This document shows, in pieces, positions 1-64,000 of a stretch of 64,000 bases of DNA. Numbering within the stretch: position 1 is the first letter of the stretch; every line of letters starts with the position of its first letter. The DNA is taken from assembly GCA_016193315.1 (NCBI GenBank), contig JACPSJ010000001.1, forward strand, positions 21,935 through 85,934, written 5' to 3'. A program made the translations under genes and the position numbers. The notes under the pieces are model-generated. The model worked only from the letters and a program-made list of their open reading frames with translations, had not been told where the DNA came from and made no database searches. The DNA is from Candidatus Kerfeldbacteria bacterium. GTDB taxonomy: Bacteria > Patescibacteriota > Patescibacteriia > SBBC01 > CAIJZX01.

Positions 1-36
1 GAGGGCGGAGTCCAGGCCTGTAATCGGGCGGCCAAG

Positions 37-240
37 TTACTCCTTGAACACGGCTCTCATTTTGTCACCAACGCCGATTTCGGCTGCCATGACAACGTCC
101 ATAAAGCGTGGATTATCATCGAGGCCGATACGAAAGATGGGGCACGCTACATGTTGCCGCCAGACTACCGACCACAGGCCATCATCACTGGCCTGAACAA
201 ATTCAGACTCGAAGAAATCGATCGGCTCACCGAACTGCAT
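37..240 (-). CDS. small hypothetical protein (67 aa). Could also be a spurious ORF at the window edge
   Basis: ORF track only; no recognisable motifs. Confidence 0.2.
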   Translation of the reverse strand: MQFGEPIDFFESEFVQASDDGLWSVVWRQHVACPIFRIGLDDNPRFMDVVMAAEIGVGDKMRAVFKE

Positions 241-333
241 ACATAGTTCAAGACCCGTTAGGAGCCAAGTCGACGGTTGGGGAGCACAAACCCGGCGCGG
301 TTAACAGACGCTCACGTACCGATCAGGCATGTT

Positions 334-1275
334 TTATAGAGTTGTTATCGGCCGCGACTGCAGAATGTAGAAGTTCCCGCGCTGCCACGCCCATTCGATG
401 TCTTGCGGGCGGCGGTAGTGGTTCTCGATTTTGGCGCAGAGTTTGGATAGAGCCAGAATCTGGATTTTAGAAAGTTTCTGTTTCGTTTTTTTGGCCGGCG
501 GTACCGGCCGCTCGATCGTGCCATGCTGGCCACGGACGATGATTTTCTTTTGTTCACTGACATTAATATCAAGGATTTCCCACCCTTTCTTGTGGATGAC
601 GTACGTATCGGGCGTGATTTTCCCGCCGACGATCGCCTCGCCCAGACCCCACCCAGCTTCGATCACCATTTGATCGTAATCTTTGGTGACCGGATGAACG
701 GTGAAGCAAATGCCCGAGACGTCGGACTGGATCATGGCCTGTACCACCACGGCCACGGATACTTTCGTCCGGTGTAATTTATTTTCAAAGCGGTAGAAGA
801 TGGCGCGTGGTGTGAACAGCGATGCCCAGCATTTCTGAACGGCGGAGAGCAAGTCTTTTTTTGTGACGTTGAGATAGCTTTCCAATTCTCCGGCCCATGA
901 GGCGGCGGCGGCGTCTTCGGCCGTGGCCGAACTGCGGACGGCGACCGTTGGTGCTTGGAGCGCCACGAAAGCCAACCGCGTTTCTTTGGCAATGTCAGTC
1001 GGCATATCAACGCTCATGATCTGCCCACGAATGTCTTCAGAAACCCGCTCAATGGAGTTCACGTCGCGGACGTTGATTTTGTGGAGCTGCGCTTCTATTT
1101 CCACGTCGATGTCCGTCTCATCTAAAAAACTTTCAAAAGCCGTAGTCAGCACGACAAAGCCTGACGGCACCGGAATTCCCGCCCTGGCCATTTCACCGAG
1201 GCTCGCGCCCTTGCCGCCCGCGAGAGCAACGTCGGTCCGCGAGAGCAGCCTGAATGGCTTGGTAAACTTAGTCAT
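334..1275 (-). CDS. ATP-grasp nucleotide-binding protein resembling the N-terminal domain of PEP synthase or pyruvate phosphate dikinase (PPDK_N-like)
   Basis: Gly-rich N-terminus VALAGGKGASLGEMARAGIPVPSGFVV and C-terminal DIEWAWQRGNFYILQSRPIT, both typical of PPDK_N; 4-bp overlap with the upstream gene. Confidence 0.75.
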   Translation of the reverse strand: MTKFTKPFRLLSRTDVALAGGKGASLGEMARAGIPVPSGFVVLTTAFESFLDETDIDVEIEAQLHKINVRDVNSIERVSEDIRGQIMSVDMPTDIAKETRLAFVALQAPTVAVRSSATAEDAAAASWAGELESYLNVTKKDLLSAVQKCWASLFTPRAIFYRFENKLHRTKVSVAVVVQAMIQSDVSGICFTVHPVTKDYDQMVIEAGWGLGEAIVGGKITPDTYVIHKKGWEILDINVSEQKKIIVRGQHGTIERPVPPAKKTKQKLSKIQILALSKLCAKIENHYRRPQDIEWAWQRGNFYILQSRPITTL

Positions 1276-2288
1276 CGTCGCGTCAACAGCTTTACCATAC
1301 CTCGATTGCCGTCGACTTCGACTTGATCACCGTCTTGAAAAACCTGCGTGGCATACTTGGTGCCGACGATACAGACGATCCCAAATTCTCGGGCCACGAT
1401 CGCGGCATGGCACATTGCTCCACCCTCGTCGGTCACAATCGCCGCGGCCCGGCGAGCCGCGGTTACGAAATCCGGAGTCGTCATCGGCGCAACCAAGACA
1501 TCACCCGGCCGAACTTTCCGGAGCTGTGAGTGCTCGAACACGACTTTGACGCGGCCACTCGCTTTTTTCTGTATCACACTTGTCCCGCGGAGAGGGCCCG
1601 ACGAGCCAGCCGCGGCATCAAAGGTGATATTGCGGCGACGGGCAAACGTTTCCAGGCGGAGGTCAGCGAATAATTTCCCGCGATAAAAGATGAAGCCGCG
1701 TTTTCGGCGGTTAATGTCTGGCGGCAGGCGGACTGATTCAACTTCCTGTTTAGTCAGGAGCTGGACTATTGGGGAGAAGCTCGCCGGGAGCTTTTTCTTA
1801 GCCATAGATACGAACGTTTTTTCGCCGACACTCAGCAGCTGATCGTATTGGTGGCGCAATCGTTGTGCCTTTTTAGCCAATGGCGGCGAAATTTGATCAG
1901 GGATAAAGCTGCCGAAAATGTCGGCAAAATCTATCAGTGGCCAGATGCTTAGCAGCAAACTGTAGGCTTTCGAAAAATCTTTGGGATTTGCTCGTTCCGA
2001 TAACTCCAAAAATTGTTGCGCCCGCGTCTCGCATTTCACCAGCATTGAATCGACCGCGTGCCGATGTTTGGAATAGTGCTGCTCGAAATGATCGTAATCT
2101 TGCCGGCGATCGGAAAAGTCGAAGTAGAGTGCCGTCCCGCGGCCGGGCCGGTAGTGAAACAGGGGAGCGAAGAAAATACTGCCACCAAATGCTTTCGGTA
2201 AGATGACGCGTTCCCCGCGATCCCAATTTTGACAGAGCAGGAGGGAGATTGATCGATTTTCGACCTTTCGAAAGTGATGAGGCTTCAC
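1272..2288 (-). CDS. PEP-utilizing enzyme mobile (swivel phosphohistidine) domain protein with a ~240-aa N-terminal domain of unknown function
   Basis: C-terminal TTPDFVTAARRAAAIVTDEGGAMCHAAIVAREFGIVCIVG is the PEP-utilisers His motif; 4-bp overlaps at both ends suggest an operon. Confidence 0.7.
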   Translation of the reverse strand: MKPHHFRKVENRSISLLLCQNWDRGERVILPKAFGGSIFFAPLFHYRPGRGTALYFDFSDRRQDYDHFEQHYSKHRHAVDSMLVKCETRAQQFLELSERANPKDFSKAYSLLLSIWPLIDFADIFGSFIPDQISPPLAKKAQRLRHQYDQLLSVGEKTFVSMAKKKLPASFSPIVQLLTKQEVESVRLPPDINRRKRGFIFYRGKLFADLRLETFARRRNITFDAAAGSSGPLRGTSVIQKKASGRVKVVFEHSQLRKVRPGDVLVAPMTTPDFVTAARRAAAIVTDEGGAMCHAAIVAREFGIVCIVGTKYATQVFQDGDQVEVDGNRGMVKLLTRR

Positions 2289-3778
2289 AATATCTTGACT
2301 ACACCTTTCCCGGCATCAACTTCCACTAGATCTCCATCCTTGAGCACTTTTGTAGCCACTCGGGTGCCGATGACGCACGGCTTCTTCAACTCCCGGGCGA
2401 TGATTGCGGCGTGACAAAGCATACCGCCCTCATCAGTGATGATTGCCTTAGCCCGCTTCATCAGCGGCACGAACTCAGGTGAGGTCATCGAGGTGACGAG
2501 GATTTCACCATTTTGAAAGTACCGTCCTTCGTGAATCGGATTGGTGATCGAACGAACCCGGCCAGTAGCTTTTCCCGAAAAGGCGGTTGAGCCTTGGAGT
2601 AGTTTCGCTTGCGCGATTGCTTCCTCGTGCCAATCTTCTTTGCGCACGCCGCTCAAAACTTGAATTTGCTGGCCCACCTGTTTAATGGTAAAACCCTTCA
2701 CCTTGCGCCCGGCGACGATGCGGCGGATCGAATCGCCGCGAAGTCCAGCTATGATTTCCTCCCGCGACAGCCACCATAAATCATTGGGTTCGATACTGAG
2801 GCGTCGGCTGACCTCGTCGTACAGTGGGGCAGCGTGCTGCCAGTAATCGTGGATAAAGAGTGAATCGAGGTTGCGGTAACCCATCATAACCCGCAGCCAA
2901 TGGATGTGTTGACGGACTCGCGGATAGGTACGGAAGCGGGCGAGGATCTTTCGCACCGTCGTGGCTGCTTGCCGTTCTTGAGTTTGGAGAAGTCGTCGGG
3001 CTCGTGGCACCGATAATCCCCGCGACCGAAGAAATCGTTGTTCATAATCAGCCGGGGTAAACGGCCTATTCGTACGCTCGTTGAAAACGCTATGGCCGAA
3101 GTCGTACCATTGTTGGAAAACTACGTTCTGAATGGCCGCCAGGCGACGCTGGCGCTTGATTCGATGGAGACGATGGATCTGTTGCAGGCGGCGGAGGAAA
3201 GCCATGCGCTCGGCGATGAAAATGGAACGGATGCCGACTTGACATAACTGTCGGTAGACCCGCTCTTGTTCTTCGTCCGTGGCGTCAATCAGAACTTCGC
3301 CAATCTCCTGTCTGACAATCCGTGTCAGCAGGTTCACTAGGTCATAGACGATGTAGTATCCCGCTGAAGCAATCTTGCTAGCTAGATGCAGTACTTCGAA
3401 CTCGCGGCGGAGTTGGTTGGTGGACAACCCCAGGTAAAATTCAGGCCCCTTTCGGAAGATTGCATCGGTCATCCGCCTGAGTTGGCGGTACGAGTCGTGG
3501 AAATACCGATCGAGATATTGGAAATAGCGGTGCTCGCGCCGCAGGCGTTTCCAGATTTTTCCCAAAAAAGCATCTTCGACCTTCCGATCCCAATACAAAT
3601 AGACTTGCCGCTTGTTCGGCCCGTCCATCGATACGTACTTGACCCAATTAGGCAAGTTTCGGTACGGCGCGGCGCGCCAGTTGAGCAACGTCACCTGAAG
3701 CGTCTCCTGCTCATGGAGGACTTCAATGGTCCGAACCATTTTTTCGATGTAGCGCTGGTCGGAAAAGGGACGGTACAT
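2285..3778 (-). CDS. second PEP-utilizing mobile-domain protein with a ~390-aa N-terminal domain of unknown function
   Basis: C-terminal TSPEFVPLMKRAKAIITDEGGMLCHAAIIARELKKPCVIG; paralogous to the 1272..2288 gene. Confidence 0.7.
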   Translation of the reverse strand: MYRPFSDQRYIEKMVRTIEVLHEQETLQVTLLNWRAAPYRNLPNWVKYVSMDGPNKRQVYLYWDRKVEDAFLGKIWKRLRREHRYFQYLDRYFHDSYRQLRRMTDAIFRKGPEFYLGLSTNQLRREFEVLHLASKIASAGYYIVYDLVNLLTRIVRQEIGEVLIDATDEEQERVYRQLCQVGIRSIFIAERMAFLRRLQQIHRLHRIKRQRRLAAIQNVVFQQWYDFGHSVFNERTNRPFTPADYEQRFLRSRGLSVPRARRLLQTQERQAATTVRKILARFRTYPRVRQHIHWLRVMMGYRNLDSLFIHDYWQHAAPLYDEVSRRLSIEPNDLWWLSREEIIAGLRGDSIRRIVAGRKVKGFTIKQVGQQIQVLSGVRKEDWHEEAIAQAKLLQGSTAFSGKATGRVRSITNPIHEGRYFQNGEILVTSMTSPEFVPLMKRAKAIITDEGGMLCHAAIIARELKKPCVIGTRVATKVLKDGDLVEVDAGKGVVKIL

Positions 3779-3855
3779 TGTTCTATCGATTCCCGTGTTT
3801 CTGGATGATCGCCTCAGAGACCCCCCGCCGAGGCTCGGGGTGGAGGACGCGGCAG

Positions 3856-6489
3856 CTACCGGTTTCCATGTTTTTGTATGATCGCTTCCGCGTCCTCCAT
3901 CTTGACCGATAGGATTTGTGACACGCCGTCATTCCCCATGGTGACACCGTACAGAATCTGCGATTTTTCCATCGTCGCCCGGTTGTGGGTGATGACGAGG
4001 AACTGGGTTTTCTTGGCCAAGTGGTCGAGGATGGCAGCGAAGCGCTGCGAGTTGGCTTCGTCGAGGGCGGCGTCGACTTCGTCGAGGACGACGAACGGCG
4101 ATGGATTGTTAGAAATAATGGCGCAGAGCAAGGCGATCGAGGTCAGCGCCCGTTCGCCGCCGGAGAGCATGGTAATCGATTGAAGCTTTTTCCCGGGCGG
4201 AGTGGCCTTAATCTCGATACCGGTAATAACCTTCTGGCCCGGATTTTTGCCCGACGGCGGTTCGGATGGAACCGAAACTTCCTCTCCTTCTTCCATCTCT
4301 GGCTGGATGACTTCTTGGGTGAGCGCCAGTTCAGCTCGGCCGCCGCTGAAGAGCGTGCGGAAGTATTGGTGAAACTCCTGGTTGATTTTTTTAAAGGCGC
4401 TGTCGAAGCGTTGTTTAATGGTTGATTCAAGATGGTCAATGGCCTTTTCGAGCGAGGCAATCGCTTGACGAAGGTCGTCGGCCTGATGGCTGAGAAACTC
4501 CCAGCGTTCGTTCGTGCTCCGGTACTCGTCGGTCACTTGCTGGTCAATGCCGCCGATTAGTTGCAGCTGGTGGGTCAAGCGGCCGATCTCTTCGGCTAGC
4601 CGGCCGACGTCGCCATTCAGTTTCTGGTCGGCCGCCTGGGCGATCAGGTCGACCGCCTCCGGGGACATGGCTTGGCGGATTTCTTTTTTTAGATCGTCAA
4701 TCTGTTGCTCGAGCTTGGCCATCTGCACCCGTAAACCGTTGACCGTCGTGGTGGCGTGGTTGAGATGTTGTTGGCTGTCGCGGAAGGCTTTCTGCAAGGT
4801 GAAGAGCCGATCCTTCTTGCTGGTTTCCAGGGCGTTGAAGTTATTGATTTCCTCTCGAGCCGCGGTCAGCGTTTCGTCGAGGGCGGCGATCCGCTGCTCG
4901 ATTTCCTTGGCCTGCTTGGCGTAGGCGGCGTAGGCTTCCTCGGGGTTGGTTTTAGCCAGTTCCTGGATCGACGACTCCTGATGGAGTTTTTCATGCTCGG
5001 CGCCAAGCCGCTCGCGCTCGTCGAGCAGGCGTTGACGGTGGTCGTGAACCCGCTGGCGTTCCGCCCGCGCCTCAGCCAAGCGCTCCGCCGCCCACTGGCG
5101 TTCGGCCATCAGTTTTAAGGCCGATCGTTGGAGCGTTACCAGACTGCGCGTTTCGTCAGAGCCGGCCGAGTCAAGCTGGTCGAGCAAGGTAGTTAGTTCA
5201 ACCGCCAGCGCGTTCGCTTGCTGGCGAAGGGCCGGGAGATCAACCGTTTCCGCTGCCAGGACTTTCTGCCACTGCCGGAATTTCTGCTGCCATCGTCTGA
5301 GCGCCGATTTCCCGGCCGCCAACGACTGTCGTGTCCCATGTCCTTCGATCTGGCTGAGTTGCTGTTCCAGCGCGGCGAACTGCTGGTCCAAGGCGGCCTT
5401 CGACTTTTCCTCACGCTCGACCGAGGTGCCGATACGCTGGCTCATCTGTTCCGCCACATCAAGCTCTTCTTGAATGCGATCGAGCGCCCGCTTCAATTCT
5501 TGGAGTCGATGTTGATGATAGACAACTTCTCCTCGACCCGCTTCTTTGACCGCCACCTCGAGTCGGCCCTTGACCACCGACTGTTCCTGGAGGAGGGCAT
5601 TCTTCTGATCAAGGACGCGATTGTACTTTTTTTGTAGCTCGGCGAAGACCTCCGAGCCGGTTCGTTCCCGCTCGATCTGTTCCAGTTCATCCTGAATAGT
5701 CGAGAGTTCATGTTCAATCGTTCCCCGCCGGCCATCGTTCGACGAATGTGTCGCTTGTCGTTCTTCGAGCTGGCGGTGGAGGGCTTGCCACTGTAACCCG
5801 TAATACAGCCGCTGCTGCTCATGAAGCTGACGTTCGACTTCTTCCCGCCGCTCGAGGCGGCGAACCTGGCGGGTCAAAGAACGAAGCCGCGGCTCAATCT
5901 CCACCATCAGCGTCTCCCCTTGGGCCAGGTTCTCTTTGGCCTGAGCAAGCTTGTGAACCGCCTGATCTTTCTTCAGCTGAAATTGTCGAACACCGGCGGC
6001 TTCGTCGAACAGGTGCTTTCGTTCTTGGGGACTGGAAATGAGGAATGAGTCAATCATCCCTTGGCCGATGACCGAATACGTTCGTTGGCCGAAATTGGCC
6101 TGAGCCAGAAGCAGCTGCATGTCCTGCAAACGGGTGGCTTGGTGGTTCAAAAGATACTCACCCTCGCCGTCGCGGTAGACGCGGCGGGTCAGCACCACCT
6201 CGCTGTACGGCAGTGGGGCACGTTGGTCTTCGTTGTTCAAGTGGAGCGAGACCTCAGCGACCCCGAGCCGCGCCTTCTTATCCGAACCGGCGAAGATGAC
6301 GTCTTCGCTCTTCTTGCCGCGCAGGGCTTTCAGACTTTGCTCGCCAAGGGCCCAACGAATCGCTTCGGCCACATTCGATTTGCCAGAGCCGTTCGGCCCG
6401 ACGATGGCGGTAATGCCGGGCCGAAAGGTGAGGCTGATGCCGTGGGCGAATGATTTGAATCCTTGGAGATCGAGACGAGAGAGGAACAT
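3856..6489 (-). CDS. smc: chromosome segregation protein SMC, short form (~877 aa)
   Basis: N-terminal LDLQGFKSF...GPNGSGKSN (Walker A), long coiled-coil middle, C-terminal LSGGERALTSIALL...VLDEVDAALD signature plus Walker B. Start taken at MFLSRL (6489); the longest ORF start is at 6510. Confidence 0.9.
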   Translation of the reverse strand: MFLSRLDLQGFKSFAHGISLTFRPGITAIVGPNGSGKSNVAEAIRWALGEQSLKALRGKKSEDVIFAGSDKKARLGVAEVSLHLNNEDQRAPLPYSEVVLTRRVYRDGEGEYLLNHQATRLQDMQLLLAQANFGQRTYSVIGQGMIDSFLISSPQERKHLFDEAAGVRQFQLKKDQAVHKLAQAKENLAQGETLMVEIEPRLRSLTRQVRRLERREEVERQLHEQQRLYYGLQWQALHRQLEERQATHSSNDGRRGTIEHELSTIQDELEQIERERTGSEVFAELQKKYNRVLDQKNALLQEQSVVKGRLEVAVKEAGRGEVVYHQHRLQELKRALDRIQEELDVAEQMSQRIGTSVEREEKSKAALDQQFAALEQQLSQIEGHGTRQSLAAGKSALRRWQQKFRQWQKVLAAETVDLPALRQQANALAVELTTLLDQLDSAGSDETRSLVTLQRSALKLMAERQWAAERLAEARAERQRVHDHRQRLLDERERLGAEHEKLHQESSIQELAKTNPEEAYAAYAKQAKEIEQRIAALDETLTAAREEINNFNALETSKKDRLFTLQKAFRDSQQHLNHATTTVNGLRVQMAKLEQQIDDLKKEIRQAMSPEAVDLIAQAADQKLNGDVGRLAEEIGRLTHQLQLIGGIDQQVTDEYRSTNERWEFLSHQADDLRQAIASLEKAIDHLESTIKQRFDSAFKKINQEFHQYFRTLFSGGRAELALTQEVIQPEMEEGEEVSVPSEPPSGKNPGQKVITGIEIKATPPGKKLQSITMLSGGERALTSIALLCAIISNNPSPFVVLDEVDAALDEANSQRFAAILDHLAKKTQFLVITHNRATMEKSQILYGVTMGNDGVSQILSVKMEDAEAIIQKHGNR

Positions 6490-6574
6490 ACGATAGTCAA
6501 TGCCGGGCAAGGTTGCCTGGCCGCAGTCTCATGGTTGAGTCTTCAAACTGGCACCTTCGACCGACCGGAGAGGC

Positions 6575-7069
6575 CTACAACTTTCCCTGAATGCGGAGGA
6601 TGAACAGCCCGATCATGGCGATGGCGGCCAAGAGCTTAACCAGCGTGCCGCCCATGAAAGCGACAATGGTGTAGTTGCCGCTCTGGTAGGAGTAGACGCG
6701 GTCGCGCCCGCGGAACAGTTCGAGGACGATGGCGCCAACCAGCGGTCCGACGAGGTAGGTGGAAATGGGGCCGAAAATCGAGCCGACTAGGCCGCCGACC
6801 ACCGCCCCAATCACGCCCCAGGCGTCGGCCCGCAACGGTTGAACGCCGCTCCGGCTGAGGGTGTAGTCAAGAACGATGGTGGCGACGGCGATGGCCGAGA
6901 TGAGAACCATAAAATTCTCACTCACCGCCACGTAACCGTGCGTCAGGCCGTAGAGGAAGATGCCAAACCAAATGGTCGGGATTGACGGGGCAAAAGGGAA
7001 AACAATGGCCAACAAACCACCGGCCACCAGGAGAAAGCTCAGAATGACACCAAGATTTGCTAGATTCAT
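6575..7069 (-). CDS. DUF456-like small membrane protein
   Basis: 4 predicted TM helices; Gly-rich VGGLVGSIFGP, typical of the YqgC/DUF456 family. Confidence 0.55.
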   Translation of the reverse strand: MNLANLGVILSFLLVAGGLLAIVFPFAPSIPTIWFGIFLYGLTHGYVAVSENFMVLISAIAVATIVLDYTLSRSGVQPLRADAWGVIGAVVGGLVGSIFGPISTYLVGPLVGAIVLELFRGRDRVYSYQSGNYTIVAFMGGTLVKLLAAIAMIGLFILRIQGKL

Positions 7070-7079
7070 CTTCCTAGTC

Positions 7080-7784
7080 TTATGAATTCCAACCTTTGGC
7101 CGCCAACCCGTTGAAGGCGGCCATCACCTGAGCTTCTTGTTTTGAGGCGCCCTCGCCCGCGGCGATTTGATCGTCATCAATGTACAGGCCGACCAAAAAA
7201 TGCTTGTCATGATCCGGCCCCCATTCTTTCAGCACTTTGTAGGACGGCGTGATGCCGAGAATAGCCTGGCTCATTTCCTGAAACTTGCTCTTGGGATCGA
7301 CGTAGAGCTGTTGTTGCAGGATATCCGGCAGCTTGCTTAAGATCCGGGCCATGATGAACGCCTCGGCCGGCGCCAAGCCGCCGTCGAGAAAGAGGGCACC
7401 AATAATGGCTTCGACCGCGTTGGCGTGAATGTTCTGACGGGCCTTGGAGTTTTTTTCTTTGGCTTCGCCGCGGCTCATCATCAGCCAGTGATCGAGATCG
7501 AGTTCGGCGGCCACCGTGGACAGCGACTTGGCGTTGACCAGACTGGCCCGCCAGTTTGTCAGATCGCCCTCCGGGTTGGGGTAGTGATGGAAGAGGTGCT
7601 GGCTGACGACCAGTTCCAAGACGGCGTCGCCGAGGAATTCCAGCCGCTCGTTGTGCCCGAGCGGAAAATCAGGGTGCTCGTTGAGGTAGGAGCGATGGAC
7701 CAGCGCTTGGCGTAGGAGATCGGGATGTAGAAATTGGTGCTTCAGGATAGTTTGGATTTCGTCGATGTCGGCCATAGCCGTCAT
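7080..7784 (-). CDS. rnc: ribonuclease III
   Basis: RNase III signature [15 protein letters not shown]; dsRBD at the C-terminus. Confidence 0.9.
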
Positions 7785-8260
7785 GATTTATGTGGTGGCG
7801 AATGGGCGGAGGTAGCTGCTGGGATTTGATCGCCATACTTCCCCTGGGCGATCAGATCGCGGTAGATCGCGCCGAGCACCCCGTTGACGAACTTACCCGA
7901 CGATTCGCCGCCAAAACCCTTGGCCACCTCGATCGCTTCGTTAATGGCGACTTTCGGCGGCACGTCTGGGCTGTATTTCAGCTCATAAACGCCAATCCGG
8001 AGAATGTTGCGGTCGACAATGGTGATTTGCTCCAGTGGCCATTCTGGTGCGTATTTCGTGATGGTCGCGTCGAGGTCGTTGATGTGGTCGAGGACGCCGC
8101 GAATGACCGACTCCGAAAAACCGTCATCGGCGAAATCCGGGGCGAACTGGTGCAGGTTGTCATGGAGAAGCTTGACCACGTCGATCGGCTGGCGACCATT
8201 AAAGTCCCACTCGTAGAGCGTCTGCATCGCGATGGTCCGCGCCAGGTGGCGGTTGGACAT
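7781..8260 (-). CDS. nusB: transcription antitermination factor NusB
   Basis: [14 protein letters not shown]...[16 protein letters not shown]...FVNGVL matches the NusB family; overlaps rnc by 4 bp. Confidence 0.85.
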
Positions 8261-8263
8261 AGC

Positions 8264-8497
8264 CTAGGCTTCCTTGTGCTCGTGTTTCTCTTTTTGTTTC
8301 TTCTTGGCTGACTCGGCCGCCACCGGCATCTTAACCACCTCCCGGCCCTGGTAGTAGCCGCAATAGGGGCAGACATGGTGCGGTCGGATGCGCCGGTGGC
8401 AATGGGAACAGGCGACCAGTTGGCTGGGTAGGAGGGCGAAATGTGCAGCTCGCTCGCGTTTACTCTGTTTCGTGCGTCGCTTGGCAGGCAGGCCCAT
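8264..8497 (-). CDS. rpmF: 50S ribosomal protein L32
   Basis: MGLPAKRRTKQSKRERAAHFAL...CSHCHRRIRPHHVCPYCGYYQGREVV matches L32 with its zinc ribbon. The longer track ORF (to 9037) has an implausible N-terminal extension. Confidence 0.85.
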   Translation of the reverse strand: MGLPAKRRTKQSKRERAAHFALLPSQLVACSHCHRRIRPHHVCPYCGYYQGREVVKMPVAAESAKKKQKEKHEHKEA

Positions 8498-8647
8498 GGT
8501 GTCGTAGAGTGAGGTGTAGACTGGAAATGGTGTGCTGAAAAGGAGGCAAACCACTACTAGTGTACTAACTTTTCGCCCTTTTGGCAAGCCGTCCCCGACC
8601 TTCCCGCTTAGCGGGGACCGGGGATGACCGGCCGGCAAGGAGGTCCA

Positions 8648-8968
8648 ATGCGCAAGCATACCCCGCCGCCGGCCATGGATGGTCAGCAATTGCTCGCCCT
8701 GGCCAAGCGGATTGCCCGCGCGGCCGAGGTGTTCTACCAACGGTACTGGTACGAACAAAAACTGAAACGTCAGGATCAAGAGCTGCGGTTCGAGGTCCGG
8801 TGGGACGATCTTGTGGCCGCGGCCGAGCGTCTTGATGATGAACCATTCGCGGCGTTGATGGAGCGCCTGGCAGCGGTGGCTGAACAGGACGACGAAACGG
8901 CGGCCAGACTGTTCGCCAGCGCGAAAAGACCGAAAAAGCTCAGACCGCCAGCCGCTCCAAGCACCTAA
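8648..8968 (+). CDS. hypothetical protein (107 aa)
   Basis: AAGGAGG 5 nt upstream of the ATG at 8648; plausible composition; followed by a hairpin and T-run. Confidence 0.45.
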   Translation: MRKHTPPPAMDGQQLLALAKRIARAAEVFYQRYWYEQKLKRQDQELRFEVRWDDLVAAAERLDDEPFAALMERLAAVAEQDDETAARLFASAKRPKKLRPPAAPST

Positions 8969-8971
8969 ACC

Positions 8972-9012
8972 AGCCGAAGGCTGAAGGCTCAGGCTGGGTT
9001 TTCTTTGCGGTG
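8972..9012 (+). terminator. intrinsic terminator candidate
   Basis: ccagccgaaggctgaaggctcaggctgg followed by gttttcttt. Confidence 0.4.
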
Positions 9013-9030
9013 CCGCCGCGTGATTGACCA

Positions 9031-9145
9031 CCCCCACACAAAATCCATCTCACTTTCGGAGAACGGTGGCAGAACTTGGATTTGTGGCCAGTAGAAAACT
9101 TTGGGCCCCTCCTCATGAGAGGAGGGGGAAGTTAAGGAGGCGCCG
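9031..9145 (+). repeat. structured intergenic element, copy A (~115 nt)
   Basis: Aligns with 10022..10134 (cccccacacaaaa...tttcggag...ttgtggccag.agaaa...cctcct/aggagg hairpin...aggcgccg), with compensatory changes in the hairpin loop and stem. Confidence 0.5.
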
Positions 9146-9182
9146 CTGAGTAAGAAAAACCGCCTCGAGTGAGGCGGCGCAG
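9146..9182 (-). terminator. intrinsic terminator of the GNAT gene (minus strand)
   Basis: Reverse complement reads gccgcctcactcgaggcggtttttctt. Confidence 0.5.
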
Positions 9183-9184
9183 AG

Positions 9185-9781
9185 TCATTTCTTGGTGCCG
9201 CGACGAGCAGACACGCGCCGCCGGTATCGTTGCCAGGCGAGGAGCCATTGGCGGCGGAATACCTCGAGGAGGATTTCGTCGTAGAACCGACCGCGGCGGA
9301 AGAACTGTTGTCGACGGCGGCCGATGACCCGATAGCCGCATTTCAAGGAGTAAGCCACGCTCCGGGCGTTAAAGGCGATGACACTGGAAAGAACTTTGCG
9401 GAGACCGAGGGTGTTGAAAGCGTATTCCAGTAGCATCATCTTGGCGTCAGTACCGTAGCCTCGATTCCAGTAGCTCGGCTCGCCGATGAAGGCCCCGGTG
9501 GTGGCAAAGCCGTGACGCCAGTTGATCCGATGGAGCCCGATGATCCCGATCGCCGCACCGTCTTTGGTTTCGATGATCAGGACGATGTCATCAGGATGCT
9601 TGGCTAAACCATCGAACCACTCGATCTCCATCTCCCGAGTCTTCGGGGTGCTCGTCTTGAGGTATTGCCAGACCTGCGGCCGGTTGATCCAGACGGTGAC
9701 GAGCTCAAGGTCGCGTTGCTTGTCGGGCGGACGGAGGTTAACAAATATTCCCTCAAGAAAGACAACTTTTGGCGCGGACAT
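9185..9781 (-). CDS. GNAT family N-acetyltransferase (RimJ/RimL-like)
   Basis: GNAT core motifs ...IGIIGLHRINWRHGFATTGAFIGEPSYWNRGYGTDA...; start at MSAPKVV. Confidence 0.8.
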   Translation of the reverse strand: MSAPKVVFLEGIFVNLRPPDKQRDLELVTVWINRPQVWQYLKTSTPKTREMEIEWFDGLAKHPDDIVLIIETKDGAAIGIIGLHRINWRHGFATTGAFIGEPSYWNRGYGTDAKMMLLEYAFNTLGLRKVLSSVIAFNARSVAYSLKCGYRVIGRRRQQFFRRGRFYDEILLEVFRRQWLLAWQRYRRRVSARRGTKK

Positions 9782-10021
9782 TTGTACCTCCCGCGGTAGG
9801 AATGAACAAAACACCCGGCGGTTCCGCCGGGGCAGTCACTGTCTACGTCGAGAAGTTACTTAGCTCTTAAAGTAAACAAGAATTGGCCCGGCAGAACGCG
9901 TTGAGCGTTCCGGCAGATGATCATGGCGTGGCACTTGGACCAATTCTGGAATTGCATGATGCGAAGAGATTACATGCCTAGTGGCCTACTGTCAAGGGCG
10001 GCGCCGCAGCGTTGTTGGGCT

Positions 10022-10134
10022 CCCCCAACACAAAACCCACCCTATTTTCGGAGGATGATGGTAGTATTGAGACTTGTGGCCAGCAGAAACTCTTAGCTCC
10101 CTCCTAAGGTAGGAGGGGATGACGAGAGGCGCCG
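10022..10134 (+). repeat. structured intergenic element, copy B
   Basis: See copy A. The hairpin ccctcctaaggtaggaggg corresponds to cccctcctcatgagaggagggg in copy A. Confidence 0.5.
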
Positions 10135-10498
10135 TGGGCCGATTACGTCAACTGCAACCGCCGCTTGACTCGCTCAACATCCCGCTCGATCCGGCGAATC
10201 CATTCGGCGGTGAAAACGCGTTCTTGGTCAATACGGGTGACGATGACTAAAGAGTCTGTCCATCACCTCGTGAAATTCATTCTTCGTCAGCATAGTTTTC
10301 TCGATCCGGTCGAATCGCGCATCATGTCGGTCGAACCTAGTATCATGTTCAAAAAGCTTCTTGTATATTGTTGTGAGATCGGGGCGAGCAGCTCGACGCT
10401 TCATTCAGCCACCATACACGAAAAGAGATCGAGCGTCAACTCTAAACGAAAGTTACACTCGCCACCCTTCGACTGGGCTCAGGGTCGCATCAGCTTTG

Positions 10499-12970
10499 TT
10501 AAATAAACGTAACGGATGCGACCCGATCATTCTTCTCCGAGAACCGCATCACCCGCACGCCCTGGGTATCACGGCCCAGCACGGATACTGATTTTAACGG
10601 TGTCCGGATAACTTGCCCCTTCTGTGAGATGACAATCACATCGTTTTGCTCCAATTTGGCATTAACGATGAACCCCGCTACTGTCTTGCCGGTCTTGTCG
10701 GTGATTTTGGCCGTTCGGATACCAATCCCGCCGCGGCCTTGGACCTTGTACTGTTTCAACGGCGTCCGCTTGCCAAAACCATTGGTCATGATGACCAGGA
10801 GTTGTTCGTTTGCTTCGGCCTTACCATCAGTCACTAAATCCATGCCGGCCACCTCGTCGCCCCGGCGGAGCCGAATACCGCGGACGCCGGTGGCAGCCCG
10901 GCCCATGGCCCGAACGTCTTTTTCGCGGAAACGGATAGATTGGCCATTGGCCGAGACAAGAATAATGTCGTCACTGCCGCTCGACGGCTTGACCCAGCGC
11001 AAAGCATCGCCACTTCTGAGCTTAATAGCGATCAGCCCAGAGCGCCGAACACTGGTGAAGGCGTCAATCGCTACTTTCTTGATGACGCCGTTCTTGGTGA
11101 CCATGACCAGGTGTTTGTATGGCTTTAAGTCGGCGACCGACAGAACGGCGGTTACTTTCTCCTCGCTCGTTAACTGCAGGAAGTTGACGAGCGCTTGCCC
11201 GCGGGCCGTGCGTGAGGCGGACGGAATGTCGTAGGCCTTAAGCTGAAAGACGCGGCCGCGGCCGGTAAAAAACAGGATGTCAGCGTGGGTGGTGGTCGAG
11301 AGGAAATGGGTGACCATATCTTCTTCCTTGGTGGTCAAACCGACGACCCCTTTGCCGCCGCGACCTTGGGTTCGGAATAGTTCCGGCGAGACGCGCTTGA
11401 TGTAACCGTCGCGGGTGGTGACGATAATCGTGGCTTCGTTCGGAATCAGATCTTCCTGAGTGAAGGCGCCGACGGCACCGGCCACGATCTCGGTTCGTCG
11501 CGGGTCGGCGTACTGCCGCTTGAGCTCGGTTAGCTCATTCCTGACGAGGCCCAAGATTTTCTTCGGACTGGCCAGCAAGGCTTGTAATTCTTTGATCAGC
11601 GCCAGCTTCTCTTTATGTTCTTGCTCGATCTTCAGGCGTTCAAGGTTAGCCAGCTGCTGCAGGCGCATTTCCAAGATGGCCGTGGCCTGCGGATCGGTGA
11701 GTTTGTATTTTTTGATCAGATTGACCTTGGCCTCGTCGCGGTCCCTTGACTTTTGAATCGTTTTGATAACCTCTTGAATGTGGGCCAGGGCGATGAGTAG
11801 CCCTTGAAGAATGTGGTCGCGCTCCTTGGCGCCTCGGAGCTCAAACTCGGCCCGCCGCCGGGCCACCGTCTGCCGGTGCTTGAGGTACTCTTCCAGCACC
11901 ATCTTCAACGTCAGCACGCGCGGCTGGATACCGTCGACCAAGGCCAGCATGTTGACATGGAACGTCTCTTGCAGCTGGGTCAGCGTGAACAGACGGTTGA
12001 GTACTTTTTTCGGGTAAGCATCTCGCTTCAACTCGATGACGACGCGCACCCCGCCTTTGTTCGATTCATCGCGCAGGTCTTTGATGCCCTCGATTTTCTT
12101 GTCGCGGACGGCGTTAGCGATTTGTTCCAGTAAGGTGGCCTTGTTCACTTGGTAGGGGATGGCGGTGACAATGATATTGAACGCACCACCCTTAGCCTCG
12201 ATGATATCTGTTTTGGCCCGCATCACGATCGCCCCCTTGCCGGTGGCATAGGCGGCTTTGATGTCCTGGCGGTTGTAAATTAAACCGCCGGTCGGGAAAT
12301 CCGGACCCTTGACAAACTCGGTTAGATCATCGGCCGTAGCCTCCGGGCGATCGATCAGATGAATCGAGGCGTCGACCAGTTCACCGAGATTGTGCGGCGG
12401 GATATTGGTGGCCATGCCGACGGCGATGCCGACCGTACCGTTGAGGAGCAGATTCGGCAATTTGGCCGGCAGGACCCGCGGCTCATGCTGCGAACCGTCG
12501 TAGTTGGGAACGAAGTCCACGGTTTGCTTATCGATGTCGACCAGCAGTTCCGCCGCCATCCGATCAAGCCGCGCTTCGGTATAGCGCATGGCGGCCGCCC
12601 CATCACCATCCATCGAGCCGAAATTCCCCTGACCGTCGATCAGGGGGTAGCGCATGGCAAAGTCTTGGGCCAGCCGAACCATGGCGTCATAGACGGCGAT
12701 GTCGCCGTGGGGATGGTACTTACCGAGGACTTCACCGACCACCGTCGCCGACTTGCGGTACTTCGCGCCAGGCCGCAAACCGATGTCCCACATGGCGTAG
12801 AGAATGCGCCGCTGGACCGGCTTCAGGCCGTCGCGAACGTCCGGCAAAGCCCGCGCCACGATGACGCTCATGGCGTAATCGAGGTAGGACTCTTGCATTT
12901 CGGTTACCAACGGCCGGGGCGCAACGGTGCCGATGGCAAACGATGGGCGTGATTCAGGGGTGGTGGGCAT
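10499..12970 (-). CDS. gyrA: DNA gyrase subunit A
   Basis: [22 protein letters not shown]...catalytic-Tyr region AMRYTEARL; C-terminal beta-pinwheel repeats. Confidence 0.95.
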
Positions 12971-12979
12971 GGGAGTCGA

Positions 12980-13429
12980 TTACGGCTGGAATTGCGGGAA
13001 GACTCGTCGCTCCAGTTGGCGGATTTCTTGATCGTTCGCCGAGGAGGTGGTGGCCGGCGGTAGCTTGACGGTCCGGAACAGTTGCGCCAAGTCAGTCAAG
13101 ATGTTCGGCGGTCGGCCGGTCTGACGCAACTCGTTCCCCAGGTTCATCGCCCAGCCCAGGACGACGACCGTCATCACACCCAGAACGAGGCCCCACATCA
13201 GGCGCCGACGGCGTTCGATGGGCCACTGCTCAACTGGTTGCCGTAACGCCGCGGCGACTGGCGCCCGGGGGGCCGGCTTGGGCGACTCAATTCGTTTCGT
13301 GCCCGCGGTCGACAGCCCGGACCGGTTCGTTTTCACCGTCGGCCTAGGGTGGCGTGGAGTCATGGCGACCGTCACCTTGATCGGGACGGCCGCGGGCGAC
13401 GATCGCTTGGTCGATTTTCTGGTAGTCAT
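12980..13429 (-). CDS. hypothetical single-pass membrane protein
   Basis: One TM helix (LMWGLVLGVMTVVVLGWAM); basic N-terminus. Confidence 0.4.
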   Translation of the reverse strand: MTTRKSTKRSSPAAVPIKVTVAMTPRHPRPTVKTNRSGLSTAGTKRIESPKPAPRAPVAAALRQPVEQWPIERRRRLMWGLVLGVMTVVVLGWAMNLGNELRQTGRPPNILTDLAQLFRTVKLPPATTSSANDQEIRQLERRVFPQFQP

Positions 13430-13505
13430 CCCGTTAGAGCGAGCTTTGTTAAGCGGTCAGGAGCTTAATACTGTGAGAGACAATCCATGTCGCGTTCAAA
13501 CGGGA

Positions 13506-14114
13506 TTATGGCTGCAGAACGACAACTTGAGTTTCTTCGGCCGGCAGGTCCTTGGTGGTTATTTTCAATTTCGGTATTGGACTGATGTTCTTGGCCCCGA
13601 ACTCTTTCAGGAACGGATCGACGGCGGCGTAGGAAAAGCGGCTGCCGGCGAAATGGTATTGAATTGGAACGACTACCCGCGGTTCGATTTGGCTGATCAG
13701 CGCCGCCGCTTGCTCGGCATTGAGTACCCGCTTGCCCCCGACCGGTACGAACAGGATGTCGACACCCTCCAGTTGCGACAACTCGCCGTTGTCGAGCTGG
13801 TGGTTAAGGTCGGCCACGTGGCCGAGGCTTAAACCCTCGGCTTCGATCCGCCAGTGCACCCGGCCGGATTCTGAGGGTAATGCCAGGCCGTAGAAAAATA
13901 ACCCCAGCAGTTCGTATTCGCCAGGAGTATTGATGACCAACGGCTGCCCCGTTACCAACGAGCGGTCGCGATGTTCGGCTTGCGACAACGCCACCACGTC
14001 AGCCGCCAGCTGGCCGGGCTTACTTCCGGTCTCGGCTGCCGGCGGGTCGACCACGGCCGAGGCCGCTTTCGTTTGGATCCGTAAACCCGCTTCTCCGAGC
14101 CAAGAAATCAGCAT
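13506..14114 (-). CDS. MBL-fold metallo-hydrolase (Lactamase_B_3-like)
   Basis: MLISWLGEAGLRIQT start and a histidine-rich beta-lactamase-fold pattern (HWRIEAEG..., GHVAD..., ILFVPVGG). Confidence 0.65.
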   Translation of the reverse strand: MLISWLGEAGLRIQTKAASAVVDPPAAETGSKPGQLAADVVALSQAEHRDRSLVTGQPLVINTPGEYELLGLFFYGLALPSESGRVHWRIEAEGLSLGHVADLNHQLDNGELSQLEGVDILFVPVGGKRVLNAEQAAALISQIEPRVVVPIQYHFAGSRFSYAAVDPFLKEFGAKNISPIPKLKITTKDLPAEETQVVVLQP

Positions 14115-14214
14115 AAAAACCAGACAGTCGACATAGCGATAATGCCCTTAGTCTAGCAGAAAAACAGACTTGTGGCAAATGTCTCGCCGTCGTACCGGCC
14201 GGCTAGAAACCTGG

Positions 14215-15075
14215 TTAGATCGGCAGCTCGTGGACCTGGCTTGAGTCAGGTGGTTCCACCGGCTGAGCGGACGGCGGTGTGGCTGGCGGGAGAGTTGAGG
14301 GTCGGGATTCGGCCGCCGGCAATGACGAAGTTGGCGGCCGTACAGTTTCCGTGCCCCGGTCGTCTTTCGTCGGCACCCGGCCAGTTTGAATCCCGCCCAT
14401 CAGCGGAGCGGCCACCGGGCGATGGGTAGACCCGACCGGTTGACCTTGACCGAGGCCCGCACCGGCCGGACCAGGGCGATTTGACCAACCGGTTGGCTGT
14501 CCGGGCAACGGCTCTGGTTCCAGAAACGCCGGCTGAACACCGCTCGTGGCAGCCATCCGGCCATGCTGAATGCCCAGCCGTTCACGGACCATGGCCATCG
14601 CCTGTTCGTGGCTCGGACGGGCCGGGGTAGTTTCGGTTGGCGGCGGAGCCGGAGCGGCCGCGGGTAGCGATTCTTTCAGCAGCCGTTTCGCCTGTTCGGT
14701 CTCATGCCCTGGCGGGTTGAGACCGGAACGCAACTTCGTTCCCTGTTCATGGGCCATCTTTAAAAAACCTCGGCTGTAGCGCCCGATTTCTTCCTTCGTC
14801 TTCAGGGTTCGCTCGTCCTTAAGCTGTCGGAGGAAGTAGGCTTGTTCTTTGTCCTCCACCCGGGCTGGTCGGGTCTGCCGGAGCTGTCGCTTAAACGATT
14901 CGGGAATGTATTTCTCAAACCCCCGCTTGATCAACTCCTGTTTGGCGGCCGGCGTCAACTGCTTCGGCCGATACGACGGTCGGAGCTGACGGGGCGGCTG
15001 CAGACGGCTGGGCACGTAACTTCGTCTCAGTGCCGGCCGACCAGAGAATCGAATGAATCGGTCGAGCATGGTCAA
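14215..15075 (-). CDS. hypothetical Pro/Ala-rich protein
   Basis: Long ORF with a basic structured N-terminal half and a low-complexity Pro-rich C-terminal half. Confidence 0.35.
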   Translation of the reverse strand: MTMLDRFIRFSGRPALRRSYVPSRLQPPRQLRPSYRPKQLTPAAKQELIKRGFEKYIPESFKRQLRQTRPARVEDKEQAYFLRQLKDERTLKTKEEIGRYSRGFLKMAHEQGTKLRSGLNPPGHETEQAKRLLKESLPAAAPAPPPTETTPARPSHEQAMAMVRERLGIQHGRMAATSGVQPAFLEPEPLPGQPTGWSNRPGPAGAGLGQGQPVGSTHRPVAAPLMGGIQTGRVPTKDDRGTETVRPPTSSLPAAESRPSTLPPATPPSAQPVEPPDSSQVHELPI

Positions 15076-15317
15076 AAGAAAAACCCGATATCACAATTAG
15101 ACCAGGACCGCAAGGAATTGTCAAAGGAACGGCCATCCTTGATTGCATAGTTTGTCTATAGTATACTTTCAGCGCTGTTGTTTCTATATCAGACGCTACT
15201 TATCAGCCCCCGGCGGTAACCCAACCTATCGGTTGGTCAGCGTCGCCGGGACCATGGTCGTGTTTTTGCCCAGCCCGTTTGCGGCCGAACAGCACGCCAG
15301 GGTTGAACAATCTATTC

Positions 15318-16532
15318 ATGAACACGCCTTCATCCCTGCCAACATCCGAGATGGAGCGTTTGTTGCACGATGCTTCGCTGCCGCAGCTGCCCAAGGTCGG
15401 CGATATCGTCCAGGGCACGATACTTAGTATCTCGAAGAACGAAGCCATTGTTGATATCGACCGCATCACCACTGGCGTGGTGCGGGGGCGCGAGTTGTTC
15501 GACGAATCAGGGGAGTATACGGACCTGAAAGTTGGGGACGAAGTTCACGCCACGGTTCTCGAATTGGAGAACGAGAACGGCCAGATGGAACTGTCGTTCC
15601 GCTCGGCCGGCCACCAGAAAGCGTGGGACGAGCTGACGCGCCTGATGAACTCCGGCGAAGTGGTTGAGGTGCCGGCGGCCGATGCTAACCGCGGCGGGTT
15701 GATGGTCCTGGTCGGCCGGATCGAAGGCTTCCTACCGGTCTCGCAACTAACGCCCGAGCACTACCCGCGAGTCGAGGGCGGCGACAAATCGCGGATTCTA
15801 GAATTGCTCCAGAAATTCATCGGCCACAACTTGCGGGTCAAGGTGATCGATGTCAACGAAGGCGAGGGAAAGTTGATTGTCTCCGAGAAGTCGGCCTGGG
15901 CGAAGGAACATGCCCAAATCGTGGCTGGCTACAACGTCGGCGACGTGGTCGATGGGGCGGTGACCGGTGTGGTCGACTTCGGCGCCTTCGTTGAATTCGG
16001 CCAGCACCTCGAGGGCTTGATCCACATTTCGGAATTGGCCTGGCAGCGGGTGGAAAACCCGCGCGATCTGGTCAAGCCCGGTGACCGGCTGAAGGCGATG
16101 ATCATCGGCATCGAGGGAACCAAAATCTCCTTGTCGTTGAAACGCCTAAAGGAGGATCCTTGGAAGAAGGCCGTCGAAAAATACCAAGTCGGACAGGTAG
16201 TGACCGGAAAAGTCCTCAAACTCAATCCCTTCGGCGCCTTCGTAGAGCTGGATGCGGAAATTCACGGCCTGGCTCATATCTCCGAGCTGTCTAAAAAAAC
16301 CGTCCACTCACCGGCCGAAGTGCTGAAAGCCGGCGACAGTCGCGAGTTCAAAATCATCTCCATCGAACCGGAAGCGCACCGACTGGGGTTGTCTATCAAG
16401 GCCCTGGAAGAAGAACGCGGGTTGGCGACCGCCGAGGGTGAACGAGTGAGCGATCCGGCCTTGGCCGGCATCAGTCTGGAAGAATCCGTGCCCACGGGAG
16501 CGGCGGAAGAAAACAAGGCTCAAGAAACGTAG
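15318..16532 (+). CDS. rpsA: 30S ribosomal protein S1, short four-S1-domain form
   Basis: Four S1 repeats (VGDIVQGTILSI..., GEVVEVPAAD..., VGDVVDGAVTGVVDFGAFVEF...HISEL, VGQVVTGKVLKLNPFGAFVEL...HISEL). Start uncertain: 15279, 15318 or 15357. Confidence 0.85.
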   Translation: MNTPSSLPTSEMERLLHDASLPQLPKVGDIVQGTILSISKNEAIVDIDRITTGVVRGRELFDESGEYTDLKVGDEVHATVLELENENGQMELSFRSAGHQKAWDELTRLMNSGEVVEVPAADANRGGLMVLVGRIEGFLPVSQLTPEHYPRVEGGDKSRILELLQKFIGHNLRVKVIDVNEGEGKLIVSEKSAWAKEHAQIVAGYNVGDVVDGAVTGVVDFGAFVEFGQHLEGLIHISELAWQRVENPRDLVKPGDRLKAMIIGIEGTKISLSLKRLKEDPWKKAVEKYQVGQVVTGKVLKLNPFGAFVELDAEIHGLAHISELSKKTVHSPAEVLKAGDSREFKIISIEPEAHRLGLSIKALEEERGLATAEGERVSDPALAGISLEESVPTGAAEENKAQET

Positions 16533-16542
16533 GCTGGATAAC

Positions 16543-16616
16543 CCCGCCGCGCCCGTCTTGGACCTCCTCACCTAGCCTCTCCTCTAAGCGGAGAGGAAAT
16601 AGGAGGAGCGCGGCGG
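16543..16616 (+). terminator. large GC hairpin downstream of rpsA, a terminator or structured element
   Basis: ccgccgcgc...cctctcctctaagcggagagg...aggaggagcgcggcgg nested inverted repeats. Confidence 0.35.
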
Positions 16617-16643
16617 ACCAATCTCGCAGAATGTGCTCCTGAC

Positions 16644-17309
16644 ATGTCGTTAATTACGCTCAATCACATCACCAAGTCGTTCGCCGTCGGCGAAAGCCAA
16701 TTTCGAGCACTTGATAACGTTAGCTTGTCGGTTGAACCCGGAGAATTTGTGGCCATCATGGGCCCGTCCGGTTCGGGCAAGTCAACACTGATGAATATCA
16801 TCGGGCTGCTAGATCGCCCCAGCAGTGGCGAGTACCGACTTGACGGCCGGCCGGCGTCAACAACAATGTCTGATCGGCAGCAAGCCAGACTGCGGAGTGA
16901 GTTTATCGGTTTCATTTTTCAGAATTTCAATCTTCTGCCGAACGTCGACGTCCTGGCCAACGTCCTCCTGCCGGCGATGTACAGTCGTGACCAGCGCGAC
17001 AGTAAACAGCGGGCTGAGCGCCTGCTCCAAGAAGTTGGCCTCGGCCACCGACTGCGTTATCAACCGAACAAGTTGTCCGGCGGCGAGAAACAGCGTGTCG
17101 CCATCGCCCGGGCGTTGATGAATAACCCGAAGGTCATCTTGGCTGACGAGCCGACGGGCAACCTTGATTCAAAGTCTGGACAGGAGGTTATGAAACTGCT
17201 GACCGCGCAGCGTCATCGCGGTACGACGCTCCTGCTAGTAACGCACAACCACGATTTGGCTCGCCTGGCCGATCGGGTGATTCAGCTGATGGACGGTCGG
17301 ATTGTTTGA
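16644..17309 (+). CDS. ABC transporter ATP-binding protein (MacB/LolD/FtsE-like)
   Basis: Walker [10 protein letters not shown], signature [15 protein letters not shown], Walker [12 protein letters not shown]. Confidence 0.9.
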
Positions 17310-18532
17310 CCATGTCTTTAGTTCTGGCCACTGCGGTCCGGTCCATCTGGTCGAAGAAGACGAGATCGTTCTTGACCATGCTCGGGGTGATCATCGGCGT
17401 GGCGCAAATTATTGCCCTGATCGGACTCGGGCAGGGCGTAAAACAATCTGTGGCCGATGAAGTAACGCAACTCGGGACTAACGTCTTGTTCGTCTTGCCG
17501 GGCAAACTGCAAGACGCCGAGGGCGGATTCAATCCGGCCGCCTCAGTCGGCGCTTCGACCCTGACCGAGAAAGATCTGGAAAATCTCCGGGCCCTGCCGG
17601 AAATTACAACCCTGACCCCGGTCTCGCTGTTGGCTGGCATTCCAACGGCCGGTCAACGTTCGGCGTTGGGGACACTGACGGTGGCGGTTGAGCCGGATTA
17701 CTTCGAGGTTGTCACCACCATTCGACTGACCGCCGGTCAAAAGTTCAACGCCGACGACAATCGTCAGCAGCGACGCGTGATCATGCTTGGTCGCGCGGCC
17801 CAACGATCACTCTTTCCGAACACCGTGGCCAAAGACATCGTCGGGCGGTCAGTCGCGATCGGCAAAGAAACTTTTGAGGTCATTGGTGTGCTGGCGACTG
17901 ACCAGTCAACTTCGATCTTCGGTGGGCAGACGTTCGACAACATGGTTTTCATGCCCTACCTGACTGGCAAGGCGACCAACGAAAACGTTCAGATTTTTCG
18001 GATGGTCATGAAGATTGATCCCGATCAAGACGTCAAAGCGTTTGCCCAGAAGGTTCATCAGTTGTTGAAGGACGAACACGGCGCTGATGACATTACGGTT
18101 TTCACGCAAGCAGACCTGCTCAAGGTGGTCGATGATATTCTCGGACTCATCACGAAGGCCATCGTCGGCCTGGCTTCGATTTCGCTCATCGTCGGCGGCA
18201 TCGGCATCATGAACATCATGCTGGTGGCGGTGTCCGAACGAACCAAAGAGATCGGCTTGCGAAAAGCTGTGGGCGCTACTCGTCAAGCCATTCTGTGGCA
18301 ATTCCTGGTCGAATCAGCCGCCATCTCCTTGATCGGCGGGGCCATTGGTGTCGGCCTGGCGGCGGTGGGCGGGGTTTTCAGTCAGGCTAAGGCGAACTTG
18401 CCGATCGTCATCAACCTGAATTCGATTGTGATCGCCACCGGCTTTTCGCTTGGCGTCGGCGTGATCTTCGGGCTGCTGCCGGCGATTCGGGCGGCACGTA
18501 AAGACCCGATTGAGGCTCTGCGCTACGAGTAG
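17306..18532 (+). CDS. ABC transporter permease, FtsX/MacB-type
   Basis: N-terminal TM, large periplasmic domain, C-terminal FtsX four-TM region with a conserved ...ERTKEIGLRKAVGA... motif; 4-bp overlap with the ATPase. Confidence 0.9.
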   Translation: MTMSLVLATAVRSIWSKKTRSFLTMLGVIIGVAQIIALIGLGQGVKQSVADEVTQLGTNVLFVLPGKLQDAEGGFNPAASVGASTLTEKDLENLRALPEITTLTPVSLLAGIPTAGQRSALGTLTVAVEPDYFEVVTTIRLTAGQKFNADDNRQQRRVIMLGRAAQRSLFPNTVAKDIVGRSVAIGKETFEVIGVLATDQSTSIFGGQTFDNMVFMPYLTGKATNENVQIFRMVMKIDPDQDVKAFAQKVHQLLKDEHGADDITVFTQADLLKVVDDILGLITKAIVGLASISLIVGGIGIMNIMLVAVSERTKEIGLRKAVGATRQAILWQFLVESAAISLIGGAIGVGLAAVGGVFSQAKANLPIVINLNSIVIATGFSLGVGVIFGLLPAIRAARKDPIEALRYE

Positions 18533-18536
18533 GATA

Positions 18537-18572
18537 CCCCACAGCGTGGGTTTCAAACCCACGCTGTGGGGG
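18537..18572 (+). terminator. hairpin terminator candidate after the ABC permease
   Basis: ccccacagcgtgggtttcaaacccacgctgtggggg, a 14-bp stem. Confidence 0.45.
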
Positions 18573-18597
18573 CCACATGGATTCCTCATCGGCCATA

Positions 18598-18624
18598 GAA
18601 AAACCCCGCTCGATGATGAGCGGG
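18598..18624 (-). terminator. intrinsic terminator of the 18642..19217 gene
   Basis: Reverse complement reads cccgctcatcatcgagcggggttttt. Confidence 0.5.
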
Positions 18625-18641
18625 CCAGGTAGAATCCTAGG

Positions 18642-19217
18642 TTACCACCTGATTCTCCCGGGTGATTGACGCCGCGGTAGGGTGCGTTTTTCTCGGCGCA
18701 GCTGAAGTAGTTCGCGGCGGAGGATGGTCACTTGGCCTCGGCGGCAGACCCTGAGGTACGTGAAGTACTGTGGCGGCACCCAGCGGAGGTACCAGTCCTT
18801 AATCACGGCCAGCGCTTTTCGTTGAGGGAAAAGACGCCGGTAGCGCTCGGCCCGCGGTCGATCGATTGACCGTGGGCAAGGCTTAAGCCGCTGCGGGTCA
18901 AAAGTGCGCCGATACTCCACCCACTGAACGCTACCGGGCGGCAACCACTCGTCGAGGAGCTGCTGTAAGACCTCCTCCGGGGTGGCATTGGCAAACACCG
19001 CATGCCATTCGGCTTCCAGTCGGCGCGGCAGGACGGCCAGATTGGTACCATCCAGACTTGCTCGCGAACGCGGCACGAGGTGATGACGAACATACGACGG
19101 GATTGGCCGGTGAGCCATGACGCCTCCTGGTGGAGAGTAGTGGAGAGTAGAAGTAGGGTGCAACCAAGCGAGTCCGAGGACAGCGTCGATGCTAACAAAC
19201 GTCCTCAACGCCGTCAA
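18642..19217 (-). CDS. hypothetical protein, divergent from the pilus operon
   Basis: ORF of 191 aa; basic, no recognisable motif; true start may be the internal MAHRP. Confidence 0.4.
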   Translation of the reverse strand: MTALRTFVSIDAVLGLAWLHPTSTLHYSPPGGVMAHRPIPSYVRHHLVPRSRASLDGTNLAVLPRRLEAEWHAVFANATPEEVLQQLLDEWLPPGSVQWVEYRRTFDPQRLKPCPRSIDRPRAERYRRLFPQRKALAVIKDWYLRWVPPQYFTYLRVCRRGQVTILRRELLQLRREKRTLPRRQSPGRIRW

Positions 19218-19248
19218 TGAACGCGCTCGCTGGCATCGGGTTGGTGAG

Positions 19249-19283
19249 TTGGAATTGCCCGCGGCCTATGGTAATCTAGAGGC
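19249..19283 (+). promoter_or_regulatory. sigma70-like promoter candidate for the response-regulator/pil operon
   Basis: -35 TTGGAA, 17-nt spacer, TGgTAATCT (TG-extended -10) ending 3 nt before the ATG at 19287. Confidence 0.35.
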
Positions 19284-19286
19284 GCC

Positions 19287-19664
19287 ATGCCGGCTAAAAC
19301 ACCGAAGAACATTCTGATTGTTGAAGACGAAAAACCAACGGCCCAAGCTCTCCAACTGAAGCTGCAACGAAGCGGCTTTGCGGCGGCCATCGTCACTAAC
19401 GGTACCGACGCACTCGAAGCCTTGCTGCAACGCCGGTACTCACTAATCATTCTTGACCTCATCGTCCCGCAGCTAGACGGTTTCAGCTTTCTGGCGGCGA
19501 TGAAAGATCGCGGCGACCCGACGCCGGTCATCGTAGTCAGCAACCTCAGTCAGCCGGAAGATATGGCTCGGGCCGCCGAACTCGGCGCCAAGCATTTCTT
19601 CGTCAAGTCAGAAACAACCCTGGCGGCGATCGTCAACGCCATCAAGAAAACCCTGACGCCATGA
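19287..19664 (+). CDS. single-domain response regulator (CheY-like receiver)
   Basis: Receiver-domain motifs: ILIVEDE acidic pocket, phospho-acceptor IILDL(D), T/S at VIVVS, K at FFVKS. Confidence 0.85.
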   Translation: MPAKTPKNILIVEDEKPTAQALQLKLQRSGFAAAIVTNGTDALEALLQRRYSLIILDLIVPQLDGFSFLAAMKDRGDPTPVIVVSNLSQPEDMARAAELGAKHFFVKSETTLAAIVNAIKKTLTP

Positions 19665-21307
19665 AATTCGACGACGGCAAAATCAAGGACATCCTGCAAG
19701 GCGAAAATTACGTCTCGGCCGAAGATCTGGAAAAGGGGGCGGCCTCGGCGCGAGCCCACCGGGTCAGCCTAGTAGACGCACTGCTGGCCGAGAACCTGAT
19801 CACTAAGGATCTGCTGGGGCAAGCCATCGCCGAGTCGTTCGATGTCGCCTTCCTTGACTTGTCGGCGAACCCGCCGCCGCGTGATCTGGTGACGCGGTTG
19901 CCAGCCGCGATGGCCAAGCAAGAACGAGTCGTGCTGGTGGCCGAAGAACATCACCAGGTGAAGGTGGCAACTGACGACCCGGGACGGTCGACGCTAAAGA
20001 CGAAGCTGAAGAAACTCTGGCCCCGCAAGAAGCTGGTGGTCGTGTATGCGTTGCCAGAAGACATTGATGGCATACTGAAACACTATCGGCCGCCGCTCGG
20101 CAAACGGTTCCTAGCCATTCTCCAGCAACGGCAGCGGGTGGCGCCGGAGCTGATCGATGAAATCATCGAGGACGCAGTTACCAGCCGAGCCTCCGATATC
20201 CACATCGAGCCCCAAGGTCAGGAGATCGTTGTCCGCTTCCGGGTCGATGGCGTCCTCTATGAGGCCGGCCGGATCCCGAAGCGCTACTACGAGATGCTGC
20301 TCAACCGGATCAAGATCGAAGCCCGGTTACGGATCGATGAACATTTCGCCGCCCAAGACGGCGCTATTCGTCACGAACAACGGGATCGGGTGATCGATAT
20401 GCGGGTCTCGATCGTGCCAACCTACGATGGAGAAAAGGTGGCCATCCGGCTGTTGACCGACTATGTCCGCGAGTTCACGCTCGGGCGACTGGGGTTGTCC
20501 GAACGACACCAGCAGCAGTTACTCGAAGCCGCCCGCCAGCCATTCGGCATGATTCTAGTCACTGGCCCGACCGGGTCGGGCAAAACCACCTCGCTCTACG
20601 CGTTGATGAAAGTGCTAAACGCGCCGGAGATTAACATCACCACCATTGAGGACCCCATCGAATACCAGGTCACTGGCATCAACCAAATTCAGGCCAATCC
20701 GAATACCAACTTGACGTTCGCCCAAGGCTTACGGTCGATCATTCGCCAAGACCCAGATGTGGTCTTGGTCGGCGAGATACGTGACCAAGAGACAGCGGAA
20801 ATCGCCATTAACGCCGCTCTCACCGGCCACCTGTTGCTGTCCACTTTCCATGCCAACGACGCCGCCACAGTCATCCCTCGTTTGATCGAGATGGGTGTTG
20901 AGCCGTTCCTGGTCGCCTCGACCCTGGAACTGGTCATTGCCCAGCGTCTGGTCCGGACCATTTGCCGCGTTTGCCGAGTCAGCCAGCCGGTAAACCTCGA
21001 AGCGGTGGCCGAACTATACCCGCAAATCCGACGCTACCTGCGCGGGGCCAAGACGACGCTCTACCATGGCAAGGGATGCGCTGCTTGTAACGGCACCGGC
21101 TATCAAGGTCGGACTGGTCTATTCGAAGTCATTGCCATGACACCAGCGATGGAAGAACTAATTCTTCGCCGGCCAACGACGCAGATGGTCTGGCAACGAG
21201 CCGTCCAGCAAGGATCACGATCGCTGTTCGAGGATGGGATTGATAAAGTTAAAGCCGGGAAGACTACCCTCGAGGAGCTGCTGCGCGTCGCTCCGCCGCC
21301 GTCATAA
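19661..21307 (+). CDS. pilB: type IV pilus / type II secretion assembly ATPase (PilB/GspE family)
   Basis: GSPII_E N-terminal domain, Walker A GPTGSGKTT, Asp box and His box, tetracysteine CRVCRV...CAACNGTG. Confidence 0.9.
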   Translation: MKFDDGKIKDILQGENYVSAEDLEKGAASARAHRVSLVDALLAENLITKDLLGQAIAESFDVAFLDLSANPPPRDLVTRLPAAMAKQERVVLVAEEHHQVKVATDDPGRSTLKTKLKKLWPRKKLVVVYALPEDIDGILKHYRPPLGKRFLAILQQRQRVAPELIDEIIEDAVTSRASDIHIEPQGQEIVVRFRVDGVLYEAGRIPKRYYEMLLNRIKIEARLRIDEHFAAQDGAIRHEQRDRVIDMRVSIVPTYDGEKVAIRLLTDYVREFTLGRLGLSERHQQQLLEAARQPFGMILVTGPTGSGKTTSLYALMKVLNAPEINITTIEDPIEYQVTGINQIQANPNTNLTFAQGLRSIIRQDPDVVLVGEIRDQETAEIAINAALTGHLLLSTFHANDAATVIPRLIEMGVEPFLVASTLELVIAQRLVRTICRVCRVSQPVNLEAVAELYPQIRRYLRGAKTTLYHGKGCAACNGTGYQGRTGLFEVIAMTPAMEELILRRPTTQMVWQRAVQQGSRSLFEDGIDKVKAGKTTLEELLRVAPPPS

Positions 21308-21313
21308 TCAACC

Positions 21314-22900
21314 ATGAGGAAAAACCGCGCCAGCAACGACAGCGGTTCAGGCCGGCGGACGAAGACGCGGCATCACGACTGGCCGAGTCGCACGCGGGCA
21401 CCAGGCCGACTCGGATGGTGGCGGCGTGGCTGGGGCAAGGAGCGAGAGTATCTGATTGAGAACTTAGCGATGCTCGTCGCTTCGGGGCTGGACTTAGTGT
21501 TGGCTCTCCAGTCGCTGGTCGAAGAAACACGTTCGCCGGCTGCGCGTCGAGCCCTGGTGGCTGTCCGGAGCGAGGTGGAGACCGGCCAACCGCTGTGGCG
21601 AGCGCTCGCCGGCAGCCGAGCTTTTTCAGACTACGTCATTTCGTTGATCCGCGTGGGTGAAGAAAGCGGTCGGCTGGCCGAACATCTTCAGGTGGTGGCC
21701 GAACAACTAGCCAAGGACCGGCAGTTCGCCGAGCGGGTGCGCTCGGCCATGATGTATCCGCTGATTGTATTATCGCTCACCATTGTGGTCGGCACGGGCG
21801 TGGCTTGGTTTATCTTGCCTCGTCTGGCCACAATTTTCACCCAACTCCACCGCGACCTGCCGGTGGTGACAAGGGTAATGATCGCCAGCGGTCAGTTCCT
21901 AGGGACATTTGGGTGGTTGGCGGTGCCCTTGTTCCTGTTGGCGGTGGTTGGTGTGGGGTACCTCGTCTTTGTCCATCCCAAAACAAAATTCATCGGCGAA
22001 GGGCTGCTCGATCGAATTCCTCCCCTGCGTCGCCTGACGCAGGAGGTGGAATTGGCACGGGCGGGGTACCTGTTTGGACACTTGCTGGAGGCGGGCGTGC
22101 CGATCATCGAGTCGCTGGAATCGCTCAGCCAGGCGACGACCACTCGTAAATACCGACAGTTTTACCAGCACCTGCGAGGCAGCATCGCCGATGGGCATTC
22201 CTTCCGCCATAGCTTCCGCGTCATTCCGGCCGCCAACGCCATCGTCCCAACGCCCATCCAACAGATGATTGTGGCCGGCGAGCAATCCGGTCGCCTAGCC
22301 TCGACGTGGCTCGGTATTGGCCAGCGCTTCGAAGCCAAGACGGAAACGACGGCCAAAAACCTAGCGGTCGTCATCGAGCCCGGTTTGCTTGTCGTCGTTT
22401 GGTTGGGCGTGGTCTTTGTGGCGGTGGCCGTCATTCTGCCGATCTACTCGCTGATCGGCAGCTTGGATGAGCCGCCGGCCGTGAATGGCACGTCTCGGAA
22501 CGTCACGTCTCAGCCGCCGACCGCTGAGGCCAATACCAATACCGCGCCGCCGGCCGACGATAACGTCAATGTTACGGTCAATGCCCCGAGTGAGCCCGAA
22601 CCCACACCCAACCCGCCGGTCGGCGATTCGAATGAAAATACGAATCAAAATGTGACTCCGGAGACGCCGACGACTCCGACGGCCGGCAACCAACTGACGA
22701 TTAACCAGACCAGCACTGGCTATCTTAATGTCCGACAAGGGCCGGGCCTCGGATACACGGTCCTCACCCGGGCCAAGCCTGGCCAGACGTACCCCTGGCT
22801 CCGTCTCGAAGCCGGCTGGTATGAAATCGAATTGGCCGAGGGTCAAACCGGTTGGGTTATCGGCCGGTACGTAACCGTGGCATCGAGTCAGGAACCTTGA
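21314..22900 (+). CDS. pilC: PilC/GspF-type platform protein fused to a C-terminal Pro/Thr-rich linker and an SH3b-like domain
   Basis: Two T2SSF repeats with 3 TM segments (residues ~45-370), a PT-rich low-complexity stretch, then GYLNVRQGPGLGYTVLTRAKPGQTYPWLRLEAGWYEIELAEGQTGWVIGRYV, which resembles a bacterial SH3 domain. Confidence 0.8.
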   Translation: MRKNRASNDSGSGRRTKTRHHDWPSRTRAPGRLGWWRRGWGKEREYLIENLAMLVASGLDLVLALQSLVEETRSPAARRALVAVRSEVETGQPLWRALAGSRAFSDYVISLIRVGEESGRLAEHLQVVAEQLAKDRQFAERVRSAMMYPLIVLSLTIVVGTGVAWFILPRLATIFTQLHRDLPVVTRVMIASGQFLGTFGWLAVPLFLLAVVGVGYLVFVHPKTKFIGEGLLDRIPPLRRLTQEVELARAGYLFGHLLEAGVPIIESLESLSQATTTRKYRQFYQHLRGSIADGHSFRHSFRVIPAANAIVPTPIQQMIVAGEQSGRLASTWLGIGQRFEAKTETTAKNLAVVIEPGLLVVVWLGVVFVAVAVILPIYSLIGSLDEPPAVNGTSRNVTSQPPTAEANTNTAPPADDNVNVTVNAPSEPEPTPNPPVGDSNENTNQNVTPETPTTPTAGNQLTINQTSTGYLNVRQGPGLGYTVLTRAKPGQTYPWLRLEAGWYEIELAEGQTGWVIGRYVTVASSQEP

Positions 22901-22902
22901 GT

Positions 22903-23343
22903 ATGCTGAAAGCTATGCGGTCAGGAATTACTCTGATCGAGGTCCTGTTAAGTCTCACCGTGATCGGGTTGCTCGTCGGCCTGGCCGCACCGGTCATGCA
23001 GTCCCTCCAAGCGCGTAACGACCTCGACGTGGCCGCCAACATCACCGCGCAAACGCTGCGGCGAGCGCAAGCCTTAGCTGTGGCCGTGGACGGGGACATG
23101 ATGTGGGGAGTTGTCCTCCAACCAGGGTCGGTAGTTTTGTTTCGCGGGTCGTCGTATGCGGCTCGCGAGCCGACTTTCGACGAGCAGTATGATCTCGCCC
23201 CGGCCATTACGCCGAGCGGGTTGACGGAGGTCGTATTTGCCAAGCTGACCGGTCGACCACAGGCGGTCGGCACGATCACCCTGGCTAATCCGGAGACGAG
23301 CCGGACGCTGACGGTCAACGAACTGGGGATGATTGAATACTAG
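22903..23343 (+). CDS. prepilin-type minor pilin / pseudopilin
   Basis: Class III signal MLKAMRSG|ITLIEVLLSLTVIGLL with Glu at +5. Confidence 0.7.
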   Translation: MLKAMRSGITLIEVLLSLTVIGLLVGLAAPVMQSLQARNDLDVAANITAQTLRRAQALAVAVDGDMMWGVVLQPGSVVLFRGSSYAAREPTFDEQYDLAPAITPSGLTEVVFAKLTGRPQAVGTITLANPETSRTLTVNELGMIEY

Positions 23344-23496
23344 CCTTGGCGACCCAGACGTGCTATGCCCCGGCACACGTTACCTGACCGACCCACCGCA
23401 GGTCAGATCAAACACTCCGGCTTTATCAGACACCTCGCTTTTAGTGTGATGCGACGCTCGCGAGTAAAGAGGAGAATCAACCAGCAGTCCAATACT

Positions 23497-25227
23497 ATGG
23501 TCAGGCACAGACGGCAAAATGGCTCTAGCGCGGGGTTTTCGGTGGTTGAAGTTTTGCTGGGCGTCAGCGTCTTTAGCTTATTAGTGACAGTTTTCGTTGG
23601 GGCTTACATCTACGGCCGCGAAAGCTCGCTTTTGGCCGGCCACCGTGGCCGGGCCGCGTTGGTGGCCGAGGAAGCAATGGAGGGCGTTCGCAGCATTCGT
23701 GACGGCAGTTTCGTTGACCTGACGGCCGGTGATCATGGCGTCCTCCCGATCGGCGGCCAGTGGCAGTTCTTCGGGACTAGTGTCCTGAATGATATCTTCA
23801 CCCAGCAGGTGACGATCAACGACGTCAGTCCGACGGCCAAATCAGCTGTCGCTCAAGCCACCTGGACGCAGAATCTGCAGCGGCCAGGATCCGTCAGTCT
23901 GAGCACTCGTTTGACCGACTGGCGGCGAACTGTCCGGCGAGGTGGGATGCTTATTTATGGCGATTACTCTGGGAATGACGACGTTATTCAGTACCGCCTG
24001 TTCAGCCGCGCCGGCACCTGGGGCGCCGTACAAACGGTTCCAGATTTCGGTGTACCGCTGCACCGACCGACACGCCGAGTCGAACTGTATTCCAACCCTT
24101 CGTCACGTGATGAGAAGGTGTTGGTAACGAAACATTTTGGCGGCGGGGCGGGAGATGACCTTTATCTGTATGCCCAAGTTTGGAACGGCACGACTTGGGG
24201 CAATGCCACTCAACTCGCCACTCGGAAAGACACGAACTTCCCGAGCAGTCGCGAGTTCGACGGCGACTATCTCGACGACGGTCGGTTTCTCTTGGTCTAC
24301 GGCGATGACACCAGAATCCCAAAATTCAGATTCTGGGACGGTACGGCGTGGTCATCAGCCGCCCCAACCGTTGATATCCGCGGCCGACCAGTCTGGATTG
24401 TCGTTCGGTCCCGCTCAGGGACGAACGAAGCCATGGTCGTCATTCTCGACGACCAGCGGGATACGAACACCATCTACTGGAACGGCAGCAGCTGGCTCGG
24501 CCCGGTTGAACACGGCAATAACGGGCCGGGAGCGGAATTCGACATGGTCAACTTCGTTTGGCGGCCGACCAACCCGACGCTCGGCGCGCTCGTCTACAAC
24601 GAAGGGAATGACAACCATCCAAACATCAAAGTGTGGGACAATGGAATTTGGGGCCCCAGCGTGGAAAACATCAACCTGGGGAAATCTATCCGCGCGATGC
24701 AGACCACCAGCGATCCGACGAGTGGCGATTGGCTACTCGGCGTCAAGGACAACGGCGATCGTATCAACAGCTTACTGAGTGACACCACGCCATCGTGGCA
24801 TACATTGACCAACGGACAACTGGCGGTCAAGACCGACAACGGTCCGCAGCGGAGTTTTTCGCTGGCCTTTGAAACCAACGCCGGCCAGCGGGCCATCGCC
24901 GTCTACGCCGATGGGCCGAACGCTGATGCCCTGGGGATTCCTAAGTACCGGACGTATGACCCGGCTACGAAAACCTGGGGTGCCGCCGGGAACTTGGCCG
25001 ATCTTGGTGGTCGGGCCGCAGCGCTCGAGAGCGTGGGGTTAATTCCCGACCCAGGAGGGGAGGATATCATGACGCTGATGGCCACCACCAACCAGCAGCT
25101 GTGGACGGTGCGGTGGAACGGTGCGACGCACGCTTTTTACTCGACCGGCGACGAGGCGCAGATTCGTCAAGCCACGAACGGATCTAGCGACGAAGATTTT
25201 TGGTTTGATTATGCCTGGGACAATTAA
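23497..25227 (+). CDS. large prepilin-like protein (577 aa) with a PilY1-like C-terminal repeat (putative beta-propeller) domain
   Basis: Leader MVRHRRQNGSSAG|FSVVEVLLGVSVF. The C-terminal half carries ~6 repeats of a W(N/D)G..W motif (VWNGTTWGNA, FWDGTAWSSA, YWNGSSWLGP, VWDNGIWGPS, KTWGAAGN, VRWNGATHAF). Confidence 0.65.
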   Translation: MVRHRRQNGSSAGFSVVEVLLGVSVFSLLVTVFVGAYIYGRESSLLAGHRGRAALVAEEAMEGVRSIRDGSFVDLTAGDHGVLPIGGQWQFFGTSVLNDIFTQQVTINDVSPTAKSAVAQATWTQNLQRPGSVSLSTRLTDWRRTVRRGGMLIYGDYSGNDDVIQYRLFSRAGTWGAVQTVPDFGVPLHRPTRRVELYSNPSSRDEKVLVTKHFGGGAGDDLYLYAQVWNGTTWGNATQLATRKDTNFPSSREFDGDYLDDGRFLLVYGDDTRIPKFRFWDGTAWSSAAPTVDIRGRPVWIVVRSRSGTNEAMVVILDDQRDTNTIYWNGSSWLGPVEHGNNGPGAEFDMVNFVWRPTNPTLGALVYNEGNDNHPNIKVWDNGIWGPSVENINLGKSIRAMQTTSDPTSGDWLLGVKDNGDRINSLLSDTTPSWHTLTNGQLAVKTDNGPQRSFSLAFETNAGQRAIAVYADGPNADALGIPKYRTYDPATKTWGAAGNLADLGGRAAALESVGLIPDPGGEDIMTLMATTNQQLWTVRWNGATHAFYSTGDEAQIRQATNGSSDEDFWFDYAWDN

Positions 25228-25273
25228 CTACACTCGGCCGCGACCCAGGACCCAGCCTGACAAGGTTTCAGGA

Positions 25274-25777
25274 TTGAAATCCCGGCCCAGCTTTACCCTG
25301 ATTGAACTCCTCCTCTACATCTCGCTGACCGCCATCATTACCTTCTCGGTCAGCTCCTTTCTGGTCGTGACTATCGATGCGCGGGTAAAAAACCAAACGG
25401 TAGCCGAGGTCGAGCAACAGGGTCAGACGGCGATGGTCATGATGACGCAGGCGATCAGGAACGCTCAAGGCATCAACAGCCCCGCCCTGGGAGAGGTCAC
25501 TAACACATTGTCGCTCGACGTGATCGAGGTGAGCAAAGACCCGACGACATTCACTTTGGCTGCCGGACAGCTGTGGGTGCAGGAAGGTGTAGCCCCGGCA
25601 GTGGCCCTGACGAATACCCGCATCCGGGTCATGGACATGTCGTTCATAGACTTATCACGCTCGAGCCAATCGCGCTCCGTCCGTATCAACCTCGTTCTCA
25701 ACTACTTCAATACTAGCGGCCGCAACATCCACACCTACACCAAGGTCTTTCAAGCCGCGGCTAACCCACGACCATGA
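25274..25777 (+). CDS. prepilin-like minor pilin, probably TTG-initiated
   Basis: TTG at 25274 gives MKSRPS|FTLIELLLYISL, a short leader with Glu+5. The in-frame ATG at 25211 would overlap the upstream gene by 17 nt. Confidence 0.5.
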   Translation: MKSRPSFTLIELLLYISLTAIITFSVSSFLVVTIDARVKNQTVAEVEQQGQTAMVMMTQAIRNAQGINSPALGEVTNTLSLDVIEVSKDPTTFTLAAGQLWVQEGVAPAVALTNTRIRVMDMSFIDLSRSSQSRSVRINLVLNYFNTSGRNIHTYTKVFQAAANPRP

Positions 25778-26172
25778 ACCAACGACGAAAGGGCATGATT
25801 ACGCTGATCAGCATCCTCGTCCTGGCCGCGGTCGGCGGCGCGGTGGCGGTGTCACTACTGCTGCTCGGGGTGGATGCCACCAGGACGAGTTCCAGCCGCG
25901 AGTTCTCGGCCGCGGCCCGGGCCCTGGCCAACGCCTGTGTCGAGACAGCCCTCGAGGAAATTCGTTCTTATACTCCCTTCACCACCGCCGGCACAAACCT
26001 GAACATTGGTTCTGGCACCTGCACCTACGTCGTGGCAAACACTGGCGGCTTCCGTCGCACCATCCAGGCGAGCGGGAGCATGGGGTCAGTCAGCCGCAAG
26101 GTCTTGGTCACCGTTGACCGAATCAACCCTACTATTCGGGTCACGTCTTGGCAGGAAGTGGGGGATTTCTAG
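25774..26172 (+). CDS. prepilin-like minor pilin (PilX/ComGG-like)
   Basis: MNQRRKG|MITLISILVLAAVGGAVAV; 4-bp overlap with the upstream pilin. Confidence 0.6.
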   Translation: MNQRRKGMITLISILVLAAVGGAVAVSLLLLGVDATRTSSSREFSAAARALANACVETALEEIRSYTPFTTAGTNLNIGSGTCTYVVANTGGFRRTIQASGSMGSVSRKVLVTVDRINPTIRVTSWQEVGDF

Positions 26173-26220
26173 GTCGGCGCCATACCGCTGGCCCGCCCAA
26201 TCAGGCTGTGTACAGCTCTT

Positions 26221-26253
26221 TGCTTCACAGACGAGCGCGGGTGTGCTATAATA
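26221..26253 (+). promoter_or_regulatory. extended -10 promoter upstream of the major pilin gene
   Basis: gtgTGcTATAAT at 26245..26253 (TGnTATAAT consensus); TTGCTT 21 nt upstream. Confidence 0.45.
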
Positions 26254-26308
26254 GGTGTGGTCGAGCCAGTACCTAACATCCAGATCTAGATAATCTCTCC
26301 AAACGAAA

Positions 26309-26818
26309 ATGAAACTAACCATGCCGACGCTTTCGTTACAAACCCGCCGCCATCTCCCCCGCGGGCGGGCAGGACGGGCCGGTTTTACGCTGCTCGAAAT
26401 TCTACTCGTCGTGGCGGCCATCGGTATTTTAGCGGGGATTGTCATCATAGCCATTAATCCTACCAAACAGCTCGGTGACACTCGGAACGCCCAGCGCAAA
26501 ACGGACGTCAATACGATCCTCAATGCGGTGTACCAGTACGCGGTTGACAGCGGTTCAATCCCATCGACGATCACGGACACCGCTACCGAGATTTGCGCCA
26601 CCGGCGTGGCCGCCGCTGATTGTACCACCGCCGGGCTGATTGATCTCTCAGTTCTGACCACGGCCGAGAAATACTTAGTCTCCATGCCCCAGGATCCGCA
26701 GTGTAGCACCGTTTGCGCGACCGACGGCGTCGACTACCAAATCCTCAAGACGGCCAATAACCGCGTGACGGTCAGCGCGCCGGGAGCTGAAGGAACGACC
26801 GTTTCGGTCACCCGATAA
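26309..26818 (+). CDS. pilA: type IVa major pilin candidate
   Basis: ...RAGRAG|FTLLEILLVVAAIGILAGIVIIAINP classical pilin N-terminus; Cys pairs in the C-terminal part; own promoter. Confidence 0.75.
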   Translation: MKLTMPTLSLQTRRHLPRGRAGRAGFTLLEILLVVAAIGILAGIVIIAINPTKQLGDTRNAQRKTDVNTILNAVYQYAVDSGSIPSTITDTATEICATGVAAADCTTAGLIDLSVLTTAEKYLVSMPQDPQCSTVCATDGVDYQILKTANNRVTVSAPGAEGTTVSVTR

Positions 26819-26884
26819 GTCAGGCGGCTTAAACCCACCAGATTCTCTCCGGAAAATAGCTCTCCCTGACGGGCGAGCTAGTGA

Positions 26885-29800
26885 TTGCATGCCATGTTTC
26901 CCTCCACCACCGTCCACCATCCTCCGTCATCAACACTTTCCGCGCCTCAGGTAAGCCGCCAACCGTTGACCGGCCGACAAGTGATCGTGCGCTTAGCCAG
27001 CGCCGCGGTTTCTTATCTGGGCTTGTTTACCTTGATCGGCTGGGCGGGGGAACTCGAAACATTCAAGAGCGTCTTACCCGGGACGTTACCAACGAACCCG
27101 TTGCTGGCCGTGTCCTTAATCTTTCTCGGCGGCGCGATGTGGCTAGCGGAAGATCGTTCCCGGGCCGAGCTGCAGCGGCTAAGCGGCGTTTTGTCTGGCA
27201 CAGTGGTGGCCGTGGCGATACTGCGGCTGGTGGCCTGGCTGGGGCTCGATCTGGGTATCGATCAAGCCATCTTCCCCAGAGCGGTTAGCTCGTATGTCCC
27301 GCCCATCCGGATCGGCATCGCCACCGCGGTTGGTCTCCTCACGGGGTCGACGGCGCTGGCCTTCCTCCGCCTCGGCCACCAACGGTGGTTGCGGCCGGCG
27401 CAGTGGTTATCGTTCCTAACGGCAACATTGGCCAGCCTGGCCCTGATCGGACATCTTTACGGCGTCACCGCACCCGTACCGATCGGTCTAGTTTCCGCTG
27501 TCGGCCTGTTGATTGTTGGTCTCGGCCTGCTGGCCAGCGATCCACTCCGCCAGCTGCCAGGCTTAGGTCTGGCCACGAAAGTCAGTCTAGCCGTCGGATT
27601 CTTCGGCCTGGTCAGCATGGCCGTCGCCAGCTACTCGGTCTACGGCAAGACGATTCGTGATCTCGAGCAGTCGCTCGGCCAGCAACAAGAAGTCGCGGCG
27701 GCTAACACGATGCAGAAGATTGACCGTTTGCTGGAAGAGGCGTTGGAGGATATCGAATTGATCAGCACTGATAACGCCCTAGTCGCGTCCTTGTCTAGTT
27801 CGCCAACAGACACAGACGTTAGCTCTCGTCTCAGCACGCTGGCCGGCGCCACTGGGCCGTGGTCGATGTTGAGTGTCGTCGGATCGGACTTTCAGCTGGT
27901 GTCCTCGACGAGCCCTTCGTTTTCATCAACCTCGACGGCCCTCACGACCGAAGGCCGGCGTGTCTTGACGTCGGCGCGGCTGCGATTGGTATCTTACAGC
28001 GATGTCATCCCACCCACCCGCCAGCGCTCACCAACCGTTATCCTGGCCGCGCCAGTCTTGGCCACTGCTCCTGATCGCCCCCTCCTCGGGGTGGCGGTCG
28101 GCGAGATAGATTGGTCCGGGGTGACCAAGACGTTACGCGACGTCCGTGATGGCACGGTCCAGCTCTACGACCGCCGCGGGATCATGGTGGCCACGAATGA
28201 TGTCGGTCGGCAGCGCTTGGCGTGGCGAGCAAATTTTCGCGGCCACCGGGCGGTGGATCAAGCGCTGCGCGGGCGAGTCGGGTCAGAGATTGGTTCGGGG
28301 CTAGTCCCGGAGTCGATTGGTCAAGCCCCACCAACGCTCGCGGTAGGCGAATTAACTGCCGGTTCGGAAGCAACGTCACAACAAACACTCGTTTCCTACG
28401 TGCCGCAGCGTGGGTACCTCGAGTATCGCGGCAGTGGCTGGGCTTTGACCCTGGAGACGAAAACCGGCTCCGTGGTGACGGCGGCGCTGCAGACCGCTTC
28501 CCAAGTAGCTCTGACCACTGCGGTTTTAGTCAGCCTACTGATTGTGTCCTTGCTACTCGTGCTGCGGACGTTCCTTCATCCCGTGGCCCGACTGACCGCC
28601 GGCGCCCGCGGCTTAGCGGCTGGCAATTTTGCTCAGCGAGTGGCGGCCGACACTGATGACGAACTCGGCCAGCTAGCGGCGGCATTTAACACCATGGCCA
28701 CCCGCCTCCAGGAGCTCTACCGACGACTTGATGATAAAGTCCATCGGCGGACGGCACAGCTGGTGGAGAAAGTAGAGTTCATCTCCCGCCAAAATCTCCT
28801 GCTACAGGAAGCACGTCGAGCGATGTCAAAGGTGGTCCAAGAATTACAAACCGACAAGGCGAGGATCGCCGAAGAGCAGGCCAAAGACCAAGCCATGCTA
28901 GCCAGCATCGGCGATGGGGTGGCCATCACCGATGCCGAGGGGAAGGTAGTAATGTTGAATCAGTCCGCGGAACGACTGCTGGGGTGGACCGTCGCCGAAG
29001 CGATCGGCCAGCGTTACGATCAGGTGGCCCCGCTGGTTGACGACCGTGGTCGAGAAGTCCCGCTCCTGGAACGGCATTTCTACCAATCGCTGCAAACCGG
29101 CGCGGTCACGTCGTTACCAGTCATCGCTTCCCGCTCATTCTATCGGCGGAGAGATGGGACCAAGTTTCCGATGGCGGGCATTACCACCCCGATCCATCTC
29201 CACCATCGAATCATCGGCGCCATTACCGTCTTCCGCGACATTACCCAGGAAAAAGCTGTTGATCGCGCCAAGACGGAATTTGTGTCCCTCGTCTCACATC
29301 AACTCCGGACCCCGATTTCATCAATCAATTGGCTGACCGAGCTACTCCTGACCGGTGAAATTGGTCGCCTGACTCGAGACCAACGTCAAGTGGTCGGCGA
29401 AATCGCTTCCGCCAGCCACCGCGTGATCGAGATGGTCACGACGTTCCTCAACGCGACACGATTAGAACTCGGTACGCTGGTGGTCGAACCGGAGCCGGTC
29501 GACGTCAGCCGCCTGGTGACATCGATTTTCCAGGAGCTGGAGCCGGTCGTCAAGCACAAGCGTTTGCAGATGGAACAACGCCAGGTCGGTCCAGGGACGC
29601 CGGTGCCGGCCGATCCGACCCTGATGCGCATCATCGTTCAGAATTTGCTCACCAACGCCGTCGTCTACTCCCGCCCCGGTGGCAAGGTTCGGGTGACCGT
29701 AACGAACCGTAGTCCCCAGGCCAGGCCGGCGCCGGACGCCCAGGGAGTGATGATCTTGGAAGTAGCCGATAATGGCATCGGCATCCCGACCGAACAACAG

Positions 29801-30127
29801 CCCCAAATCTTCGATAAGCTTTTTCGGGCAGATAACGCTCGGACGGCTGAACCGAACGGTACCGGTCTCGGATTATACATCGTCAAGTCTATCCTCGACC
29901 ACGTCGGCGGTACCATCTCGTTCACCTCTCCAGCCGGGCGGGGCACAACCTTTACGGTCACCTTGCCGCTGAGCGGCATGAAGCGACAGGCCGGCACCAA
30001 GCCGCTCCAGATCAGTCCGCGCAAACAAGTATCTCTGGACACGAGTAACAAAAAACCCCGATCCCCGCGATCCCCAATTGAATCGGGGCGGGGAGATCGG
30101 AGACAGCCTGTTGGCATCAGGCGGTAA
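26885..30127 (+). CDS. sensor histidine kinase (1080 aa): N-terminal multi-TM sensor, ~300-aa extracytoplasmic domain, HAMP, PAS, HisKA, HATPase_c
   Basis: ~7 N-terminal TM helices, HAMP (LTAGARGLAAGNFAQRVAADTDDELGQLAAAFNTMATRLQ), PAS (ASIGDGVAITDAEGKVVMLNQSAERLLGWT), H-box EFVSLVSHQLRTPISSI, N/G boxes (LLTNAVVYS, GTGLGLYIV). Confidence 0.85.
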   Translation: MHAMFPSTTVHHPPSSTLSAPQVSRQPLTGRQVIVRLASAAVSYLGLFTLIGWAGELETFKSVLPGTLPTNPLLAVSLIFLGGAMWLAEDRSRAELQRLSGVLSGTVVAVAILRLVAWLGLDLGIDQAIFPRAVSSYVPPIRIGIATAVGLLTGSTALAFLRLGHQRWLRPAQWLSFLTATLASLALIGHLYGVTAPVPIGLVSAVGLLIVGLGLLASDPLRQLPGLGLATKVSLAVGFFGLVSMAVASYSVYGKTIRDLEQSLGQQQEVAAANTMQKIDRLLEEALEDIELISTDNALVASLSSSPTDTDVSSRLSTLAGATGPWSMLSVVGSDFQLVSSTSPSFSSTSTALTTEGRRVLTSARLRLVSYSDVIPPTRQRSPTVILAAPVLATAPDRPLLGVAVGEIDWSGVTKTLRDVRDGTVQLYDRRGIMVATNDVGRQRLAWRANFRGHRAVDQALRGRVGSEIGSGLVPESIGQAPPTLAVGELTAGSEATSQQTLVSYVPQRGYLEYRGSGWALTLETKTGSVVTAALQTASQVALTTAVLVSLLIVSLLLVLRTFLHPVARLTAGARGLAAGNFAQRVAADTDDELGQLAAAFNTMATRLQELYRRLDDKVHRRTAQLVEKVEFISRQNLLLQEARRAMSKVVQELQTDKARIAEEQAKDQAMLASIGDGVAITDAEGKVVMLNQSAERLLGWTVAEAIGQRYDQVAPLVDDRGREVPLLERHFYQSLQTGAVTSLPVIASRSFYRRRDGTKFPMAGITTPIHLHHRIIGAITVFRDITQEKAVDRAKTEFVSLVSHQLRTPISSINWLTELLLTGEIGRLTRDQRQVVGEIASASHRVIEMVTTFLNATRLELGTLVVEPEPVDVSRLVTSIFQELEPVVKHKRLQMEQRQVGPGTPVPADPTLMRIIVQNLLTNAVVYSRPGGKVRVTVTNRSPQARPAPDAQGVMILEVADNGIGIPTEQQPQIFDKLFRADNARTAEPNGTGLGLYIVKSILDHVGGTISFTSPAGRGTTFTVTLPLSGMKRQAGTKPLQISPRKQVSLDTSNKKPRSPRSPIESGRGDRRQPVGIRR

Positions 30128-31976
30128 TGGTGCATTTCATGTGGTGGATGAACGTCAGTAACCGACGGGTGATTTCCTGTCCCGGGCCGACGGCTTGACG
30201 TGCGTGCGGATTGAGGCCGACGGTGTCCTGGTGTTTCTTCCGCTTCTCGAGCAAGACCCGCGTCCGGACTAAGAACTGCAGCGCCGCGCGGAACTGCCAA
30301 GGATCGTAGGCGCCCCCCAAGGTTCCTTGGACCCGCTGCCGCACCTGGTTGACGGCTTCATATCGGTCTTTCACGGCCAGCTGGTCGCGCTTGCCGAGCT
30401 GGTACAAACCGTGGATGAGGATGGCCCGGGCGTGGCAGTGGTCGATGTCAGGGGGTAGGCAGTCGCGGACGTCGAATAGCTCCTCGGCTTCGGCGAAGTT
30501 ACGAATTGCCGCCCCGTTGGTCGGTGCGACGGCGGTAGTCTTGCTTTCCAGCGGAGGTTCCGTTTCCTCGGGAGCTAAAGCCGCCTCCAGTGCCTGACCG
30601 AGCCAGTAATCGCCGATAGCCCGTCGGGGATTTGTCTCTTCCTCTCGGAAGCTGTGCAGATACTGCCTGAACCGCTCGAGTTGTGCCGGTGGGATGTCCT
30701 CTCGGCGAATCAGCGCCAGCCGGCCGAGTAAGCGCTGACGGTAATCGGGGCTCTGTGGAGATAGCGCTTCGCGCCGCGGGTGGTCCTGGCGCTCAGCCCA
30801 GCCTCGAACGTCCCACATCGCCCGCACGCGAACTTCCAACGCGCAGCTTGGATCGTTGGCTGTTCGCCAGAGCTGGTTTGCTTCCCCGGTCATTGCCCGA
30901 TCTCGAAGCTGAGCGTCGACCTGCGGCAAGAGCCGGTGTTCGAGGTCATCGACCAGCCGGCGCACCACCCCGGCCTGGCGCGCCTCCTTTCGATTCTTCG
31001 TCAGCTCGACCGCGGCGGCGCTTAGCAGCCGGGCGTAGTGCTGACGATACCATTCGATCCGCGGTGACAGATTCAATAGCCACAAGCTCGGCCGCCTGAC
31101 TCGGCGTCCGATCGCCCGGTGTTGACGGTAGAGAATGTACAGATAGCGGTAGGCGCGCCGGGTTTGACGGAAGTGGTAGCCGATCGCCACGACGATGATC
31201 GTCAGCCCGACGGCGATGAGGATCCTCGGTCGGGTGGCTTCAAGCAGGTGGGCGAAGTGGTAGTCGATGGTGCCGGTGGCTTTTGTCAGCGTTAGTCCGG
31301 GCGAGAAGCCGGGGAACATCGATCCCGCCCGGGCCGCCAGCCGCTGGTAAAGATGTTCGAGATTCGCCAGGTTGTCGGCGCGTTGGTCTGACTCCGGGTA
31401 GCGAATCCAGAGCTGCGGGTACTCTTTGTACCCCAGGCTTCTCTCTTTCTTCGCGTCGATGCCGGCGTTCGGTCCGACACCGAGCACCTCGTGCGGCACA
31501 AACATCGTCGTCAAGATGCCCGGCCCCCGCCACCAGTGAAACTGGACGTAGCCGAGCGGCTTGCCGCGGAGCGGATCGAAAGCAGTGATCACGCTATCGG
31601 ATAGGCTTCTCCAACGGAGGCCGAGGGCCCGCTCATCTGCTTTCTTGCCGAGGCTTCCCAAGCGGTGGTTTTCGAGATAGACTTTGATGCCGGTCGCGCG
31701 CCGGAACTCACCGACGCCGGAGTCAAGAACGTATTCGGCGTTGCCGGCGTGATTGGGGCACCGCCACTTGTGGAGCGGCGGCCAGCAGGAGAAGAGGACG
31801 AGATACAGTCCCAGCAGAAGCGGCACCAAGATGACTGGCCAGCCGTAGTTCCGCTGCGACCACGAGAGTTGCGTTGGCGGTTGGGCCATGACACGAATCT
31901 CCTTTCGGAGTTGGGGGTGGGATGTCAAACAGCGTTCAAGATCTGCGGCAGCAAGGCCTTGTAGCATTTTTTCCAA
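30117..31976 (-). CDS. hypothetical membrane protein (619 aa), 2 TM helices
   Basis: Only long ORF in this 1.9-kb very GC-rich stretch; plus-strand ORFs are all under 140 aa; no recognisable domain; overlaps the HK stop by 11 nt. Confidence 0.4.
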   Translation of the reverse strand: MEKMLQGLAAADLERCLTSHPQLRKEIRVMAQPPTQLSWSQRNYGWPVILVPLLLGLYLVLFSCWPPLHKWRCPNHAGNAEYVLDSGVGEFRRATGIKVYLENHRLGSLGKKADERALGLRWRSLSDSVITAFDPLRGKPLGYVQFHWWRGPGILTTMFVPHEVLGVGPNAGIDAKKERSLGYKEYPQLWIRYPESDQRADNLANLEHLYQRLAARAGSMFPGFSPGLTLTKATGTIDYHFAHLLEATRPRILIAVGLTIIVVAIGYHFRQTRRAYRYLYILYRQHRAIGRRVRRPSLWLLNLSPRIEWYRQHYARLLSAAAVELTKNRKEARQAGVVRRLVDDLEHRLLPQVDAQLRDRAMTGEANQLWRTANDPSCALEVRVRAMWDVRGWAERQDHPRREALSPQSPDYRQRLLGRLALIRREDIPPAQLERFRQYLHSFREEETNPRRAIGDYWLGQALEAALAPEETEPPLESKTTAVAPTNGAAIRNFAEAEELFDVRDCLPPDIDHCHARAILIHGLYQLGKRDQLAVKDRYEAVNQVRQRVQGTLGGAYDPWQFRAALQFLVRTRVLLEKRKKHQDTVGLNPHARQAVGPGQEITRRLLTFIHHMKCTITA

Positions 31977-32094
31977 GCGGTGTCAACCCCGGACGGGGTC
32001 GGTCTTGACGCGTTGCACTTTTTGTGTTACCGTGCCTTGTCCTTCACGGACACTCACGTCGAACATTTTTCAACCAGTTCCATGAGGAGGCAGC

Positions 32095-32634
32095 GTGGAA
32101 AGCTCAGTTGCGTCCCTGAAACTCGGCCCACCCGAACTCGTCGAAGCCCGCATCTGGGGGACCCTGGCCGCCGGCATTCTCATTGGTCACCTCAAGGATC
32201 CGGCTCGGAACTCCGGACGGCTACTGGTCATGACCGACAGCGGCACGAGCGAGTGGAACGTCGGGATCGTCCCCGACGACAAGCTGGCGAAACGCAAGGA
32301 CATCGTTCGCGAGAAGGCTGCGAGGCTGAGGCGGATGAACAACCAGCGCGGTGACGTCTTATCCTGGCAGTCGAAGGATGAGGCCAACGAGCAGTTTGGT
32401 GGTGCGGCTTTCGCCCGGGACGTGATCGTCGCCTTCACCGGCCTGCCGCAGTTGGCTGACGAAGCGGTCAGCCTGGCCGTGCTCGTCCGGCTCAGGGCAC
32501 TGTCGGTCGCGCCGGCCCGCCAGTACAGCCTGATCAGTGGCAGCACCGAGTTCTTCGACCTCCTGGCGCGTCTGTTCTGGCCGAATGAGTTCGCGGCGCT
32601 CGGAGCGCCGGCCGCCAGCCCCGTTCCCGCCTAA
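32095..32634 (+). CDS. hypothetical protein, GTG start
   Basis: GAGGAGG 4 nt upstream of the GTG at 32095. Confidence 0.45.
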   Translation: MESSVASLKLGPPELVEARIWGTLAAGILIGHLKDPARNSGRLLVMTDSGTSEWNVGIVPDDKLAKRKDIVREKAARLRRMNNQRGDVLSWQSKDEANEQFGGAAFARDVIVAFTGLPQLADEAVSLAVLVRLRALSVAPARQYSLISGSTEFFDLLARLFWPNEFAALGAPAASPVPA

Positions 32635-32649
32635 GCAGTCAGACCTTTT

Positions 32650-33140
32650 TCAGACCGCGGGCACGTCAGTGCCCCGGTTTTTTGTCGATTCGCTGGGCGC
32701 CGATTGCCAGGCGCGTCTCGCCGCGAGCGCGGTTCCAAACAAAAAAATTGAAATCCCAGCTGAGATGAGGCAGTAGAAACAATAAGCTTTCAACACGAAT
32801 GCTTGCAGCCAGAGTAGATACAGGCTAAAGAGGAACCCCACCACGGTCAGAAGCATCAGGATCCGTAGCCACCGGACCTGTCCAGTATCCAGAACCATGA
32901 TGCTGAGAACGACAATGACCAGGTAGTAGCCCGCGCCCAGGAGCGAAATCGGAACCGGGCCGATGGTAGCGTAGACGCTATTGGTCACTACGTCGCAGCC
33001 GGTGGTGACCAGGCAGGGGATTGGCCCGTGCGTTAACTTCTCGACCGTCAGGAATGTGGCGTCGGCAAAGCCAAGCACGCCCAGGACGAGAAAGACAATG
33101 ACCCAGGTTTTTGGTTGACGCGCCGCCAGACCGTTAGTCA
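32650..33140 (-). CDS. vitamin K epoxide reductase (VKOR) family protein
   Basis: 4 TM helices, loop Cys pair CLVTTGC and active-site CFYC in TM4. Proposed GTG start at 33140 overlaps the TAA of the upstream DsbA-like ORF (gtgactaa). Confidence 0.7.
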
Positions 33141-34272
33141 CATCCCGTTCCCAAGCCCCCGACGCAGTTCTCGGTCGGCGGTTGACCGCGCTCCGGGCAC
33201 TTCTCCGAGTAGATACAGGCTTTGTCCGTGACGTTGGCCACCTGATCTTGGGTTTCGGCCGGCGTGTAGGTGCCAAAGAGAACAAGAATCCTGTCCAGGT
33301 CGTTCGGCTGATAGGCGCCAAACTGTGTATTCGCTTGGCCATTGACGAACAGTTGAAGTTTCTGGTCGCCGCTGGTGCATTTGTCCTGGCCGGTGTCGAG
33401 TTTCAAACATTGCGCGGTCAAGCCCATGCCGAAGGAGGTCAAGAGATCACTGAGGCTGACGTCAGCGGCGTGGATGTGCACCACCTCGCCATTGCCGTCG
33501 TGGAAATGGATGCCGGGGTGGAGGTGGTTGGCTTCGGTGGCTTGGAATTTATCCTGGGAGAAGTCGATGGCTTGACCATCGACGACCAGGCGAAAATCAA
33601 AGTGGTTGTGCACGGTGGCCGGGCTGGTGTTTGTCAACGGCCGCTTAGCAATTGCTTCTTCAATCAGCTTCTGGAAGTCTTCCAGACTGCGCGGGTTCTG
33701 AAGACGTTCGCCGTTGAGAAAGAAGGTCGGTGTACCGTTGACTTGGGCGCGGCGGCCGCTGGCGGCGTCGGTATCGACGACACTCGATACGGCGGTAGAA
33801 TCCAGATCAAGAGATCGTGCATCGGCCAGAACGCATCCTGTTTGGCCGCGGCCTCGGAGGCTTCGGCCGAGGCTTCAGCGTTTAGATGCGACTGGGTCAG
33901 CGGGAAGTGGCGGTAGGCGAGGCCAAGCCGGTCACCGAACTTGTCCGTCAATGATTGCAGGACCGATTCGTAGGCGGCGCAGGCCGGACACTGGAAGTCG
34001 CCGTATTCGATCAGAATCGCTGGTGCCTGGGCTGAACCACGAACATGATCAGTGGCTTTGATGGCATCAACCGATGAGTTAGTGTTGTTATCCGGTTGGC
34101 CCTTGGCCAAGTAGACGAGGCCCCAGACGATGAGGCCTAACCCAAGAATCGTCCCCCCCCAAGTGAGGATGCGCCGCGGGGCCACCGGTTTCTTGACCGA
34201 CTCATTGGTCGGCAACAGTCCTTGCCGGCGTAACTCGCGACGCTGCTTCTTGGTCAAATGTTGGTCGTCCAT
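33134..34272 (-). pseudogene. DsbA-family thiol:disulfide oxidoreductase with an N-terminal TM anchor and a C-terminal Cys-rich extension, interrupted by a frameshift near 33760..33810
   Basis: Upstream ORF: TM anchor, then FQCPAC...FWPMHDLL (DsbA-like). A different frame continues with ...RRAQVNGTPTFFLNGERLQNPRSLEDFQKLIEEAI... (classic DsbA C-terminal motif) into ORF 33134..33637. Confidence 0.5.
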
Positions 34273-34291
34273 AGGTGAACGGTTAGGTTAC

Positions 34292-34501
34292 TCAAGTGTC
34301 GTCTGGCGCGCTATATTTCTCTGGATCGTCGAGGAATTGTCGAAAGCAATCGGCGGAGTGAAAATAATACGTGGTTTGGTGGTAGTCATATGTCTGAGCC
34401 GCTTGTCGAGGGTCGAGGGCGACATCACAAACGGGATCAACAACCGAGCCGATGGATGCGTCGTCGACTTCTGTCGATGCTGCATATGGACCAATGACCA
34501 C
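34292..34501 (-). CDS. YHS-domain small metal-binding protein
   Basis: DPVCDVALDPRQAAQTYDYHQTTYYFHSADCFRQFLDDPEKY fits the YHS motif (DPVCxM...YYFCS..C...F..nPekY). Confidence 0.6.
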   Translation of the reverse strand: MVIGPYAASTEVDDASIGSVVDPVCDVALDPRQAAQTYDYHQTTYYFHSADCFRQFLDDPEKYSAPDDT

Positions 34502-34519
34502 GGCGATAGGCAGGTGCTG

Positions 34520-35458
34520 TTATTGGCACACCGGCGGCGATTCGTAACTGACCGATTCATAGGTTAGGCCCAGACTAGCGATTAAGCCAGCTTTTTCTAA
34601 CTCGCCATCGCACTTATGATCGCCCGAAGGTCGTTTCCCAACGTTCCCGACGCAGTAGTACTGCATTTCGGTGCCGGTCCAGGGCCAATACTGGTCTCCG
34701 CACATGACCAGTGGACCGTCATCCGGCCAAAATCCTCCTCCGGCACAGTTACAGCAAGTCCCATAATAGGTGCTATTTGACGAGAAGGAATGACTAGTTT
34801 CAGTGGTGTTGCCATTTGGGGAGCGGTAGCGGCGCAATTGACCCTTAATTGCTTTGCTGGAGTTCAAGAACGCTCGGCTGCCGCTTTTTTCCAGTTCAAT
34901 CTGAATGACATAGTGTTGGAAGTTGTCGAGTTCGCCGCTCACCAGATAGTGCCAGTGCTGCCGGTGCCAAGTGCTGCTCGGCCCACCCTCATATCTGGGC
35001 GTACCCGGAATTATTTTGTTAACAATCGGGTCATCGGGGATGGAACCGATAAGGTAGGGCTGTAAGATATCTTCCAACTGTTTCCATCCGCTCGGTAAGT
35101 CGCCCCCGGAGGCGGAAGAGATACACTCGGTATGAGGGTAAGTACCGTGGGCCGTATAGTACCGTTCGAGAGCCAGCTGAATCTCGGCCGCATCGGCTGC
35201 CCGCTGGGCATTCCTCGCTCGCACCCGCGCGCCGGAGGCGTAGTTGATGCCGATCAGGCTAATAATGCCGAGCACGCCGATGGTGATGACTATTTCGATC
35301 AAGGTGAAACCGAAAATTCGCCGTACTTTCTTGGTCGGAAGGTGTGGGGTTTGTAGAAGGTTGGACGGAGCCCGGCGGCTCGACCGGGCGACTGGGGGTG
35401 AAGCGGTTATTGCCGGCCGGGTGGCGGTGGGCTTAGGGTCTCGTGGTGTCACTAGCAA
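34520..35458 (-). CDS. prepilin-type N-terminal domain protein with a Cys-rich C-terminal domain
   Basis: ...KKVRRIFG|[16 protein letters not shown] prepilin motif. The C-terminus has a CCNC...C...C...C cluster. Start unclear: the conceptual leader is ~49 aa and the ORF overlaps the copA 3' end. Confidence 0.6.
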
Positions 35459-37868
35459 GGCGGAAACGTTTTAGCCGCAGTGAGTTTAGCACGACGAAGA
35501 GCGACGAGCCAGCCATGGCGCCGGAAGCGATGATCGGGCTGAGCAACAGATGAAACGCCGGGTACAGGACACCAGCGGCGATCGGCAGGCCGAGAATATT
35601 GTAGATGAATGCCCAGAAGAGATTCTGCTTGATATTCCGGAGCGTAGCTTTTGATAGGCGGATGGCGGTTACCACCTGACGGAGGTCATTGCCGACGATG
35701 GTGATATCCGACGCTTCCCGCGCCACGTCCGTGCCCGAGCCCATGGCCATGCCGACATCGGCTTGGGCCAGAGCTGGTGCATCATTGACGCCATCGCCGA
35801 CCATGGCCACGCGGTGTCCAGCAGCCTGGAGTTCTTTGACCTTGGCCGCTTTGTCGCCCGGCAGAATATTGGCCAGCACCCGATCGCGGTCAATGCCGAC
35901 TAGCTGAGCGATGCGGGCGGCCGTCACTTCGTGGTCGCCGGTGATCATGAAGACGGTTAGCCCGAGGCGACGTAATTGCGCGATGGCCGCCTGGCTGGTT
36001 GGCTTGATTTTGTCGCCGACGCCAATCAGCCCAGCCGTGTCTGCCTCAACCGCCACCATGATCGGCGTCAACCCACGCCTGGTGTAGGCTTGATGGTCGA
36101 ATCGGTCACCCGTAGTGAAAACGCCGAGGTTGTGCACCAGCCGTGGGGAACCGACAATCACTCGCTGTCCATTGATCACACCACTGACTCCTTGTCCGGG
36201 ATGGTTGTTGAAACCCACGACCGGCTGGAGAGTTAAACCCCGCTTCTTGGCTTCGGCCACGATCGCTTTGGCCATCGGGTGCTCGCTTTTTGCTTCGACT
36301 GAGGCGGCGTACTGCAGCGTGTAGTCTCGCCCGACGACATCGATCACGGCCATCTGCCCGCTGGTGACGGTGCCGGTCTTGTCCAGCACGATCGTGTCGA
36401 CCCGCTGAAGCAATTCCAAAGCCTCGGCATCGCGCACCAGCACGCCTTGTTCAGCGCCGCGACCAACACCAATCATAACCGCCGTCGGCGTGGCTAAGCC
36501 AAGGGCGCAGGGGCAGGCAATGATCAGCACCGTGACCGCGGCGATCAAGCTGAAGTTCAGGGCCAGGACGCCAGCCGGCGGGAAAATCATCCAGACGGTA
36601 AACGCCACCAGCGCGATGGCGATGACAATCGGCACAAAAACTCCAGAAATCTTGTCGGCCAAACGCTGAATTGGAGCTTGCGAGCTCTGGGCCTCCTCCA
36701 CCAGCTGGATGATCTGTGACAACATCGTTTGCTTCCCGACCTTCGTGGCGCGGAAGGTGAAGCTGCCGTGAGTATTGATGGTACTGCCGTAGACGATACT
36801 GCCCGGACTTTTCTCCCGCGGCAGGCTTTCGCCAGTGACCATCGCCTCGTCAACCGCCGACTGCCCGTCGACCACCTCGCCATCAACGGCTATTTTTTCA
36901 CCCGGCCGGACGACGATCACATCGCCCACCACGACTTGGTCAAGCGGTACTTCTCGTTCTTGCCCATGGCGGATAACGCGCGCCACTTTGGCGGCCAATT
37001 GGGCCAGTTTGCGGATCGCTTCATTGGCGCCGGCCTTAGCCCTGGCTTCAAGATACTTACCGAGCAGAATGAGCGTGATGATGACGACGGTCACGTCAAA
37101 GTAGGTGGCTGGTTGCTGCCCACTGCCGGCAAAAGCCGCTGGCCAGACCACTGCGACCAGGCTGAAAAAGTATGCGGCGCTGGTGCCGAGAGCGATGAGC
37201 GTATCCATGTTCGCTTGCCAGAAGCGCAGCGATTTCCAGGTGCTGACGAAAAACTGCGATCCAGCCCAGAAGAGGACCGGCGTGGCCAGAAGAAGTTGAA
37301 TCGGTCGAATGGTTGATTCGGGAGCGATGGTTGCTCCGAACAACATCAATGCGTCCGGCAGCATGACCATGATCGAAGTAACCACCCCGAACCTCAACTT
37401 GCGTTTTAAGATAAGGAGTTCTTCCTGTCGCAACATCCGGGCGTGATCGTGGACGCTGTGTTCCATTGAGCCGGTTTCACCGGTGTGTTCGTGGGCCGAT
37501 GGTTCGTGTTCGTCATGGTGGTCGTGGGCGGCCGCGGCTCCTCCCCTGCCCGACCGCTCGGCCATGAGCTCGCGGCCGAATGGGGGGAGGTGTCCCGAGC
37601 TTCGTCGAGGGGCGGAGGGGTGGGAGCCGCGGCCGCCCTCAATAACGGCCGTGTATCCCAGCTTGTCGATTTGCTCGGCGATCCGTGTTGGTGAGCATTG
37701 CTGTGAATCGAAAGTCACCCGACCCTGCTCGGTGGCGTAATTGACGTTAACCTCAGCCACGCCTGGTAGCTTTTTGACCACCCGCTCAATGTTCTTGGCG
37801 CACGAAGCACAGTGCATGCCGACGATGGGAAAACGAAGGCTGGTGGTCATACCCTGGTCACTGAACAA
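35433..37868 (-). CDS. copA: copper-translocating P1B-type ATPase
   Basis: N-terminal HMA ([12 protein letters not shown]), His-rich stretch, CPC in the TM region, [15 protein letters not shown]. Confidence 0.9.
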
Positions 37869-38859
37869 TGTTCACCGGCTGACCGTGCTCAAAAGCCTCG
37901 ATGTTCTTTATCGTTGTGTCTAGAATGCGCTGGAGCGCCTCGCCGGAGTTAAAGGCGTTGTGTGGTGTGATGATCACTTTCGGGTGGTTGAGGAGCAGGT
38001 GATCGGCCAAGACCGTCTTGAGGTCACACTTCGTCTGGAAAACCTTTGACAGCAACTCCCGCTCTTCCTTGATGGTGCATTCTTCTTCCAAAACATCTAG
38101 GCCGACGCCAGCCAGGTGTCCTTCGCCCAACACCTTCAAGAGTGCCTGCGTATCAATCAGTTGACCACGGGCGGTGTTGATCAGCCAGGCAGTCGGCTTC
38201 ATCAACCGCAATCGTGCTTCGTTGAGGAGATGCTGATTGTCCGGCGTGGCTGGCGCGTGGAGGGAAACGACGTCGCTCCGTCGCAACAGATCGTCCAGCG
38301 GGACGTACTGGAATTCAAGCCGTCGGGCCTGCTCTTGATTCGGGCGTGGGTCATAAGCGATGACCGACATTTCCAGCCCCCGCCCCATTTTGATCAGCCG
38401 TTGACCGATCCGACCGGCACCGACCACGCCCATGGTTTTACCGGCCAAGTCCACGCCACGCAGGTCGTCGAGACGAAAATCGCCATGCTGAGTTCGGACC
38501 ACGCTGGGGATGATTTTTCTCGACAGGGCGAGGAGCAGGGCCAAAGCATGTTCAGCCACAGTGTTCTCGCCGTACGACGGCACGTTGCAAACGGTGATGC
38601 CGTGGCTGTGGCAGGCGGCCAAGTCAATGTGGTCGTACCCGGTCGACATGGTGGCGATCAGCCTCAGTGCCGGGTAGCGGTCGAGGACGTCTTTGGTGAT
38701 CGGGCTGTAGATAAAGATGGCCAACACGTCGGGTTGCCCGATATCACCGGCTTCATCAAGATGCTTGGTGGAAAACTGCCCGTTGGGGAAAACCCGCCGT
38801 AGATAATCGATTTCCCATTGTTCCAGCTCGACCGCCGCCAGGCGCATGGTTTGATTCAT
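37858..38859 (-). CDS. D-isomer-specific 2-hydroxyacid dehydrogenase family protein
   Basis: NAD-binding [12 protein letters not shown], catalytic R/E/H region (NTARGQLID...PHNAF). Confidence 0.85.
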
Positions 38860-39131
38860 AGTCGGTCAAAAACCTGCATTAGTTCAGCGATCGTTTTTTC
38901 GGCCGCCCCGCCTCTGGTGTCCCGCATGTCCCGGGCGACGCAGGTACGGAGGTGATGCTGCAGCACTTGCTCGTCAAACTTTCGCAGCGCCTGCTGGATG
39001 GCCCGCGATTGGTGGATGATGTCGATGCAGTAGGCGCCTTCATCGAGCATGCGGCGAACTTTCCGCAGGTGTCCCTCGACGATGGCCAGACGGTGAGCCG
39101 TGGTTTTTCGCTTATCTTGGAGGGTTTTCAT
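38856..39131 (-). CDS. csoR: CsoR/RcnR-family metal-sensing transcriptional repressor
   Basis: HRLAIVEGHLRKVRRMLDEGAYCIDIIHQSRAIQQAL...HL (W-X-Y-Z Cys/His positions of the CsoR family); 4-bp overlap with the dehydrogenase gene. Confidence 0.75.
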   Translation of the reverse strand: MKTLQDKRKTTAHRLAIVEGHLRKVRRMLDEGAYCIDIIHQSRAIQQALRKFDEQVLQHHLRTCVARDMRDTRGGAAEKTIAELMQVFDRL

Positions 39132-39157
39132 GGTTATCCAACCTTCGTCCACAAGTC

Positions 39158-39216
39158 TGGTATGGGGGATTGAGGAATCATGGTGTGGATAGTCCTAATC
39201 CCCTATGGGGGGATTA
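39158..39216. promoter_or_regulatory. candidate CsoR operator(s) in the csoR promoter region
   Basis: GC-tract pseudo-palindrome taatcccctatggggggatta (39196..39216) plus a second tggtatgggggattg half-copy (39158..39172). Resembles known CsoR boxes (TACCC-n-GGGTA type). Confidence 0.4.
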
Positions 39217-39332
39217 TAACAGTCCACAGGCCGGGGCACAATCCCCTCTATCTACGGACCTACTTCGCGAGGTTTTTGCTTGTCGCTTGACATTGAAATA
39301 GCGGCTGGTGTAGGGTGTGTTTACAACCGAAT

Positions 39333-39510
39333 ACGCATCAAGAGAGGGTGATAGCGCACGCTCAACGTGCCGCGGGTGTACTGGACCCGCCAAGCGCCCC
39401 CACAACCTACCTCAAGCTTGTCGAGAGGCAAGGTGCGAACCCAGCCCTGTCCGGCGGAGGGACGTAGTACGTCCCGGAGCCGGATCCGGCTCGGCCGGAA
39501 AAGGGACAGA
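39333..39510 (+). promoter_or_regulatory. SAM-I (S-box) riboswitch-like element, variant with insertions (upstream copy)
   Basis: P1 acgcatc...gatgc; core ATCAAGAGAGGGTGA...ACTGGaCCCG...AACC...GGTGCGAAccCAGCC...GGACAGATG; resembles the RF00162 consensus. Confidence 0.4.
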
Positions 39511-39575
39511 TGCAAAGAATCTCTTTGCAGTCCGTCCTGAACAGGGGCGGTTGTTTCATGCACATTGACAATTGA

Positions 39576-39683
39576 ATAACATCAAGAGCGAGTGCTAGGG
39601 TCCTGGCCCAGTGATCACTCCCCCAACCAATTCCGCTATCCAGCGGAAGAACGGTGGGACTTCCAGCCTGAAATGGACAGATG
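39576..39683 (+). promoter_or_regulatory. SAM-I (S-box) riboswitch (downstream copy)
   Basis: aacATCAAGAGcGAGtGCTAGGGtCCTGGCCCAgTGAtCACtCcCCCAACC..TTCCGC..GCGGAA..GGTGGGActTCCAGCC..GGacAGATGtt; P1 aacatc/gatgtt, P3 ttccgc/gcggaa; 68 nt upstream of the ATG at 39752. Confidence 0.6.
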
Positions 39684-39751
39684 TTGTATTCGAACTGCAG
39701 CCGCCTTTTCGGGCGGTTGTTTTGTCCTGCTGGCACCAAAAGGAGCAAACT

Positions 39752-40579
39752 ATGCCATCGAAAGTAGAGAAGCAAGACCGCCACGCGAAAGAAGTATCGG
39801 CCATCGTGGCTGGGGCGCGTGAAGAGCTGGAACGCGCCAGCCAAACGCTCCAGCGCATGGTCGAGTTCGTTCACCAGCCGTTGTTCCTCCAATTCCGCAA
39901 CCGGGCCGCCCAGATGATCGCCACCGCTCACCCTAAACTGGTGACGGCCATGCAGATCATCGAAGCGGCAGTCGAACAGGTGCAGGTGACCGGCAAGCTG
40001 GCGCCGCACAATCCGTGGCCCGGGCCGTGGCCGGAAACGTGGGACTGCCTACGCTTGCCGACCGGCGCGGTCGACTACGCGAACATCGTGTGCGCCAACT
40101 ACCTGACCCGGCTTGAGGGCGACCTCGAGTATCACGAGGAAGGCTGGATGTACGCACTGCTGCCCTGCCTGCAATTCGCTCACGATCGGTTGGTTGCCGT
40201 TCGCGGAGAATTCCTCAGCCAGTTCGGCGAACCGTTTGATCGGGCGGCCGTGGATAGGCAGTACGACCGAGTCCCCCGGGTTCGCTTCGAGCACGTAGCC
40301 GACGTGCTGCGGGAGTGCGATGAGCGATCCCAGGGGCAGGCGCTCAGGGACTGGCTCAAGCGCCATGCCAACACGGATGTCACGCTAGCCGGCGGCCACG
40401 GCGTCCGGTTCATGCTTTGGGACCAGGGCGAAGAAATTATTCCCATGTATTACCTGGACCACGAGAAGCGGCCTGGTCGGAGCGATTGGAAGCATTGGCG
40501 GGACGCGATCAAACTGGTCATTGCCCGCCGGTCTCCGGCGCGACCGGACAATCCACAGTCGTGGCAGGAATTCTTCTGA
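39752..40579 (+). CDS. hypothetical protein (276 aa) downstream of the SAM riboswitches
   Basis: AAAGGAG 6 nt upstream of the ATG at 39752; no recognisable motif (Trp/His-rich). Confidence 0.5.
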   Translation: MPSKVEKQDRHAKEVSAIVAGAREELERASQTLQRMVEFVHQPLFLQFRNRAAQMIATAHPKLVTAMQIIEAAVEQVQVTGKLAPHNPWPGPWPETWDCLRLPTGAVDYANIVCANYLTRLEGDLEYHEEGWMYALLPCLQFAHDRLVAVRGEFLSQFGEPFDRAAVDRQYDRVPRVRFEHVADVLRECDERSQGQALRDWLKRHANTDVTLAGGHGVRFMLWDQGEEIIPMYYLDHEKRPGRSDWKHWRDAIKLVIARRSPARPDNPQSWQEFF

Positions 40580-40963
40580 AAGGAGGTGAACCAATGACCA
40601 CTCGTGCGCAGCGGCAAAAACTCCGCAATCGACTTGAGGATGTCCTGGAAATTCGCCAGGAGGTCCGGCGCTGTCTCCGTTGCCGGGGGAGGGTTATCTC
40701 CCTTATCAGGAGGCGAGAGCGCTGCTTGGCGACGAGCTAGGCAAAATCGGTTGGGGCTGGCTCGATCTCCTCCACCTCCGTCGTGAACTTCAGACTGAGC
40801 GACGGTTGTGGATGGAGTGCCAGGGGACCAGCGACCCTCGCTGGATTGCCTGGCAGAACGGGGAATCCTTCTCTGCCCCGATGGGCGTGGAGGTGTAGTT
40901 CCTGTTCAACCCGCCGCCCCGAGCGAAGTCGAGGGGCGGCGGCGCGCCAATCAAGGAGCCATC

Positions 40964-41428
40964 ATGAACCAGAGCACAGACGAATTCAAAGTCTTCCGTT
41001 TGGAGAAGTTCATTCCCACCCATTGCCCGAAGTGCGCCCATCCGTTCCGATCGAACGCGGATCGCGACTTCCTGTTCGACCACCGCCTCCTGCATCCGCA
41101 GGAAACGCCGGCCGAGTGGCTAGCCGTGTTTCCGGAAGCGGCTGCGACCGAGGGGCTGCACGCCGAGCCGATCTGGTGCGGCCGATGCCAGAACATCACC
41201 TTGCGCGTCGTGACCGCCGTTCGACATGTGACCACCGAGGCGGAGGCGGTCGAGCTCGAATCCCTCGGTTACGCCAACCGGCGGGTGCTCGAGTGCTCCG
41301 GGGAAAGTTTCTCGCAGCTACCGGAGTACACGTTAGCCGTTCTGGTAGATCCAGAAACAGAGCGCGGCCCGATTACGTTCTTTCCGAAGGCCATGCATCG
41401 ACCTGGCCCACCCCGCCCCTCACAGTGA
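40964..41428 (+). CDS. hypothetical zinc-ribbon protein (154 aa)
   Basis: AAGGAG plus ATG at 40964; CPKC...CGRC; followed by a hairpin and T-run. Confidence 0.45.
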   Translation: MNQSTDEFKVFRLEKFIPTHCPKCAHPFRSNADRDFLFDHRLLHPQETPAEWLAVFPEAAATEGLHAEPIWCGRCQNITLRVVTAVRHVTTEAEAVELESLGYANRRVLECSGESFSQLPEYTLAVLVDPETERGPITFFPKAMHRPGPPRPSQ

Positions 41429-41550
41429 GGCGGGTTTTGTTTTGGCCGACGCTCAGCTCCGGAGATCAGCGTTGACACCTCTACACGCTGTCTGTTACAG
41501 TAGCTTCCCCTTGCAATATCTCGGATGGGTTGACCGTCCGTGAGGAGGAT

Positions 41551-41769
41551 ACGGTGGAAAAGCGAACCTTGATCGTCGTCAAGCCGCGGCCATGTCCACA
41601 CTGCAAGGCGCCGGCCGGGTATGGCGACACCGACTACCGGTGTCCAAGTTGCGGCCAAGGATTCTGCAGCCTGTGTTACAAGACGGATCCTGACGGGCCG
41701 GGAGATTACGTCTTCTGTCCCAGCTGCAAAGCCACGCTGTACTTTCCGATAACGCTCCTGACCGCTTAG
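41551..41769 (+). CDS. small double zinc-ribbon protein (~72 aa)
   Basis: Four CxxC motifs (CPHC, CPSC, CSLC, CPSC); GAGGAGG before the GTG at 41551 (the ORF could also start at 41530). Confidence 0.45.
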   Translation, partial: TVEKRTLIVVKPRPCPHCKAPAGYGDTDYRCPSCGQGFCSLCYKTDPDGPGDYVFCPSCKATLYFPITLLTA

Positions 41770-41770
41770 C

Positions 41771-41800
41771 CGCTCCTCGTCGAGCGGTTTTTTGTATGGC
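41771..41800 (+). terminator. intrinsic terminator
   Basis: ccgctcctcgtcgagcgg followed by ttttttgt. Confidence 0.5.
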
Positions 41801-41820
41801 TGGAATGGGCGCGGCGGCGC

Positions 41821-42027
41821 CTAAACTAATTCCACCGGGTAACCCTCCGAGTCGAGCGCGGTCTTGAGAGCCGCCGATTGGACGCTGTCGTCATGCTCAA
41901 CCGTCAACGTTTTCTGCCGGACATTGACTTCAGCCTTTTTCACTCCCGGCGTATCTTCGCAGATGCCTTCCATCACCAAAGCGCAGGAGGCGCAGTCGTA
42001 CTTGAGAACCTTGAATGTCGTCGTCAT
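41821..42027 (-). CDS. copZ: heavy-metal-associated (HMA) copper chaperone, CopZ-like
   Basis: MTTTFKVLKYDCASCALVMEGICEDTPGVKKAEVNV, a ferredoxin-like HMA fold with a CxxC metal site; the start overlaps the upstream stop (TAATG). Confidence 0.7.
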   Translation of the reverse strand: MTTTFKVLKYDCASCALVMEGICEDTPGVKKAEVNVRQKTLTVEHDDSVQSAALKTALDSEGYPVELV

Positions 42028-43025
42028 TAGACCGCCTGGATCGTCCCGCGGAACATGCCCATGCCGCAACTAAACGTATACTCGCCCGGCGCGGGGAAGA
42101 TCGCACTTACCAGCGTGGTACCGGTTCGCGGCAGGGATCGTTCAATCTGGAGCTTCGGGATGCGAAAGAGCTGGGTGCAGCCGGCGTTGTTGTTCGTTAC
42201 CAAACTCAACTCGACAGGTTGGCCGGCTGGGACAGTAACGATGTTCGGTTCGTAGCCATTGTTAAGAACATTGATAGTTAGACTAGTTTCCCCGGCAGTC
42301 GAAGTCTGAGTGGTGCCGTAGGCCAAGGCTCGGAAGGCGGCGATTTCGTTTTGAATGGAGTAAGGCGAATCGACCATCACCAGCACGCCGTTGAGCGTGT
42401 AGAGTCCTAACGCCACCACCACCGCGGCGGCGGCATAGGCCAACCGCCGTTGCAACAATGCTGTGCCCTTAGCCAGAATCCCGACGGTAAAGAACAACGG
42501 CGCCGTCCCCAGGACAAAAGCGAGCATCACGCTCGCGCCTTGCCAAGGGCTGGCCGTGGCGATGGCCGCCACCTCCATCGCCTGCGTCGTCCCGCAGGGG
42601 ATGAGCACCGTCAGCAGACCGAGGATGGCGGGCGCGATCAGGAGTTGACTCTTGGCGCTCCGCCGAATCAGACGGCGGGCCGAGGCCGGCGGATGAATGG
42701 TTAACCATGGTAACCAGTGGGGGAAGATCAATCGAACGCCGGCTACCAACATAAACAAACCGGCTAACGTCTGCAGCCAAATACGAACGGTGGTGGTCAA
42801 TTGGATGGTATCGCCGAGCCAGCCGAGGCCGAATCCAAGGACCGTATGGATAATCAGCTTGGCCACCAGGAAAGCGGTTACCGGCAAGATCAACAGTTGC
42901 CATCGCTGCAGGTGGGGTTCCTCTCGGCGGCGGGCCAAAAGTCCGAGTAGCAGCCCGCCCTGGACGGCCAGGCAGGTCAGGCCCCCGGTACTGAGGCCAG
43001 TCAAGAAAGCAGTCAGCGGCGTCAT
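42027..43025 (-). CDS. membrane protein: CcdA/DsbD-like six-TM core fused to a C-terminal cupredoxin-like domain
   Basis: TM1 FLTGLSTGGLTCLAV and TM4 LIPCGTTQ resemble the two Cys-containing helices of CcdA/DsbD. The C-terminal ~90 aa ends in GEYTFSCGMGMFRGTIQAV, a Cupredoxin_1-like motif. Confidence 0.6.
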   Translation of the reverse strand: MTPLTAFLTGLSTGGLTCLAVQGGLLLGLLARRREEPHLQRWQLLILPVTAFLVAKLIIHTVLGFGLGWLGDTIQLTTTVRIWLQTLAGLFMLVAGVRLIFPHWLPWLTIHPPASARRLIRRSAKSQLLIAPAILGLLTVLIPCGTTQAMEVAAIATASPWQGASVMLAFVLGTAPLFFTVGILAKGTALLQRRLAYAAAAVVVALGLYTLNGVLVMVDSPYSIQNEIAAFRALAYGTTQTSTAGETSLTINVLNNGYEPNIVTVPAGQPVELSLVTNNNAGCTQLFRIPKLQIERSLPRTGTTLVSAIFPAPGEYTFSCGMGMFRGTIQAV

Positions 43026-43277
43026 GGTCTTTCTACTACATACTGTAGTACCTTGGGCCGAGTGTCAACCCCGCACCACTTTTTGGTATTCTCACGGCCG
43101 CGGATGCCGCCGACGTCGAAGCCGCCTCTCATTGTATACCAAGAGGCGAATCTGATTGGCGGAAAAGTGGTGCGGGGTGCCCGGCCCCCGGGGCCAGCGC
43201 TATGGCCGGACCGAAAAGCGCTTGTCAAATGGGGTAACCTTGGCTATACTTCGCCTGCTTCGTTTGGTCGACCAGCT

Positions 43278-45143
43278 ATGGCTAAGACTCCCAGCGTCAG
43301 CCCATTGTTCAAGAAGATCCTCGGTTTCTTCGTCTCTTTAATTGTCCTCAGCTTAATCCTGAGCTCGTTCTCCTTGCCCGAGTCGAGAGCCAAGGCCGTC
43401 ACCCTCGGCTTCGTGGTCGAGCAGATCAAAGCCGGCAAGGTGAAGGTGGTCGACATCAACGGCGACCGTCTCGAGGTCACACTCAAGGATGGGACAAAAC
43501 TTATCTCCCGGAAGGAACCAACGGTCGACTGGACCACCGCCGCGACCAATCTGGGCGTTAAGCCAGAGCAGTTGATCGCCGTCACCGGCACGGTCCGTGA
43601 CAACACCACGGCCGCGTTCTGGCTCAATACCTTGCTGCCCATTTTAGTACCAATTCTGTTCGTCGGTGGTTTTATCTGGTTGACGTACCGACAGGTCCAA
43701 GGCCAAAACACCCGAGCCTTGTCCTTTGGTCAGGTGCCGACGAAAGAACCAGAGACAGCGAAGAAGAAACGGATCACTTTTCGTGATGTGGCTGGCGCGG
43801 CGGAGGCAAAGGAAGAGCTCCAGGAGATCGTCGAATTCCTCAAGAACCCCAAACGTTTCACCGACCTCGGGGCGCGAATCCCTAAAGGCGCTCTCCTCGT
43901 TGGCCCACCGGGGACCGGCAAAACCCTGCTGGCAAAGGCGGTGGCTGGCGAGGCCGATGTCCCGTTCTTCAACATCTCCGGTTCAGAATTCGTGGAGATG
44001 TTCGTTGGGGTTGGCGCGTCGAGGGTGCGTGACCTGTTTCGCCGGGCCAAGAAAACCGCGCCGAGTATCGTCTTCATCGATGAAATTGATGCCGTCGGGC
44101 GGCAGCGCGGCGCCGGTTTAGGCGGCGGTCACGACGAACGGGAACAGACGTTGAATCAGATCTTGGTCGAGATGGATGGTTTTGATACCGATACGCACGT
44201 CATCGTCGTCGCGGCCACCAATCGACCAGACACGCTTGATCCAGCTCTGCTCCGGCCGGGGCGATTCGACCGGCGCATCACCATCGACCTGCCAGACATC
44301 AACGAACGGGAAGCGATCCTCAAAGTCCACGCCCAGCAAAAACCGCTCGGCCCGGATGTTAACTTGCGGCGCTTGGGGGAACGGACGGCTGGGTTCTCCG
44401 GTGCTGATCTCGAGAACATGCTGAATGAAGCGGCCATCATCGCTGCCCGACAGCATCGAACCCTGATCACCTTCCTCGACTGCGTCAACGCCATGGAAAA
44501 AGTCCTGCTCGGTCCGGAGCGAAAGTCGAAGGTCATGAGCGAGGAAGAAAAGAAAATCACCGCCTACCACGAAGCCGGACATGCGGTGGTGGCGCATTTC
44601 CTGCCACACACTGACCCGGTTCAGAAAGTCTCGATCATTGCCCGTGGTCGGGCCGGCGGCTTCACCCTCAAGACGCCCGAGCAGGACCGCAGCTACCGCC
44701 GGTACCGCGAGTTCATGTCCGAGTTATCGGTCATGCTAGCTGGTCAATTGGCCGAGCAACTTGTCTTTAATGAAATCTCCACCGGCGCCGCCAACGACCT
44801 GCAAAGCGCGACGCGCCTGGTCCGCCAACTGATCACCCGTTTCGGGATGAGCAAGCTGGGACCGCGGACGTTCGGCGAGCGCGAGGAACTCATCTTTCTC
44901 GGTCGAGAGATCCACGAGCAGCGTGACTATTCGGAAAAAGTGGCGCAAGAGATCGACCGCGAGATTGATCGTCTCCTCGGCCAGGCCCGGCTGGTGGCGG
45001 AACGGATCCTCCGCGATCACCGGTCCGATCTGGACAAGGTGGCCGGAGAATTGCTGGTCAAGGAGACTATTGAACGGGAGGATTTTGAAAAGTTGCTCGG
45101 CCCGAAGCCGACGCCGACCAAGGTCGCGACCGCTCGCACATAG
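43278..45143 (+). CDS. ftsH: ATP-dependent zinc metalloprotease FtsH
   Basis: TM anchor, AAA Walker [19 protein letters not shown], second region of homology, Zn-binding HEAGHAVV. Confidence 0.9.
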
Positions 45144-45189
45144 ACACGACCGCTGATTCCTGCTATAGTTAGGAGGGAAAAACAAAGCC

Positions 45190-46152
45190 ATGCCGTACTT
45201 CTACCGTCGCGAGGTGTTCCAGCAAGCGCTGGATATCATCTGGCGAAAAAAATACCTCTGGTTTCTCGGTTTCTTTGCTGGCCTGGCCGCCCATGGCGGC
45301 GAACCGGATTTGTTGTTCCGCAACACGAATTCACTCCGCTGGCTTCAGGATAGCGTCGCTATTCTCCGCGATGTCGTCCGCGGCGGTCAAGCCGATCAAT
45401 TCCTGGCTAACCTCCGGCTCTTCTTCAACAACTACACGCTCAACGCGGTGGGATACCTGGCCGTTCTGATCCTGATCTTAGTCGTTATCTTGTGGCTGGT
45501 GATCGTTTCCCAATCAGCCATCGTCCGGGTGGTCGGTCGGGCCAGCCAAAAGAAGCAGACTAGTCTATTTGACGGGTTGGCTACGGGGACGGAAAAATTC
45601 TGGTCGCTACTGACCGTCAACGTGGTAACTAAACTGTTCACGTGGGCACTCTGGATCATTGTGGCCGGCATCCCAGCCATCGCTTTTTTTGTTACTGGCC
45701 AGGCCGCCTGGGCCATAACATTCAGTCTTGGCTCGCTCTTGGTCACCCTCCCGATCAGCATCGTCGTCTCCTTCCTGACCAAGTATGCCATCGCCGCCAT
45801 TACGCTTGGCGGAACGGACACCATTGGCGGCCTGCGGCAGGCCTGGAAGATATTCCGCGACAATTGGTTGGTCAGTATTGAGCTGGCCGTGCTCATCTAT
45901 CTGTTCAACTTGGCCGTCGTTTTGGTCGTGGCTGGGGTAACGCTGCTGGTAGTGCAAACAGTCACCTCATTCCGCGAGTTCTTCACGCTCTTAACGGTCC
46001 TCGCCATCGTTCACAGTTTTGTCAGCGCCTTCAGCTATGCGGCTTGGACTACGGTCTATCAAAAGTTACTGATTAGCAAAGGCGAAAGCCAGCTCGGCTA
46101 CTGGACCACGAAGCTGACCAATTTCATCCAACCGAAGCGATCACTAGGATAG
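45190..46152 (+). CDS. hypothetical polytopic membrane protein
   Basis: ~6 TM helices; AGGAGGG RBS. Confidence 0.5.
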   Translation: MPYFYRREVFQQALDIIWRKKYLWFLGFFAGLAAHGGEPDLLFRNTNSLRWLQDSVAILRDVVRGGQADQFLANLRLFFNNYTLNAVGYLAVLILILVVILWLVIVSQSAIVRVVGRASQKKQTSLFDGLATGTEKFWSLLTVNVVTKLFTWALWIIVAGIPAIAFFVTGQAAWAITFSLGSLLVTLPISIVVSFLTKYAIAAITLGGTDTIGGLRQAWKIFRDNWLVSIELAVLIYLFNLAVVLVVAGVTLLVVQTVTSFREFFTLLTVLAIVHSFVSAFSYAAWTTVYQKLLISKGESQLGYWTTKLTNFIQPKRSLG

Positions 46153-46168
46153 GGTTGTCGCGATGATA

Positions 46169-46198
46169 GAACGGTGGTAGAGTGAGACCGTTGTTTTT
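46169..46198 (+). terminator. intrinsic terminator
   Basis: gaacggtggtagagtgagaccgttgttttt. Confidence 0.5.
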
Positions 46199-46315
46199 CC
46201 AATCCTGATGCCCGTGCCCACCGCGCGCCGCTTGCCTGGTCGGTCCTTAGCTCCTCGTAAAGACCGGCGAAGCCGGTCCACGGGGCAGGCAATGTACGTA
46301 CGGTCCCGCCCCGGT

Positions 46316-46387
46316 TCGGTCCCTAGCTCAATGGTAGAGCACTCGTCTTATACACGAGCGGTTGCAGGTTCGAGTCCTGCGGGACCG
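46316..46387 (+). tRNA. tRNA with anticodon TAT (would read AUA; Ile-like), no encoded CCA
   Basis: Cloverleaf: acceptor CGGTCCC/GGGACCG, D-arm GCTC..GAGC, anticodon stem CTCGT/ACGAG, loop CTTATAC, T-arm GCAGG TTCGAGT CCTGC. Confidence 0.6.
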
Positions 46388-46548
46388 AGTTTGGGCGGGA
46401 CAGGTACACGAGCGGTCGCGGGACTGCCCCGAAAACGAGGAACTACGTGACAAGTTGTACGGGACTCGAATCCTGGCGGGCCGACCATGGAAAGGGTGTA
46501 TCGCCTCAGCGCTTAAGGCACCCGGTGTGAAAGATTCAACCGAAAACT

Positions 46549-47574
46549 ATGAAAGCAGTTTTCTTTGAGCGGCCTGGCGGGCTGGAAGTTCTTCGGTACG
46601 GAGATTTCGATGATCCGATTCCGAATGAAGGCGAAGCTTTGGTTCGAGTCAAAGCTGGTGGCCTGAATCGACTGGATATTTGGCTGCGCGAAGACCGGGA
46701 CAACATTCGGAACATACCGATGCCTCACATCCCCGGGTCAGATGTATCGGGCACGGTGGAGAAGATCGTAGGTCAGGCGGGTTTCCGAATCGGTCAGGAC
46801 GTGGTGCTGAATCCGGCCATTCCGTGCGGCCTCTGTCCGCGTTGCAAAAAAGGACAGCCGTGCGAGCTGGTGAAGATATTCGGCGTCAAGAATCAAGGTG
46901 GGTACGCTGAGTACGTGGTAGCACCAATCGCGCAGCTGTATCCAAAACCGCCCCACCTTTCTTTCATCGAAGCTGCGGCATTTCCCCTGACGATGCTGAC
47001 CGCTTGGCACATGCTGGCCGGTCGGGCTCACGTGCAGCCGGGTGAAACGGTCTTTATCTGGGGCGCCTCCGGTGGCCTAGGATCGGCGGCCATTCCTGTA
47101 GCTAGATATCTGGGGGCCAGGATTATCGCCGCGGCCAAGTCTGAAGAACAGGCCCGCCGCATCCGTGAGTTGGGCGTGGATGAAACCGTGGTCTATACGA
47201 GGGATGACGTTGATCAAAAAGTAAAGAGTCTGACACATGGCCAAGGAGTCGATGTCGTCTTTGAAAGTGTCGGTCAGAAGACTTGGCCGACAACGCTGGC
47301 CATGCTTAGACCGTTCGGCCGCGTGGTGATTGCCGGCACCACCACTGGTGACGTGGGGACGCAAGATTTGAGTGATTTGTACGTTCGCCAACTGTCTATG
47401 CTAGGCGCCAGGATGGGCACCAAAGAAGAATTCGAAACGGTCTTGAGATTAATCGCCAGCGGTCACTTGAAACCGATTATTGATCGGACCTTCCCACTCA
47501 GCCAAGCGGCTGAAGCCCAACGAAGGATGGTAGACGGAAAACACATAGGGAAGATCGTTCTAGAAATTCCGTAA
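46549..47574 (+). CDS. zinc-type alcohol dehydrogenase / quinone oxidoreductase (MDR family)
   Basis: GroES-like N-terminus, Rossmann motif FIWGASGGLGSAAI. Confidence 0.85.
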   Translation: MKAVFFERPGGLEVLRYGDFDDPIPNEGEALVRVKAGGLNRLDIWLREDRDNIRNIPMPHIPGSDVSGTVEKIVGQAGFRIGQDVVLNPAIPCGLCPRCKKGQPCELVKIFGVKNQGGYAEYVVAPIAQLYPKPPHLSFIEAAAFPLTMLTAWHMLAGRAHVQPGETVFIWGASGGLGSAAIPVARYLGARIIAAAKSEEQARRIRELGVDETVVYTRDDVDQKVKSLTHGQGVDVVFESVGQKTWPTTLAMLRPFGRVVIAGTTTGDVGTQDLSDLYVRQLSMLGARMGTKEEFETVLRLIASGHLKPIIDRTFPLSQAAEAQRRMVDGKHIGKIVLEIP

Positions 47575-47686
47575 GTCAGGTCTGGCGGGACGCCGGTGAC
47601 CTCGATCCACGTGATTCGGGGCGAAAAGCCTAGCTCGCCTGCCAAGGTCGCTGACAGTGTGATAAACTATAACGAGATCAATTATC

Positions 47687-47938
47687 ATGACCCTGCCGGT
47701 GACGACCAAAACCAAGGTTACCTCGACACTCACCCCGGTCATCATTCTGACGACCGCGGGCAGCCTGCTGGAGCTCCAGACAGTTGGGGTGGCGATGTTG
47801 ATGGCTGTGTCAGCGTTGTTTATTCTCCTGCTGGCGCCGGCACCATCACTGTTCGGCTTGATCTGGCTCTTCAGCGCCGTGCTGATGGTCATCCGCGCGG
47901 CCCAGGGTTTCTTCGCCTGGCAGGCTGGGCTACGCTGA
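47687..47938 (+). CDS. small hydrophobic protein (2 TM)
   Basis: ORF only. Confidence 0.35.
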   Translation: MTLPVTTKTKVTSTLTPVIILTTAGSLLELQTVGVAMLMAVSALFILLLAPAPSLFGLIWLFSAVLMVIRAAQGFFAWQAGLR

Positions 47939-48032
47939 CATTGACGTCCCTGTAACTCGCCGCGACGAATAGAATAGCAGGTTTCACTGCACTGTCGAAT
48001 ACCACTTGAGCCGCCCAAAGGAGGTGGGGTTG

Positions 48033-48290
48033 ATGCCGCTACAGCTCCTTGAGACGTCAGGTCGCGAGGCCGGAGTGCTGATGCCCGACGATGAAGCCTT
48101 CACGCAACTAGGCGTGATGATCAGGCGACGGACTCGTTGGGTCCTGACCAGCTACGCACCGCAACGGGTCAGAGTCGGTGGTCAGCCGGCACCAATCGGC
48201 GTGGCGCGCGGCCTGCGGTCGCAAGACCTGGTCATCATTGGCGATCTGCCGTTCCGGTTTCGTCCGGTCAAGCCGGGCTCAAGACATTAA
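48033..48290 (+). CDS. hypothetical small protein
   Basis: AAGGAGG before the ATG at 48033. Confidence 0.35.
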   Translation: MPLQLLETSGREAGVLMPDDEAFTQLGVMIRRRTRWVLTSYAPQRVRVGGQPAPIGVARGLRSQDLVIIGDLPFRFRPVKPGSRH

Positions 48291-48504
48291 TCTTAGCCCG
48301 GTATTTCTTACTTGAACTATTGGGGTCGGCGTGCTACCCTCCATCGCGCGAGTTTCCTGTACTTTCTGGTTTACGAGTTCGTAGCTCTCGCCCGCTAGCG
48401 CCTTCGGCGCAAGCCGTGGCGAGCGGGCAGCCCGGTTAGACCCGCCCGCCGGCTTCGCCCGATTCTGTCAAATTATCGTCTTGGTTTAAAGAAAAGCTGC
48501 TGTT

Positions 48505-48581
48505 GGGTTCGTAGCTCAGTTGGTTAGAGCGCCACATTGACATTGTGGAGGTCAGAGGTTCAAATCCTCTCGGACCCACCA
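48505..48581 (+). tRNA. tRNA-Val (GAC), CCA encoded
   Basis: Cloverleaf GGGTTCG..anticodon loop TTGACAT..TTCAAAT..CGGACCCACCA. Confidence 0.85.
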
Positions 48582-48617
48582 AGAGCTTTTCTTACGCCGG
48601 CGAAGCGGGCCGGGGCG

Positions 48618-48665
48618 CTACGTTGACATCGTGAAGGCCAGAGGTTCAAATCCGGGCGTGGTACG
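48618..48665 (+). repeat. degenerate partial copy of the tRNA-Val anticodon/T-arm region
   Basis: cgttgacatcgtgaaggccagaggttcaaatcc versus tRNA cattgacattgtggaggtcagaggttcaaatcc; the T-stem is not complementary. Confidence 0.3.
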
Positions 48666-48690
48666 TAGAACGTGCCGCGCGGACCGGAGG

Positions 48691-49590
48691 ATGGTGGGAG
48701 ATGAGTGGTATACTGTGGACGTGGAACAGGAGGATTTGGGCCGGAATCCCGAACGTCGTGAACGAGAATTCCAGTTTCGAATTGGCCAGCGCACCAGGCC
48801 GAGCGCCCGACACCCGGAGCGAAATGAGGACGCCATACTGGTTGACCAGGAAGCTGGCGTGTTTGCGGTTTTTGATGGCGTCAGTGGCCTGGAAAACGGA
48901 GCTGGCGGATCGGCCGCCCAAATGGCCAAAGAACACATCGCCCGACTGGTTCGAGAAATGCCCAGGCAGATGTCGCTGGTCGATGTCCGAGATTACTTGG
49001 TGTTAGCGGCACACCACACCAACGAAACACTGTGGAAACATCAACGTGAACGCAACCTCGAGGGCCTTGAAACGACGATGACGCTCGGCTGTATCGTTGA
49101 GGAACATGGTTCACGCTGTCTCCTGACCGTTCATGTCGGGGATAGCCGAGCGTATGTATTAAGAGGCCGGTCAACTCTGGAAACGGTCACTCTTGATGAC
49201 AGCTTGATTCGGAGCATGGGTCTCGATGAGGCCGGAATGAAACAGGTGCAGAAGAGGCTCAGCAACGCCCAAACTGCCGCCGGGCTGTCGCCCGAAGAAA
49301 GACGCGCGTTTAGATTTCGGAACCTAATCACTCAGGGACTCGGTTATGAATCGATCGAACCACACACGACCGCTACCGAGATTCAGCCCGGTGATCGCGT
49401 CCTGCTTACGACCGACGGTATCCACGATAATCTGATTCAGGACGAAATGGAAGGAACTCTTAAATCGTCAGCCGACGTCCAGCAATCCGCCGACAACATG
49501 GTTGAGGCCGCCGCGCAACGCAGCGCGGAAAAAGGCGATCGTGCTAACCCGGACGATATGACGACGTTGGTGGTTGAGGTGGTGGAATAA
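48691..49590 (+). CDS. PP2C-family Ser/Thr protein phosphatase
   Basis: PP2C motifs EDAILVDQEAGVFAVFDGVSG, TMTLGCIVEEHG, HVGDSRAYV, LLTTDGIHDNL. Confidence 0.8.
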   Translation: MVGDEWYTVDVEQEDLGRNPERREREFQFRIGQRTRPSARHPERNEDAILVDQEAGVFAVFDGVSGLENGAGGSAAQMAKEHIARLVREMPRQMSLVDVRDYLVLAAHHTNETLWKHQRERNLEGLETTMTLGCIVEEHGSRCLLTVHVGDSRAYVLRGRSTLETVTLDDSLIRSMGLDEAGMKQVQKRLSNAQTAAGLSPEERRAFRFRNLITQGLGYESIEPHTTATEIQPGDRVLLTTDGIHDNLIQDEMEGTLKSSADVQQSADNMVEAAAQRSAEKGDRANPDDMTTLVVEVVE

Positions 49591-49630
49591 CAATCACCCC
49601 CCAACGGGGGGGGTGATTGCGTTGATGGTT

Positions 49631-52600
49631 CTAACTTTCCAACCCGAGCTCGCGGCGATTGCGTCGCAGGAGGACGTATCCAGCCGTCAGGGCGGCCACC
49701 CCGAGACTGAAGAGCACGTAGTCGCTAGCCGAGACGCCAGTTTCGGCCAGACCCAGCACCTGCGGCACCTTGACCGTGATGGTAGCTTGAGCGGTGATTG
49801 GATCGACGTCGTCGGCCGTCGCCACTGCCGTATTGACGTAGTTGCCAGCCTTAACGTCTTGACCGACGGTTACCTGGTAGGTGATCGTCTTTGCATCGCC
49901 GGGCGCGATCAAGTCGTAAGTCCATTCCTTGGTGCTAGTGCCATCGGGATAGGAGAACCCGGCTGGCAACTTGTCGGTCACCACGACGTTTCGGGCCTGG
50001 CCGTCACCGTGGTTGGAAACCACCAGGGTATAGGTCACGGTCTTACCTGGATTGGTGACGGTCGGGTCGGCCGTTTTCTCCAGGCTGAGTTCAGGAGTAG
50101 CGACGCCGAGGACTTGGGGTACTCTGACCACGATGTCCGAAGTGTCGCTGACCGGATCAGTGTTGGTGGCGTCAGCGGTGGCCGTGTTGGTGTAGGTGCC
50201 GGCCGTCGCGCCGGGGTCGATATTGACGACATAGGTGAAGGTTTTTGATTTGCCCGGCGCCAAGTCACCGATGACGAAATCCTTGGCTGTACCGCCGCCG
50301 TCGTTGAACGTCAGGTTAGCTGGCAGGACATCCTTGAGCGTTACGTCCTCAGCCGCAGCGGTGGCGGATGAAGCGTTGCTCACCGATACCGTGTAGGTGA
50401 TAGCGCTGTTGGGATTGACGAAGGCCGGGGCGTTGTTTGACTTGGACACCCGCAGAGCCGGAGCTGATTTGACGGTGGTGGTGGCGGTGTCTTCGACCGC
50501 GTCGGTCTCGTCGCTGTCAAAGGTGGCGGTGTTCTCTAGGATCGTACCAGTAGCCAGCGGCGATTTGACTTTCACCGTGACGGCCACGCGGCCGCGGTCG
50601 CCGGGATTCTTGGTGCCGAGATCCCAGGTGACGGTGCCGTCGGCAAAGGCGCCGCCGTGGTCAGCACTGACGAACGTTGTGTCGGACGGAATCGGGTCAG
50701 TGATGACGGCCTGGGTGGCCGGCGTGTTGCCGTCGACGGACCAATCCAGGGTGTAAGTCAGGTTATCGCCAGCGTCGATGGTAGCGGGCCCGGTCTTGTC
50801 GAGATCGATGGTGGTCACCAGTTTCCGGTTGGTGAACGTGCACTGGTATTCAGCCCCCGGCGAGGCCCGGAAGGTGACACTCGTATCCTGGTCGACGTCC
50901 AATGGGTCCCCGTTGACGCGACACTCGACGCCGACGAACTCATAGCCAGCCTTGACATCTTCACGGACGGTCGTCGAGCCCGGACTGATGGTGCGCGTCG
51001 AACCCGTGGCGAAGTTTTGATTGCCACCGTTGAGATCCCACGTCCAGTTCGTGGCTCCAACCACGTCGCTGGCATCTTCCAGGTCGCCGTCACCGTTCTG
51101 ATCGACGTTCTTGTTGACGGTCAGCGAGGCGGTGGGTAGAAGACGATTGCAGAGCGTAATGGCTGTATTCTGGAACGGCTCGACGTCAACCATGATCGGT
51201 AAGGTTGTGCCTTCAAAACTCTCGGCATCGTCACACGAGGCCTCTCGGTCGCTGAAGAACCAGCCCACGAATCCGTAACCGGCGGCTAGTTTTTCATTGA
51301 CCGAATGGGAACCCGGGTTAGCCACGACGGTGTTGCCCATGGCGTTGGCGCTGCCGCCATCGACGGCCCAGGTGAATCCGAGTTGGTTGGCCTGGTCATT
51401 ACCGCCCTCGAATTGTTGATCGAAGTCGGAGTTAACCTGCTTGTTGACCCGAATCGAGCCGGGGCAGAGCGCACGCGCATAACCGGTCAAGGCGTCGCCG
51501 ATGCCGTCGAAGTCGGCGACCTTGATGACATCAGTGTTCGTGGTGATGGCGTCTGGGCTAGTGGCGATGGCCGGGCCAGAGATAGCCGACAACTTATAGT
51601 TATTCCAGCTTGAGTCACCGCTATCGAATTCCGGATCAGTGTCATCCTCGCCGATGCCGATGACGACAATGCGAGTACCGCTCTGTTTGATGGTGTTGGC
51701 ACGCTCGATCGCTTTTTCCAATCCGTCGTTCCAGTCAAACGGTTCGGCGGCGGGATACCCCCAGCGATTCGGTGATCCGTCGGTAGCGATGACCATCAGG
51801 TTTGGGTTCGGACGCGGGTCGAAGCTGTCCCCACTCTGGGCCAGCCCGGCATCCCAGTTGGTATGACCGTCACCACTCGACGGCAAGGCGTTGATCGCGG
51901 CCGCTGCTTGCGCCGCGGTCATGGGAAAACCCTGCTCGAGATTTGAACTGGTGGCAAACGAGGCCAGGCTGAAGACCGTTGGCGTGTCGTCGAAGGCGTT
52001 AACGAAGGTGGTCATCGCCTCCTTGATCTGCGTCATGTCGCTGCTGCTGACGCTGTCCGAGGCGTCGACAATCAATCCCACATCGAGACCACAGGATTGC
52101 CCGAGGCCCGGATTCGCCGTGGGCATCAAGTAGTTGACCCTGACCGCCACCGAGTCGACGCCCACCCGATTCGGAGTCTGGAGGCTGCCCGGGAAGCTCG
52201 CCCGGAGGCGGACGGCGAATGAATCGTTGTCCAAGTCGGTGGCCGGCCACTGGTCACGGCCCCATTCGTCGTTCGGTCCACCCACGATGAGTGTGGTGTA
52301 GTCGGCACCGAAGTTGTCAGCGTCTCGCCGGTCCTCCCAACCCGACGTGCCAGCCGGATTGTCGGCGCTGACATAAACGTCGAGATCGAGTTCGCCGCTG
52401 CCGCTGGTGCGGTGAGCTTTGATTTGTACCTCCAGACCGGTGACGACCGCGCCGGACGGGATGGAAATGTTAAAACCGCCATACTTCTCTTGGCCATCGT
52501 GGTCGAAGACTGCATCCTCGCCATCGGCGGCGTAGGCTTTGGATGGGTTGGATACGATGGTATGAATATTGGCGTTCGATGTTGGCGCTTTCCAGCTCGT

Positions 52601-52852
52601 GGTGGCCGCGTTGGCCACCGCTGGTACGAACAACGCCGTCAGTGAACTGATGTTAATCATGGTGGCGATGGCCACCAAGATATTGAAAACTTTCCACGTG
52701 CGCCGGCGCGCGGCTTTCCGGCGGAGCGTGGCCCAGCCAATGATTGTGCCACTGATCATGAGAAAAACCCTGGTTAGCTTATGAAAACGGCCAAGGGGTT
52801 TTCTACTACCCCCCATAGCCGGTGCATGTTTTTGACCATGTTTCATTACCAT
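49631..52852 (-). CDS. large surface protein: signal/TM N-terminus, vWA domain, DUF11-type repeats, C-terminal LAETG sortase-type sorting signal
   Basis: vWA MIDAS region GLDVGLIVDASDSV...VIATDGSPN; repeated Thr/Val-rich Ig-like repeats; C-terminus LAETGVSASDYVLFSLGVAALTAGYVLLRRNRRE (LPXTG-like motif, TM helix, basic tail). Confidence 0.8.
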   Translation of the reverse strand: MVMKHGQKHAPAMGGSRKPLGRFHKLTRVFLMISGTIIGWATLRRKAARRRTWKVFNILVAIATMINISSLTALFVPAVANAATTSWKAPTSNANIHTIVSNPSKAYAADGEDAVFDHDGQEKYGGFNISIPSGAVVTGLEVQIKAHRTSGSGELDLDVYVSADNPAGTSGWEDRRDADNFGADYTTLIVGGPNDEWGRDQWPATDLDNDSFAVRLRASFPGSLQTPNRVGVDSVAVRVNYLMPTANPGLGQSCGLDVGLIVDASDSVSSSDMTQIKEAMTTFVNAFDDTPTVFSLASFATSSNLEQGFPMTAAQAAAAINALPSSGDGHTNWDAGLAQSGDSFDPRPNPNLMVIATDGSPNRWGYPAAEPFDWNDGLEKAIERANTIKQSGTRIVVIGIGEDDTDPEFDSGDSSWNNYKLSAISGPAIATSPDAITTNTDVIKVADFDGIGDALTGYARALCPGSIRVNKQVNSDFDQQFEGGNDQANQLGFTWAVDGGSANAMGNTVVANPGSHSVNEKLAAGYGFVGWFFSDREASCDDAESFEGTTLPIMVDVEPFQNTAITLCNRLLPTASLTVNKNVDQNGDGDLEDASDVVGATNWTWDLNGGNQNFATGSTRTISPGSTTVREDVKAGYEFVGVECRVNGDPLDVDQDTSVTFRASPGAEYQCTFTNRKLVTTIDLDKTGPATIDAGDNLTYTLDWSVDGNTPATQAVITDPIPSDTTFVSADHGGAFADGTVTWDLGTKNPGDRGRVAVTVKVKSPLATGTILENTATFDSDETDAVEDTATTTVKSAPALRVSKSNNAPAFVNPNSAITYTVSVSNASSATAAAEDVTLKDVLPANLTFNDGGGTAKDFVIGDLAPGKSKTFTYVVNIDPGATAGTYTNTATADATNTDPVSDTSDIVVRVPQVLGVATPELSLEKTADPTVTNPGKTVTYTLVVSNHGDGQARNVVVTDKLPAGFSYPDGTSTKEWTYDLIAPGDAKTITYQVTVGQDVKAGNYVNTAVATADDVDPITAQATITVKVPQVLGLAETGVSASDYVLFSLGVAALTAGYVLLRRNRRELGLES

Positions 52853-53001
52853 GTTGATCCAGAGGTGTCAAATCGGTCCAAGATCTCTTGATCTGGTTGT
52901 GGACAGACCCTGTTGGTGATTCTGTCGAACGCCTACTTTAGGGGCCTCTACGCTGCATTAGGTATGCACAAGTTATCCACCATTTTTCATCACCGAAATA
53001 T

Positions 53002-53964
53002 GTGGTCTGGGTTCATGATATGCTGAGCAGTGCTATGAGCAACCAGTCGATTGTAGTCCCAGCCGGGACGCCGCCAGTCCGCCTCGATGTCTTTCTGACG
53101 CAACACACTGATCTATCCCGGTCGCAACTCCAAAAACACATCAAGTCTGGCGCCGTATTACTGAATGGCCGGGCCGTTTCCGCCCACCACCAGGTACATC
53201 CTGGCGATGCCGTCGTCCTGCAGGAAATCAGTGCCACCTACCACGAGCAGCCGATCACCGCTGATACCGCTGACCCAGTGGTGGTGTTTGAAGATGACAA
53301 TCTGCTGGTCATCAACAAGCCCAGCGGCCTGGTGGTTCATCCCGCACCCGGCATCCGTGAACGTACGGTTTACGACTGGGCCGTACAGCATGCTCCGGCC
53401 ATTGGCGGCATTGGCGATCAACCACAATTGCGGGGAGGTATTGTGCACCGTCTCGATCGCGATGTCTCCGGGCTGATGGTGATCGCCAAGTCACAACCAA
53501 TGTTCGATTTTCTGAAGTCTCGGTTTCAGGAGCACGCTGTGGAGAAGGAGTACCTAGCCCTTGTCCATGGCCGCTTGACTGACACCAGTGGCCGGATTGA
53601 CTTTGCCATCGCCCGTAAAGCCGATCATTCTGGGTTAATGGTGGCGCGACCGAAGTCACAGGAAGGGAAAGAGGCGGCGACACTGTTTACGGTCGAGCGC
53701 CACATCAAGAATCTCACGCTCGTTCGGGTCCGAACGTTGACTGGTCGCAGTCACCAAATCCGCGTTCACTTCAAGGCCATTGGTCATCCACTGGTTGGCG
53801 ACCCGCTGTATCGAATCCGGGGCCAAAAACGATTGCGGATCACTCCGCCCCGCCCGTTTCTCCATGCCACGGTGCTCGGCTTCACCGATCTTGCCGGGCA
53901 GCGCAGAAAATTCGAAGCGCCGTTGCCGAATGATTTGCAGCAGTACTTGGCTCGGGTTGGATAA
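53002..53964 (+). CDS. rluD: RluA-family 23S rRNA pseudouridine synthase (RluD-like)
   Basis: S4 domain at the N-terminus; catalytic HRLDRDVSGLMVIAKS. Confidence 0.85.
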   Translation: MVWVHDMLSSAMSNQSIVVPAGTPPVRLDVFLTQHTDLSRSQLQKHIKSGAVLLNGRAVSAHHQVHPGDAVVLQEISATYHEQPITADTADPVVVFEDDNLLVINKPSGLVVHPAPGIRERTVYDWAVQHAPAIGGIGDQPQLRGGIVHRLDRDVSGLMVIAKSQPMFDFLKSRFQEHAVEKEYLALVHGRLTDTSGRIDFAIARKADHSGLMVARPKSQEGKEAATLFTVERHIKNLTLVRVRTLTGRSHQIRVHFKAIGHPLVGDPLYRIRGQKRLRITPPRPFLHATVLGFTDLAGQRRKFEAPLPNDLQQYLARVG

Positions 53965-54054
53965 GGCCGCCGCTCCGGACCGTGACCACCCCGTCTCCGC
54001 CAAAGGCGGAGCCACCCCTCCTTATCAAGGAGGGGATGGGCCGGAGCGGCGGCC
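53965..54054 (+). promoter_or_regulatory. highly structured element between rluD and rplS (possible L19 leader or terminator)
   Basis: 14-bp outer stem ggccgccgctccgg/ccggagcggcggcc enclosing hairpins ccgtctccgccaaaggcggagcc and cccctccttatcaaggagggg. Confidence 0.4.
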
Positions 54055-54083
54055 TTGACCGCAATGGTCTACCGCGCTAGACT
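54055..54083 (+). promoter_or_regulatory. promoter candidate for rplS
   Basis: TTGACC, 17 nt, TAGACT. Confidence 0.35.
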
Positions 54084-54105
54084 GTCGTGGTCCTCAGTAA
54101 TTCTT

Positions 54106-54417
54106 ATGCCCCACGAACTCCCACGCACCGACATCAAGCCCGGCCAAACCGTTCGGGTCCACCAGAAAATCAAAGAAGGCGACAAAGAGCGTCTTCAGGT
54201 TTTTGAAGGTGTGGTTATCTCGCGACGGCACGGCACCGGACCGACCAGCACTTTCACGGTGCGTAAGGTCAGTGAGGGCGTGGCGGTGGAACGGATTTTC
54301 CCGCTCCACTCGCCGATCATCGCCAAGCTCGATCTGGTTCGGAGTGCCAAGATCCGACGAGCCAAACTGTATTATCTGCGCCACCCGGGCGCCAAGCCGC
54401 TGAAGGAAAAGAGGTAA
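54106..54417 (+). CDS. rplS: 50S ribosomal protein L19
   Basis: [62 protein letters not shown] matches L19. Confidence 0.85.
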
Positions 54418-54452
54418 AACGTTACACTGTCTGTCAGGCCGGAATCTTGATC

Positions 54453-54483
54453 CGGCCTGATTGTGGGTGAGTAAAAAAAGCGA
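54453..54483 (-). terminator. intrinsic terminator (minus strand)
   Basis: Reverse complement reads gcgacccctaggggtcgcttttttt. Confidence 0.5.
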
Positions 54484-54486
54484 CCC

Positions 54487-54744
54487 CTAGGGGTCGCTCA
54501 ACCACGGGCCGTCGTAGACGGTGGTGTACCCGCCGAATCGGCACGAGGCCTCTTTGTAGACCTCGCGGTTGGTGGTCGTCAGGCCGCAGCGGAGGCATTG
54601 GAATTCACGACCTTTGGCGGTCCGGAGGCGGACTGGAGTTTTTCCTACCAGCGTAGCCTCAGGATCCTGGTCAGTGACGGTGATGACAAAGTGTTCGCCG
54701 TCACGGGACGTCGCCGTCCCTCCATAGAAGGCGTGGACAGACAT
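54487..54744 (-). CDS. small Cys-containing protein, possibly the C-terminal part of a frameshifted secreted protein (with ORF 54645..55031)
   Basis: ORF 54645..55031 has a signal-peptide-like N-terminus and overlaps this ORF by ~100 nt in another frame. Confidence 0.3.
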   Translation of the reverse strand: MSVHAFYGGTATSRDGEHFVITVTDQDPEATLVGKTPVRLRTAKGREFQCLRCGLTTTNREVYKEASCRFGGYTTVYDGPWLSDP

Positions 54745-55677
54745 GGTTCACCTCTTTCAGTTCGCTTCACGCGAGTGAAGTCGTAGTGGAAAGTTGATTC
54801 GGCCAGGACATGGGCACCGCTCAAATAGCGACCGGCTCGACCATTTGCTGTGACCGGGCGGCAAGACATTATCGTGACACTGGTCCTGTCGCCAGGGTTT
54901 GAAGTCATCTGGTTAGTCAAGACGTGTCCGTTGACGAACAGTTCCGGGCCAGGTTCATGATCCGCCATCGGGCCTCCGGCAAAGATGGAAAGGGCGAAGA
55001 TAACGAAACAAGCTCCCGGTCGGGAGCTCATGTCTTGGCGTCGAGTAGTGGGTGGATTTATGGCGACAACACAGGAACTCCCGATCGGCTGGAGCCGGTC
55101 AGAATCAGACTAAGCGTGATGGTCAGAATCTGGGAGTAGACTGTGGTGTCCATACAAGAATAACCTAGCGCAAAACCGCCAAGGTGTCAATACCCCCCCT
55201 GGAACATTAGTCGTTCCCCCGCCTGCGCGTCTACCCAATTAGGCGCCCAGGTGGGGGAGCGGCCGCGTAGATGGCTTGCACCTTACGCGGCCGCCTCGTC
55301 TTGACCGCCATTCCGGTTTTCCGGAACGGCTTCCAAGGGTTTGGACTTGGCTGGCTCGCCGCGGTGGTTTTGGCGCCGGCCGGAATAGACCATCCCAGCC
55401 GCCAAAAGAATCGGGGTCGCGACCACCAGCGCGATCATCCACACCCAGGCAGGTACTGGCACTAGATTCACCTCCTTTGGTTTAGGTGCGGCTTTCCACG
55501 TGATCCGGACTGGCACGTATTACGTGGTGCTGCGGCCGGACTTACGTGGTCCCGGTCAGCTGCGGCGCAAAATGAGCGTTGGCCTAGGCATAGCACAAAG
55601 GCCTTCCGTTGTAAAGAGTGTGCTTGTCCGGACAATAGTTATGGCTAACGAGTGTGACAGTCAAGCTTGTAAGCAGC

Positions 55678-55765
55678 TGGTGCGGCCGAGAGGACTCGAA
55701 CCTCCAATCCCTTGCGGGAACTAGCACCTCAAGCTAGCGCGTATACCAAATTCCGCCACGGCCGC
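55678..55765 (-). tRNA. tRNA-Leu (GAG), class II, CCA encoded
   Basis: Reverse complement GCGGCCG...CTAGC TTGAGGT GCTAG, long variable arm, GGAGG TTCGAGT CCTCT CGGCCGCACCA. Confidence 0.8.
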
Positions 55766-55965
55766 ACCAGCTGCTGACAAAGTTTCAAGGTGCTGCGTCC
55801 CTCTTGGTAGGTTGAGATTGTGCCATAAAAATTTGTCCTCGGCAAGCGATCATTCCAACTTGCCCTTCCTTGCTTTTTCCGCTAGGGTAGTCGCGGCCGG
55901 TCGAGGAATCGGTTATATGAGAAGCTCTTTGACACATCGGCCAACAACCGAAAGGAGGTTTCGGC

Positions 55966-56847
55966 ATGCTCGACTGGATCCTGCGGCGCATTCCGCGCTG
56001 GCTGGTCTGGAAGATCGCCCAACGGTACATCGCCGGGACCTCGCTAGAGGGGGCGGTGGCTGTGGTACGACGAATGAATGATGAAGGTTTCGTCGTTGCC
56101 CTATCGTATCTCGGTGAACACTCGACTCGAGCCGAACAGTGTGACCAGGCGCTGACTCAGTACCTGGAAATTCTTGAGACCATCCATCGTCTCAAGCTCC
56201 GCGCCCAGTTGTCGGTCAAACCATCGCAGCTCGGCTTACCGCTCGACTTCGGCACCTTCCTCCAGCGAACCGTTGCCTTACTGACCCGCGCGTCGGCGCT
56301 CGGCATCTTCGTCCGCTTGGATATGGAGGATTCGAAGCATACGCAATCGACACTCTTAGCCTACCGTATTCTCCGCCGTCGCTTCCCGAACATTGGGACC
56401 GCCCTCCAGGCGACGCTCCATCGGAGCAAGACCGATGCTGCCAGCCTGCTTGACGGTGAGACGAATCTCCGTGTCTGCAAAGGGATTTATCCCGAACCAA
56501 GGTCCATCGCCTGGCAACGCCCGCCCGAAATCTGGCGCCACTATCTGCAAATCGTTTTACTCCTGATGCGCCGCCGCGCGTTCGTGGCCTTGGCCACGCA
56601 CAACGAGCGGATGCTGCGCCGGTTGGAAAAGCTGGTGGCCCAAGTCGGGCTTCCGCCAGAGCGGTACATTTTTGAGATGCTGCTGGGCGTCCGATTCACC
56701 CGCGCCCGCCAACTACTGGCCGCCGGGCATCCGGTTCTTCTCTACGTGGGGTTCGGGGCTGAGTGGTATGAATTCGCCCTGCGGCGGATGCACGAAAGCC
56801 CGCAACTCATCTGGTTAGGTATTCGTGGTCTGTTCTCCCGCACCTGA
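55966..56847 (+). CDS. proline dehydrogenase family protein
   Basis: Pro_dh-like: ...ALSYLGEHS...LSVKPSQLGL...LRVCKGIY. Confidence 0.75.
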   Translation: MLDWILRRIPRWLVWKIAQRYIAGTSLEGAVAVVRRMNDEGFVVALSYLGEHSTRAEQCDQALTQYLEILETIHRLKLRAQLSVKPSQLGLPLDFGTFLQRTVALLTRASALGIFVRLDMEDSKHTQSTLLAYRILRRRFPNIGTALQATLHRSKTDAASLLDGETNLRVCKGIYPEPRSIAWQRPPEIWRHYLQIVLLLMRRRAFVALATHNERMLRRLEKLVAQVGLPPERYIFEMLLGVRFTRARQLLAAGHPVLLYVGFGAEWYEFALRRMHESPQLIWLGIRGLFSRT

Positions 56848-56911
56848 AGTATCCGGTCCCGGCATGCAAGATGTGCTGAACCGGATTTTTTATAAGTCGA
56901 ATTGGCCTTGA

Positions 56912-56951
56912 CCCAGCACCACTTTTGTATGGAAACAAAAGTGGTGCTGGG
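56912..56951. promoter_or_regulatory. 16-bp perfect inverted repeat (operator or bidirectional hairpin)
   Basis: cccagcaccacttttg-(tatggaaa)-caaaagtggtgctggg, flanked on both sides by TTGAC. Confidence 0.4.
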
Positions 56952-57083
56952 TTGACAAATCCATCGGCCAGGAGAATGGTAAAGACAGTAGTCGTCCTTT
57001 CCCAATCATGGCCGATATCCATAGCCTGGAGATTTACTACCCAAAACCATGGAGCACATGACCGGGAAGAAAGTGAGGTTGTC

Positions 57084-57797
57084 ATGTCTCCCGTTGTCCT
57101 GTCGGTCGGCCCCGGGATGCCATACGGAGCTCCGGAGCTGAAGGCCGTGCGACGCAAGTACATGGCCCGGGCCACCGTGTTCGCTTCCGGGCTGTGGTCG
57201 GGGGTGTATTTGTTGGGGCTAGCCTTGGGCGTTTTGGTGATTGCCCGATTGCCGGCGACGAGAATCATCACCCTGCCGTATCAGCTCTTACCAACGCCGC
57301 CGCCGCTGACCCAGCAAATCCCGCCGCCGGCCATCGCCATTGCCAAGCCGGCCGTGGCCACAGCCGGCGTGGCCGTGCCAGTGCCGGATGCCAAAGCCGA
57401 GCCAGAACGGACGATCGCCACCCAGCAGGAGATGTCGATTCAGGGTCCCACCCCTGGAGCTTTGGGCGACAGCCTCGTGGTCGCACCACCAGCTGAGGGA
57501 GATCTGCCCAAGCTCGACGATTACGTGTATCGCGAAGAAGAACCAGCCTTGATTACTGACGCCGCACCGGTTTACCCAGACATCGCCCGCGAGGCGCAGG
57601 TCGAAGGCACGGTCCTGTTGCGGGTATTGGTCGGCAAGAACGGACGTGTCATCGAGGTCCACATCGATCATTCCATCCCGATGCTGGACCAGGCCGCTGT
57701 CGAAGCCGCTCGGAAATGGGTGTTCAAGCCGGCCCTCAACAACAACCGGCCGGTACCGGTGTGGGTGGCTCGACAAGTTCGGTTTTCGCTCCACTAG
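57084..57797 (+). CDS. TonB C-terminal domain protein with TM anchor and Pro-rich linker
   Basis: TM helix, PPPLTQQIPPPAIAIAKPAV linker, C-terminal PVYPDIAREAQVEGTVLLRVLVGKNGRV...AAVEAARKWVFKP (TonB_C). Confidence 0.7.
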   Translation: MSPVVLSVGPGMPYGAPELKAVRRKYMARATVFASGLWSGVYLLGLALGVLVIARLPATRIITLPYQLLPTPPPLTQQIPPPAIAIAKPAVATAGVAVPVPDAKAEPERTIATQQEMSIQGPTPGALGDSLVVAPPAEGDLPKLDDYVYREEEPALITDAAPVYPDIAREAQVEGTVLLRVLVGKNGRVIEVHIDHSIPMLDQAAVEAARKWVFKPALNNNRPVPVWVARQVRFSLH

Positions 57798-58116
57798 CGT
57801 TCAGCCGCAGGCCCGCGGCACCACGTTAGCCTCGATTATGTCGGGGCTTTTTTCAAAGTCTTGGACGAAGAGTGGGCTGACCGGCCGGGCCCAAGTGCCT
57901 TGAAATGGACGGCCGATTCTGGTAAAGTAGCGCTGCTCCTGAAGCGCACGGCGGTCACTTGTCCGAGATGCACTGCGTCCCCGCCGTGGCCGATGACGAT
58001 TAGCTCCGCGTAAAGCCCGAAACAAATTCGGGCCACGCGCCGCCGCAGCTAGTCAGAGCGCTCCGCTTATCCCGTACCACTTGTCGCTGCGTTCCTTGGA
58101 TGCGGGGCAGGCATCG

Positions 58117-58191
58117 AGGACGGTTAGCTCAGCGGGAGAGCACTCGGCTTACATCCGAGGGGTCGCAGGTTCGATCCCTGCACCGTCCACC
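58117..58191 (+). tRNA. tRNA-Val (TAC), CCA encoded
   Basis: GGACGGT..anticodon loop CTTACAT..TTCGATC..ACCGTCCACCA. Confidence 0.85.
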
Positions 58192-58306
58192 AAGAAGTCT
58201 GACGGGGTACGCCGAGGAAGTCGCCCCGCCAAAAGGCGGGGCATCGTCCACGGCTTCGGCCGGCGGGTCCGAAAGGCCGTCCCGCCGAATGGCGGGACAC
58301 CGTCCA
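58180..58306 (+). repeat. 10-nt direct repeat (caccgtccac) of the tRNA-Val 3' end, flanking a 107-nt segment made of two GC hairpins
   Basis: caccgtccac at 58180..58189 and 58297..58306; between them cgccccgccaaaaggcggggc and gtcccgccgaatggcgggac. Confidence 0.45.
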
Positions 58307-58318
58307 CTAAAGCAAACC

Positions 58319-58576
58319 ATGACATTCTTCATCATTCTCGGAGTCATCGGCCTGGGCGCGTTGCTGGTCATCAAGACCCAGTGGTTCTACAACTTCACCG
58401 GCCCGATCGACTGGGCCGAACAGCATCTCGGCACGGAAGGCGGCACCCGGCTGTTCATCAAACTGATTGGCATCGCCATCATTCTTGGCGCCTTCCTGTG
58501 GGTGACCGGCGGGTTGCAGGCCATCCTGAACGGGATTTTCAAGCCTTTTGCGCAGACGTTGAATCCGGGGAAGTAA
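58319..58576 (+). CDS. small membrane protein (85 aa, 2 TM)
   Basis: ATG at 58319 after the repeat; hydrophobic. Confidence 0.4.
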   Translation: MTFFIILGVIGLGALLVIKTQWFYNFTGPIDWAEQHLGTEGGTRLFIKLIGIAIILGAFLWVTGGLQAILNGIFKPFAQTLNPGK

Positions 58577-58598
58577 TTCTCCGCCTCGCACCACGGTA

Positions 58599-58635
58599 GG
58601 GGTGTAGCTCAGCGGCAGAGTCCCGCTCCATATAT
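58599..58635 (+). repeat. tRNA 5'-half-like fragment (acceptor plus D-arm) followed by the palindrome ccatatatgg
   Basis: ggggtgtagctcagcggcagag resembles a tRNA acceptor and D-arm, abutting tRNA-Ala. Confidence 0.3.
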
Positions 58636-58708
58636 GGGCTGTTAGCTCAATTGGTAGAGCACCTCATTTGCAATGAGGAGGTCACCGGTTCGAGTCCGGT
58701 ACAGTCCA
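58636..58708 (+). tRNA. tRNA-Ala (TGC), no encoded CCA
   Basis: GGGCTGT (G3:U70)...anticodon loop TTTGCAA...TTCGAGT...ACAGTCCA. Confidence 0.8.
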
Positions 58709-58847
58709 TATCTAGTGCGGGACGAGGGTCAAGGGGCGAGCGAGGCGAGCGGGCAGCCGGTGGCTGCCCCGGGCGCGAAGCGTGACTCCCTTCATCTCCA
58801 TTTTGGTGCGGGACGACCCTCCTCAGGTCTAGAGTCCTCGAAAATGC

Positions 58848-59159
58848 ATGAAAAGACTATACATCATCAACATCAAAAGAGTGTACGCAAAGCCGCAAAA
58901 GAATGACGGATTTAGGATACTTGTTAACTGCCTCTGGCCAAGAGGTGTATCTAAGGAGAATACAAAAGTCGATCTTTCGCTCAAAGACATCGCCCCAAGT
59001 AACAAACTGAGGAAGTGGTTTAGGCATGATCCGAAAAAATGGATAAGGTTCCAAAGCAAATACAGGAAGGAGCTCGCCAAGAATAAGAAAGCCGTCACGC
59101 TTCTGAAAGATATTATCAAAAAAAAAGAGGGACGCGGCCTTGCTTTATTCGGCTTCTGA
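58848..59159 (+). CDS. DUF488 (YeaO-like) family protein in an AT-rich islet
   Basis: KRVYAKPQKNDGFRILVNCLWPRGVSKE...LSLKDIAPSNKLRKWF matches the E. coli YeaO pattern (RVYDP...DGYRVLVDRLWPRG); local GC much lower than the surroundings. Confidence 0.7.
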   Translation: MKRLYIINIKRVYAKPQKNDGFRILVNCLWPRGVSKENTKVDLSLKDIAPSNKLRKWFRHDPKKWIRFQSKYRKELAKNKKAVTLLKDIIKKKEGRGLALFGF

Positions 59160-59227
59160 CGAGTAACATAACCATGCTGTCGTGCTTAAGAAGTTCTTGA
59201 AATCATGAGCCCGCACTTTCCCATGCA

Positions 59228-59590
59228 ATGAAAGCTGAAATCGATCACCTCCAGAAGATCTTAACCGCCGGCGTTGTCATCGCCATCGGCTTGATCGTCC
59301 TAAAATACATCCCCATGGCCATCTGGGGGCCGAGTATTCTATTCGATGCCTCTGGGCACTTGTCCGGTGCGATCTTTGTGCTTTACGTGCTGTGGTTCTT
59401 CGTCGATCAGAACAAGCGATGGCGGTTGCCGTTCATCATCTTTGCCGCTTTTGTGCTGGTGGTAATTTCGCTGCAGCGGATCGTGGCCAATGCGCACAAT
59501 GATGTTGGTTTGTTGCTTGGCTTACTGGTCGGGCTGTCAGCGATCGGCGTGGCCGAATGGAAAACCATTAGGAAGCGGCTGGATTTCTAA
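59228..59590 (+). CDS. small PAP2-like membrane protein
   Basis: 4 TM helices; DASGH and R-x5-H-x2-D (QRIVANAHND), reminiscent of PAP2 motifs 2 and 3. Confidence 0.45.
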   Translation: MKAEIDHLQKILTAGVVIAIGLIVLKYIPMAIWGPSILFDASGHLSGAIFVLYVLWFFVDQNKRWRLPFIIFAAFVLVVISLQRIVANAHNDVGLLLGLLVGLSAIGVAEWKTIRKRLDF

Positions 59591-59604
59591 AATAAAGAAA
59601 AACT

Positions 59605-59632
59605 CCACGGACCGTAGCCCGTGGAGCCTCGA
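59605..59632 (+). terminator. hairpin terminator candidate
   Basis: aaaaactccacggaccgtagcccgtggag. Confidence 0.4.
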
Positions 59633-60123
59633 CTCTCTTGCCGCTCACGCCGCGACTGGTTCCAGCACTCGGCTGGGTTGCGATACCGGCACGGTGTCGG
59701 TGCGGCATTCCCGCAGCTGGGCCGGGACAGCGAGCTTGCCGTCCGGTCGGACCAACCGCTGCCGCAAGAAGCTGAGCAGGCCGCGGGGCAGAGGAGCGTC
59801 GTGGGGCCGATGGCCGCGCAAATGGGCGGCTTCGGCCGCGTTCAGTGAGCCGAGTAAGTGATCGGAGAGCATTGGGGGACCTCCGAGGAGAAGAAAAGGG
59901 GGGACTCGAAATACCTGGCTTTATGTGCAGCACACGGCGCGGCCGGCCGCGAGGGAGAGGGGGAAAGTACGACTTTTATTATTCTAGCTAACCCTCCGAT
60001 CTGGTGCAAGAAACCAACCATCGGCATCTTGGTTGAGATTCCGTTGCCGGCCGATCATCTTGACTCACCGCTAACGGCATGTTACATTCGGCCTGATTTG
60101 GCGTTTCGAAAGGAGGGCAGCGC

Positions 60124-60349
60124 CGTGACTGAACGTTACCAGGGGTTACTGGCCGAGATTCAAGCCGAGCTGGAACGGCGCCGGGCGATCCACCATCCAA
60201 CGAGAATCACCAGCGTCGAGCTCGTGGGTCAGCAGTTCGTTTTCACCATCACCGAAGACAGTAATCGGCGTCAGATCTCTGTTGACTTTGACCAGGCGCA
60301 ACTCGTGTTGGTCGGGATGAAGTCGTCTGGCCCACCCAAGCCGCCCTAG
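60124..60349 (+). CDS. hypothetical small protein (GTG start)
   Basis: AAGGAGGG 8 nt before the GTG. Confidence 0.3.
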
Positions 60350-60462
60350 TATCCTAGATCCCAGGCCGGCTTTTCTTTCACCAACGGGAATCTTGAACGA
60401 TTCTATGATATACGCTATTCTATCGAAGCATTTTTCTATTTCCTGATTGCTTGACATCGATC

Positions 60463-60548
60463 GATCGCACAGTGCCGCGGTAGCTCAGTGGTAGAGCGCA
60501 GGCCTGCCCGGCGGAGCCGGGTCCGGCTCTGCCGGAAAGAACCTGGCC
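60463..60548 (+). other. tRNA-Phe-like 5' half (acceptor, D-arm, 5' anticodon stem) followed by a ~42-nt GC-rich insert. Its first 18 nt form the outer inverted repeat
   Basis: GCCGCGGTAGCTCAGTGGTAGAGCGCAGGCCTG then cccggcggagccgggtccggctctgccggaaagaacctggcc; compare intact tRNA-Phe GCCTGGGTAGCTCAGTGGTAGAGCGCAGCCCTG. Confidence 0.45.
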
Positions 60549-60631
60549 CTTCGCTGCGGCTCAGGGTAAACTCTATCAGTTCGACTTGCCCCGCACCTCA
60601 CAAACAGTAGTTTTTTTCTCGCCTGGTGCCT

Positions 60632-60706
60632 GCCTGGGTAGCTCAGTGGTAGAGCGCAGCCCTGAAGAGGTTGGCGTCATCAGTTCGATTCTGATCCCAG
60701 GCACCA
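60632..60706 (+). tRNA. tRNA-Phe (GAA), CCA encoded
   Basis: GCCTGGG..anticodon stem CAGCC/GGTTG loop CTGAAGA..ATCAG TTCGATT CTGAT CCCAGGCACCA. Confidence 0.85.
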
Positions 60707-60916
60707 GGCGAGAACGGAATGAATGAGGTGCGGGGTTCTGACCCGCGGCACTGTGCGATCTTGGTAGCGAAGTGGGTCGAGCCGGTCTCGCGAAGCGAGA
60801 GCGACAGAACTGCTTCTGTCGCGGCCGGCGAGACGGGCAATCCCATGTTCCGAAGGAACGGGATTGCCCCGGAAGAGCGCCGGGCACGTAAAGGCACGCT
60901 TCGCGTCTCCACGTGC

Positions 60917-61027
60917 CAGGCCTGCCCGGCGAAGCCGGGTCCGGCTCCGGAACGTATAACGTTCCTCCGCCGGAAAGAGCCTGGCGTCGTCAGTTCTGCC
61001 GGACTCCGATCGGGGCTGATCCCAGAT
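60917..61027 (+). other. tRNA-Phe-like 3' half (anticodon arm onward) carrying two inserts
   Basis: CAGGC CTG [49-nt insert homologous to 60507..60548] AAAGA GCCTG GCGTC GTCAG TTC [20-nt insert] TGAT CCCAG; compare tRNA-Phe ...CTGAAGAGGTTGGCGTCATCAGTTCGATTCTGATCCCAGGCACCA. Confidence 0.45.
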
Positions 61028-61179
61028 ACTGAGCAGGGTAATGCGGCGAGGAGCGGGGCCCTGTCTCCCGGCGCCAGAAACCGGTGCCAAATAATTTTTG
61101 AGCAGCGCACCCATTGACCGGCGCCGAGTGTGTGATACCGTGTCTGAAGACAACATGGTGGCTTTCGACAGGAGACACC

Positions 61180-61485
61180 ATGTCCAACATATTAACCATG
61201 AGAGAGCTCAAAGCATCTATCGAAGAGGTAAAAGGCCAGATTCGAGGGCTTGATCTTCGTGTGCAAGGAGTTGAGTTAGAGGTCAAAGACCTGCGGCAGG
61301 AAATGCGTCATGGCTTTCATGATGTTGACCAGAAATTTTCAAGTCTTCAGTCTTCTGTCGACCGGTATTTTAGGAAAACCGAGAGTTGGCACGACGAACA
61401 GGTGATACTGAAAGCCCGGCATGATCGGCTCAGCACCCCCCTGATCGATAGGGGAATTTTGACTAAAGAAGAAACGCTGTTGTAA
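61180..61485 (+). CDS. small coiled-coil protein in an AT-rich islet
   Basis: AGGAGA RBS; heptad-like LKASIEEVKGQIRGLDLRVQGVELEVKDLRQEM; local GC ~45%. Confidence 0.45.
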   Translation: MSNILTMRELKASIEEVKGQIRGLDLRVQGVELEVKDLRQEMRHGFHDVDQKFSSLQSSVDRYFRKTESWHDEQVILKARHDRLSTPLIDRGILTKEETLL

Positions 61486-61653
61486 GGTGATTCCCTAATT
61501 CCTCCCAAGCGATGGAACCTAGAGAGGCTCTTGCTTTTTATTACGTTTTACGATAATTTATTGATCTGTTACGGCCCGCTCCCCCGCACCGCTTTCTTCT
61601 CGCTCGTTCGGGTGCCGGGCGAGACTCAATACACATACATCCGCGGCCCACGT

Positions 61654-61729
61654 GGGCCGTTAGCTCAGCTGGTAGAGCAGCTGCCTCTTAAGCAGCGGGT
61701 CGCAGGTTCGAATCCTGCACGGCTCACCA
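61654..61729 (+). tRNA. tRNA-Lys (CTT), CCA encoded
   Basis: GGGCCGT..anticodon loop CTCTTAA..TTCGAAT..ACGGCTCACCA. Confidence 0.85.
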
Positions 61730-61861
61730 CGCGAGCCGCGGAATGGTAATCGCTAGCTCAATTGGGTCCGGCGAAGGGACGTATTACGTCCCGAAGCCGG
61801 ACGGGCAGAAGCGATCCCGCCGTACGGCGGGAGAGCGATCGGCGAGTTGCCAGTGGCAAGT

Positions 61862-61932
61862 CGCCGCTGCCCAGGAAGAGCAATTGCCTCTTAAGCAATG
61901 GGTTGGAGGTTCGAATCCTAGGCTGGTCACCA
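61862..61932 (+). repeat. degenerate tRNA-Lys(CTT)-like sequence (pseudo-tRNA)
   Basis: ...GCAATTGCCTCTTAAGCAATGGGTTGGAGGTTCGAATCCTAGGCTGGTCACCA has the anticodon and T-loop, but the D-arm/acceptor and T-stem are disrupted. Confidence 0.3.
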
Positions 61933-62325
61933 GCATTTTCACACGCAAGAAGCGCTCGTAGAAAAACTCATCATGGCAGAGCCAGATCCGGCGCCGCCGG
62001 AAAATTGACAACGATCGCGGCGGAACCGCCGGCGGATTTCTAAGGAGCGGCCTGCCCTGAGCCTGCCGAATGGGTCGAACCCTTTTCAAAATAGTTCACC
62101 AGCGGTGGCGCTTGAGGTTAACTCAATCGGGCCCGCGCCCGGCGGATCCGTATGTAACGCGGGGGCATTCTGCCAGACTTGACGTTTTTCCGGGATGATG
62201 TAGTATTGGGCGCGGGTATTCGTTTATTAGACAGATGAACAAGCTGGAGGGAGCTGCCACCAGGGTTGTTGATGTTAGGTTCCACGCCCGGTCAGGCGGT
62301 GTTGTTCTCGTGAACCGGACGTTCT

Positions 62326-63039
62326 ATGATGCGCTTTTCCGATCAAACTATCCTGGTCATCGCCCCCCATCCCGACGATGAGGTTTTTGGTTGTGGCGGT
62401 TTGATCTCTCGCGCCAAGCGCGAAGGCGCCAAAGTCCACGTTTTGTACATGACGGTCGGGACCACTCAAGATTTTTCGCGCCGGGGCGTCTCCACCCAAG
62501 ATGAACGGCTAGCAGAAATTGAACGAGTGGCCAAACGCCTGGGCTTTGATAACTACCGCATCGCCTTTCCCGGCAACAACTTTCATCTCCGACTCGATAT
62601 GGTGCCACAAAAAGACCTGATTCACGCCATTGAGCGGGGCGCGGAAATATCGTTGGAGTCGCTCCAGCCCTCGATGGTCATCACCTGCTCACCCCATGAC
62701 TACAACCAGGACCACCGGGCCGTCCATGAAGCCACCATCACGGCCACCCGACCGGCGGCTCCGGACGTCAAGAGTTTTCAGCCGTTGGTCCTGATGTACG
62801 ATCATCCGTCGAATGGCTGGACCGGCCGAGAGACGGTTCATGCCAAGAATCTATTTATCGCTCTCGACGAACAGGATCTGACCGCCAAACTTGAAGCGTT
62901 GAAGCTCTACCCGTCACAGCTGAAACACTCGAATAACCCCTTGTCAGTAGACGCGGTCCATACCCTGGCGACGCTGAACGGATTCATGTGCGGCACTCGT
63001 TATGCTGAAGCCTTCTTCGTCAAGCGGATCGTGGTATGA
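62326..63039 (+). CDS. PIG-L/LmbE-family N-acetylglucosaminyl deacetylase
   Basis: ILVIAPHPDDEVFGCGGLISRA...HVLYMT signature. Confidence 0.85.
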   Translation: MMRFSDQTILVIAPHPDDEVFGCGGLISRAKREGAKVHVLYMTVGTTQDFSRRGVSTQDERLAEIERVAKRLGFDNYRIAFPGNNFHLRLDMVPQKDLIHAIERGAEISLESLQPSMVITCSPHDYNQDHRAVHEATITATRPAAPDVKSFQPLVLMYDHPSNGWTGRETVHAKNLFIALDEQDLTAKLEALKLYPSQLKHSNNPLSVDAVHTLATLNGFMCGTRYAEAFFVKRIVV

Positions 63040-63114
63040 CCCGGTTAGAGCGTTCATGACCAAAGCATGGCGCCTCTTCAGACTGCCACCCCCGACACCC
63101 AGCGCTCTAACAAG

Positions 63115-63945
63115 ATGAGCCCAGTTCGGCTGTGCGGATATCAGCCGCAGTACTTTCCGCGGCTGCACTATTTCGCTCGGATTCTGGACGCCGAGATCTT
63201 TAAGGTTTCTGATGCTGTCCAATACGTCCGGCGCCATGTTTACGCCACCGCCGAGGGGCGGGGGAAAACTGATGTTTCGTACCAATCCCATACGGTCATC
63301 AAGTCTGCCCACGGGCCGCAACGGCTCGGTCTGCCGATCCTCCACGACGGAAAAGTACCGATTTTTCAAACCAAACTCGACTACCATTGGCCGTGGGTGC
63401 ACGACCACAGTCAAGCTATTCTCCTGTCGTACAGCAAGGCTCGTTTCGGACCCAGAATTGTCTCTCAAGCATCAGACCTCCTGCAAGTATCCTATCAGAG
63501 CTTGGCTGATCTCAGCCTGGCCACTATCCTCTGGGCCCTGAGCCGGATTTTGGACATGACCGAACTTCCCCGTGGATCAATTGCTCTCGACCACCTCAAC
63601 CGACGTCTGGCTGAACCTCATCCGTTCCGACTGAAACGAATCATCATCGCTTCCCAGGCCCCGCTGCCACCACCACAAGATTTTCCCGACGCCACGGAGT
63701 GGATCATTGCCTTTTGTCGACAGTACGGCGCAGACGAATACTACTACGGCGGGACGGCCGCCGCCGCTTACCTCGATCTGGATCGACTGATCAAGGCGGG
63801 AATTACTCCCGTCATCCAGGACTGGAAATGCCAGGAGTATTCCCAGCGCTATCCCCAGGCCGGGTTCATTCCGAACCTGTCGATCATCGACCTGCTGGCC
63901 AACGAGGATCGAACCCGGGTTGTACAGATTCTTCAGGGCGCCTAG
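63115..63945 (+). CDS. WbqC-like family protein
   Basis: MSPVRLCGYQPQYFPRLHYFARILDAEIFKVSDAVQY resembles the WbqC N-terminal motif (QPnYlPwlGYF..i..aD.fv..DdVqf). Confidence 0.7.
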   Translation: MSPVRLCGYQPQYFPRLHYFARILDAEIFKVSDAVQYVRRHVYATAEGRGKTDVSYQSHTVIKSAHGPQRLGLPILHDGKVPIFQTKLDYHWPWVHDHSQAILLSYSKARFGPRIVSQASDLLQVSYQSLADLSLATILWALSRILDMTELPRGSIALDHLNRRLAEPHPFRLKRIIIASQAPLPPPQDFPDATEWIIAFCRQYGADEYYYGGTAAAAYLDLDRLIKAGITPVIQDWKCQEYSQRYPQAGFIPNLSIIDLLANEDRTRVVQILQGA

Positions 63946-64000
63946 AATAGCGAAATGAAAACGAGGAGGTATCTTATCGTCGTCGTGGGCCTAGTGGCGG

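Follow-up and report, generated by a model that had tools for sequence, protein, structure and literature searches.

An apparent CsoR-autoregulated copper operon in Candidatus Kerfeldbacteria with a D-2-hydroxyacid dehydrogenase, a DsbA-VKOR pair, and a pilin-like gene

The 64,000-nt stretch of DNA analyzed here, from an uncultivated Candidatus Kerfeldbacteria bacterium (CPR/Patescibacteria), shows a 100% match to a Kerfeldbacteria MAG. This stretch, referred to as the window, carries on its minus strand what appears to be a single CsoR-autoregulated operon of about 6.6 kb. From 39241 to 32650, a promoter with a CsoR operator is followed by csoR, a gene for an NAD-dependent D-2-hydroxyacid dehydrogenase (HADH), copA, a type IV pilin-like open reading frame (ORF), and genes for a YHS-domain protein, a DsbA fusion, and VKOR. 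These features and two upstream genes are as follows.

42027-43025, minus strand: DsbD_2-cupredoxin fusion (Pfam)
41821-42027, minus strand: CopZ-like HMA protein (Pfam)
39213-39241, minus strand: operon promoter, with −35-like TTGTGC (39241-39236), a 17-nt spacer, and extended −10 TGnTATAAT (39221-39213)
39197-39215, no strand assigned: CsoR-type operator AATCCCCCCATAGGGGATT, a C-tract/G-tract inverted repeat with arms AATCCCC and GGGGATT around CCATA
38856-39131, minus strand: csoR, 91 amino acids (aa), Cu(I)-sensor type (PF02583, E value 2.6e-22)
37858-38859, minus strand: HADH (PF02826, 1.5e-56; PF00389, 2.5e-26)
35433-37850, minus strand: copA, P1B-1 Cu(I)-exporting ATPase, 805 aa, with HMA, E1-E2 ATPase, and HAD domains
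34520-35458, minus strand: type IV pilin-like ORF; mature part 34520-35311 with 8 cysteines; G/FTLIE motif (the slash marks the cleavage site)
35312-35432, minus strand: C-rich spacer or conceptual pilin leader, 121 nt, from the copA stop to the G/FTLIE site
34292-34501, minus strand: small YHS-domain protein, 69 aa, GTG start (PF04945, 1.1e-10)
33134-34272, minus strand: DsbA fusion, DsbA with a CPAC active site plus a C-terminal His/Cys-rich domain
32650-33141, minus strand: VKOR, 163 aa, GTG start over the preceding stop (PF07884, 8e-23)

Pfam matches bear out the gene identities and minus-strand order given in a preliminary description of this DNA, which had also recognized overlapping stop and start codons between several of the genes. 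The csoR and HADH genes have an ATGA in common, and the DsbA fusion and VKOR genes overlap by 8 nt. All operon genes lie on the same strand with intergenic gaps of −26 to +19 nt; HADH and copA are separated by 7 nt with ATG 37850 as the copA start but overlap by 11 nt with TTG 37868, and the pilin ORF reaches into the copA 3′ end, as had been described, by 20 nt (GTG 35452) or 26 nt (TTG 35458) depending on its start codon. No convincing minus-strand terminator or promoter was found inside the operon (39241-32650), and we infer that its genes are cotranscribed and copper induced. The DsbD_2-cupredoxin and CopZ-like HMA genes are conserved upstream neighbors of csoR in five relatives (L081, L085, L172, L173, and L174); no CsoR operator was found ahead of them (41821-43025).

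The operator that had been noted upstream of csoR can be placed at 39197-39215, where the inverted repeat abuts and overlaps the −10 box TGnTATAAT (39213-39221). The window, L081, L084, L085, L172, L173, and L174 each have a single copy at this site, abutting TGnTATAAT in all seven. In six related loci, the TG and TATAAT are invariant and the TTG at the −35 position is kept. A consensus scanner did not list this promoter because its −35 hexamer matches at just three of six positions. CsoR residues C35, H60, and C64, retained in 7/7 orthologues, align with C36, H61, and C65 of Mycobacterium tuberculosis CsoR and form the C-H-C Cu(I) ligand set seen in solved CsoRs. By analogy with the family, a CsoR tetramer would sit on the C-tract/G-tract palindrome over the −10 box and block transcription when copper is absent, and Cu(I) bound at C35, H60, and C64 would make the repressor let go.

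CopA scores 615 bits against TIGR01511 (cutoff, 397) and has the motifs CASC at position 14, CPC at 446, DKTGT at 490, YN(x4)P at 750, and MxxSS at 779, with a His-rich stretch behind the HMA domain. YHS orthologues occupy the equivalent place in L084 and L172, and VKOR has its CFYC active site and loop cysteines. The preliminary description had VKOR following a DsbA-like gene; this order holds, but a 167-aa ORF (33134-33637) stands between VKOR and the DsbA-like ORF (33664-34272; Thioredoxin_4, 1.4e-09), and it corresponds to the C-terminal domain of the DsbA fusion. A 100-nt deletion at 33808 splits the fusion gene into these two ORFs. L172 encodes an intact 415-aa orthologue, and the Logan assemblies L175 to L177, otherwise 100% identical to the window, carry an intact 412-aa fusion gene. 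What looks like a frameshift in dsbA is this deletion, which only the present assembly has.

HADH is nearest to fermentative D-lactate dehydrogenases, with D-LDH 5z20 (1.5e-64) and 3kb6 as its best solved relatives; in the alignment its GxGxxG motif and catalytic Arg/Glu/His residues are intact, and no NCBIfam equivalog reaches its cutoff. That a dehydrogenase within a csoR-copA operon is not the textbook arrangement, as had been remarked, is confirmed by copA loci from other phyla, none of which (0/80) has HADH between csoR and copA. We sampled eight independent CPR contexts of close HADH homologues (63 to 74% identity), chosen solely by HADH similarity and contig extent. In seven of these, csoR lies directly upstream of HADH; there too the two genes overlap at ATGA, and the operator described above recurs against TGnTATAAT. 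DsbA-VKOR is found downstream in all eight; copA is present in five and YHS in three. Since diverged relatives have kept csoR next to HADH, the operator, and DsbA-VKOR downstream, HADH is, as judged by conserved gene order, a genuine and selected operon member in a CPR clade.

Compact CPR genomes often combine unrelated genes in single operons, and an ordinary fermentative D-lactate dehydrogenase might have become fixed behind csoR in one CPR clade as a passenger with no role in the copper response. The family is very large in CPR/DPANN (7,786 matches at E ≤ 1e-30), no clade-specific catalytic or active-site change was found in HADH, and homologues at 55% identity or below lie mostly in unrelated contexts. 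Against this, the ATGA overlap with csoR is retained in 7/7 loci although the proteins have diverged by 15 to 40%, and HADH holds its position while copA, YHS, and other genes come and go, which argues for selection for coexpression rather than drift and leads us to regard a mere passenger as unlikely.

By the same comparison, HADH is linked more tightly to DsbA-VKOR than to copA. HADH-DsbA-VKOR occurs with its own promoter and without csoR or operator in L082, L083, and L093 (in L082, a lineage lacking csoR, the region ahead of HADH has no operator), and copA is missing from L084 and L173 despite HADH-DsbA-VKOR being present, so the link may not concern copper at all. Carried further, the conserved core, complete in 8/8 contexts, could be a redox or disulfide module in which HADH is coupled to DsbA-VKOR, e.g., via NAD(H)/quinone balance in the absence of a respiratory chain, with csoR and copA as add-ons that bring copper control in some lineages. 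More distant HADH homologues adjoin DsbA (L107) or overlap VKOR (L112). In addition, reoxidation of Actinomyces oris MdbA/VKOR needs an NADH dehydrogenase and menaquinone (PMC5478893). In relatives, further redox enzymes that use NAD(P) or flavin lie between DsbA and VKOR or beside them (GpsA-like, DHO_dh plus PNPOx, and Ferric_reduct-like). However, HADH is soluble and NAD dependent, with no membrane or quinone-binding feature and, as said, no clade-specific active-site change; by textbook midpoint potentials, reducing pyruvate or NAD+ with electrons of DsbA or quinol would be uphill; and most homologues from outside the clade lack an association with DsbA/VKOR. We therefore hold such a module to be quite unlikely.

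The pilin-like ORF has a different history. Comparison of csoR-copA neighborhoods in relatives, which the preliminary description had proposed, shows HADH conserved in the CPR clade and the pilin not. The gene does lie within the copper operon, as had been stated, but the arrangement is not shared: L172 has the same operon without it, and homologues of its small family elsewhere have no copper neighbors. Seen against these relatives, the pilin entered the operon recently, between copA and YHS, and only in this genome or lineage. Its N_methyl score (18.3 bits) falls below the cutoff of 21.2; profile matches to solved pilins range from 3e-18 to 1e-9, and the predicted model has a pilin fold. Genes for PilB and PilC lie about 12 kb away. 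As in type IV pilins and GspG-type pseudopilins of the T2SS, there is a G/FTLIE processing motif with Glu5, the long N-terminal helix leads into a beta-sheet head, and an ARxAQRxxD...YYxxxGxYP segment is present. Unlike in those proteins, the 47 codons ahead of the cleavage site contain no start codon, the head is family specific, marked by an HWHxxVSGxxDNxQHY motif and extended C-terminally by a Cys-rich segment, and the gene sits in a copper operon. The mature part being intact and Cys rich, the pilin is a plausible DsbA client; CPR MdbA-like/VKOR pairs have been proposed to fold pilins (PMC6744442).

The long leader before G/FTLIE to which the preliminary description had drawn attention is real as far as start codons go. 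There is no ATG, GTG, or TTG between −48 and the cleavage site, and the nearest canonical starts, GTG at −48 (35452) and TTG at −50 (35458), both lie within the copA 3′ end. Other gene callers start the pilin at the TTG inside FTLIE (260 aa, P0001) or at the GTG (310 aa, P0144). Long forced leaders are found in other pilins (at least 21 residues in one pilin of the window and 19 in P0130), and a class III leader of about 48 residues lies far outside the usual range. The full leader (35312-35458; 147 nt, including 26 nt in copA) has codon-position GC of 0.63/0.63/0.59, compared to about 0.6/0.45/0.7 in neighboring genes. On the transcribed strand, C makes up 45% and G 20% of the spacer (35312-35432), which holds the top C-minus-G excess among the 100-nt stretches of the window (2/6,390, both in the spacer); nothing stands out in its RNA structure (z, −0.48). 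The approximately 48-residue leader thus looks noncoding. The earlier suggestion that the pilin ORF might be a noncoding overlap with copA could hold for the leader but fails for the mature part, which is clearly homologous to the pilin family.

The pilin may not be made. It is possible, if not what we favor, that the ORF is silent, a recent insertion that came without a start codon or has since lost it and is becoming a pseudogene, with the C-rich spacer untranslated and possibly serving as a Rho-loading site that lowers downstream expression. The distance to any canonical start, the GC pattern of the leader, and the uniqueness of the gene to this genome at this position fit this reading, as does the spacer, for C-over-G skew and lack of structure are hallmarks of rut sites. 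On the other side, the 264 mature codons are open, 17/19 invariant and 20/24 near-invariant family residues are kept with conservative substitutions, and three independent assemblies, from three samples, agree on the sequence letter for letter; the 55 open codons upstream are weak evidence, with an estimated chance of about 1 in 5 at this GC content. If the pilin is translated, initiation would be likeliest at GTG 35452 or TTG 35458, coupled to copA termination, yielding the leader of about 48 residues. A pilin without its own start could also arise if some ribosomes shifted +1 at the end of copA (AGA CCC UAA G to CCU AAG) and read a Pro/Thr/Ala/Arg-rich linker into the pilin, which prepilin peptidase would cut at G/FTLIE. 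The pilin frame is indeed the copA frame +1, and the stop context is CCC_UAA_G, giving CCU AAG in the pilin frame; in Escherichia coli, CCC_UGA is a known +1 shift-prone site. The topology is compatible, with the CopA C terminus and pilin leaders both cytoplasmic, and the 48 residues have a linker-like composition, as would suit a disordered tether. Yet we know of no precedent, and we consider such a shift highly improbable: no stimulatory element was found, whether RNA structure or an upstream SD-like sequence, the in-frame GTG and TTG offer a simpler route, and comparative support is lacking because the insertion is unique.

Bacillus subtilis csoR/copZA and the M. tuberculosis cso operon (csoR-Rv0968-ctpV) share with this locus a PF02583 repressor with a C-H-C Cu(I) site encoded within its own operon, a GC-tract pseudopalindromic operator over the promoter, and a P1B-1 ATPase and CopZ-like chaperone close by. 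Unlike in these Gram-positive operons, a D-2-hydroxyacid dehydrogenase is here translationally coupled to csoR, YHS, DsbA fusion, and VKOR genes follow copA in one unit, and relatives can drop copA but not the dehydrogenase or DsbA-VKOR. The assignment of lctO to the copper regulon of Lactococcus lactis reportedly goes back to Barre et al. in 2007. As described in PMC5651008, this lactate oxidase gene belongs to the CopR regulon, so that a lactate/pyruvate-interconverting enzyme is likewise under a copper sensor. There, however, the regulator is of the CopY/CopR type, the enzyme is a flavin- and O2-dependent oxidase with a proposed role in O2 removal, and the gene forms a separate transcription unit outside the efflux operon.

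In Salmonella ScsABCD, Proteus ScsC, and Pseudomonas aeruginosa dsbDEG, copper switches on thioredoxin-fold oxidoreductases and their membrane partners, protecting exported cysteines (PMC10907172, PMC5524982, and bioRxiv 10.1101/2020.08.17.255257). In contrast to the cytoplasmic CsoR, envelope two-component systems control these genes, and their DsbD/ScsB-type reductant pathways differ from the oxidizing DsbA-VKOR found here in a bacterium without an outer membrane. A DsbA-like oxidoreductase beside VKOR is also known from MdbA-VKOR of A. oris and from the MdbA-like/VKOR pairs of CPR bacteria; VKOR adjacency has been recorded for 88 CPR genomes, and the proposed clients are pilus proteins (PMC6744442 and PMC5478893). 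The pili of MdbA-VKOR are sortase pili, whereas the candidate client here is a type IV pilin-like protein in the same operon, and copper control or a dehydrogenase or YHS partner is not described there.

Taken together, we favor, with moderate confidence, a CsoR-controlled copper operon with a selected HADH, DsbA-VKOR, and a recently inserted pilin. In such an operon, CopA would export Cu(I) from the cytoplasm, and DsbA-VKOR, together with YHS and the His/Cys-rich domain, would keep exported cysteine proteins oxidized while copper outside the membrane attacks thiols; copper-induced Dsb systems are known (PMC10907172 and PMC5524982). Cu(I) also inhibits glycolysis (PMC6350627). One can imagine that HADH would reoxidize NADH without an iron-sulfur cluster (pyruvate to D-lactate), and fermentation could go on through it while Cu(I) poisons thiol and Fe-S enzymes.

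The copper island on the minus strand of the window is a CsoR/CopA system of a clade of CPR bacteria, in which a D-2-hydroxyacid dehydrogenase gene (HADH) is conserved and translationally coupled and a DsbA-VKOR pair forms the tail. The window is 100% identical to a Candidatus Kerfeldbacteria (CPR/Patescibacteria) MAG, in which its type IV pilin-like protein and its HADH have exact matches. The source is a groundwater community (samples of SRR12113419, SRR12113385, and SRR12113425). Pfam searches bore out each of the genes that the preliminary description had named on this strand; they are listed here together with two further genes upstream of csoR:

41821-43025, minus strand: DsbD_2-cupredoxin fusion and CopZ-like HMA protein, upstream of csoR (Pfam)
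38856-39131, minus strand: csoR, all-helical repressor domain (PF02583, 79.4 bits against a cut-off of 22.8)
37858-38859, minus strand: HADH, D-isomer 2-hydroxyacid dehydrogenase (PF00389 and PF02826)
35433-37850, minus strand: copA (Pfam; TIGR01511, 614.7 bits against a cut-off of 397)
34520-35458, minus strand: pilin-like ORF (Pfam N_methyl, 18.3, just below the cut-off of 21.2)
34292-34501, minus strand: YHS protein (Pfam)
Start at 34272, minus strand: DsbA-like thioredoxin-fold protein (Thioredoxin_4/DSBA, CPAC)
32650-33141, minus strand: VKOR (PF07884; CFYC and C-x6-C loop cysteines)

The overlapping stop and start codons noticed earlier are also there: csoR and HADH have an ATGA in common, and an 8-nt overlap joins the dsbA fusion to vkor. 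Between HADH and copA lies a 7-nt gap, or an 11-nt overlap if copA starts at TTG 37868, and gaps of 18 nt and 19 nt separate the pilin from YHS and YHS from dsbA, respectively. A consensus scan for promoters and terminators, which also missed the promoter upstream of csoR, found no credible internal element in the unit, its counts being at background level. Rfam, run on the whole window, returned only tRNAs; a tRNA-Ile with the anticodon TAT, which is uncommon in bacteria, lies at 46316-46389. CopA carries all P1B-1 motifs, that is, CASC in the N-terminal HMA domain, CPC in TM6, DKTGT, and YN(x4)P plus MxxSS in TM7/8. A His-rich stretch including HSVHDH (residues ∼97-140, window 37430-37560) stands between its HMA and membrane domains.

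As far as sequence can tell, the case for a Cu(I)-responsive, autoregulated operon is as good as it gets; the copper response itself we infer. The best solved relatives of CsoR are the CsoRs 4m1p, 2hh7, 4adz, and 3aai, and its residues C35, H60, and C64, conserved in all seven orthologues, align with C36, H61, and C65, which bind Cu(I) in the Mycobacterium tuberculosis protein (x-C-H-C fingerprint). The promoter upstream of csoR consists of TTGTGC, a 17-nt spacer, and TGnTATAAT, directly followed by the inverted repeat AATCCCC-CCATA-GGGGATT (39197-39215); this is the G-tract operator of the preliminary description. This GC-tract pseudo-palindrome, AATCCCCCCATAGGGGATT, overlaps the −10 box, occurs as a single copy per locus, and is conserved in 7/7 loci. 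In the six related genomes, the promoter-operator block is found once per locus upstream of csoR; its flanks have diverged there, but TG, TATAAT, and the C6/G4 tracts are essentially invariant. The csoR leader (window 39150-39185) contains a second conserved C-tract, ATCCCCC, some 40 nt past the −10 box. This tract is present in the 5′UTRs of all seven loci, that is, the window and the related CPR loci L081, L084, L085, L172, L173, and L174, and could serve as a CsoR half-site or as a different regulatory element.

The dehydrogenase is not an oddity of one genome. Its close homologues stand in the following gene neighborhoods.

Gene order around close HADH homologues (63-74% identity), chosen only by similarity and contig span; the window is the eighth context
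L081: DsbD_2/cupredoxin - small ORF with copZ match - csoR - HADH - copA - DsbA - VKOR - VKOR
L085: DsbD_2/cupredoxin - HMA - csoR - HADH - copA - PNPOx - DHO_dh - DsbA - VKOR (VKOR by tblastn only)
L172: DsbD_2/cupredoxin - HMA - csoR - HADH - copA - YHS - DsbA fusion - VKOR
L174: csoR - HADH - copA - DsbA - unknown - GpsA-like - VKOR
L084: csoR - HADH - YHS - DsbA - VKOR; without copA
L173: HMA - csoR - HADH - DsbA - GpsA-like - VKOR; without copA
L082/L083/L093: HADH - DsbA - Ferric_reduct-like - VKOR; own TTGTATAAT promoter; without csoR and without operator

DsbA-VKOR follows HADH in all eight contexts, csoR precedes it with the ATGA overlap in seven, and copA is present in five. Compared to the window, these loci differ by ∼15 to 40% in protein and ∼31 to 35% in DNA and are therefore not one near-identical strain repeatedly sampled. 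That a dehydrogenase at this place is not the textbook arrangement was a fair reading: none of the 80 copA loci from other phyla carries HADH between csoR and copA, and csoR often adjoins copA there. The copA search of GTDB representative genomes, in which the relatives reach only 42 to 53% identity (cyanobacteria, Firmicutes, and others), served as negative control. HADH homologues of ≤55% identity are mostly found elsewhere, with two more distant loci as exceptions, one adjoining DsbA (L107) and one overlapping VKOR (L112). A scan of JGI metagenomes with HADH likewise returned mostly out-clade homologues (46 to 54% identity) without the context, the only in-clade ones being L092 and L093. 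Literature searches, judged by titles and abstracts, yielded no description of a CsoR-dehydrogenase operon or of copper systems in Kerfeldbacteria.

HADH is part of a very large CPR/DPANN family; among proteins of solved structure, it comes closest to fermentative D-lactate dehydrogenases (5z20 and 3kb6). In the alignment with these two enzymes, GxGxxG, the acidic stretch LDV(L/Y/F)E(E/D)E, TPH, and the catalytic Arg-Glu-His residues are kept. No NCBIfam equivalog cut-off is reached, the best models being generic 2-hydroxyacid dehydrogenase, PGDH, glyoxylate reductase, and VanH. Seven positions are specific to the clade, none of them catalytic and none Cys or His, and they give no sign of an altered function.

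At the other end of the unit, a thioredoxin fold with CxxC and a VKOR with CxxC and loop cysteines stand side by side. In the deposited MAG, the DsbA frame switches after FWPMHDLL, and the other frame carries the C-terminal half (VNGTPTFFLNG...) into a 167-aa ORF at 33134-33637. Three Logan assemblies, L175 to L177, otherwise 100% identical to the window, have 100 extra nt at 33808 and thus an intact gene of 412 aa (dsbA, 33134-34272, minus strand), and the intact orthologue of the fusion in L172 has 415 aa. Gene decay is rejected as the cause of the frameshift, given the intact gene in three independent assemblies; the 100-nt loss most probably reflects a fault of assembly or else a minor variant. 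The C-terminal domain of the fusion (33134-33637, minus strand), rich in His (HNH, HLH, HFHD, and HIH) and Cys, has no Pfam family. Its homologues, one in a Diapherotrites (DPANN) archaeon and the others on metagenomic contigs, are mostly stand-alone proteins of ∼190 to 200 aa, with two fused to DsbA. This domain may be an extracytoplasmic metal-binding module.

We propose that copper would release CsoR, whereupon the whole unit would be transcribed. CopA would export Cu(I), and DsbA-VKOR, together with YHS and the extra domain, would protect exported cysteines, much as the copper-induced Scs and Dsb systems do in proteobacteria (PMC10907172, PMC5524982). HADH would offer a metal-cluster-free way to re-oxidize NADH while Cu(I) attacks thiol and Fe-S enzymes. 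Such a link between copper and metabolism is plausible, because Cu(I) acts on Staphylococcus aureus by inhibiting GAPDH and remodeling its carbon flux (PMC6350627) and because the lactate enzyme lctO belongs to the copper regulon of Lactococcus lactis (PMC5651008). The strongest rival to this proposal regards HADH-DsbA-VKOR as a redox module in its own right: this core is kept in loci that lack csoR or copA, it has been joined in relatives by other NAD(P)- or flavin-dependent enzymes, and in Actinomyces oris the re-oxidation of VKOR/MdbA depends on NADH dehydrogenase and menaquinone (PMC5478893). We give it a low rating, because we see no thermodynamically comfortable electron path for a soluble NAD-dependent enzyme such as HADH. 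In its fullest form, HADH co-expressed with DsbA-VKOR, and not the copper pump, would be the invariant unit of the CPR clade, with CsoR as a mere gate; HADH would tie cytoplasmic NAD(H)/2-oxoacid redox to VKOR turnover and thereby sustain or balance extracytoplasmic disulfides in CPR that lack a respiratory chain and are poor in quinones, and copper, a thiol poison and oxidant, would signal higher demand. We hold this to be quite improbable.

The other unusual gene of the island fared differently in the comparison of csoR-copA neighborhoods among relatives: the placement of the dehydrogenase is conserved, but the operon of L172, which otherwise matches that of the window gene for gene, lacks the pilin, and its YHS start lies two bases past the copA stop. 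The pilin is a lineage-specific insertion in a single genome; a search of the window revealed no repeat or paralogue of the pilin region and no insertion scar. Three plus-strand ORFs (39611-40579, 40808-41428, and 41530-41769) stand between copZ and the csoR promoter (window 39400-41800) and, because copZ and csoR are only 150 to 450 nt apart in relatives, represent a second lineage-specific insertion in the island; the last one encodes a zinc-ribbon-like protein of 79 aa and has its own promoter-like site and terminator.

In a word-indexed search, the sole full-length match of the pilin was the genome's own protein, other matches being generic pilin N-termini. An exhaustive HMMER search with its C-terminal 163 residues retrieved a small family (30 to 42% identity over the whole length) that shares the helix starting with FTLIE after the cleaved Gly, a HWHxxVSGxxDNxQHY motif, and three conserved cysteines. 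The profile of this family matches the N-terminal helices of solved pilins. The cleavage context of the window's pilin is RRIFG, cut after the Gly, then F-T-L-I-E with Glu5 and a hydrophobic helix, and the mature part retains 17/19 invariant and 20/24 near-invariant family residues. Its AlphaFold model shows a pilin fold, with a helix (53-104) followed by a beta-sheet (mean pLDDT 66.5), for which the best Foldseek matches in the PDB are type IV pilins, although weak ones (E 0.05); the Cys-rich C-terminal part, modeled with low confidence, has no Foldseek match there. The HWHxxVSGxxDNxQHY motif (residues 168-183, window about 34910-34957), in which H168, H170, D178, and H182 are invariant or near-invariant, falls on two adjacent predicted strands and could form a metal site. 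The last ∼55 matched residues (roughly 251-304 of the 312-aa ORF) match seven repeats in P0132, a giant metagenomic protein of 3052 aa, including the conserved CG...C(V/I)GN cysteines, and may be a reusable surface module. That the Cys-rich pilin is a client of DsbA is plausible; the folding of pilins has been proposed as a role of MdbA-like/VKOR pairs in CPR (PMC6744442). A copper-pilin family was considered and rejected, as no copper genes lie near the three family members with readable contigs; the pilin is present in the CsoR operon of the window, as had been described, but the association with copper does not extend to these three members. Elsewhere in the window, 19661-26709 is a type IV filament cluster with a PilB-like ATPase (T2SSE, 19661-21307), a PilC-like platform protein with a C-terminal SH3 (T2SSF, 21314-22900), and four pilin-like ORFs. 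A prepilin peptidase was not encountered in the 64-kb window.

The difficulty with the pilin lies at its 5′ end. The preliminary description had puzzled over a leader of ∼49 aa that overlaps copA, and indeed the nearest canonical starts, GTG at −48 (35452) and TTG at −50 (35458) relative to the cleavage site, both lie within the last codons of copA; only ATT (−3) and ATA (−34) are closer, and no start codon gives a short basic leader of roughly 5 to 30 residues. Leaders of family members have 8 to 20 residues (19 in the closest homologue), and for another pilin of the window (cleavage site 26381), a leader of 21 residues or more is forced. Long leaders do occur here, although one of 48 residues would far exceed them. 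Annotations differ as well, NCBI choosing a TTG inside FTLIE (260 aa, signal removed) and a Logan assembly call the GTG (310 aa). Sequencing error is not the cause, because three independent assemblies, from three sequencing runs, agree fully in this region. By its composition, the conceptual leader looks unlike coding sequence: the GC content of its 147 nt by codon position is 0.63/0.63/0.59, versus about 0.6/0.45/0.7 in neighboring genes. In the 121-nt spacer (35312-35432, minus strand), the transcribed strand is 45% C and 20% G, a C-over-G excess not equaled elsewhere in the 64-kb window (2 of 6390 sliding windows, both there). The copA-pilin junction, when folded, showed no RNA structure (z −0.48). 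Both features are consistent with a Rho-utilisation-like site or with a disordered peptide rich in Pro/Thr/Ala.

Among the possible routes to expression, we rank first initiation at the GTG or TTG, which would be coupled to termination of copA. Ranked second is a young pseudogene that is not translated, the C-rich spacer possibly being a Rho-loading site. The refuting case named earlier, in which the ORF is a non-coding overlap with copA, could hold only for the leader, which looks non-coding; it fails for the mature part, whose homology to a pilin family is clear. Near-cognate initiation comes third and is unlikely, as the ATT at −3 gives a three-residue leader, MFG, without a basic residue. 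In fourth place, a +1 shift at copA AGA CCC UAA G, after which prepilin peptidase would free the pilin, is mechanistically possible, since the pilin is encoded in the +1 frame of copA, with CCU AAG read at the copA stop, but unsupported. The start-less pilin is a curiosity of a single genome and makes a clean test case for translational coupling over a long range, or for recoding, where two genes meet.

Very little is known of the stress physiology of CPR/Patescibacteria, a group of uncultivated episymbionts that live by fermentation, and their DsbA-VKOR pairs are thought to fold surface proteins such as pilins. A recognizable Cu(I) sensor and its operator in a conserved operon provide a concrete regulon for this group, one that connects the sensing of copper with a central fermentation-type enzyme and with a DsbA-VKOR pair. 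If the dehydrogenase link is functional, it could represent a metabolic bypass under copper stress, comparable to isoenzyme switching in model bacteria, or, on the other reading, a clue to how VKOR-based disulfide formation proceeds without a respiratory chain. The conserved linkage of dehydrogenase, DsbA, and VKOR is the most worthwhile part of these findings, and its reading as a redox module, though rated low, is the most interesting one.

What the first reader, a model, noticed from the sequence alone, without database searches (positions are those of the whole stretch)
39333..39752. Tandem SAM-I (S-box) riboswitch-like elements upstream of a gene of unknown function
39576..39683 matches the SAM-I consensus closely. 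P1 is aacatc/gatgtt, the core is ATCAAGAG..GCTAGGGtCCTGGCCCAgTGA..CCAACC, P3 is ttccgc/gcggaa, then GGTGGGActTCCAGCC and GGacAGATG. A longer upstream copy (39333..39510) has the same P1 and P4/3' core (ATCAAGAGAGGGTGA...GGTGCGAAccCAGCC...GGACAGATG) but carries insertions in P2 and P4. The regulated ORF (39752..40579, AAAGGAG RBS) has no recognisable methionine or SAM metabolism motif. It is Trp/His-rich and could be an uncharacterised SAM-dependent enzyme or transporter-associated protein.
Basis: partly seen in the sequence, partly recalled or inferred. Interest (0 to 1): 0.7.

Follow-up and report, generated by a model that had tools for sequence, protein, structure and literature searches.

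The report
Tandem SAM-I riboswitches, unknown zinc-ribbon operon
Two divergent SAM-sensing (SAM-I class) riboswitches sit one after the other in front of a three-gene operon in a Candidatus Kerfeldbacteria genome, and in related contigs the partner that stays with the riboswitch is a small zinc-ribbon protein of unknown function rather than any known methionine or SAM gene.

Summary
Both stretches are SAM-I-class aptamers, and each is followed by its own terminator-like hairpin.

- **Copy 2 (39576-39687):** scores 42.5 bits against Rfam RF00162, just under the gathering score of 44.4 (E 2.6e-6 on the whole window).
- **Copy 1 (39332-39516):** Rfam does not detect it. A SAM-I covariance model built without the window aligns it end to end (32.8 bits, E 2.5e-7). 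With its two insertions removed it is 84% identical to positional orthologues that Rfam does recognise.

The interpretation needs correcting. The first ORF (275 aa) is a strain-specific ORFan. The conserved cargo is the third gene (40964-41428), a 154-aa CxxC...CxxC protein with about 12 relatives in 5.8 billion protein clusters. Nine of ten relatives with upstream DNA carry a SAM-I-like leader: three tandem, six single.

Tandem SAM-I riboswitches are already known (164 examples; PMC9481103). Three things are new here:
- the gene association;
- the compact, mostly sub-threshold lineage;
- a recurrent extra hairpin in P2, seen four times with unrelated sequences.

SAM binding and switching are inferred, not shown.

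The parts
39287..39316 (+). Promoter-like site: -35 TTGACA (39287-39292), 18-nt spacer, -10 TAGGGT (39311-39316)
   Evidence: Read from the sequence. The consensus scanner does not call it because the -10 is weak. A TTGAC-N17/18-TAnnnT site lies at the same distance from the aptamer in L179, L181, L182, L185, L186, L188 and L189. Inferred promoter, not shown.
39323..39331 (+). Conserved 5' leader motif ACAACCGAA, immediately 5' of P1
   Evidence: ACAAC(C/U)GAA precedes P1 in most first or single units of the family (ACAAUCG in L179 and L181a). It also precedes P1 in the metK leader of L011. It is complementary to the terminator 3' arm CGGUUGU and pairs with it in the unconstrained MFE of leader 1. 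Function unknown.
39332..39516 (+). Aptamer 1: a SAM-I-class four-way junction. P1 is GCAUC/GAUGC (39335-39339 / 39509-39513). P2a is GGGUG/CGCCC. P2b is GCGGGU/ACCCGC with loop GUACUGG. The core motifs CAACC, GGUG and CCAGC are present. P4 is CCCU/AGGG.
   Evidence: R1 gives 32.8 bits, E 2.5e-7, full model length. There is no Rfam hit. With the inserts removed it is 83.8% identical to L181a and 83.3% to L189, which RF00162 scores at 35.7 and 43.3 bits. Helices were checked.
39354..39373 (+). 20-nt insertion in P2 of aptamer 1 that forms an extra hairpin (GCACG-CUCAA-CGUGC). It turns the P2 internal-loop (K-turn) region into a predicted three-way junction.
   Evidence: Delimited by alignment to L181a and folded on its own. 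Analogous hairpins with unrelated sequence are inserted at the same site in L181b, L186 and L190.
39449..39501 (+). 53-nt branched extension of P4 in aptamer 1 (two hairpins on a stem)
   Evidence: Relatives have a minimal P4 of 3-4 bp with a 3-6 nt loop.
39503..39538 (+). Candidate antiterminator of unit 1. GGGAC..GA + UGCAAAGA-AUC-UCUUUGCA + UC..GUCCU pairs the P4-3'/P1-3' strands with the 5' arm of terminator 1.
   Evidence: Present in the unconstrained MFE (-104.1 kcal/mol), against -86.9 kcal/mol for the enforced aptamer-plus-terminator fold. A comparable P4-3' to terminator-5' pairing appears in the nascent folds of L181a, L182, L186 and L189. Inferred.
39532..39556 (+). Terminator-like hairpin 1 (CCGUCCUG-AAC-AGGGGCGG) followed by UUGUUU
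   Evidence: It is homologous to the family terminator GCCGCCC-AAGUA-GGGCGG-UUGUUU.
39576..39687 (+). Aptamer 2: a compact SAM-I aptamer. P1 is AUAACAUC/GAUGUUGU, extendable to 12 bp. P2 is GAGUG..GGG UCCUGG CCC..CACUC. P3 is UUCCGC/GCGGAA. P4 is minimal (CC-UGAAAU-GG).
   Evidence: RF00162 gives 42.5 bits, E 2.6e-6 on the window. R1 gives 56.8 bits. The MFE is a four-way junction. It is 81-82% identical to the second units of L181 and L188.
39697..39726 (+). Terminator-like hairpin 2 (GCAGCCGCCU-UUUC-GGGCGGUUGU) followed by UUUGUCC
   Evidence: Pair probability is about 1 in the ensemble of the full leader. It is orthologous to the terminators after L181b and L188b.
39739..39745 (+). RBS AAAGGAG of the first ORF
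39752..40579 (+). ORFan, 275 aa, strain-specific, function unknown
   Evidence: The only match is itself. No Pfam or NCBIfam hit. Native codon usage. The AlphaFold2 model has pLDDT 40.
40594..40740 (+). 48-aa ORF with RBS AAAGGAGG. It may be a truncated relative of a small helical protein encoded between the leader and the 154-aa gene in L181, L182 and L188 (immediately upstream of it in L181 and L188).
   Evidence: The resemblance is weak, and its codon usage is not diagnostic.
40911..40943 (+). GC-rich hairpin (CCGCCGCCCC...GGGGCGGCGG) with no U tract, just 5' of the RBS of the 154-aa gene
   Evidence: Comparable strong hairpins precede the homologues in L181, L182 and L184. No aptamer remnant lies here.
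40964..41428 (+). 154-aa Cys-rich (C21xxC24...C72xxC75) Zn-ribbon protein: the conserved cargo of the riboswitch
   Evidence: 11 homologues at 44-71% identity, and nothing else, in 5.8e9 clusters. Alignment A2. No family, solved-structure or fold match. A SAM-I-like leader lies upstream in 9 of 10 loci.
41418..41440 (+). Weak terminator-like site at the end of the operon (CCUCACAGUGAGG + CGGGUUUUGU)

Best explanation
The 5' UTR running from about 39322 to 39751 carries two complete SAM-I-class riboswitches in series. Each is an aptamer followed by its own intrinsic-terminator-like hairpin. They lie in front of an operon of three genes: a 275-aa ORFan, a 48-aa ORF and a 154-aa Zn-ribbon protein.

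Proposed mechanism (inferred): when SAM is abundant, it binds each aptamer and locks P1 and P4. This leaves the 5' arm of the downstream terminator free to form the terminator hairpin, so transcription stops before the operon. When SAM is scarce, the 3' strands of P4 and P1 in unit 1 pair with the terminator's 5' arm to form an antiterminator, and RNA polymerase reads through. Two independent OFF switches in series should give tighter repression and a steeper, 'pseudo-cooperative' response.

Shown here: homology of both aptamers to SAM-I, conservation of the core motifs that hold the ligand-contacting positions, covariation in the helices, terminator-like hairpins, and conservation of the leader in front of the Zn-ribbon gene family.

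Inferred: SAM as the ligand, the OFF logic, the antiterminator, and co-transcription of all three genes.
For: Aptamer identity:
- Copy 2 scores 42.5 bits against RF00162 over the full model, E 2.6e-6.
- R1, built without the window, scores copy 2 at 56.8 bits and copy 1 at 32.8 bits, E 2.5e-7.
- Copy 1 with its inserts removed is 84% identical to L181a. RF00162 recognises L181a at 35.7 bits, L189 at 43.3 bits and L188a at 49.0 bits.

Core conservation: AUCAAGAG, the L2 CUGG, CAACC, GGUG and the J3/4 CCAGC are present in all 12 family members (L186 has AUCACGAG) and in two metK-linked Patescibacteria SAM-I elements. By my own knowledge of the T. tengcongensis SAM-I structure, these motifs contain the positions that contact SAM (A6, U7, G11, C44, A45, U57, G58, A87, U88).

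Structure: on 13 sequences, 92.4% of cells are paired, against 34-50% with slid partners. 12 of 26 pairs change on both sides, and 0 of 500 shuffles reach this.

Expression platforms: a terminator-like hairpin follows each copy, and the family shares a conserved terminator. For leader 1 the antiterminated fold is 17 kcal/mol more stable than the aptamer-plus-terminator fold.

Selection: the leader is conserved upstream of the 154-aa family in 9 of 10 loci. It is tandem in three lineages, which share second-unit P1 and terminator sequences.

Precedent: 164 double SAM-I riboswitches have been reported (PMC9481103). SAM-I elements in other Patescibacteria control metK.
Against: - Neither window copy reaches Rfam's gathering score, and copy 1 gets no Rfam hit at all.
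- R1's training set was chosen with a pattern derived from copy 2, so its scores for both copies are somewhat favoured.
- Unit 2 has no recognisable antiterminator. Its P1 can extend to 12 bp, and terminator 2 forms with probability about 1 in every thermodynamic model. On paper it looks constitutively OFF.
- Copy 1 has only a 5-bp P1, an A.C mismatch at the base of P3, and no canonical K-turn.
- Copy 2's K-turn has U where the consensus has G.
- Both U tracts are short and interrupted (UUGUUU, UUUUGU).
- No gene in the operon has a known link to SAM or methionine.
- The 224-nt gap and strong hairpin before the 154-aa gene leave co-transcription unproven.
Confidence: 0.75

Rival explanations
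1. Only one unit is a working riboswitch. One possibility is that unit 1 switches while unit 2 is a degenerate duplicate whose terminator acts constitutively as an attenuator. The other is that unit 2 works and copy 1, loaded with insertions, no longer binds its ligand.
For: Unit 2 has no predicted antiterminator and a very stable P1. Copy 1 is invisible to Rfam, has a 5-bp P1, an A.C mismatch and a disrupted K-turn region.
Against: Both units keep every core motif. The second units of three lineages, whose 154-aa proteins are only 51-71% identical, are 81-82% identical to one another and keep the same terminator. First-unit orthologues include elements above Rfam's gathering score (L188a at 49 bits). 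The same A.C mismatch occurs in the metK-linked L011 element, which scores 62 bits. P2 hairpin insertions recur four times while always keeping the CUGG loop.
Confidence: 0.15
2. The aptamers are SAM-I-derived but now sense a different ligand (SAH, a SAM analogue or something else). That would explain the non-methionine gene context.
For: The cargo has no known SAM or methionine function. The lineage is divergent and mostly below Rfam's threshold. Changes of specificity within riboswitch classes are known; PMC6847200, listed, describes this for the guanine class.
Against: No position known to contact SAM differs from the consensus in any of the 12 family members. A related Patescibacteria element sharing the ACAACCGAA leader motif and the GGGUYCUGGCCC P2 loop controls metK.
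Confidence: 0.07
3. The similarity is a non-functional relic or a chance resemblance, and the operon is not riboswitch-controlled.
For: Both copies fall below Rfam's gathering score.
Against: E-values are 1e-6 to 1e-12 under two models. The composite patterns occur 0 times in 100 shuffles. There is covariation, and the leader is conserved in front of the same gene family in 9 of 10 loci.
Confidence: 0.03

Closest known systems
SAM-I (S-box) riboswitch, Rfam RF00162, clan CL00012
   Same: It has the same four-way junction P1-P4. The core motifs are the same (AUCAAGAG, CAACC, GGUG, CCAGC, GAU). The L2 CUGG and J3/4 CCAG remain complementary, as needed for the pseudoknot. A terminator-type expression platform follows each aptamer.
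   Different: Scores are at or below the gathering threshold. P3 is compact and P4 is minimal in the lineage. The K-turn deviates in copy 2, and in copy 1 it is replaced by a predicted three-way junction. P1 of copy 1 is only 5 bp. The downstream genes are not Met/SAM genes.
Tandem ('pseudo-cooperative') SAM-I riboswitches, 164 double and 1 triple examples (Sherlock et al. 2022, PMC9481103). Local examples: L052 Hathewaya massiliensis upstream of metNI, and the L095 metagenome contig.
   Same: Two complete SAM-I riboswitches sit in series on one leader, each with its own terminator.
   Different: The cargo here is a clade-specific Zn-ribbon operon rather than methionine transport or biosynthesis genes. 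The two units are strongly diverged from each other (about 70% identity once copy 1's inserts are removed), and one carries large insertions.
SAM-I riboswitches of other Patescibacteria upstream of metK (L011, Patescibacteria bacterium STD1_130; L013, Candidatus Saccharibacteria)
   Same: Same riboswitch class. L011 shares the 5' ACAACCGAA motif, the GGGUYCUGGCCC P2 loop and the GGACAGAU 3' junction.
   Different: Those elements are single, score 62 bits (above the gathering score) and control SAM synthetase. L011 uses a classical antiterminator in which the P1 3' strand pairs with the terminator 5' arm.
K-junction: a K-turn elaborated into a three-way junction, described for the Arabidopsis TPP riboswitch by Lilley's group (cited from my own knowledge, not checked here)
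   Same: An extra helix emerges from the non-bulged strand at the position of a K-turn-like internal loop.
   Different: This is only a secondary-structure prediction. The G.A pairs that define a K-turn are not evident in copy 1. I found no report of this feature in SAM-I.

Membership tests
SAM-I riboswitch (RF00162) | Score at or above Rfam's curated gathering threshold (44.4 bits) | tested here: not met
   Copy 2 scores 42.5 bits. Copy 1 has no hit at E<=10. Orthologues L188a and L188b pass at 49.0 and 51.1 bits.
SAM-I riboswitch (RF00162) | Four-way junction with helices P1-P4 in the canonical order, supported by covariation | tested here: met
   Both copies align over the full model. On the family alignment 92.4% of cells are paired, and 12 pairs have double changes.
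SAM-I riboswitch (RF00162) | Conserved core nucleotides that contact SAM (A6/U7, G11, C44-A45, U57-G58, A87/U88 in T. tengcongensis numbering; positions taken from my own knowledge) | tested here: met
   The motifs AUCAAGAG, CAACC, GGUG and GAU are identical in both copies and in all relatives except L186, which has AUCACGAG.
SAM-I riboswitch (RF00162) | Pseudoknot between the P2 loop and J3/4 | tested here: met
   CUGG in L2 and CCAG in J3/4 are present in both copies and in all relatives. The motifs are invariant, so this is complementarity without covariation.
SAM-I riboswitch (RF00162) | K-turn in P2 (3-nt bulge followed by tandem G.A pairs) | tested here: inconclusive
   In copy 2 the bulged strand AGU-GA is present, but the opposite strand has UA instead of GA. 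In copy 1 a hairpin is inserted at this site, giving a predicted three-way junction. The tertiary structure cannot be tested here.
SAM-I riboswitch (RF00162) | Selective binding of S-adenosylmethionine | not testable with these tools
   This needs in-line probing, ITC or equilibrium dialysis.
SAM-I riboswitch (RF00162) | Association with sulfur, methionine or SAM metabolism or transport genes | tested here: not met
   The operon genes have no Pfam or NCBIfam assignment. metK is not in the window. The rest of the 857-kb genome was not available.
Tandem complete riboswitches for one ligand (pseudo-cooperative type) | Two aptamers of the same class on one leader, each with its own expression platform | tested here: met
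   Aptamers at 39332-39516 and 39576-39687, with terminator-like sites at 39532-39550 and 39697-39720.
Tandem complete riboswitches for one ligand (pseudo-cooperative type) | Each unit switches independently in response to the ligand | tested here: inconclusive
   Unit 1 has a plausible antiterminator. No alternative to terminator 2 was found for unit 2.

The most novel reading that the evidence does not exclude
The 154-aa CxxC...CxxC Zn-ribbon protein, known only from about 12 contigs that include this Candidatus Kerfeldbacteria genome, carries out a previously unrecognised function tied to SAM or methionine supply. It could be, for example, a salvage or acquisition factor or a SAM-linked regulator in organisms with minimal metabolism. 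It is under the control of a dedicated compact SAM-I lineage in which the P2 K-turn has been converted repeatedly into a three-way junction.
Probability: 0.4. Interest if true: 0.65.

Novelty: new variant of a known kind. Interest (0 to 1): 0.5.

Why it matters
SAM riboswitch regulons have been reliable guides to genes of methionine and SAM metabolism. Here a SAM-I leader is conserved in front of a family with no sequence or fold relatives, in the window's Candidatus Kerfeldbacteria genome and a handful of related, taxonomically unassigned contigs. Candidate Phyla Radiation bacteria are thought to depend on hosts for most metabolites, so this points to a testable gene for how they manage SAM.

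The case also shows that standard Rfam thresholds miss most members of this compact lineage: only 2 of 12 reach the gathering score. In addition, it provides four natural, independent examples of a hairpin inserted at the P2 K-turn site. These are useful for asking what that structural element must do in SAM-I folding.

The tandem architecture itself is not new.

Tried and rejected
1. Rfam at gathering threshold found only tRNAs. A permissive search on copy 1 alone found nothing relevant.
2. Homologues of the 275-aa ORF: none, in two exhaustive searches. Contigs L001-L003 are the same strain. The single-sequence AlphaFold2 model had pLDDT 40, so no fold search was attempted with it.
3. metK in the window: absent.
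4. A metagenome scan for the shared leader motif TTTACAACCGAA...ATCAAGAG...GGTG returned 0 hits.
5. blastn of the whole leader against 175 fetched loci matched only the conserved core, so there were no close DNA relatives in those sets. The relatives came instead through the 154-aa protein.
6. Antiterminator for unit 2: constrained and nascent-transcript folds found none. I considered pairing of the terminator 2 5' arm with the terminator 1 3' arm, or with the P3 3' strand GGUGG, but have no support for either.
7. The long-range pairing of copy 1's P1-5' strand with copy 2's P1-3' strand is not conserved in L181, so I treat it as a by-product of paralogy.
8. Aptamer remnant between the 48-aa and 154-aa genes: none.
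10. Relatedness of the ORFs lying between leader and cargo across loci: none, except a weakly conserved small helical protein.
Full report
**1. The observation**

The quoted sequence features are all present. Rfam at its curated thresholds reports only seven tRNAs in the window. With E-value reporting, the downstream copy (39576-39687, + strand) matches RF00162 (SAM-I) over the whole model at 42.5 bits. That is 1.9 bits below the gathering score of 44.4. E is 2.4e-8 on 601 nt and 2.6e-6 on the whole window against all 4227 families. It is the only non-tRNA match in the window of any note. The upstream copy gets no Rfam match at E<=10, even when searched alone. Composite patterns describing each copy occur once in the window and never in 100 shuffles. 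Each copy is followed by a terminator-like hairpin: 39532-39550 + TTGTTT, and 39697-39720 + TTTTG.

**2. Is copy 1 a SAM-I aptamer?**

Rfam E-values are multiplied by 4227 families, so a weak score could have gone unreported. I therefore built an independent covariance model. A scan of one genome per species with a SAM-I pattern gave 55 loci. Forty-seven aptamers from these, with the window excluded, were aligned (A1). RNAalifold recovered P1, P2a, P2b, P3 and P4 with covariation, and model R1 was built from that.

On the window, with filters off, R1 scores copy 2 at 56.8 bits (E 1e-12). It scores copy 1 (39332-39516) at 32.8 bits (E 2.5e-7). The copy 1 alignment runs from model position 1 to 115, with local inserts of 45 nt in distal P2 and 53 nt in P4. 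One caveat: the training set was picked with a pattern taken from copy 2, which favours both copies somewhat.

The stronger argument comes from orthologues (section 4). With a 20-nt P2 insertion (39354-39373) removed and the 53-nt P4 interior (39449-39501) replaced by a GAAA loop, copy 1 is 83.8% identical to L181a, 83.3% to L189 and 81.4% to L179. Rfam's own model scores those three at 35.7, 43.3 and 41.8 bits, and the orthologue L188a at 49.0 bits, which is above threshold.

**3. Anatomy**

Both copies keep AUCAAGAG, CAACC, GGUG, CCAGC and GAU. They also keep CUGG in the P2 loop, which is complementary to CCAG in J3/4. From my own knowledge of the T. tengcongensis structure, these motifs hold the SAM-contacting nucleotides and the pseudoknot.

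- **Copy 2.** Its MFE is a four-way junction. It has a minimal P4 (CC-UGAAAU-GG). Its K-turn has UA on one strand where the consensus has GA.
- **Copy 1.** P1 is 5 bp (GCAUC/GAUGC). There is an A.C mismatch at the base of P3, and the same mismatch occurs in the metK-linked L011 element that scores 62 bits. P4 is branched. An extra hairpin (GCACG-CUCAA-CGUGC) makes P2 a predicted three-way junction.

**4. Surroundings and relatives**

The window comes from a Candidatus Kerfeldbacteria MAG, according to the name a source gives for the ORF.

The first ORF (39752-40579, 275 aa) has an AAAGGAG RBS and native codon usage. It has no homologue in 5.8e9 clusters or in 1.84e9 representatives scanned by HMMER, and no Pfam or NCBIfam family. 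It is a strain-specific ORFan.

The third gene (40964-41428, 154 aa, CxxC...CxxC) has ten homologues at 51-71% identity. A profile search adds one more at 44%. I fetched their contigs and searched them with R1 and with Rfam. A SAM-I-like element lies upstream of the family gene in 9 of 10 distinct loci that include upstream DNA:

- **Tandem:** the window, L181 and L188.
- **Single:** L179, L182/L183, L185, L186/L187, L189 and L190.
- **None:** L191.

In L185, L186/L187 and L190 no called ORF lies between the aptamer and the family gene, and only 60-80 nt separate them. L189 also has no intervening ORF, with a gap of about 250 nt. Elsewhere, unrelated ORFans lie between them. A weakly conserved small helical protein lies between leader and cargo in L181, L182 and L188, and the window's 48-aa ORF may be a truncated form of it.

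L181 and L182 also share the window's CsoR / 2-hydroxyacid dehydrogenase neighbourhood.

**5. Comparative support for the fold and for the tandem**

Thirteen elements were aligned to the model (A3). 92.4% of cells form standard pairs, against 34-50% when the partners are slid. 12 of 26 pairs show changes on both sides, and no shuffle out of 500 reaches any of these measures. The alignment was fitted to the model, which inflates the percentage paired somewhat.

The second units of the window, L181 and L188 share the P1 AUAACAUC/GAUGUUGU. They share the terminator GCAGCCGCC-UUUUY-GGGYGGYUG-UUUUGU, and they are 81-82% identical. The first units share (U)ACGCAUC or AAUACAUC, and a GCCGCCC...GGGCGGUUGUUU terminator. 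The duplication therefore predates the divergence of lineages whose cargo proteins are only 51-71% identical. That argues for selection on both units.

Extra hairpins of unrelated sequence are inserted at the same P2 site in window copy 1, L181b, L186 and L190. Each keeps the CUGG loop.

A TTGAC-N17/18-TAnnnT promoter-like site and an ACAACYGAA leader motif precede the first or single units.

**6. Mechanism**

For leader 1, the unconstrained MFE is -104.1 kcal/mol. In it, GGGAC..GA (the P4 and P1 3' strands) pairs with UC..GUCCU (the terminator 5' arm) around a small hairpin. The 5' ACAACCG pairs with the terminator 3' arm CGGUUGU. The enforced aptamer-plus-terminator fold is -86.9 kcal/mol. 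This is the classical S-box logic, in which the ligand must stabilise the aptamer for the terminator to form. A similar pairing of the P4-3' strand with the terminator 5' arm appears in nascent-transcript folds of several relatives.

For leader 2, I found no alternative to the terminator. P1 can extend to 12 bp, and terminator 2 has pair probability of about 1. Whether it switches kinetically cannot be decided by computation.

Tandem SAM-I riboswitches are a described architecture, with 164 double and one triple example, interpreted as pseudo-cooperative (PMC9481103). I also saw local examples: L052 in front of metNI, and L095.

**7. The cargo protein**

Alignment A2 shows invariant C21, C24, C72, C75 and C111, and motifs such as FRLEKxIPTHCPxC and WCGxCxNxTLR. 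The AlphaFold2 model built with this alignment has pLDDT 68, and 70-90 over much of residues 6-113. There is no significant match in any of these searches:

- Pfam: only sub-threshold Zn-ribbon hits.
- PDB by sequence profile.
- Foldseek against PDB: best E 0.5.

Its function is unknown. The only functional lead is the riboswitch itself.

**8. Comparison and verdict**

The elements work like SAM-I riboswitches and are homologous to them. They meet the structural and core-sequence criteria. They do not meet Rfam's score threshold or the usual gene association, and the K-turn criterion is unresolved. In other Patescibacteria the same class controls metK (L011 and L013).

I classify this as a new variant of a known kind. 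It is a compact, mostly sub-threshold SAM-I lineage, often tandem, with a recurrent P2 three-way junction, dedicated to a clade-specific Zn-ribbon operon. Interest is moderate (0.5). The architecture is known and ligand binding is untested, but the conserved link to an uncharacterised protein family in these reduced-genome bacteria is a concrete, testable lead.

Noticed in passing
L095:387-492 and 719-821 (the same locus reversed is L123): Two SAM-I-like elements lie in tandem upstream of a sigma-70-like 186-aa ORF (828-1388) in a metagenome contig. The second unit has UAUCCCGAG instead of AUCAAGAG, and its P1 3' strand overlaps the RBS. This is another non-methionine context for SAM-I-like RNAs.
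   Followed up: partly
L014, L016, L017, L027, L056, L057 (alignment A1, columns 14-50): SAM-I aptamers from Actinomycetota MAGs carry an extra GC-rich hairpin inserted between AUCAAGAG and P2. This is a different insertion site from the P2 hairpins of the Kerfeldbacteria-like lineage.
   Followed up: no
window 41472-41789: A separate small gene (41530-41769, 79 aa, several CxxC pairs) has its own good promoter-like site (TTGACA-18-TACAGT, 10 of 12 matches) and a terminator-like hairpin at 41768-41789. It lies directly after the riboswitch-controlled operon.
   Followed up: no
window 40911-40943; also L181:~4953-4980, L182:~4926-4954, L184:1-26: Strong GC hairpins without U tracts sit just upstream of the RBS of the 154-aa gene wherever other ORFs precede it. 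The window's hairpin (CCGCCGCCCC...GGGGCGGCGG) resembles the family terminator stem GCCGCCC...GGGCGG. It may be a relic of that terminator or an mRNA processing or stability element.
   Followed up: partly
window 39323-39331; L011, L179-L190 leaders; 5' UTRs of the 154-aa genes: The motif ACAAC(C/U)GAA lies at the presumed transcript 5' end, and a CACAAC motif recurs just before the cargo gene's RBS. Both are complementary to the conserved terminator 3' arm CGGUUGU. The motif is also present in the L011 metK leader, whose terminator lacks that arm, so its role is unexplained.
   Followed up: partly
window 32650-39131 and 42027-43025: A copper and redox homeostasis cluster flanks the operon. 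It includes a CsoR-type repressor, a D-2-hydroxyacid dehydrogenase, a CopA-like P-type ATPase, DsbA-like and VKOR proteins, and a DsbD_2-cupredoxin fusion. The CsoR / 2-Hacid_dh neighbourhood is syntenic in L181 and L182.
   Followed up: no
window 46317-61726: Seven tRNA genes are dispersed over about 15 kb (six on the + strand, one on the - strand).
   Followed up: no
L179:2728-3687 and L185:2807-3766: A XerC/D-type tyrosine recombinase gene lies divergently, immediately upstream of the riboswitch promoter, in two relatives. The ORFs between riboswitch and cargo differ completely between lineages, which suggests this spot accumulates lineage-specific genes.
   Followed up: no

What the first reader, a model, noticed from the sequence alone, without database searches (positions are those of the whole stretch)
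41821..43025. CcdA/DsbD-like thiol-transporter core fused to an extracytoplasmic cupredoxin-like domain, coupled to CopZ
The 332-aa protein has six TM helices. The first and fourth carry Cys in CcdA/DsbD-like contexts (GGLTCLAV, LIPCGTTQ). A ~90-aa C-terminal domain ends in EYTFSCGMGMFRGTIQAV (Cupredoxin_1-like Cys/Met copper ligands). Its stop overlaps the start of a CopZ-like HMA chaperone (TAATG). A membrane redox/transport module fused to a cupredoxin and coupled to a chaperone suggests a copper reduction or handling system different from CopA/CopZ alone.
Basis: partly seen in the sequence, partly recalled or inferred. Interest (0 to 1): 0.55.

Follow-up and report, generated by a model that had tools for sequence, protein, structure and literature searches.

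The report
Membrane cysteine relay for copper handling
A conserved, uncharacterised two-gene copper module pairs a six-helix membrane protein, which has cysteines inside the membrane and a copper-binding domain on the cell surface, with a small cytoplasmic copper chaperone, and it probably passes copper across the membrane without ATP.

Summary
Window 42027..43025 (-) encodes a 332-aa protein with a DsbD_2 six-helix core (PF13386, E 3.5e-27) and a C-terminal Cupredoxin_1 domain (E 3.9e-15). Its stop overlaps (TAATG) the start of a 68-aa HMA/CopZ-like gene.

Loop charges (11 K/R on one face, 0 on the other) and natural HMA-TM-DsbD_2-cupredoxin fusions put the chaperone inside the cell and the cupredoxin outside.

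The pair occurs in at least 570 species (Patescibacteria, Chloroflexota and others), usually as csoR-cupA-copA-[this gene]-HMA. The HMA gene follows in 78 of 80 loci. The window genome is a Kerfeldbacteria bacterium, where NCBI names the protein 'sulfite exporter TauE/SafE'.

I found no experimental work on it. My best reading (about 0.45) is a thiolate Cu(I) relay from cytoplasm to cell surface. The main rival (about 0.3) is a CcdA/ScsB-like reductase that keeps a surface copper trap reduced. It is a new variant of known kinds, of moderate to high interest.

The parts
42027..43025 (-). Gene for the 332-aa DsbD_2-cupredoxin fusion protein (NCBI name: 'sulfite exporter TauE/SafE family protein', Candidatus Kerfeldbacteria)
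   Evidence: ORF. Pfam PF13386 plus PF13473. An identical protein is on record in NCBI (P0001).
42375..43025 (-). Six-helix DsbD_2 membrane core (residues 1-217). It holds the invariant Cys18 (helix 1) and Pro143-Cys144-Gly145 (break in helix 4), conserved Met92/Met150/Met167, and an invariant Arg117/Arg118/Arg121 on a short cytoplasmic helix before helix 4.
   Evidence: AF2 helices. Conservation. K/R counts are 11 on loops 1/3/5 and 0 on the N-terminus and loops 2/4.
42030..42284 (-). Predicted extracytoplasmic CupA-type cupredoxin domain (residues 248-332) with Cu(I) ligands Cys283, Cys320, Met322 and Met324
41821..42027 (-). Gene for a 68-aa cytoplasmic HMA (CopZ-like) protein with CxxC = C12-A-S-C15 and no signal peptide. 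Its start overlaps the upstream stop codon (TAATG).
   Evidence: An HMA gene lies directly downstream of the orthologue in 78 of 80 loci.
43034..43050 (.). Perfect 17-bp palindrome TACTACATACTGTAGTA, 8 nt upstream of the ATG. It contains a -10-like TACAGT and is a candidate operator of a BlaI/CopY-family repressor.
   Evidence: Expected by chance 0.02 per window. The same ACTACA-N3-TGTAGT motif sits upstream of the orthologous gene in L003, L005, L006, L007, L010, L018, L023 and L026. In L029 it precedes both a blaI-like gene and the dsbA-like/DsbD_2-cupredoxin/HMA operon.
43063..43068 (-). -35-like TTGACA upstream of the palindrome
   Evidence: Read from the sequence. A TTGAC(A/C/T) hexamer at a similar spacing is conserved in L003, L005, L006, L007 and L010.
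38856..39152 (-). Context: csoR-family copper-sensing repressor gene
   Evidence: PF02583 E 2.6e-22. Weak NCBIfam RicR hit.
39197..39215 (.). Context: CsoR-type operator AATCCCC-N5-GGGGATT overlapping a TATAAT box upstream of csoR. It is the only such site in the window.
35433..37868 (-). Context: CopA, a Cu(I)-exporting P1B-1 ATPase with an N-terminal HMA domain and the CPC, YN and MxxSS motifs
   Evidence: Pfam. TIGR01511 scores 614.7 bits against a cut-off of 397. Motifs.
33664..34272 (-). Context: DsbA-like thioredoxin-fold gene on the same strand, downstream of copA
   Evidence: Thioredoxin_4 E 1.4e-9. DsbA-like genes lie next to the module in at least 10 of 80 loci.
32650..33342 (-). Context: VKOR (a DsbB-like thiol oxidase) gene
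   Evidence: PF07884 E 8e-23. A VKOR gene is also near the module in L027, L045, L048 and L075.

Best explanation
The two genes encode a trans-membrane Cu(I) hand-over device. The steps below are marked as shown or inferred.

1. The 68-aa HMA protein binds Cu(I) in the cytoplasm through its CxxC motif. That it is an HMA protein with CxxC and no signal peptide is shown. Cu(I) binding is inferred.
2. It docks on the positively charged cytoplasmic face of the six-helix DsbD_2 core. The invariant Arg117/118/121 helix sits before helix 4, and the chaperone subfamily carries a conserved acidic D/E-L-E-D patch after its CxxC. Docking is inferred.
3. It passes Cu(I) by ligand exchange to the invariant Cys18/Cys144 pair in the middle of the membrane. 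Conserved Met92/150/167 may help line the path. This step is inferred.
4. The pair alternates access as the homologous cysteines do in CcdA/DsbD. This step is inferred.
5. The pair delivers Cu(I) to the CupA-type binuclear site (Cys283, Cys320, Met322, Met324) of the fused cupredoxin on the outer face. The fold, the ligands and the opposite-side topology are shown. The transfer is inferred.

The net effect would be ATP-independent removal of cytoplasmic Cu(I) and its capture at the cell surface. It would work alongside CopA as part of the copper-stress regulon. A bis-thiolate carrier that returns protonated would in effect be a Cu+/2H+ antiporter driven by the proton-motive force. That last point is speculation.
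For: - **Domains and ligands.** DsbD_2, Cupredoxin_1 and HMA are all matched. The cupredoxin is CupA-like with the complete Cu(I) ligand set. CupA's bis-thiolate S1 site and Met-rich S2 site are described in PMC7558416.
- **Conservation.** The two membrane Cys and two cupredoxin Cys have zero substitutions in 113-149 representatives. The Met ligands are kept in 92-95%.
- **Topology.** The query has 11 K/R on loops 1/3/5 and 0 on the opposite face. The family means are 10.3 and 0.6. In 6 of 113 representatives the HMA domain is fused N-terminally through one extra hydrophobic helix, so HMA and cupredoxin must lie on opposite sides. None of the 78 downstream HMA proteins has a signal peptide.
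- **Dedicated partnership.** An HMA gene lies directly downstream in 78 of 80 loci. This holds in free-standing two-gene modules with no copA or csoR within 8 kb (L035 Leptolinea sp. HRD-7, L069, L073). It also holds where a second copZ already sits next to copA (L079, L048).
- **Copper context.** copA is within the locus in 67 of 80 cases and immediately upstream in 48. csoR is present in 45, and a true cupA in 27. The window's csoR-copA operon is 2.7 kb away. DsbD_2/HMA proteins (COG2836) belong to the predicted CsoR regulon of gut Firmicutes (PMC4938975).
- **No thioredoxin fold.** Neither partner domain has the thioredoxin fold that DsbD/CcdA membrane domains exchange electrons with. Both are metal-binding folds.
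Against: - No member of this family or of PF13386 has been tested. I found no paper on it.
- The nearest characterised relatives, DsbD, CcdA and ScsB, move electrons, not metals.
- No conserved acidic residue lies in the membrane. E151 is E or M across the family. No energy source is evident.
- CopA already exports Cu(I) in the same operon, so a second exporter looks redundant.
- DsbA-like and VKOR genes recur beside the module, which fits a thiol-redox role.
- The orientation of the cupredoxin relative to the membrane core in the AF2 model is uncertain, because the linker at residues 237-242 has pLDDT below 50.
Confidence: 0.45

Rival explanations
1. Reductase model. The DsbD_2 core is a CcdA/ScsB-like electron conduit. 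Its Cys18/Cys144 pair carries reducing equivalents from the cytoplasm to the Cys283/Cys320 pair of the surface cupredoxin, and perhaps onward to the neighbouring DsbA-like protein. This would keep a surface Cu(I) trap or disulfide-repair system reduced while copper and DsbA/VKOR oxidise the envelope. The HMA protein would be only the usual CopA chaperone or a copper-dependent regulator.
For: - The core is homologous to the DsbD/CcdA membrane domain, with cysteines in the same helices 1 and 4.
- DsbA-like genes lie directly next to the module in at least 10 of 80 loci. VKOR is nearby in 5 loci and in the window.
- There is a precedent in the copper-induced Scs system. There a DsbD-family protein (ScsB) reduces a DsbA-like ScsC, both bind Cu+, and both pass it to CueP (PMC10907172).
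- CupA cysteines can reduce Cu(II) in vitro (PMC7558416).
- A beta-sandwich bearing a Cys pair recalls the immunoglobulin-like alpha domain of DsbD and ScsB.
Against: - It gives no role to a dedicated cytoplasmic HMA partner that is kept in 78 of 80 loci, in free-standing modules, and fused in cis on the cytoplasmic side.
- No thioredoxin-fold domain is fused to the protein.
- The Met322/Met324 ligands and the membrane methionines are conserved, which points to selection for Cu(I) binding rather than for a redox Cys pair alone.
- Most loci (about 64 of 80) have no DsbA-like gene within the fetched flanks.
Confidence: 0.3
2. Passive surface copper sink. Only the cupredoxin matters. It is a membrane-tethered extracellular Cu(I) buffer that takes Cu(I) released by CopA, playing the role of CopL, CusF or CueP. 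The six-helix core would be mainly an anchor, and the HMA protein would serve CopA.
For: - copA lies immediately upstream in 48 of 80 loci.
- Extracytoplasmic Cu(I) acceptors for CopA are known, for example CueP (PMC10907172).
- The cupredoxin ligand set is fully conserved.
Against: - A mere anchor would not keep Cys18, Pro143-Cys144-Gly145, Gln22, Thr147 and many glycines invariant at 28-60% identity.
- CupA itself needs only one helix as an anchor.
- Free-standing modules exist without copA (L035, L069, L073).
Confidence: 0.1
3. Import direction, or a different metal. The relay would run inward, as MerP, MerT and NmerA do for Hg(II), bringing surface-captured Cu(I) to the cytoplasmic chaperone. 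Alternatively the true substrate is Ag(I), Hg(II) or Cd(II).
For: - The arrangement of an HMA domain, membrane cysteines and a metal-binding domain mirrors the mercury uptake relay. This rests on my own knowledge of MerP/MerT/NmerA; PMC3466566 was opened, but the passages read concern MerA and do not describe the relay.
- The HMA protein scores slightly better against MerP than against CopZ models, all of them below cut-off.
Against: - The genomic context is csoR, cupA and a P1B-1 copA, not merA or merR.
- Importing copper under a copper-stress regulon would be counter-productive.
- The C-x-M-x-M site is the CupA Cu(I) site.
Confidence: 0.08

Closest known systems
CupA, the membrane-anchored Cu(I) chaperone of Streptococcus pneumoniae (PDB 4f2e/2mry), and the cupredoxin-type N-terminal domain of its CopA (4f2f)
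   Same: - The sequence is detectably homologous (profile E 1.7e-9).
- The ligands are the same: an upstream Cys plus C-x-M-x-M.
- It is encoded in a cop operon.
   Different: - CupA has one N-terminal helix and faces the cytoplasm. Here the domain is fused to the C-terminus of a six-helix core and is predicted to face outward.
- The motif is CGMGM(Y/F), against CGMNMxH in CupA.
- True CupA orthologues (about 120 aa) coexist with this protein in 27 of 80 related operons, so it is a paralogous use of the domain, not a CupA replacement.
CcdA / DsbD beta domain / ScsB (DsbD superfamily thiol-disulfide electron transporters; PF02683)
   Same: - Related by sequence profile in part of the family (PF02683 in 31 of 113 relatives; NCBIfam DsbD E 7.7e-6).
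- Six-helix core with one essential cysteine in helix 1 and one in helix 4.
- N-terminus and C-terminus both outside.
- ScsB is also copper-induced and binds Cu+.
   Different: - It belongs to the sister family DsbD_2 (PF13386). The motifs are GGL(T/S)C and PCG(T/F)T rather than the proline-flanked cysteine motifs I recall for CcdA/DsbD. That last point is from my own knowledge and was not tested here.
- Its partners are an HMA protein and a cupredoxin, not thioredoxin-fold proteins.
MerP-MerT-NmerA mercury relay and MerTP / MerT-CopZ fusions
   Same: The logic is the same. A soft metal ion is passed between an HMA domain, a cysteine pair inside a membrane protein, and a metal-binding domain on the other side, without ATP.
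   Different: - There is no sequence or fold relationship to MerT.
- The likely direction is outward and the metal is copper.
- The outer domain is a cupredoxin rather than an HMA domain.
COG2836 'heavy metal transport/detoxification' proteins of Firmicutes (HMA + DsbD_2 +/- DUF2318)
   Same: - The same DsbD_2 core is associated with an HMA domain.
- They are predicted members of the CsoR copper regulon (PMC4938975).
   Different: - They have no cupredoxin domain.
- They are also uncharacterised experimentally.
TauE/SafE sulfite exporters (the name carried in NCBI and JGI records)
   Same: They share a distant superfamily of small multi-helix transporters. This is from my own knowledge of the Pfam LysE clan.
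   Different: - There is no PF01925 hit at E <= 0.1.
- Nothing in the context concerns sulfite or sulfonates, so the database name is misleading.

Membership tests
DsbD_2 (Pfam PF13386) | Whole-protein HMM score above the gathering threshold | tested here: met
   96 bits against a cut-off of 24.9, E 3.5e-27, covering profile positions 1-199 of 199. All 113 of 113 diverse relatives also match.
DsbD_2 (Pfam PF13386) | One conserved cysteine in each three-helix repeat (helices 1 and 4) | tested here: met
   C18 and C144 show no substitution in any aligned relative.
CcdA/DsbD thiol-disulfide electron transporters (PF02683) | PF02683 / DsbD membrane-domain HMM match | tested here: inconclusive
   The window protein has no hit at E <= 0.1. 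31 of 113 relatives hit (best E 2.7e-13), and P0253 hits NCBIfam DsbD at E 7.7e-6. This shows superfamily membership, not family membership.
CcdA/DsbD thiol-disulfide electron transporters (PF02683) | Thioredoxin-fold redox partners on both sides of the membrane | tested here: not met
   The fused and adjacent partners are a cupredoxin and an HMA protein. DsbA-like genes are neighbours in only about 16 of 80 loci.
CcdA/DsbD thiol-disulfide electron transporters (PF02683) | Fold similarity to solved CcdA/DsbD structures | tested here: inconclusive
   [not shown]
CcdA/DsbD thiol-disulfide electron transporters (PF02683) | Thioredoxin-dependent disulfide/dithiol cycling of the membrane cysteines | not testable with these tools
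   Needs in vivo alkylation-shift assays or complementation experiments.
CupA-type cupredoxin Cu(I) chaperone | Cupredoxin fold closest to CupA | tested here: met
   [not shown]
CupA-type cupredoxin Cu(I) chaperone | Ligand set Cys ... Cys-x-Met-x-Met | tested here: met
   C283, C320, M322 and M324 align with the CupA ligands. The cysteines are invariant, and the methionines are kept in 92-95% of relatives.
CupA-type cupredoxin Cu(I) chaperone | Single N-terminal membrane anchor with the domain in the cytoplasm | tested here: not met
   The domain follows six helices and is predicted to be outside. True single-helix CupA orthologues occur separately in related operons.
Type-1 (blue) copper cupredoxin | His-Cys-His-Met copper ligands | tested here: not met
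   Judged against the type-1 ligand positions as I know them, the upstream His position holds Cys283 and the downstream His position holds Met322/Met324 (read from the sequence). No blue-copper protein ranks above CupA.
CopZ / HMA metallochaperone | HMA fold HMM match and a CxxC motif near the N-terminus | tested here: met
   PF00403 scores 29.4 bits against a cut-off of 24.8. The motif is C12-A-S-C15.
CopZ / HMA metallochaperone | NCBIfam CopZ model cut-offs (models typed 'exception' or 'equivalog') | tested here: not met
   The best CopZ model scores 34.7 bits against a cut-off of 91. MerP scores 37 against 92.55. It is a divergent HMA subfamily, and most members carry GMHCxxCAxxID(G/F)(E/D)LED.
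TauE/SafE sulfite exporter (database name) | PF01925 HMM match | tested here: not met
   No such hit at E <= 0.1.
ScsB / full-length DsbD | Eight helices with periplasmic alpha (immunoglobulin-like) and gamma (thioredoxin-like) domains | tested here: not met
   There are six helices and a single C-terminal cupredoxin. ScsB features are taken from PMC10907172.

The most novel reading that the evidence does not exclude
This would be the founding example of a new class of ATP-independent copper transporters. A DsbD/CcdA-type scaffold would have been re-purposed from moving electrons to moving Cu(I) itself. The ion would be handed from a dedicated cytoplasmic HMA chaperone, through a two-cysteine site in the membrane, to an outward-facing CupA-like domain. 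The class would be widespread in Patescibacteria and Chloroflexota, which are otherwise thought to rely on CopA alone.
Probability: 0.4. Interest if true: 0.8.

Novelty: new variant of a known kind. Interest (0 to 1): 0.6.

Why it matters
- **A possible new export route.** Bacterial Cu(I) export across the cytoplasmic membrane is attributed almost entirely to P1B ATPases. A chaperone-fed thiolate relay on a DsbD-like scaffold would be a second, mechanistically different route. It would also show how an electron transporter can evolve into a metal transporter, or the reverse.
- **Still informative under the rival model.** If the reductase reading is right, this is the monoderm and candidate-phyla counterpart of the copper-induced Scs system. 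It would link copper stress with envelope thiol redox control in organisms that have very small genomes.
- **CupA is wider than thought.** A 2020 review (PMC7558416) describes CupA as found only in S. pneumoniae and a few other streptococcal species. True CupA orthologues and this fused paralogue occur in hundreds of uncultured species.
- **The database name is wrong.** The current name, 'sulfite exporter TauE/SafE', is misleading.
- **It can be tested.** Leptolinea sp. HRD-7 carries the two-gene module on its own; its record is a complete genome of a named strain, which I take to be a cultured isolate (not checked). The module should also be portable to copper-sensitive E. coli or B. subtilis.

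Tried and rejected
- **Type-1 copper / copper reductase reading: rejected.** Both histidine ligands are absent and CupA is the best structural and sequence match.
- **'Sulfite exporter' annotation: rejected.** There is no PF01925 hit and no sulfur context.
- **CsoR control of this gene in the window: not supported.** The only C4/G4 CsoR-type operator is upstream of csoR at 39197..39215. The module has its own promoter-like region with a different palindrome.
- **A BlaI/CopY-family repressor in the window: none found.** phmmer at E < 1e-4 found none among ORFs of at least 45 aa. It may be encoded elsewhere in the genome.
- **The same palindrome upstream of the Chloroflexota and Dormibacterota orthologues, or of the free-standing modules: not found**.
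- **AlphaFold-database fold search: unavailable** on the machine.
- **Literature: nothing on this architecture.** Searches for DsbD_2, PF13386, COG2836, TauE+cupredoxin+CopA and CcdA/CsoR/cupredoxin combinations found only the CsoR meta-regulon paper that lists COG2836.
- **E151 as a proton-coupling residue: rejected.** It is E in 60 and M in 62 of 146 representatives.
- **The three ORFs between the module and csoR (39611..41769):** no Pfam hit above its gathering threshold (the 79-aa ORF has only weak zinc-finger/zinc-ribbon-type matches) and no PHROG hit.
Full report
**1.

On the minus strand, 42027..43025 encodes a 332-aa protein. It matches Pfam DsbD_2 (PF13386) at residues 5-209 with E 3.5e-27, and Cupredoxin_1 (PF13473) at residues 229-329 with E 3.9e-15. 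Its TAA stop (42029..42027) shares one base with the ATG of a 68-aa HMA protein at 41821..42027. That protein matches PF00403 with E 1.1e-6 and carries a CASC motif.

An AlphaFold2 model built on 43 homologues (pLDDT 81, pTM 0.68) shows six long helices followed by a beta-sandwich. Cys18 lies in helix 1, and Cys144 lies at a break in helix 4.

The matching model is DsbD_2, not PF02683. The link to the CcdA/DsbD membrane domain is at superfamily level. PF02683 is matched by 31 of 113 diverse relatives (best E 2.7e-13), and one relative matches the membrane part of NCBIfam DsbD (E 7.7e-6).

**2. What the cupredoxin is**

CupA binds a binuclear Cu(I) cluster through a bis-thiolate S1 site and a Met-rich S2 site (PMC7558416). 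Both histidines of a type-1 copper site are missing here. The domain is therefore a Cu(I)-binding chaperone-type module, not an electron-transfer cupredoxin.

**3. Conservation**

- In 43 close homologues (52-77% identity), C18, C144, C283, C320, M322 and M324 are invariant.
- In 149 representatives of 50%-identity clusters (28-60% identity to the query), none of the four cysteines is ever substituted where aligned. The methionines are kept in 92-95%.
- Met92, Met150 and Met167 in helices 3-5 are conserved in 69-86%.
- E151 is not conserved (E or M).
- Arg117/118/121, on a short helix at the cytoplasmic entrance to helix 4, are invariant among close homologues.

**4. Topology**

Loops 1, 3 and 5 carry 11 K/R in the query, with a family mean of 10.3. 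The N-terminus and loops 2 and 4 carry 0, with a family mean of 0.6. This gives N-out and C-out, the same as I recall for CcdA/DsbD.

There is independent support. Six of 113 representatives are natural fusions of HMA, one extra hydrophobic helix, DsbD_2 and cupredoxin. This forces the HMA and cupredoxin domains onto opposite sides of the membrane. The fused HMA domains and all 78 free-standing downstream HMA proteins lack signal peptides. So the chaperone is inside and the cupredoxin is outside.

**5. Distribution and context**

The identical protein is on record as 'sulfite exporter TauE/SafE family protein' from a Candidatus Kerfeldbacteria bacterium. They span many classes of Patescibacteria, Chloroflexota (including the complete genome of Leptolinea sp. 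HRD-7), Dormibacterota and Acidimicrobiia.

In the 80 best loci:

| Feature | Loci (of 80) |
|---|---|
| HMA gene directly downstream | 78 |
| P1B ATPase gene anywhere in the locus | 67 |
| P1B ATPase gene immediately upstream | 48 |
| csoR present | 45 |
| ~120-aa true CupA orthologue upstream of copA | 27 |

Of the two loci without a downstream HMA gene, one is cut by the contig end. The CupA orthologues have one N-terminal helix and a C...CGMNMxHG motif.

The canonical operon is csoR-cupA-copA-[DsbD_2-cupredoxin]-HMA. In L035, L069 and L073 the two genes stand alone, with no copA or csoR within 8 kb. L079 and L048 have a second copZ beside copA. The HMA protein is thus a dedicated partner of the membrane protein and not simply CopA's chaperone.

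In the window the order is the same as in the Kerfeldbacteria loci L005 and L010: module, csoR, 2-hydroxyacid dehydrogenase, copA. The difference is that about 2.7 kb of orphan plus-strand ORFs (39611..41769) has been inserted between the HMA gene and csoR. The window's CopA carries the CPC, YN and MxxSS motifs and passes the TIGR01511 cut-off.

**6. Regulation**

A CsoR-type operator (AATCCCC-N5-GGGGATT, overlapping TATAAT) occurs only upstream of csoR, at 39197..39215. The module has its own upstream region. A perfect 17-bp palindrome, TACTACATACTGTAGTA (43034..43050), lies 8 nt before the ATG. It contains a -10-like TACAGT and is preceded by TTGACA. The chance expectation is 0.02 per window.

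The same ACTACA-N3-TGTAGT motif sits upstream of the orthologue in five other Kerfeldbacteria loci and three distant Patescibacteria loci. In L029 it precedes both a BlaI-family repressor gene (Penicillinase_R, E 7.6e-28) paired with a BlaR1-like M56 protease, and the dsbA-like/module/HMA operon. The motif resembles the CopR/CopY cop box TACANNTGTA (PMC7253601), but with a 3-nt spacer. The repressors lack CopY's C-terminal cysteine motif. BlaI/BlaR1-like pairs flank the module in six loci.

**7. Mechanism**

*Shown:* the domain identities, the ligand sets, the strict conservation, the opposite-side topology, the dedicated HMA partner and the copper-operon context.

*Inferred, best reading (about 0.45):* cytoplasmic HMA-Cu(I) docks on the basic cytoplasmic face. 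Most members of this chaperone subfamily carry a conserved acidic (E/D)LED patch after the CxxC. Cu(I) moves by ligand exchange to the Cys18/Cys144 pair. That pair alternates access and delivers the ion to the outward CupA-type site.

This mirrors the logic of the MerP-MerT-NmerA relay (from my own knowledge of that system), but on a DsbD-type scaffold and probably running outward. Both partner domains have metal-binding folds, and neither has a thioredoxin fold, which favours metal transfer over electron transfer. Weaknesses are the lack of any experimental precedent, no evident energy coupling and apparent redundancy with CopA.

*Main rival (about 0.3):* a CcdA/ScsB-like reductant conduit that keeps the surface Cu(I)-binding cysteines, or the neighbouring DsbA-like protein, reduced. 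Support comes from homology, from recurrent DsbA-like and VKOR neighbours (about 16 and 5 of 80 loci, plus window 33664..34272 and 32650..33342), and from the copper-induced Scs system (PMC10907172). This model leaves the dedicated cytoplasmic HMA partner unexplained.

*Lesser rivals:* a passive surface copper sink (about 0.1), contradicted by the invariant membrane-core residues. Inward transport or a different metal (about 0.08), contradicted by the cop context.

**8. Comparison with known systems and novelty**

The protein is a member of Pfam DsbD_2 and carries a CupA-type domain. It fails the defining features of:
- CupA proper (single anchor, cytoplasmic orientation);
- CcdA/DsbD proper (thioredoxin-fold partners);
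- ScsB/DsbD (eight helices with alpha and gamma domains);
- type-1 cupredoxins;
- TauE/SafE.

Literature searches found no description of the architecture. The only related mention is that HMA/DsbD_2 proteins (COG2836) belong to the predicted CsoR regulon of gut Firmicutes (PMC4938975).

I rate it a new variant of known kinds. It is a widespread, uncharacterised and mis-annotated module, with a testable and potentially new transport mechanism.

Noticed in passing
window 43034..43050 (and L003, L005, L006, L007, L010, L018, L023, L026, L029): A conserved palindrome, ACTACA-N3-TGTAGT, overlaps the -10 region upstream of the module. In L029 it also precedes a BlaI-family repressor gene paired with a BlaR1-like M56 protease. 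This suggests a BlaI/BlaR1-type proteolytic switch controls the operon, not CsoR. No such repressor is encoded in the 64-kb window.
   Followed up: partly
L029 6068-7117; L018 6924-7907: The BlaR1-like proteases next to the module end in a shared Cys/Met-rich tail after the last hydrophobic segment (AM(M)IC-x5/6-AC-x3-CK). This could be an extracytoplasmic metal or redox sensor.
   Followed up: no
L013, L017, L018, L021, L023 and others (27 of 80 loci), upstream of copA: These are true CupA orthologues of about 120 aa, with one N-terminal helix followed by KKEK and a C...CGMNMxHG motif. [quoted passage not shown]
   Followed up: partly
window 37858..38859 (-): A D-2-hydroxyacid dehydrogenase gene sits between csoR and copA and overlaps both. 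The same arrangement is conserved in Kerfeldbacteria loci L004, L005 and L010. It is an unexplained member of a copper operon.
   Followed up: no
window 39216..41820: About 2.6 kb lies between the HMA gene and csoR that is absent from the syntenic loci L005 and L010. It holds three plus-strand ORFs of 322, 206 and 79 aa, followed by a terminator-like hairpin at 41768..41789. None has a Pfam hit above threshold or any PHROG hit; the 79-aa ORF has four Cys pairs and weak zinc-finger/zinc-ribbon matches (IBR_1 E 6e-5). It is probably an insertion of orphan genes.
   Followed up: partly
window 39197..39215: A CsoR-type operator, AATCCCCTATGGGGGGATT, overlaps a TATAAT box upstream of csoR. It is the only copy in the window.
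   Followed up: yes
window 32650..34272 (-): A VKOR gene and a DsbA-like gene (an oxidative disulfide-forming pair) lie on the same strand downstream of copA. The same pair sits beside the cop cluster in L027, L045 and L075. This hints at co-localised copper and envelope-thiol functions.
   Followed up: partly
window 34520..35458 (-): A 312-aa ORF overlaps the end of copA. It has only a weak N-terminal methylation (pilin-like) motif (Pfam N_methyl E 1.6e-3; PHROG pilin E 5e-4).
   Followed up: no
L009-L011, L013, L022-L027 and others: Many metagenome bins titled 'uncultured Gammaproteobacteria' or 'Pseudomonadales' carry operons like those of the Patescibacteria-labelled loci, and one (L010) has FtsH synteny. 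These taxon labels look unreliable.
   Followed up: no
P0125, P0239, P0262: Some family members carry two tandem CupA-type cupredoxin domains after the membrane core.
   Followed up: no
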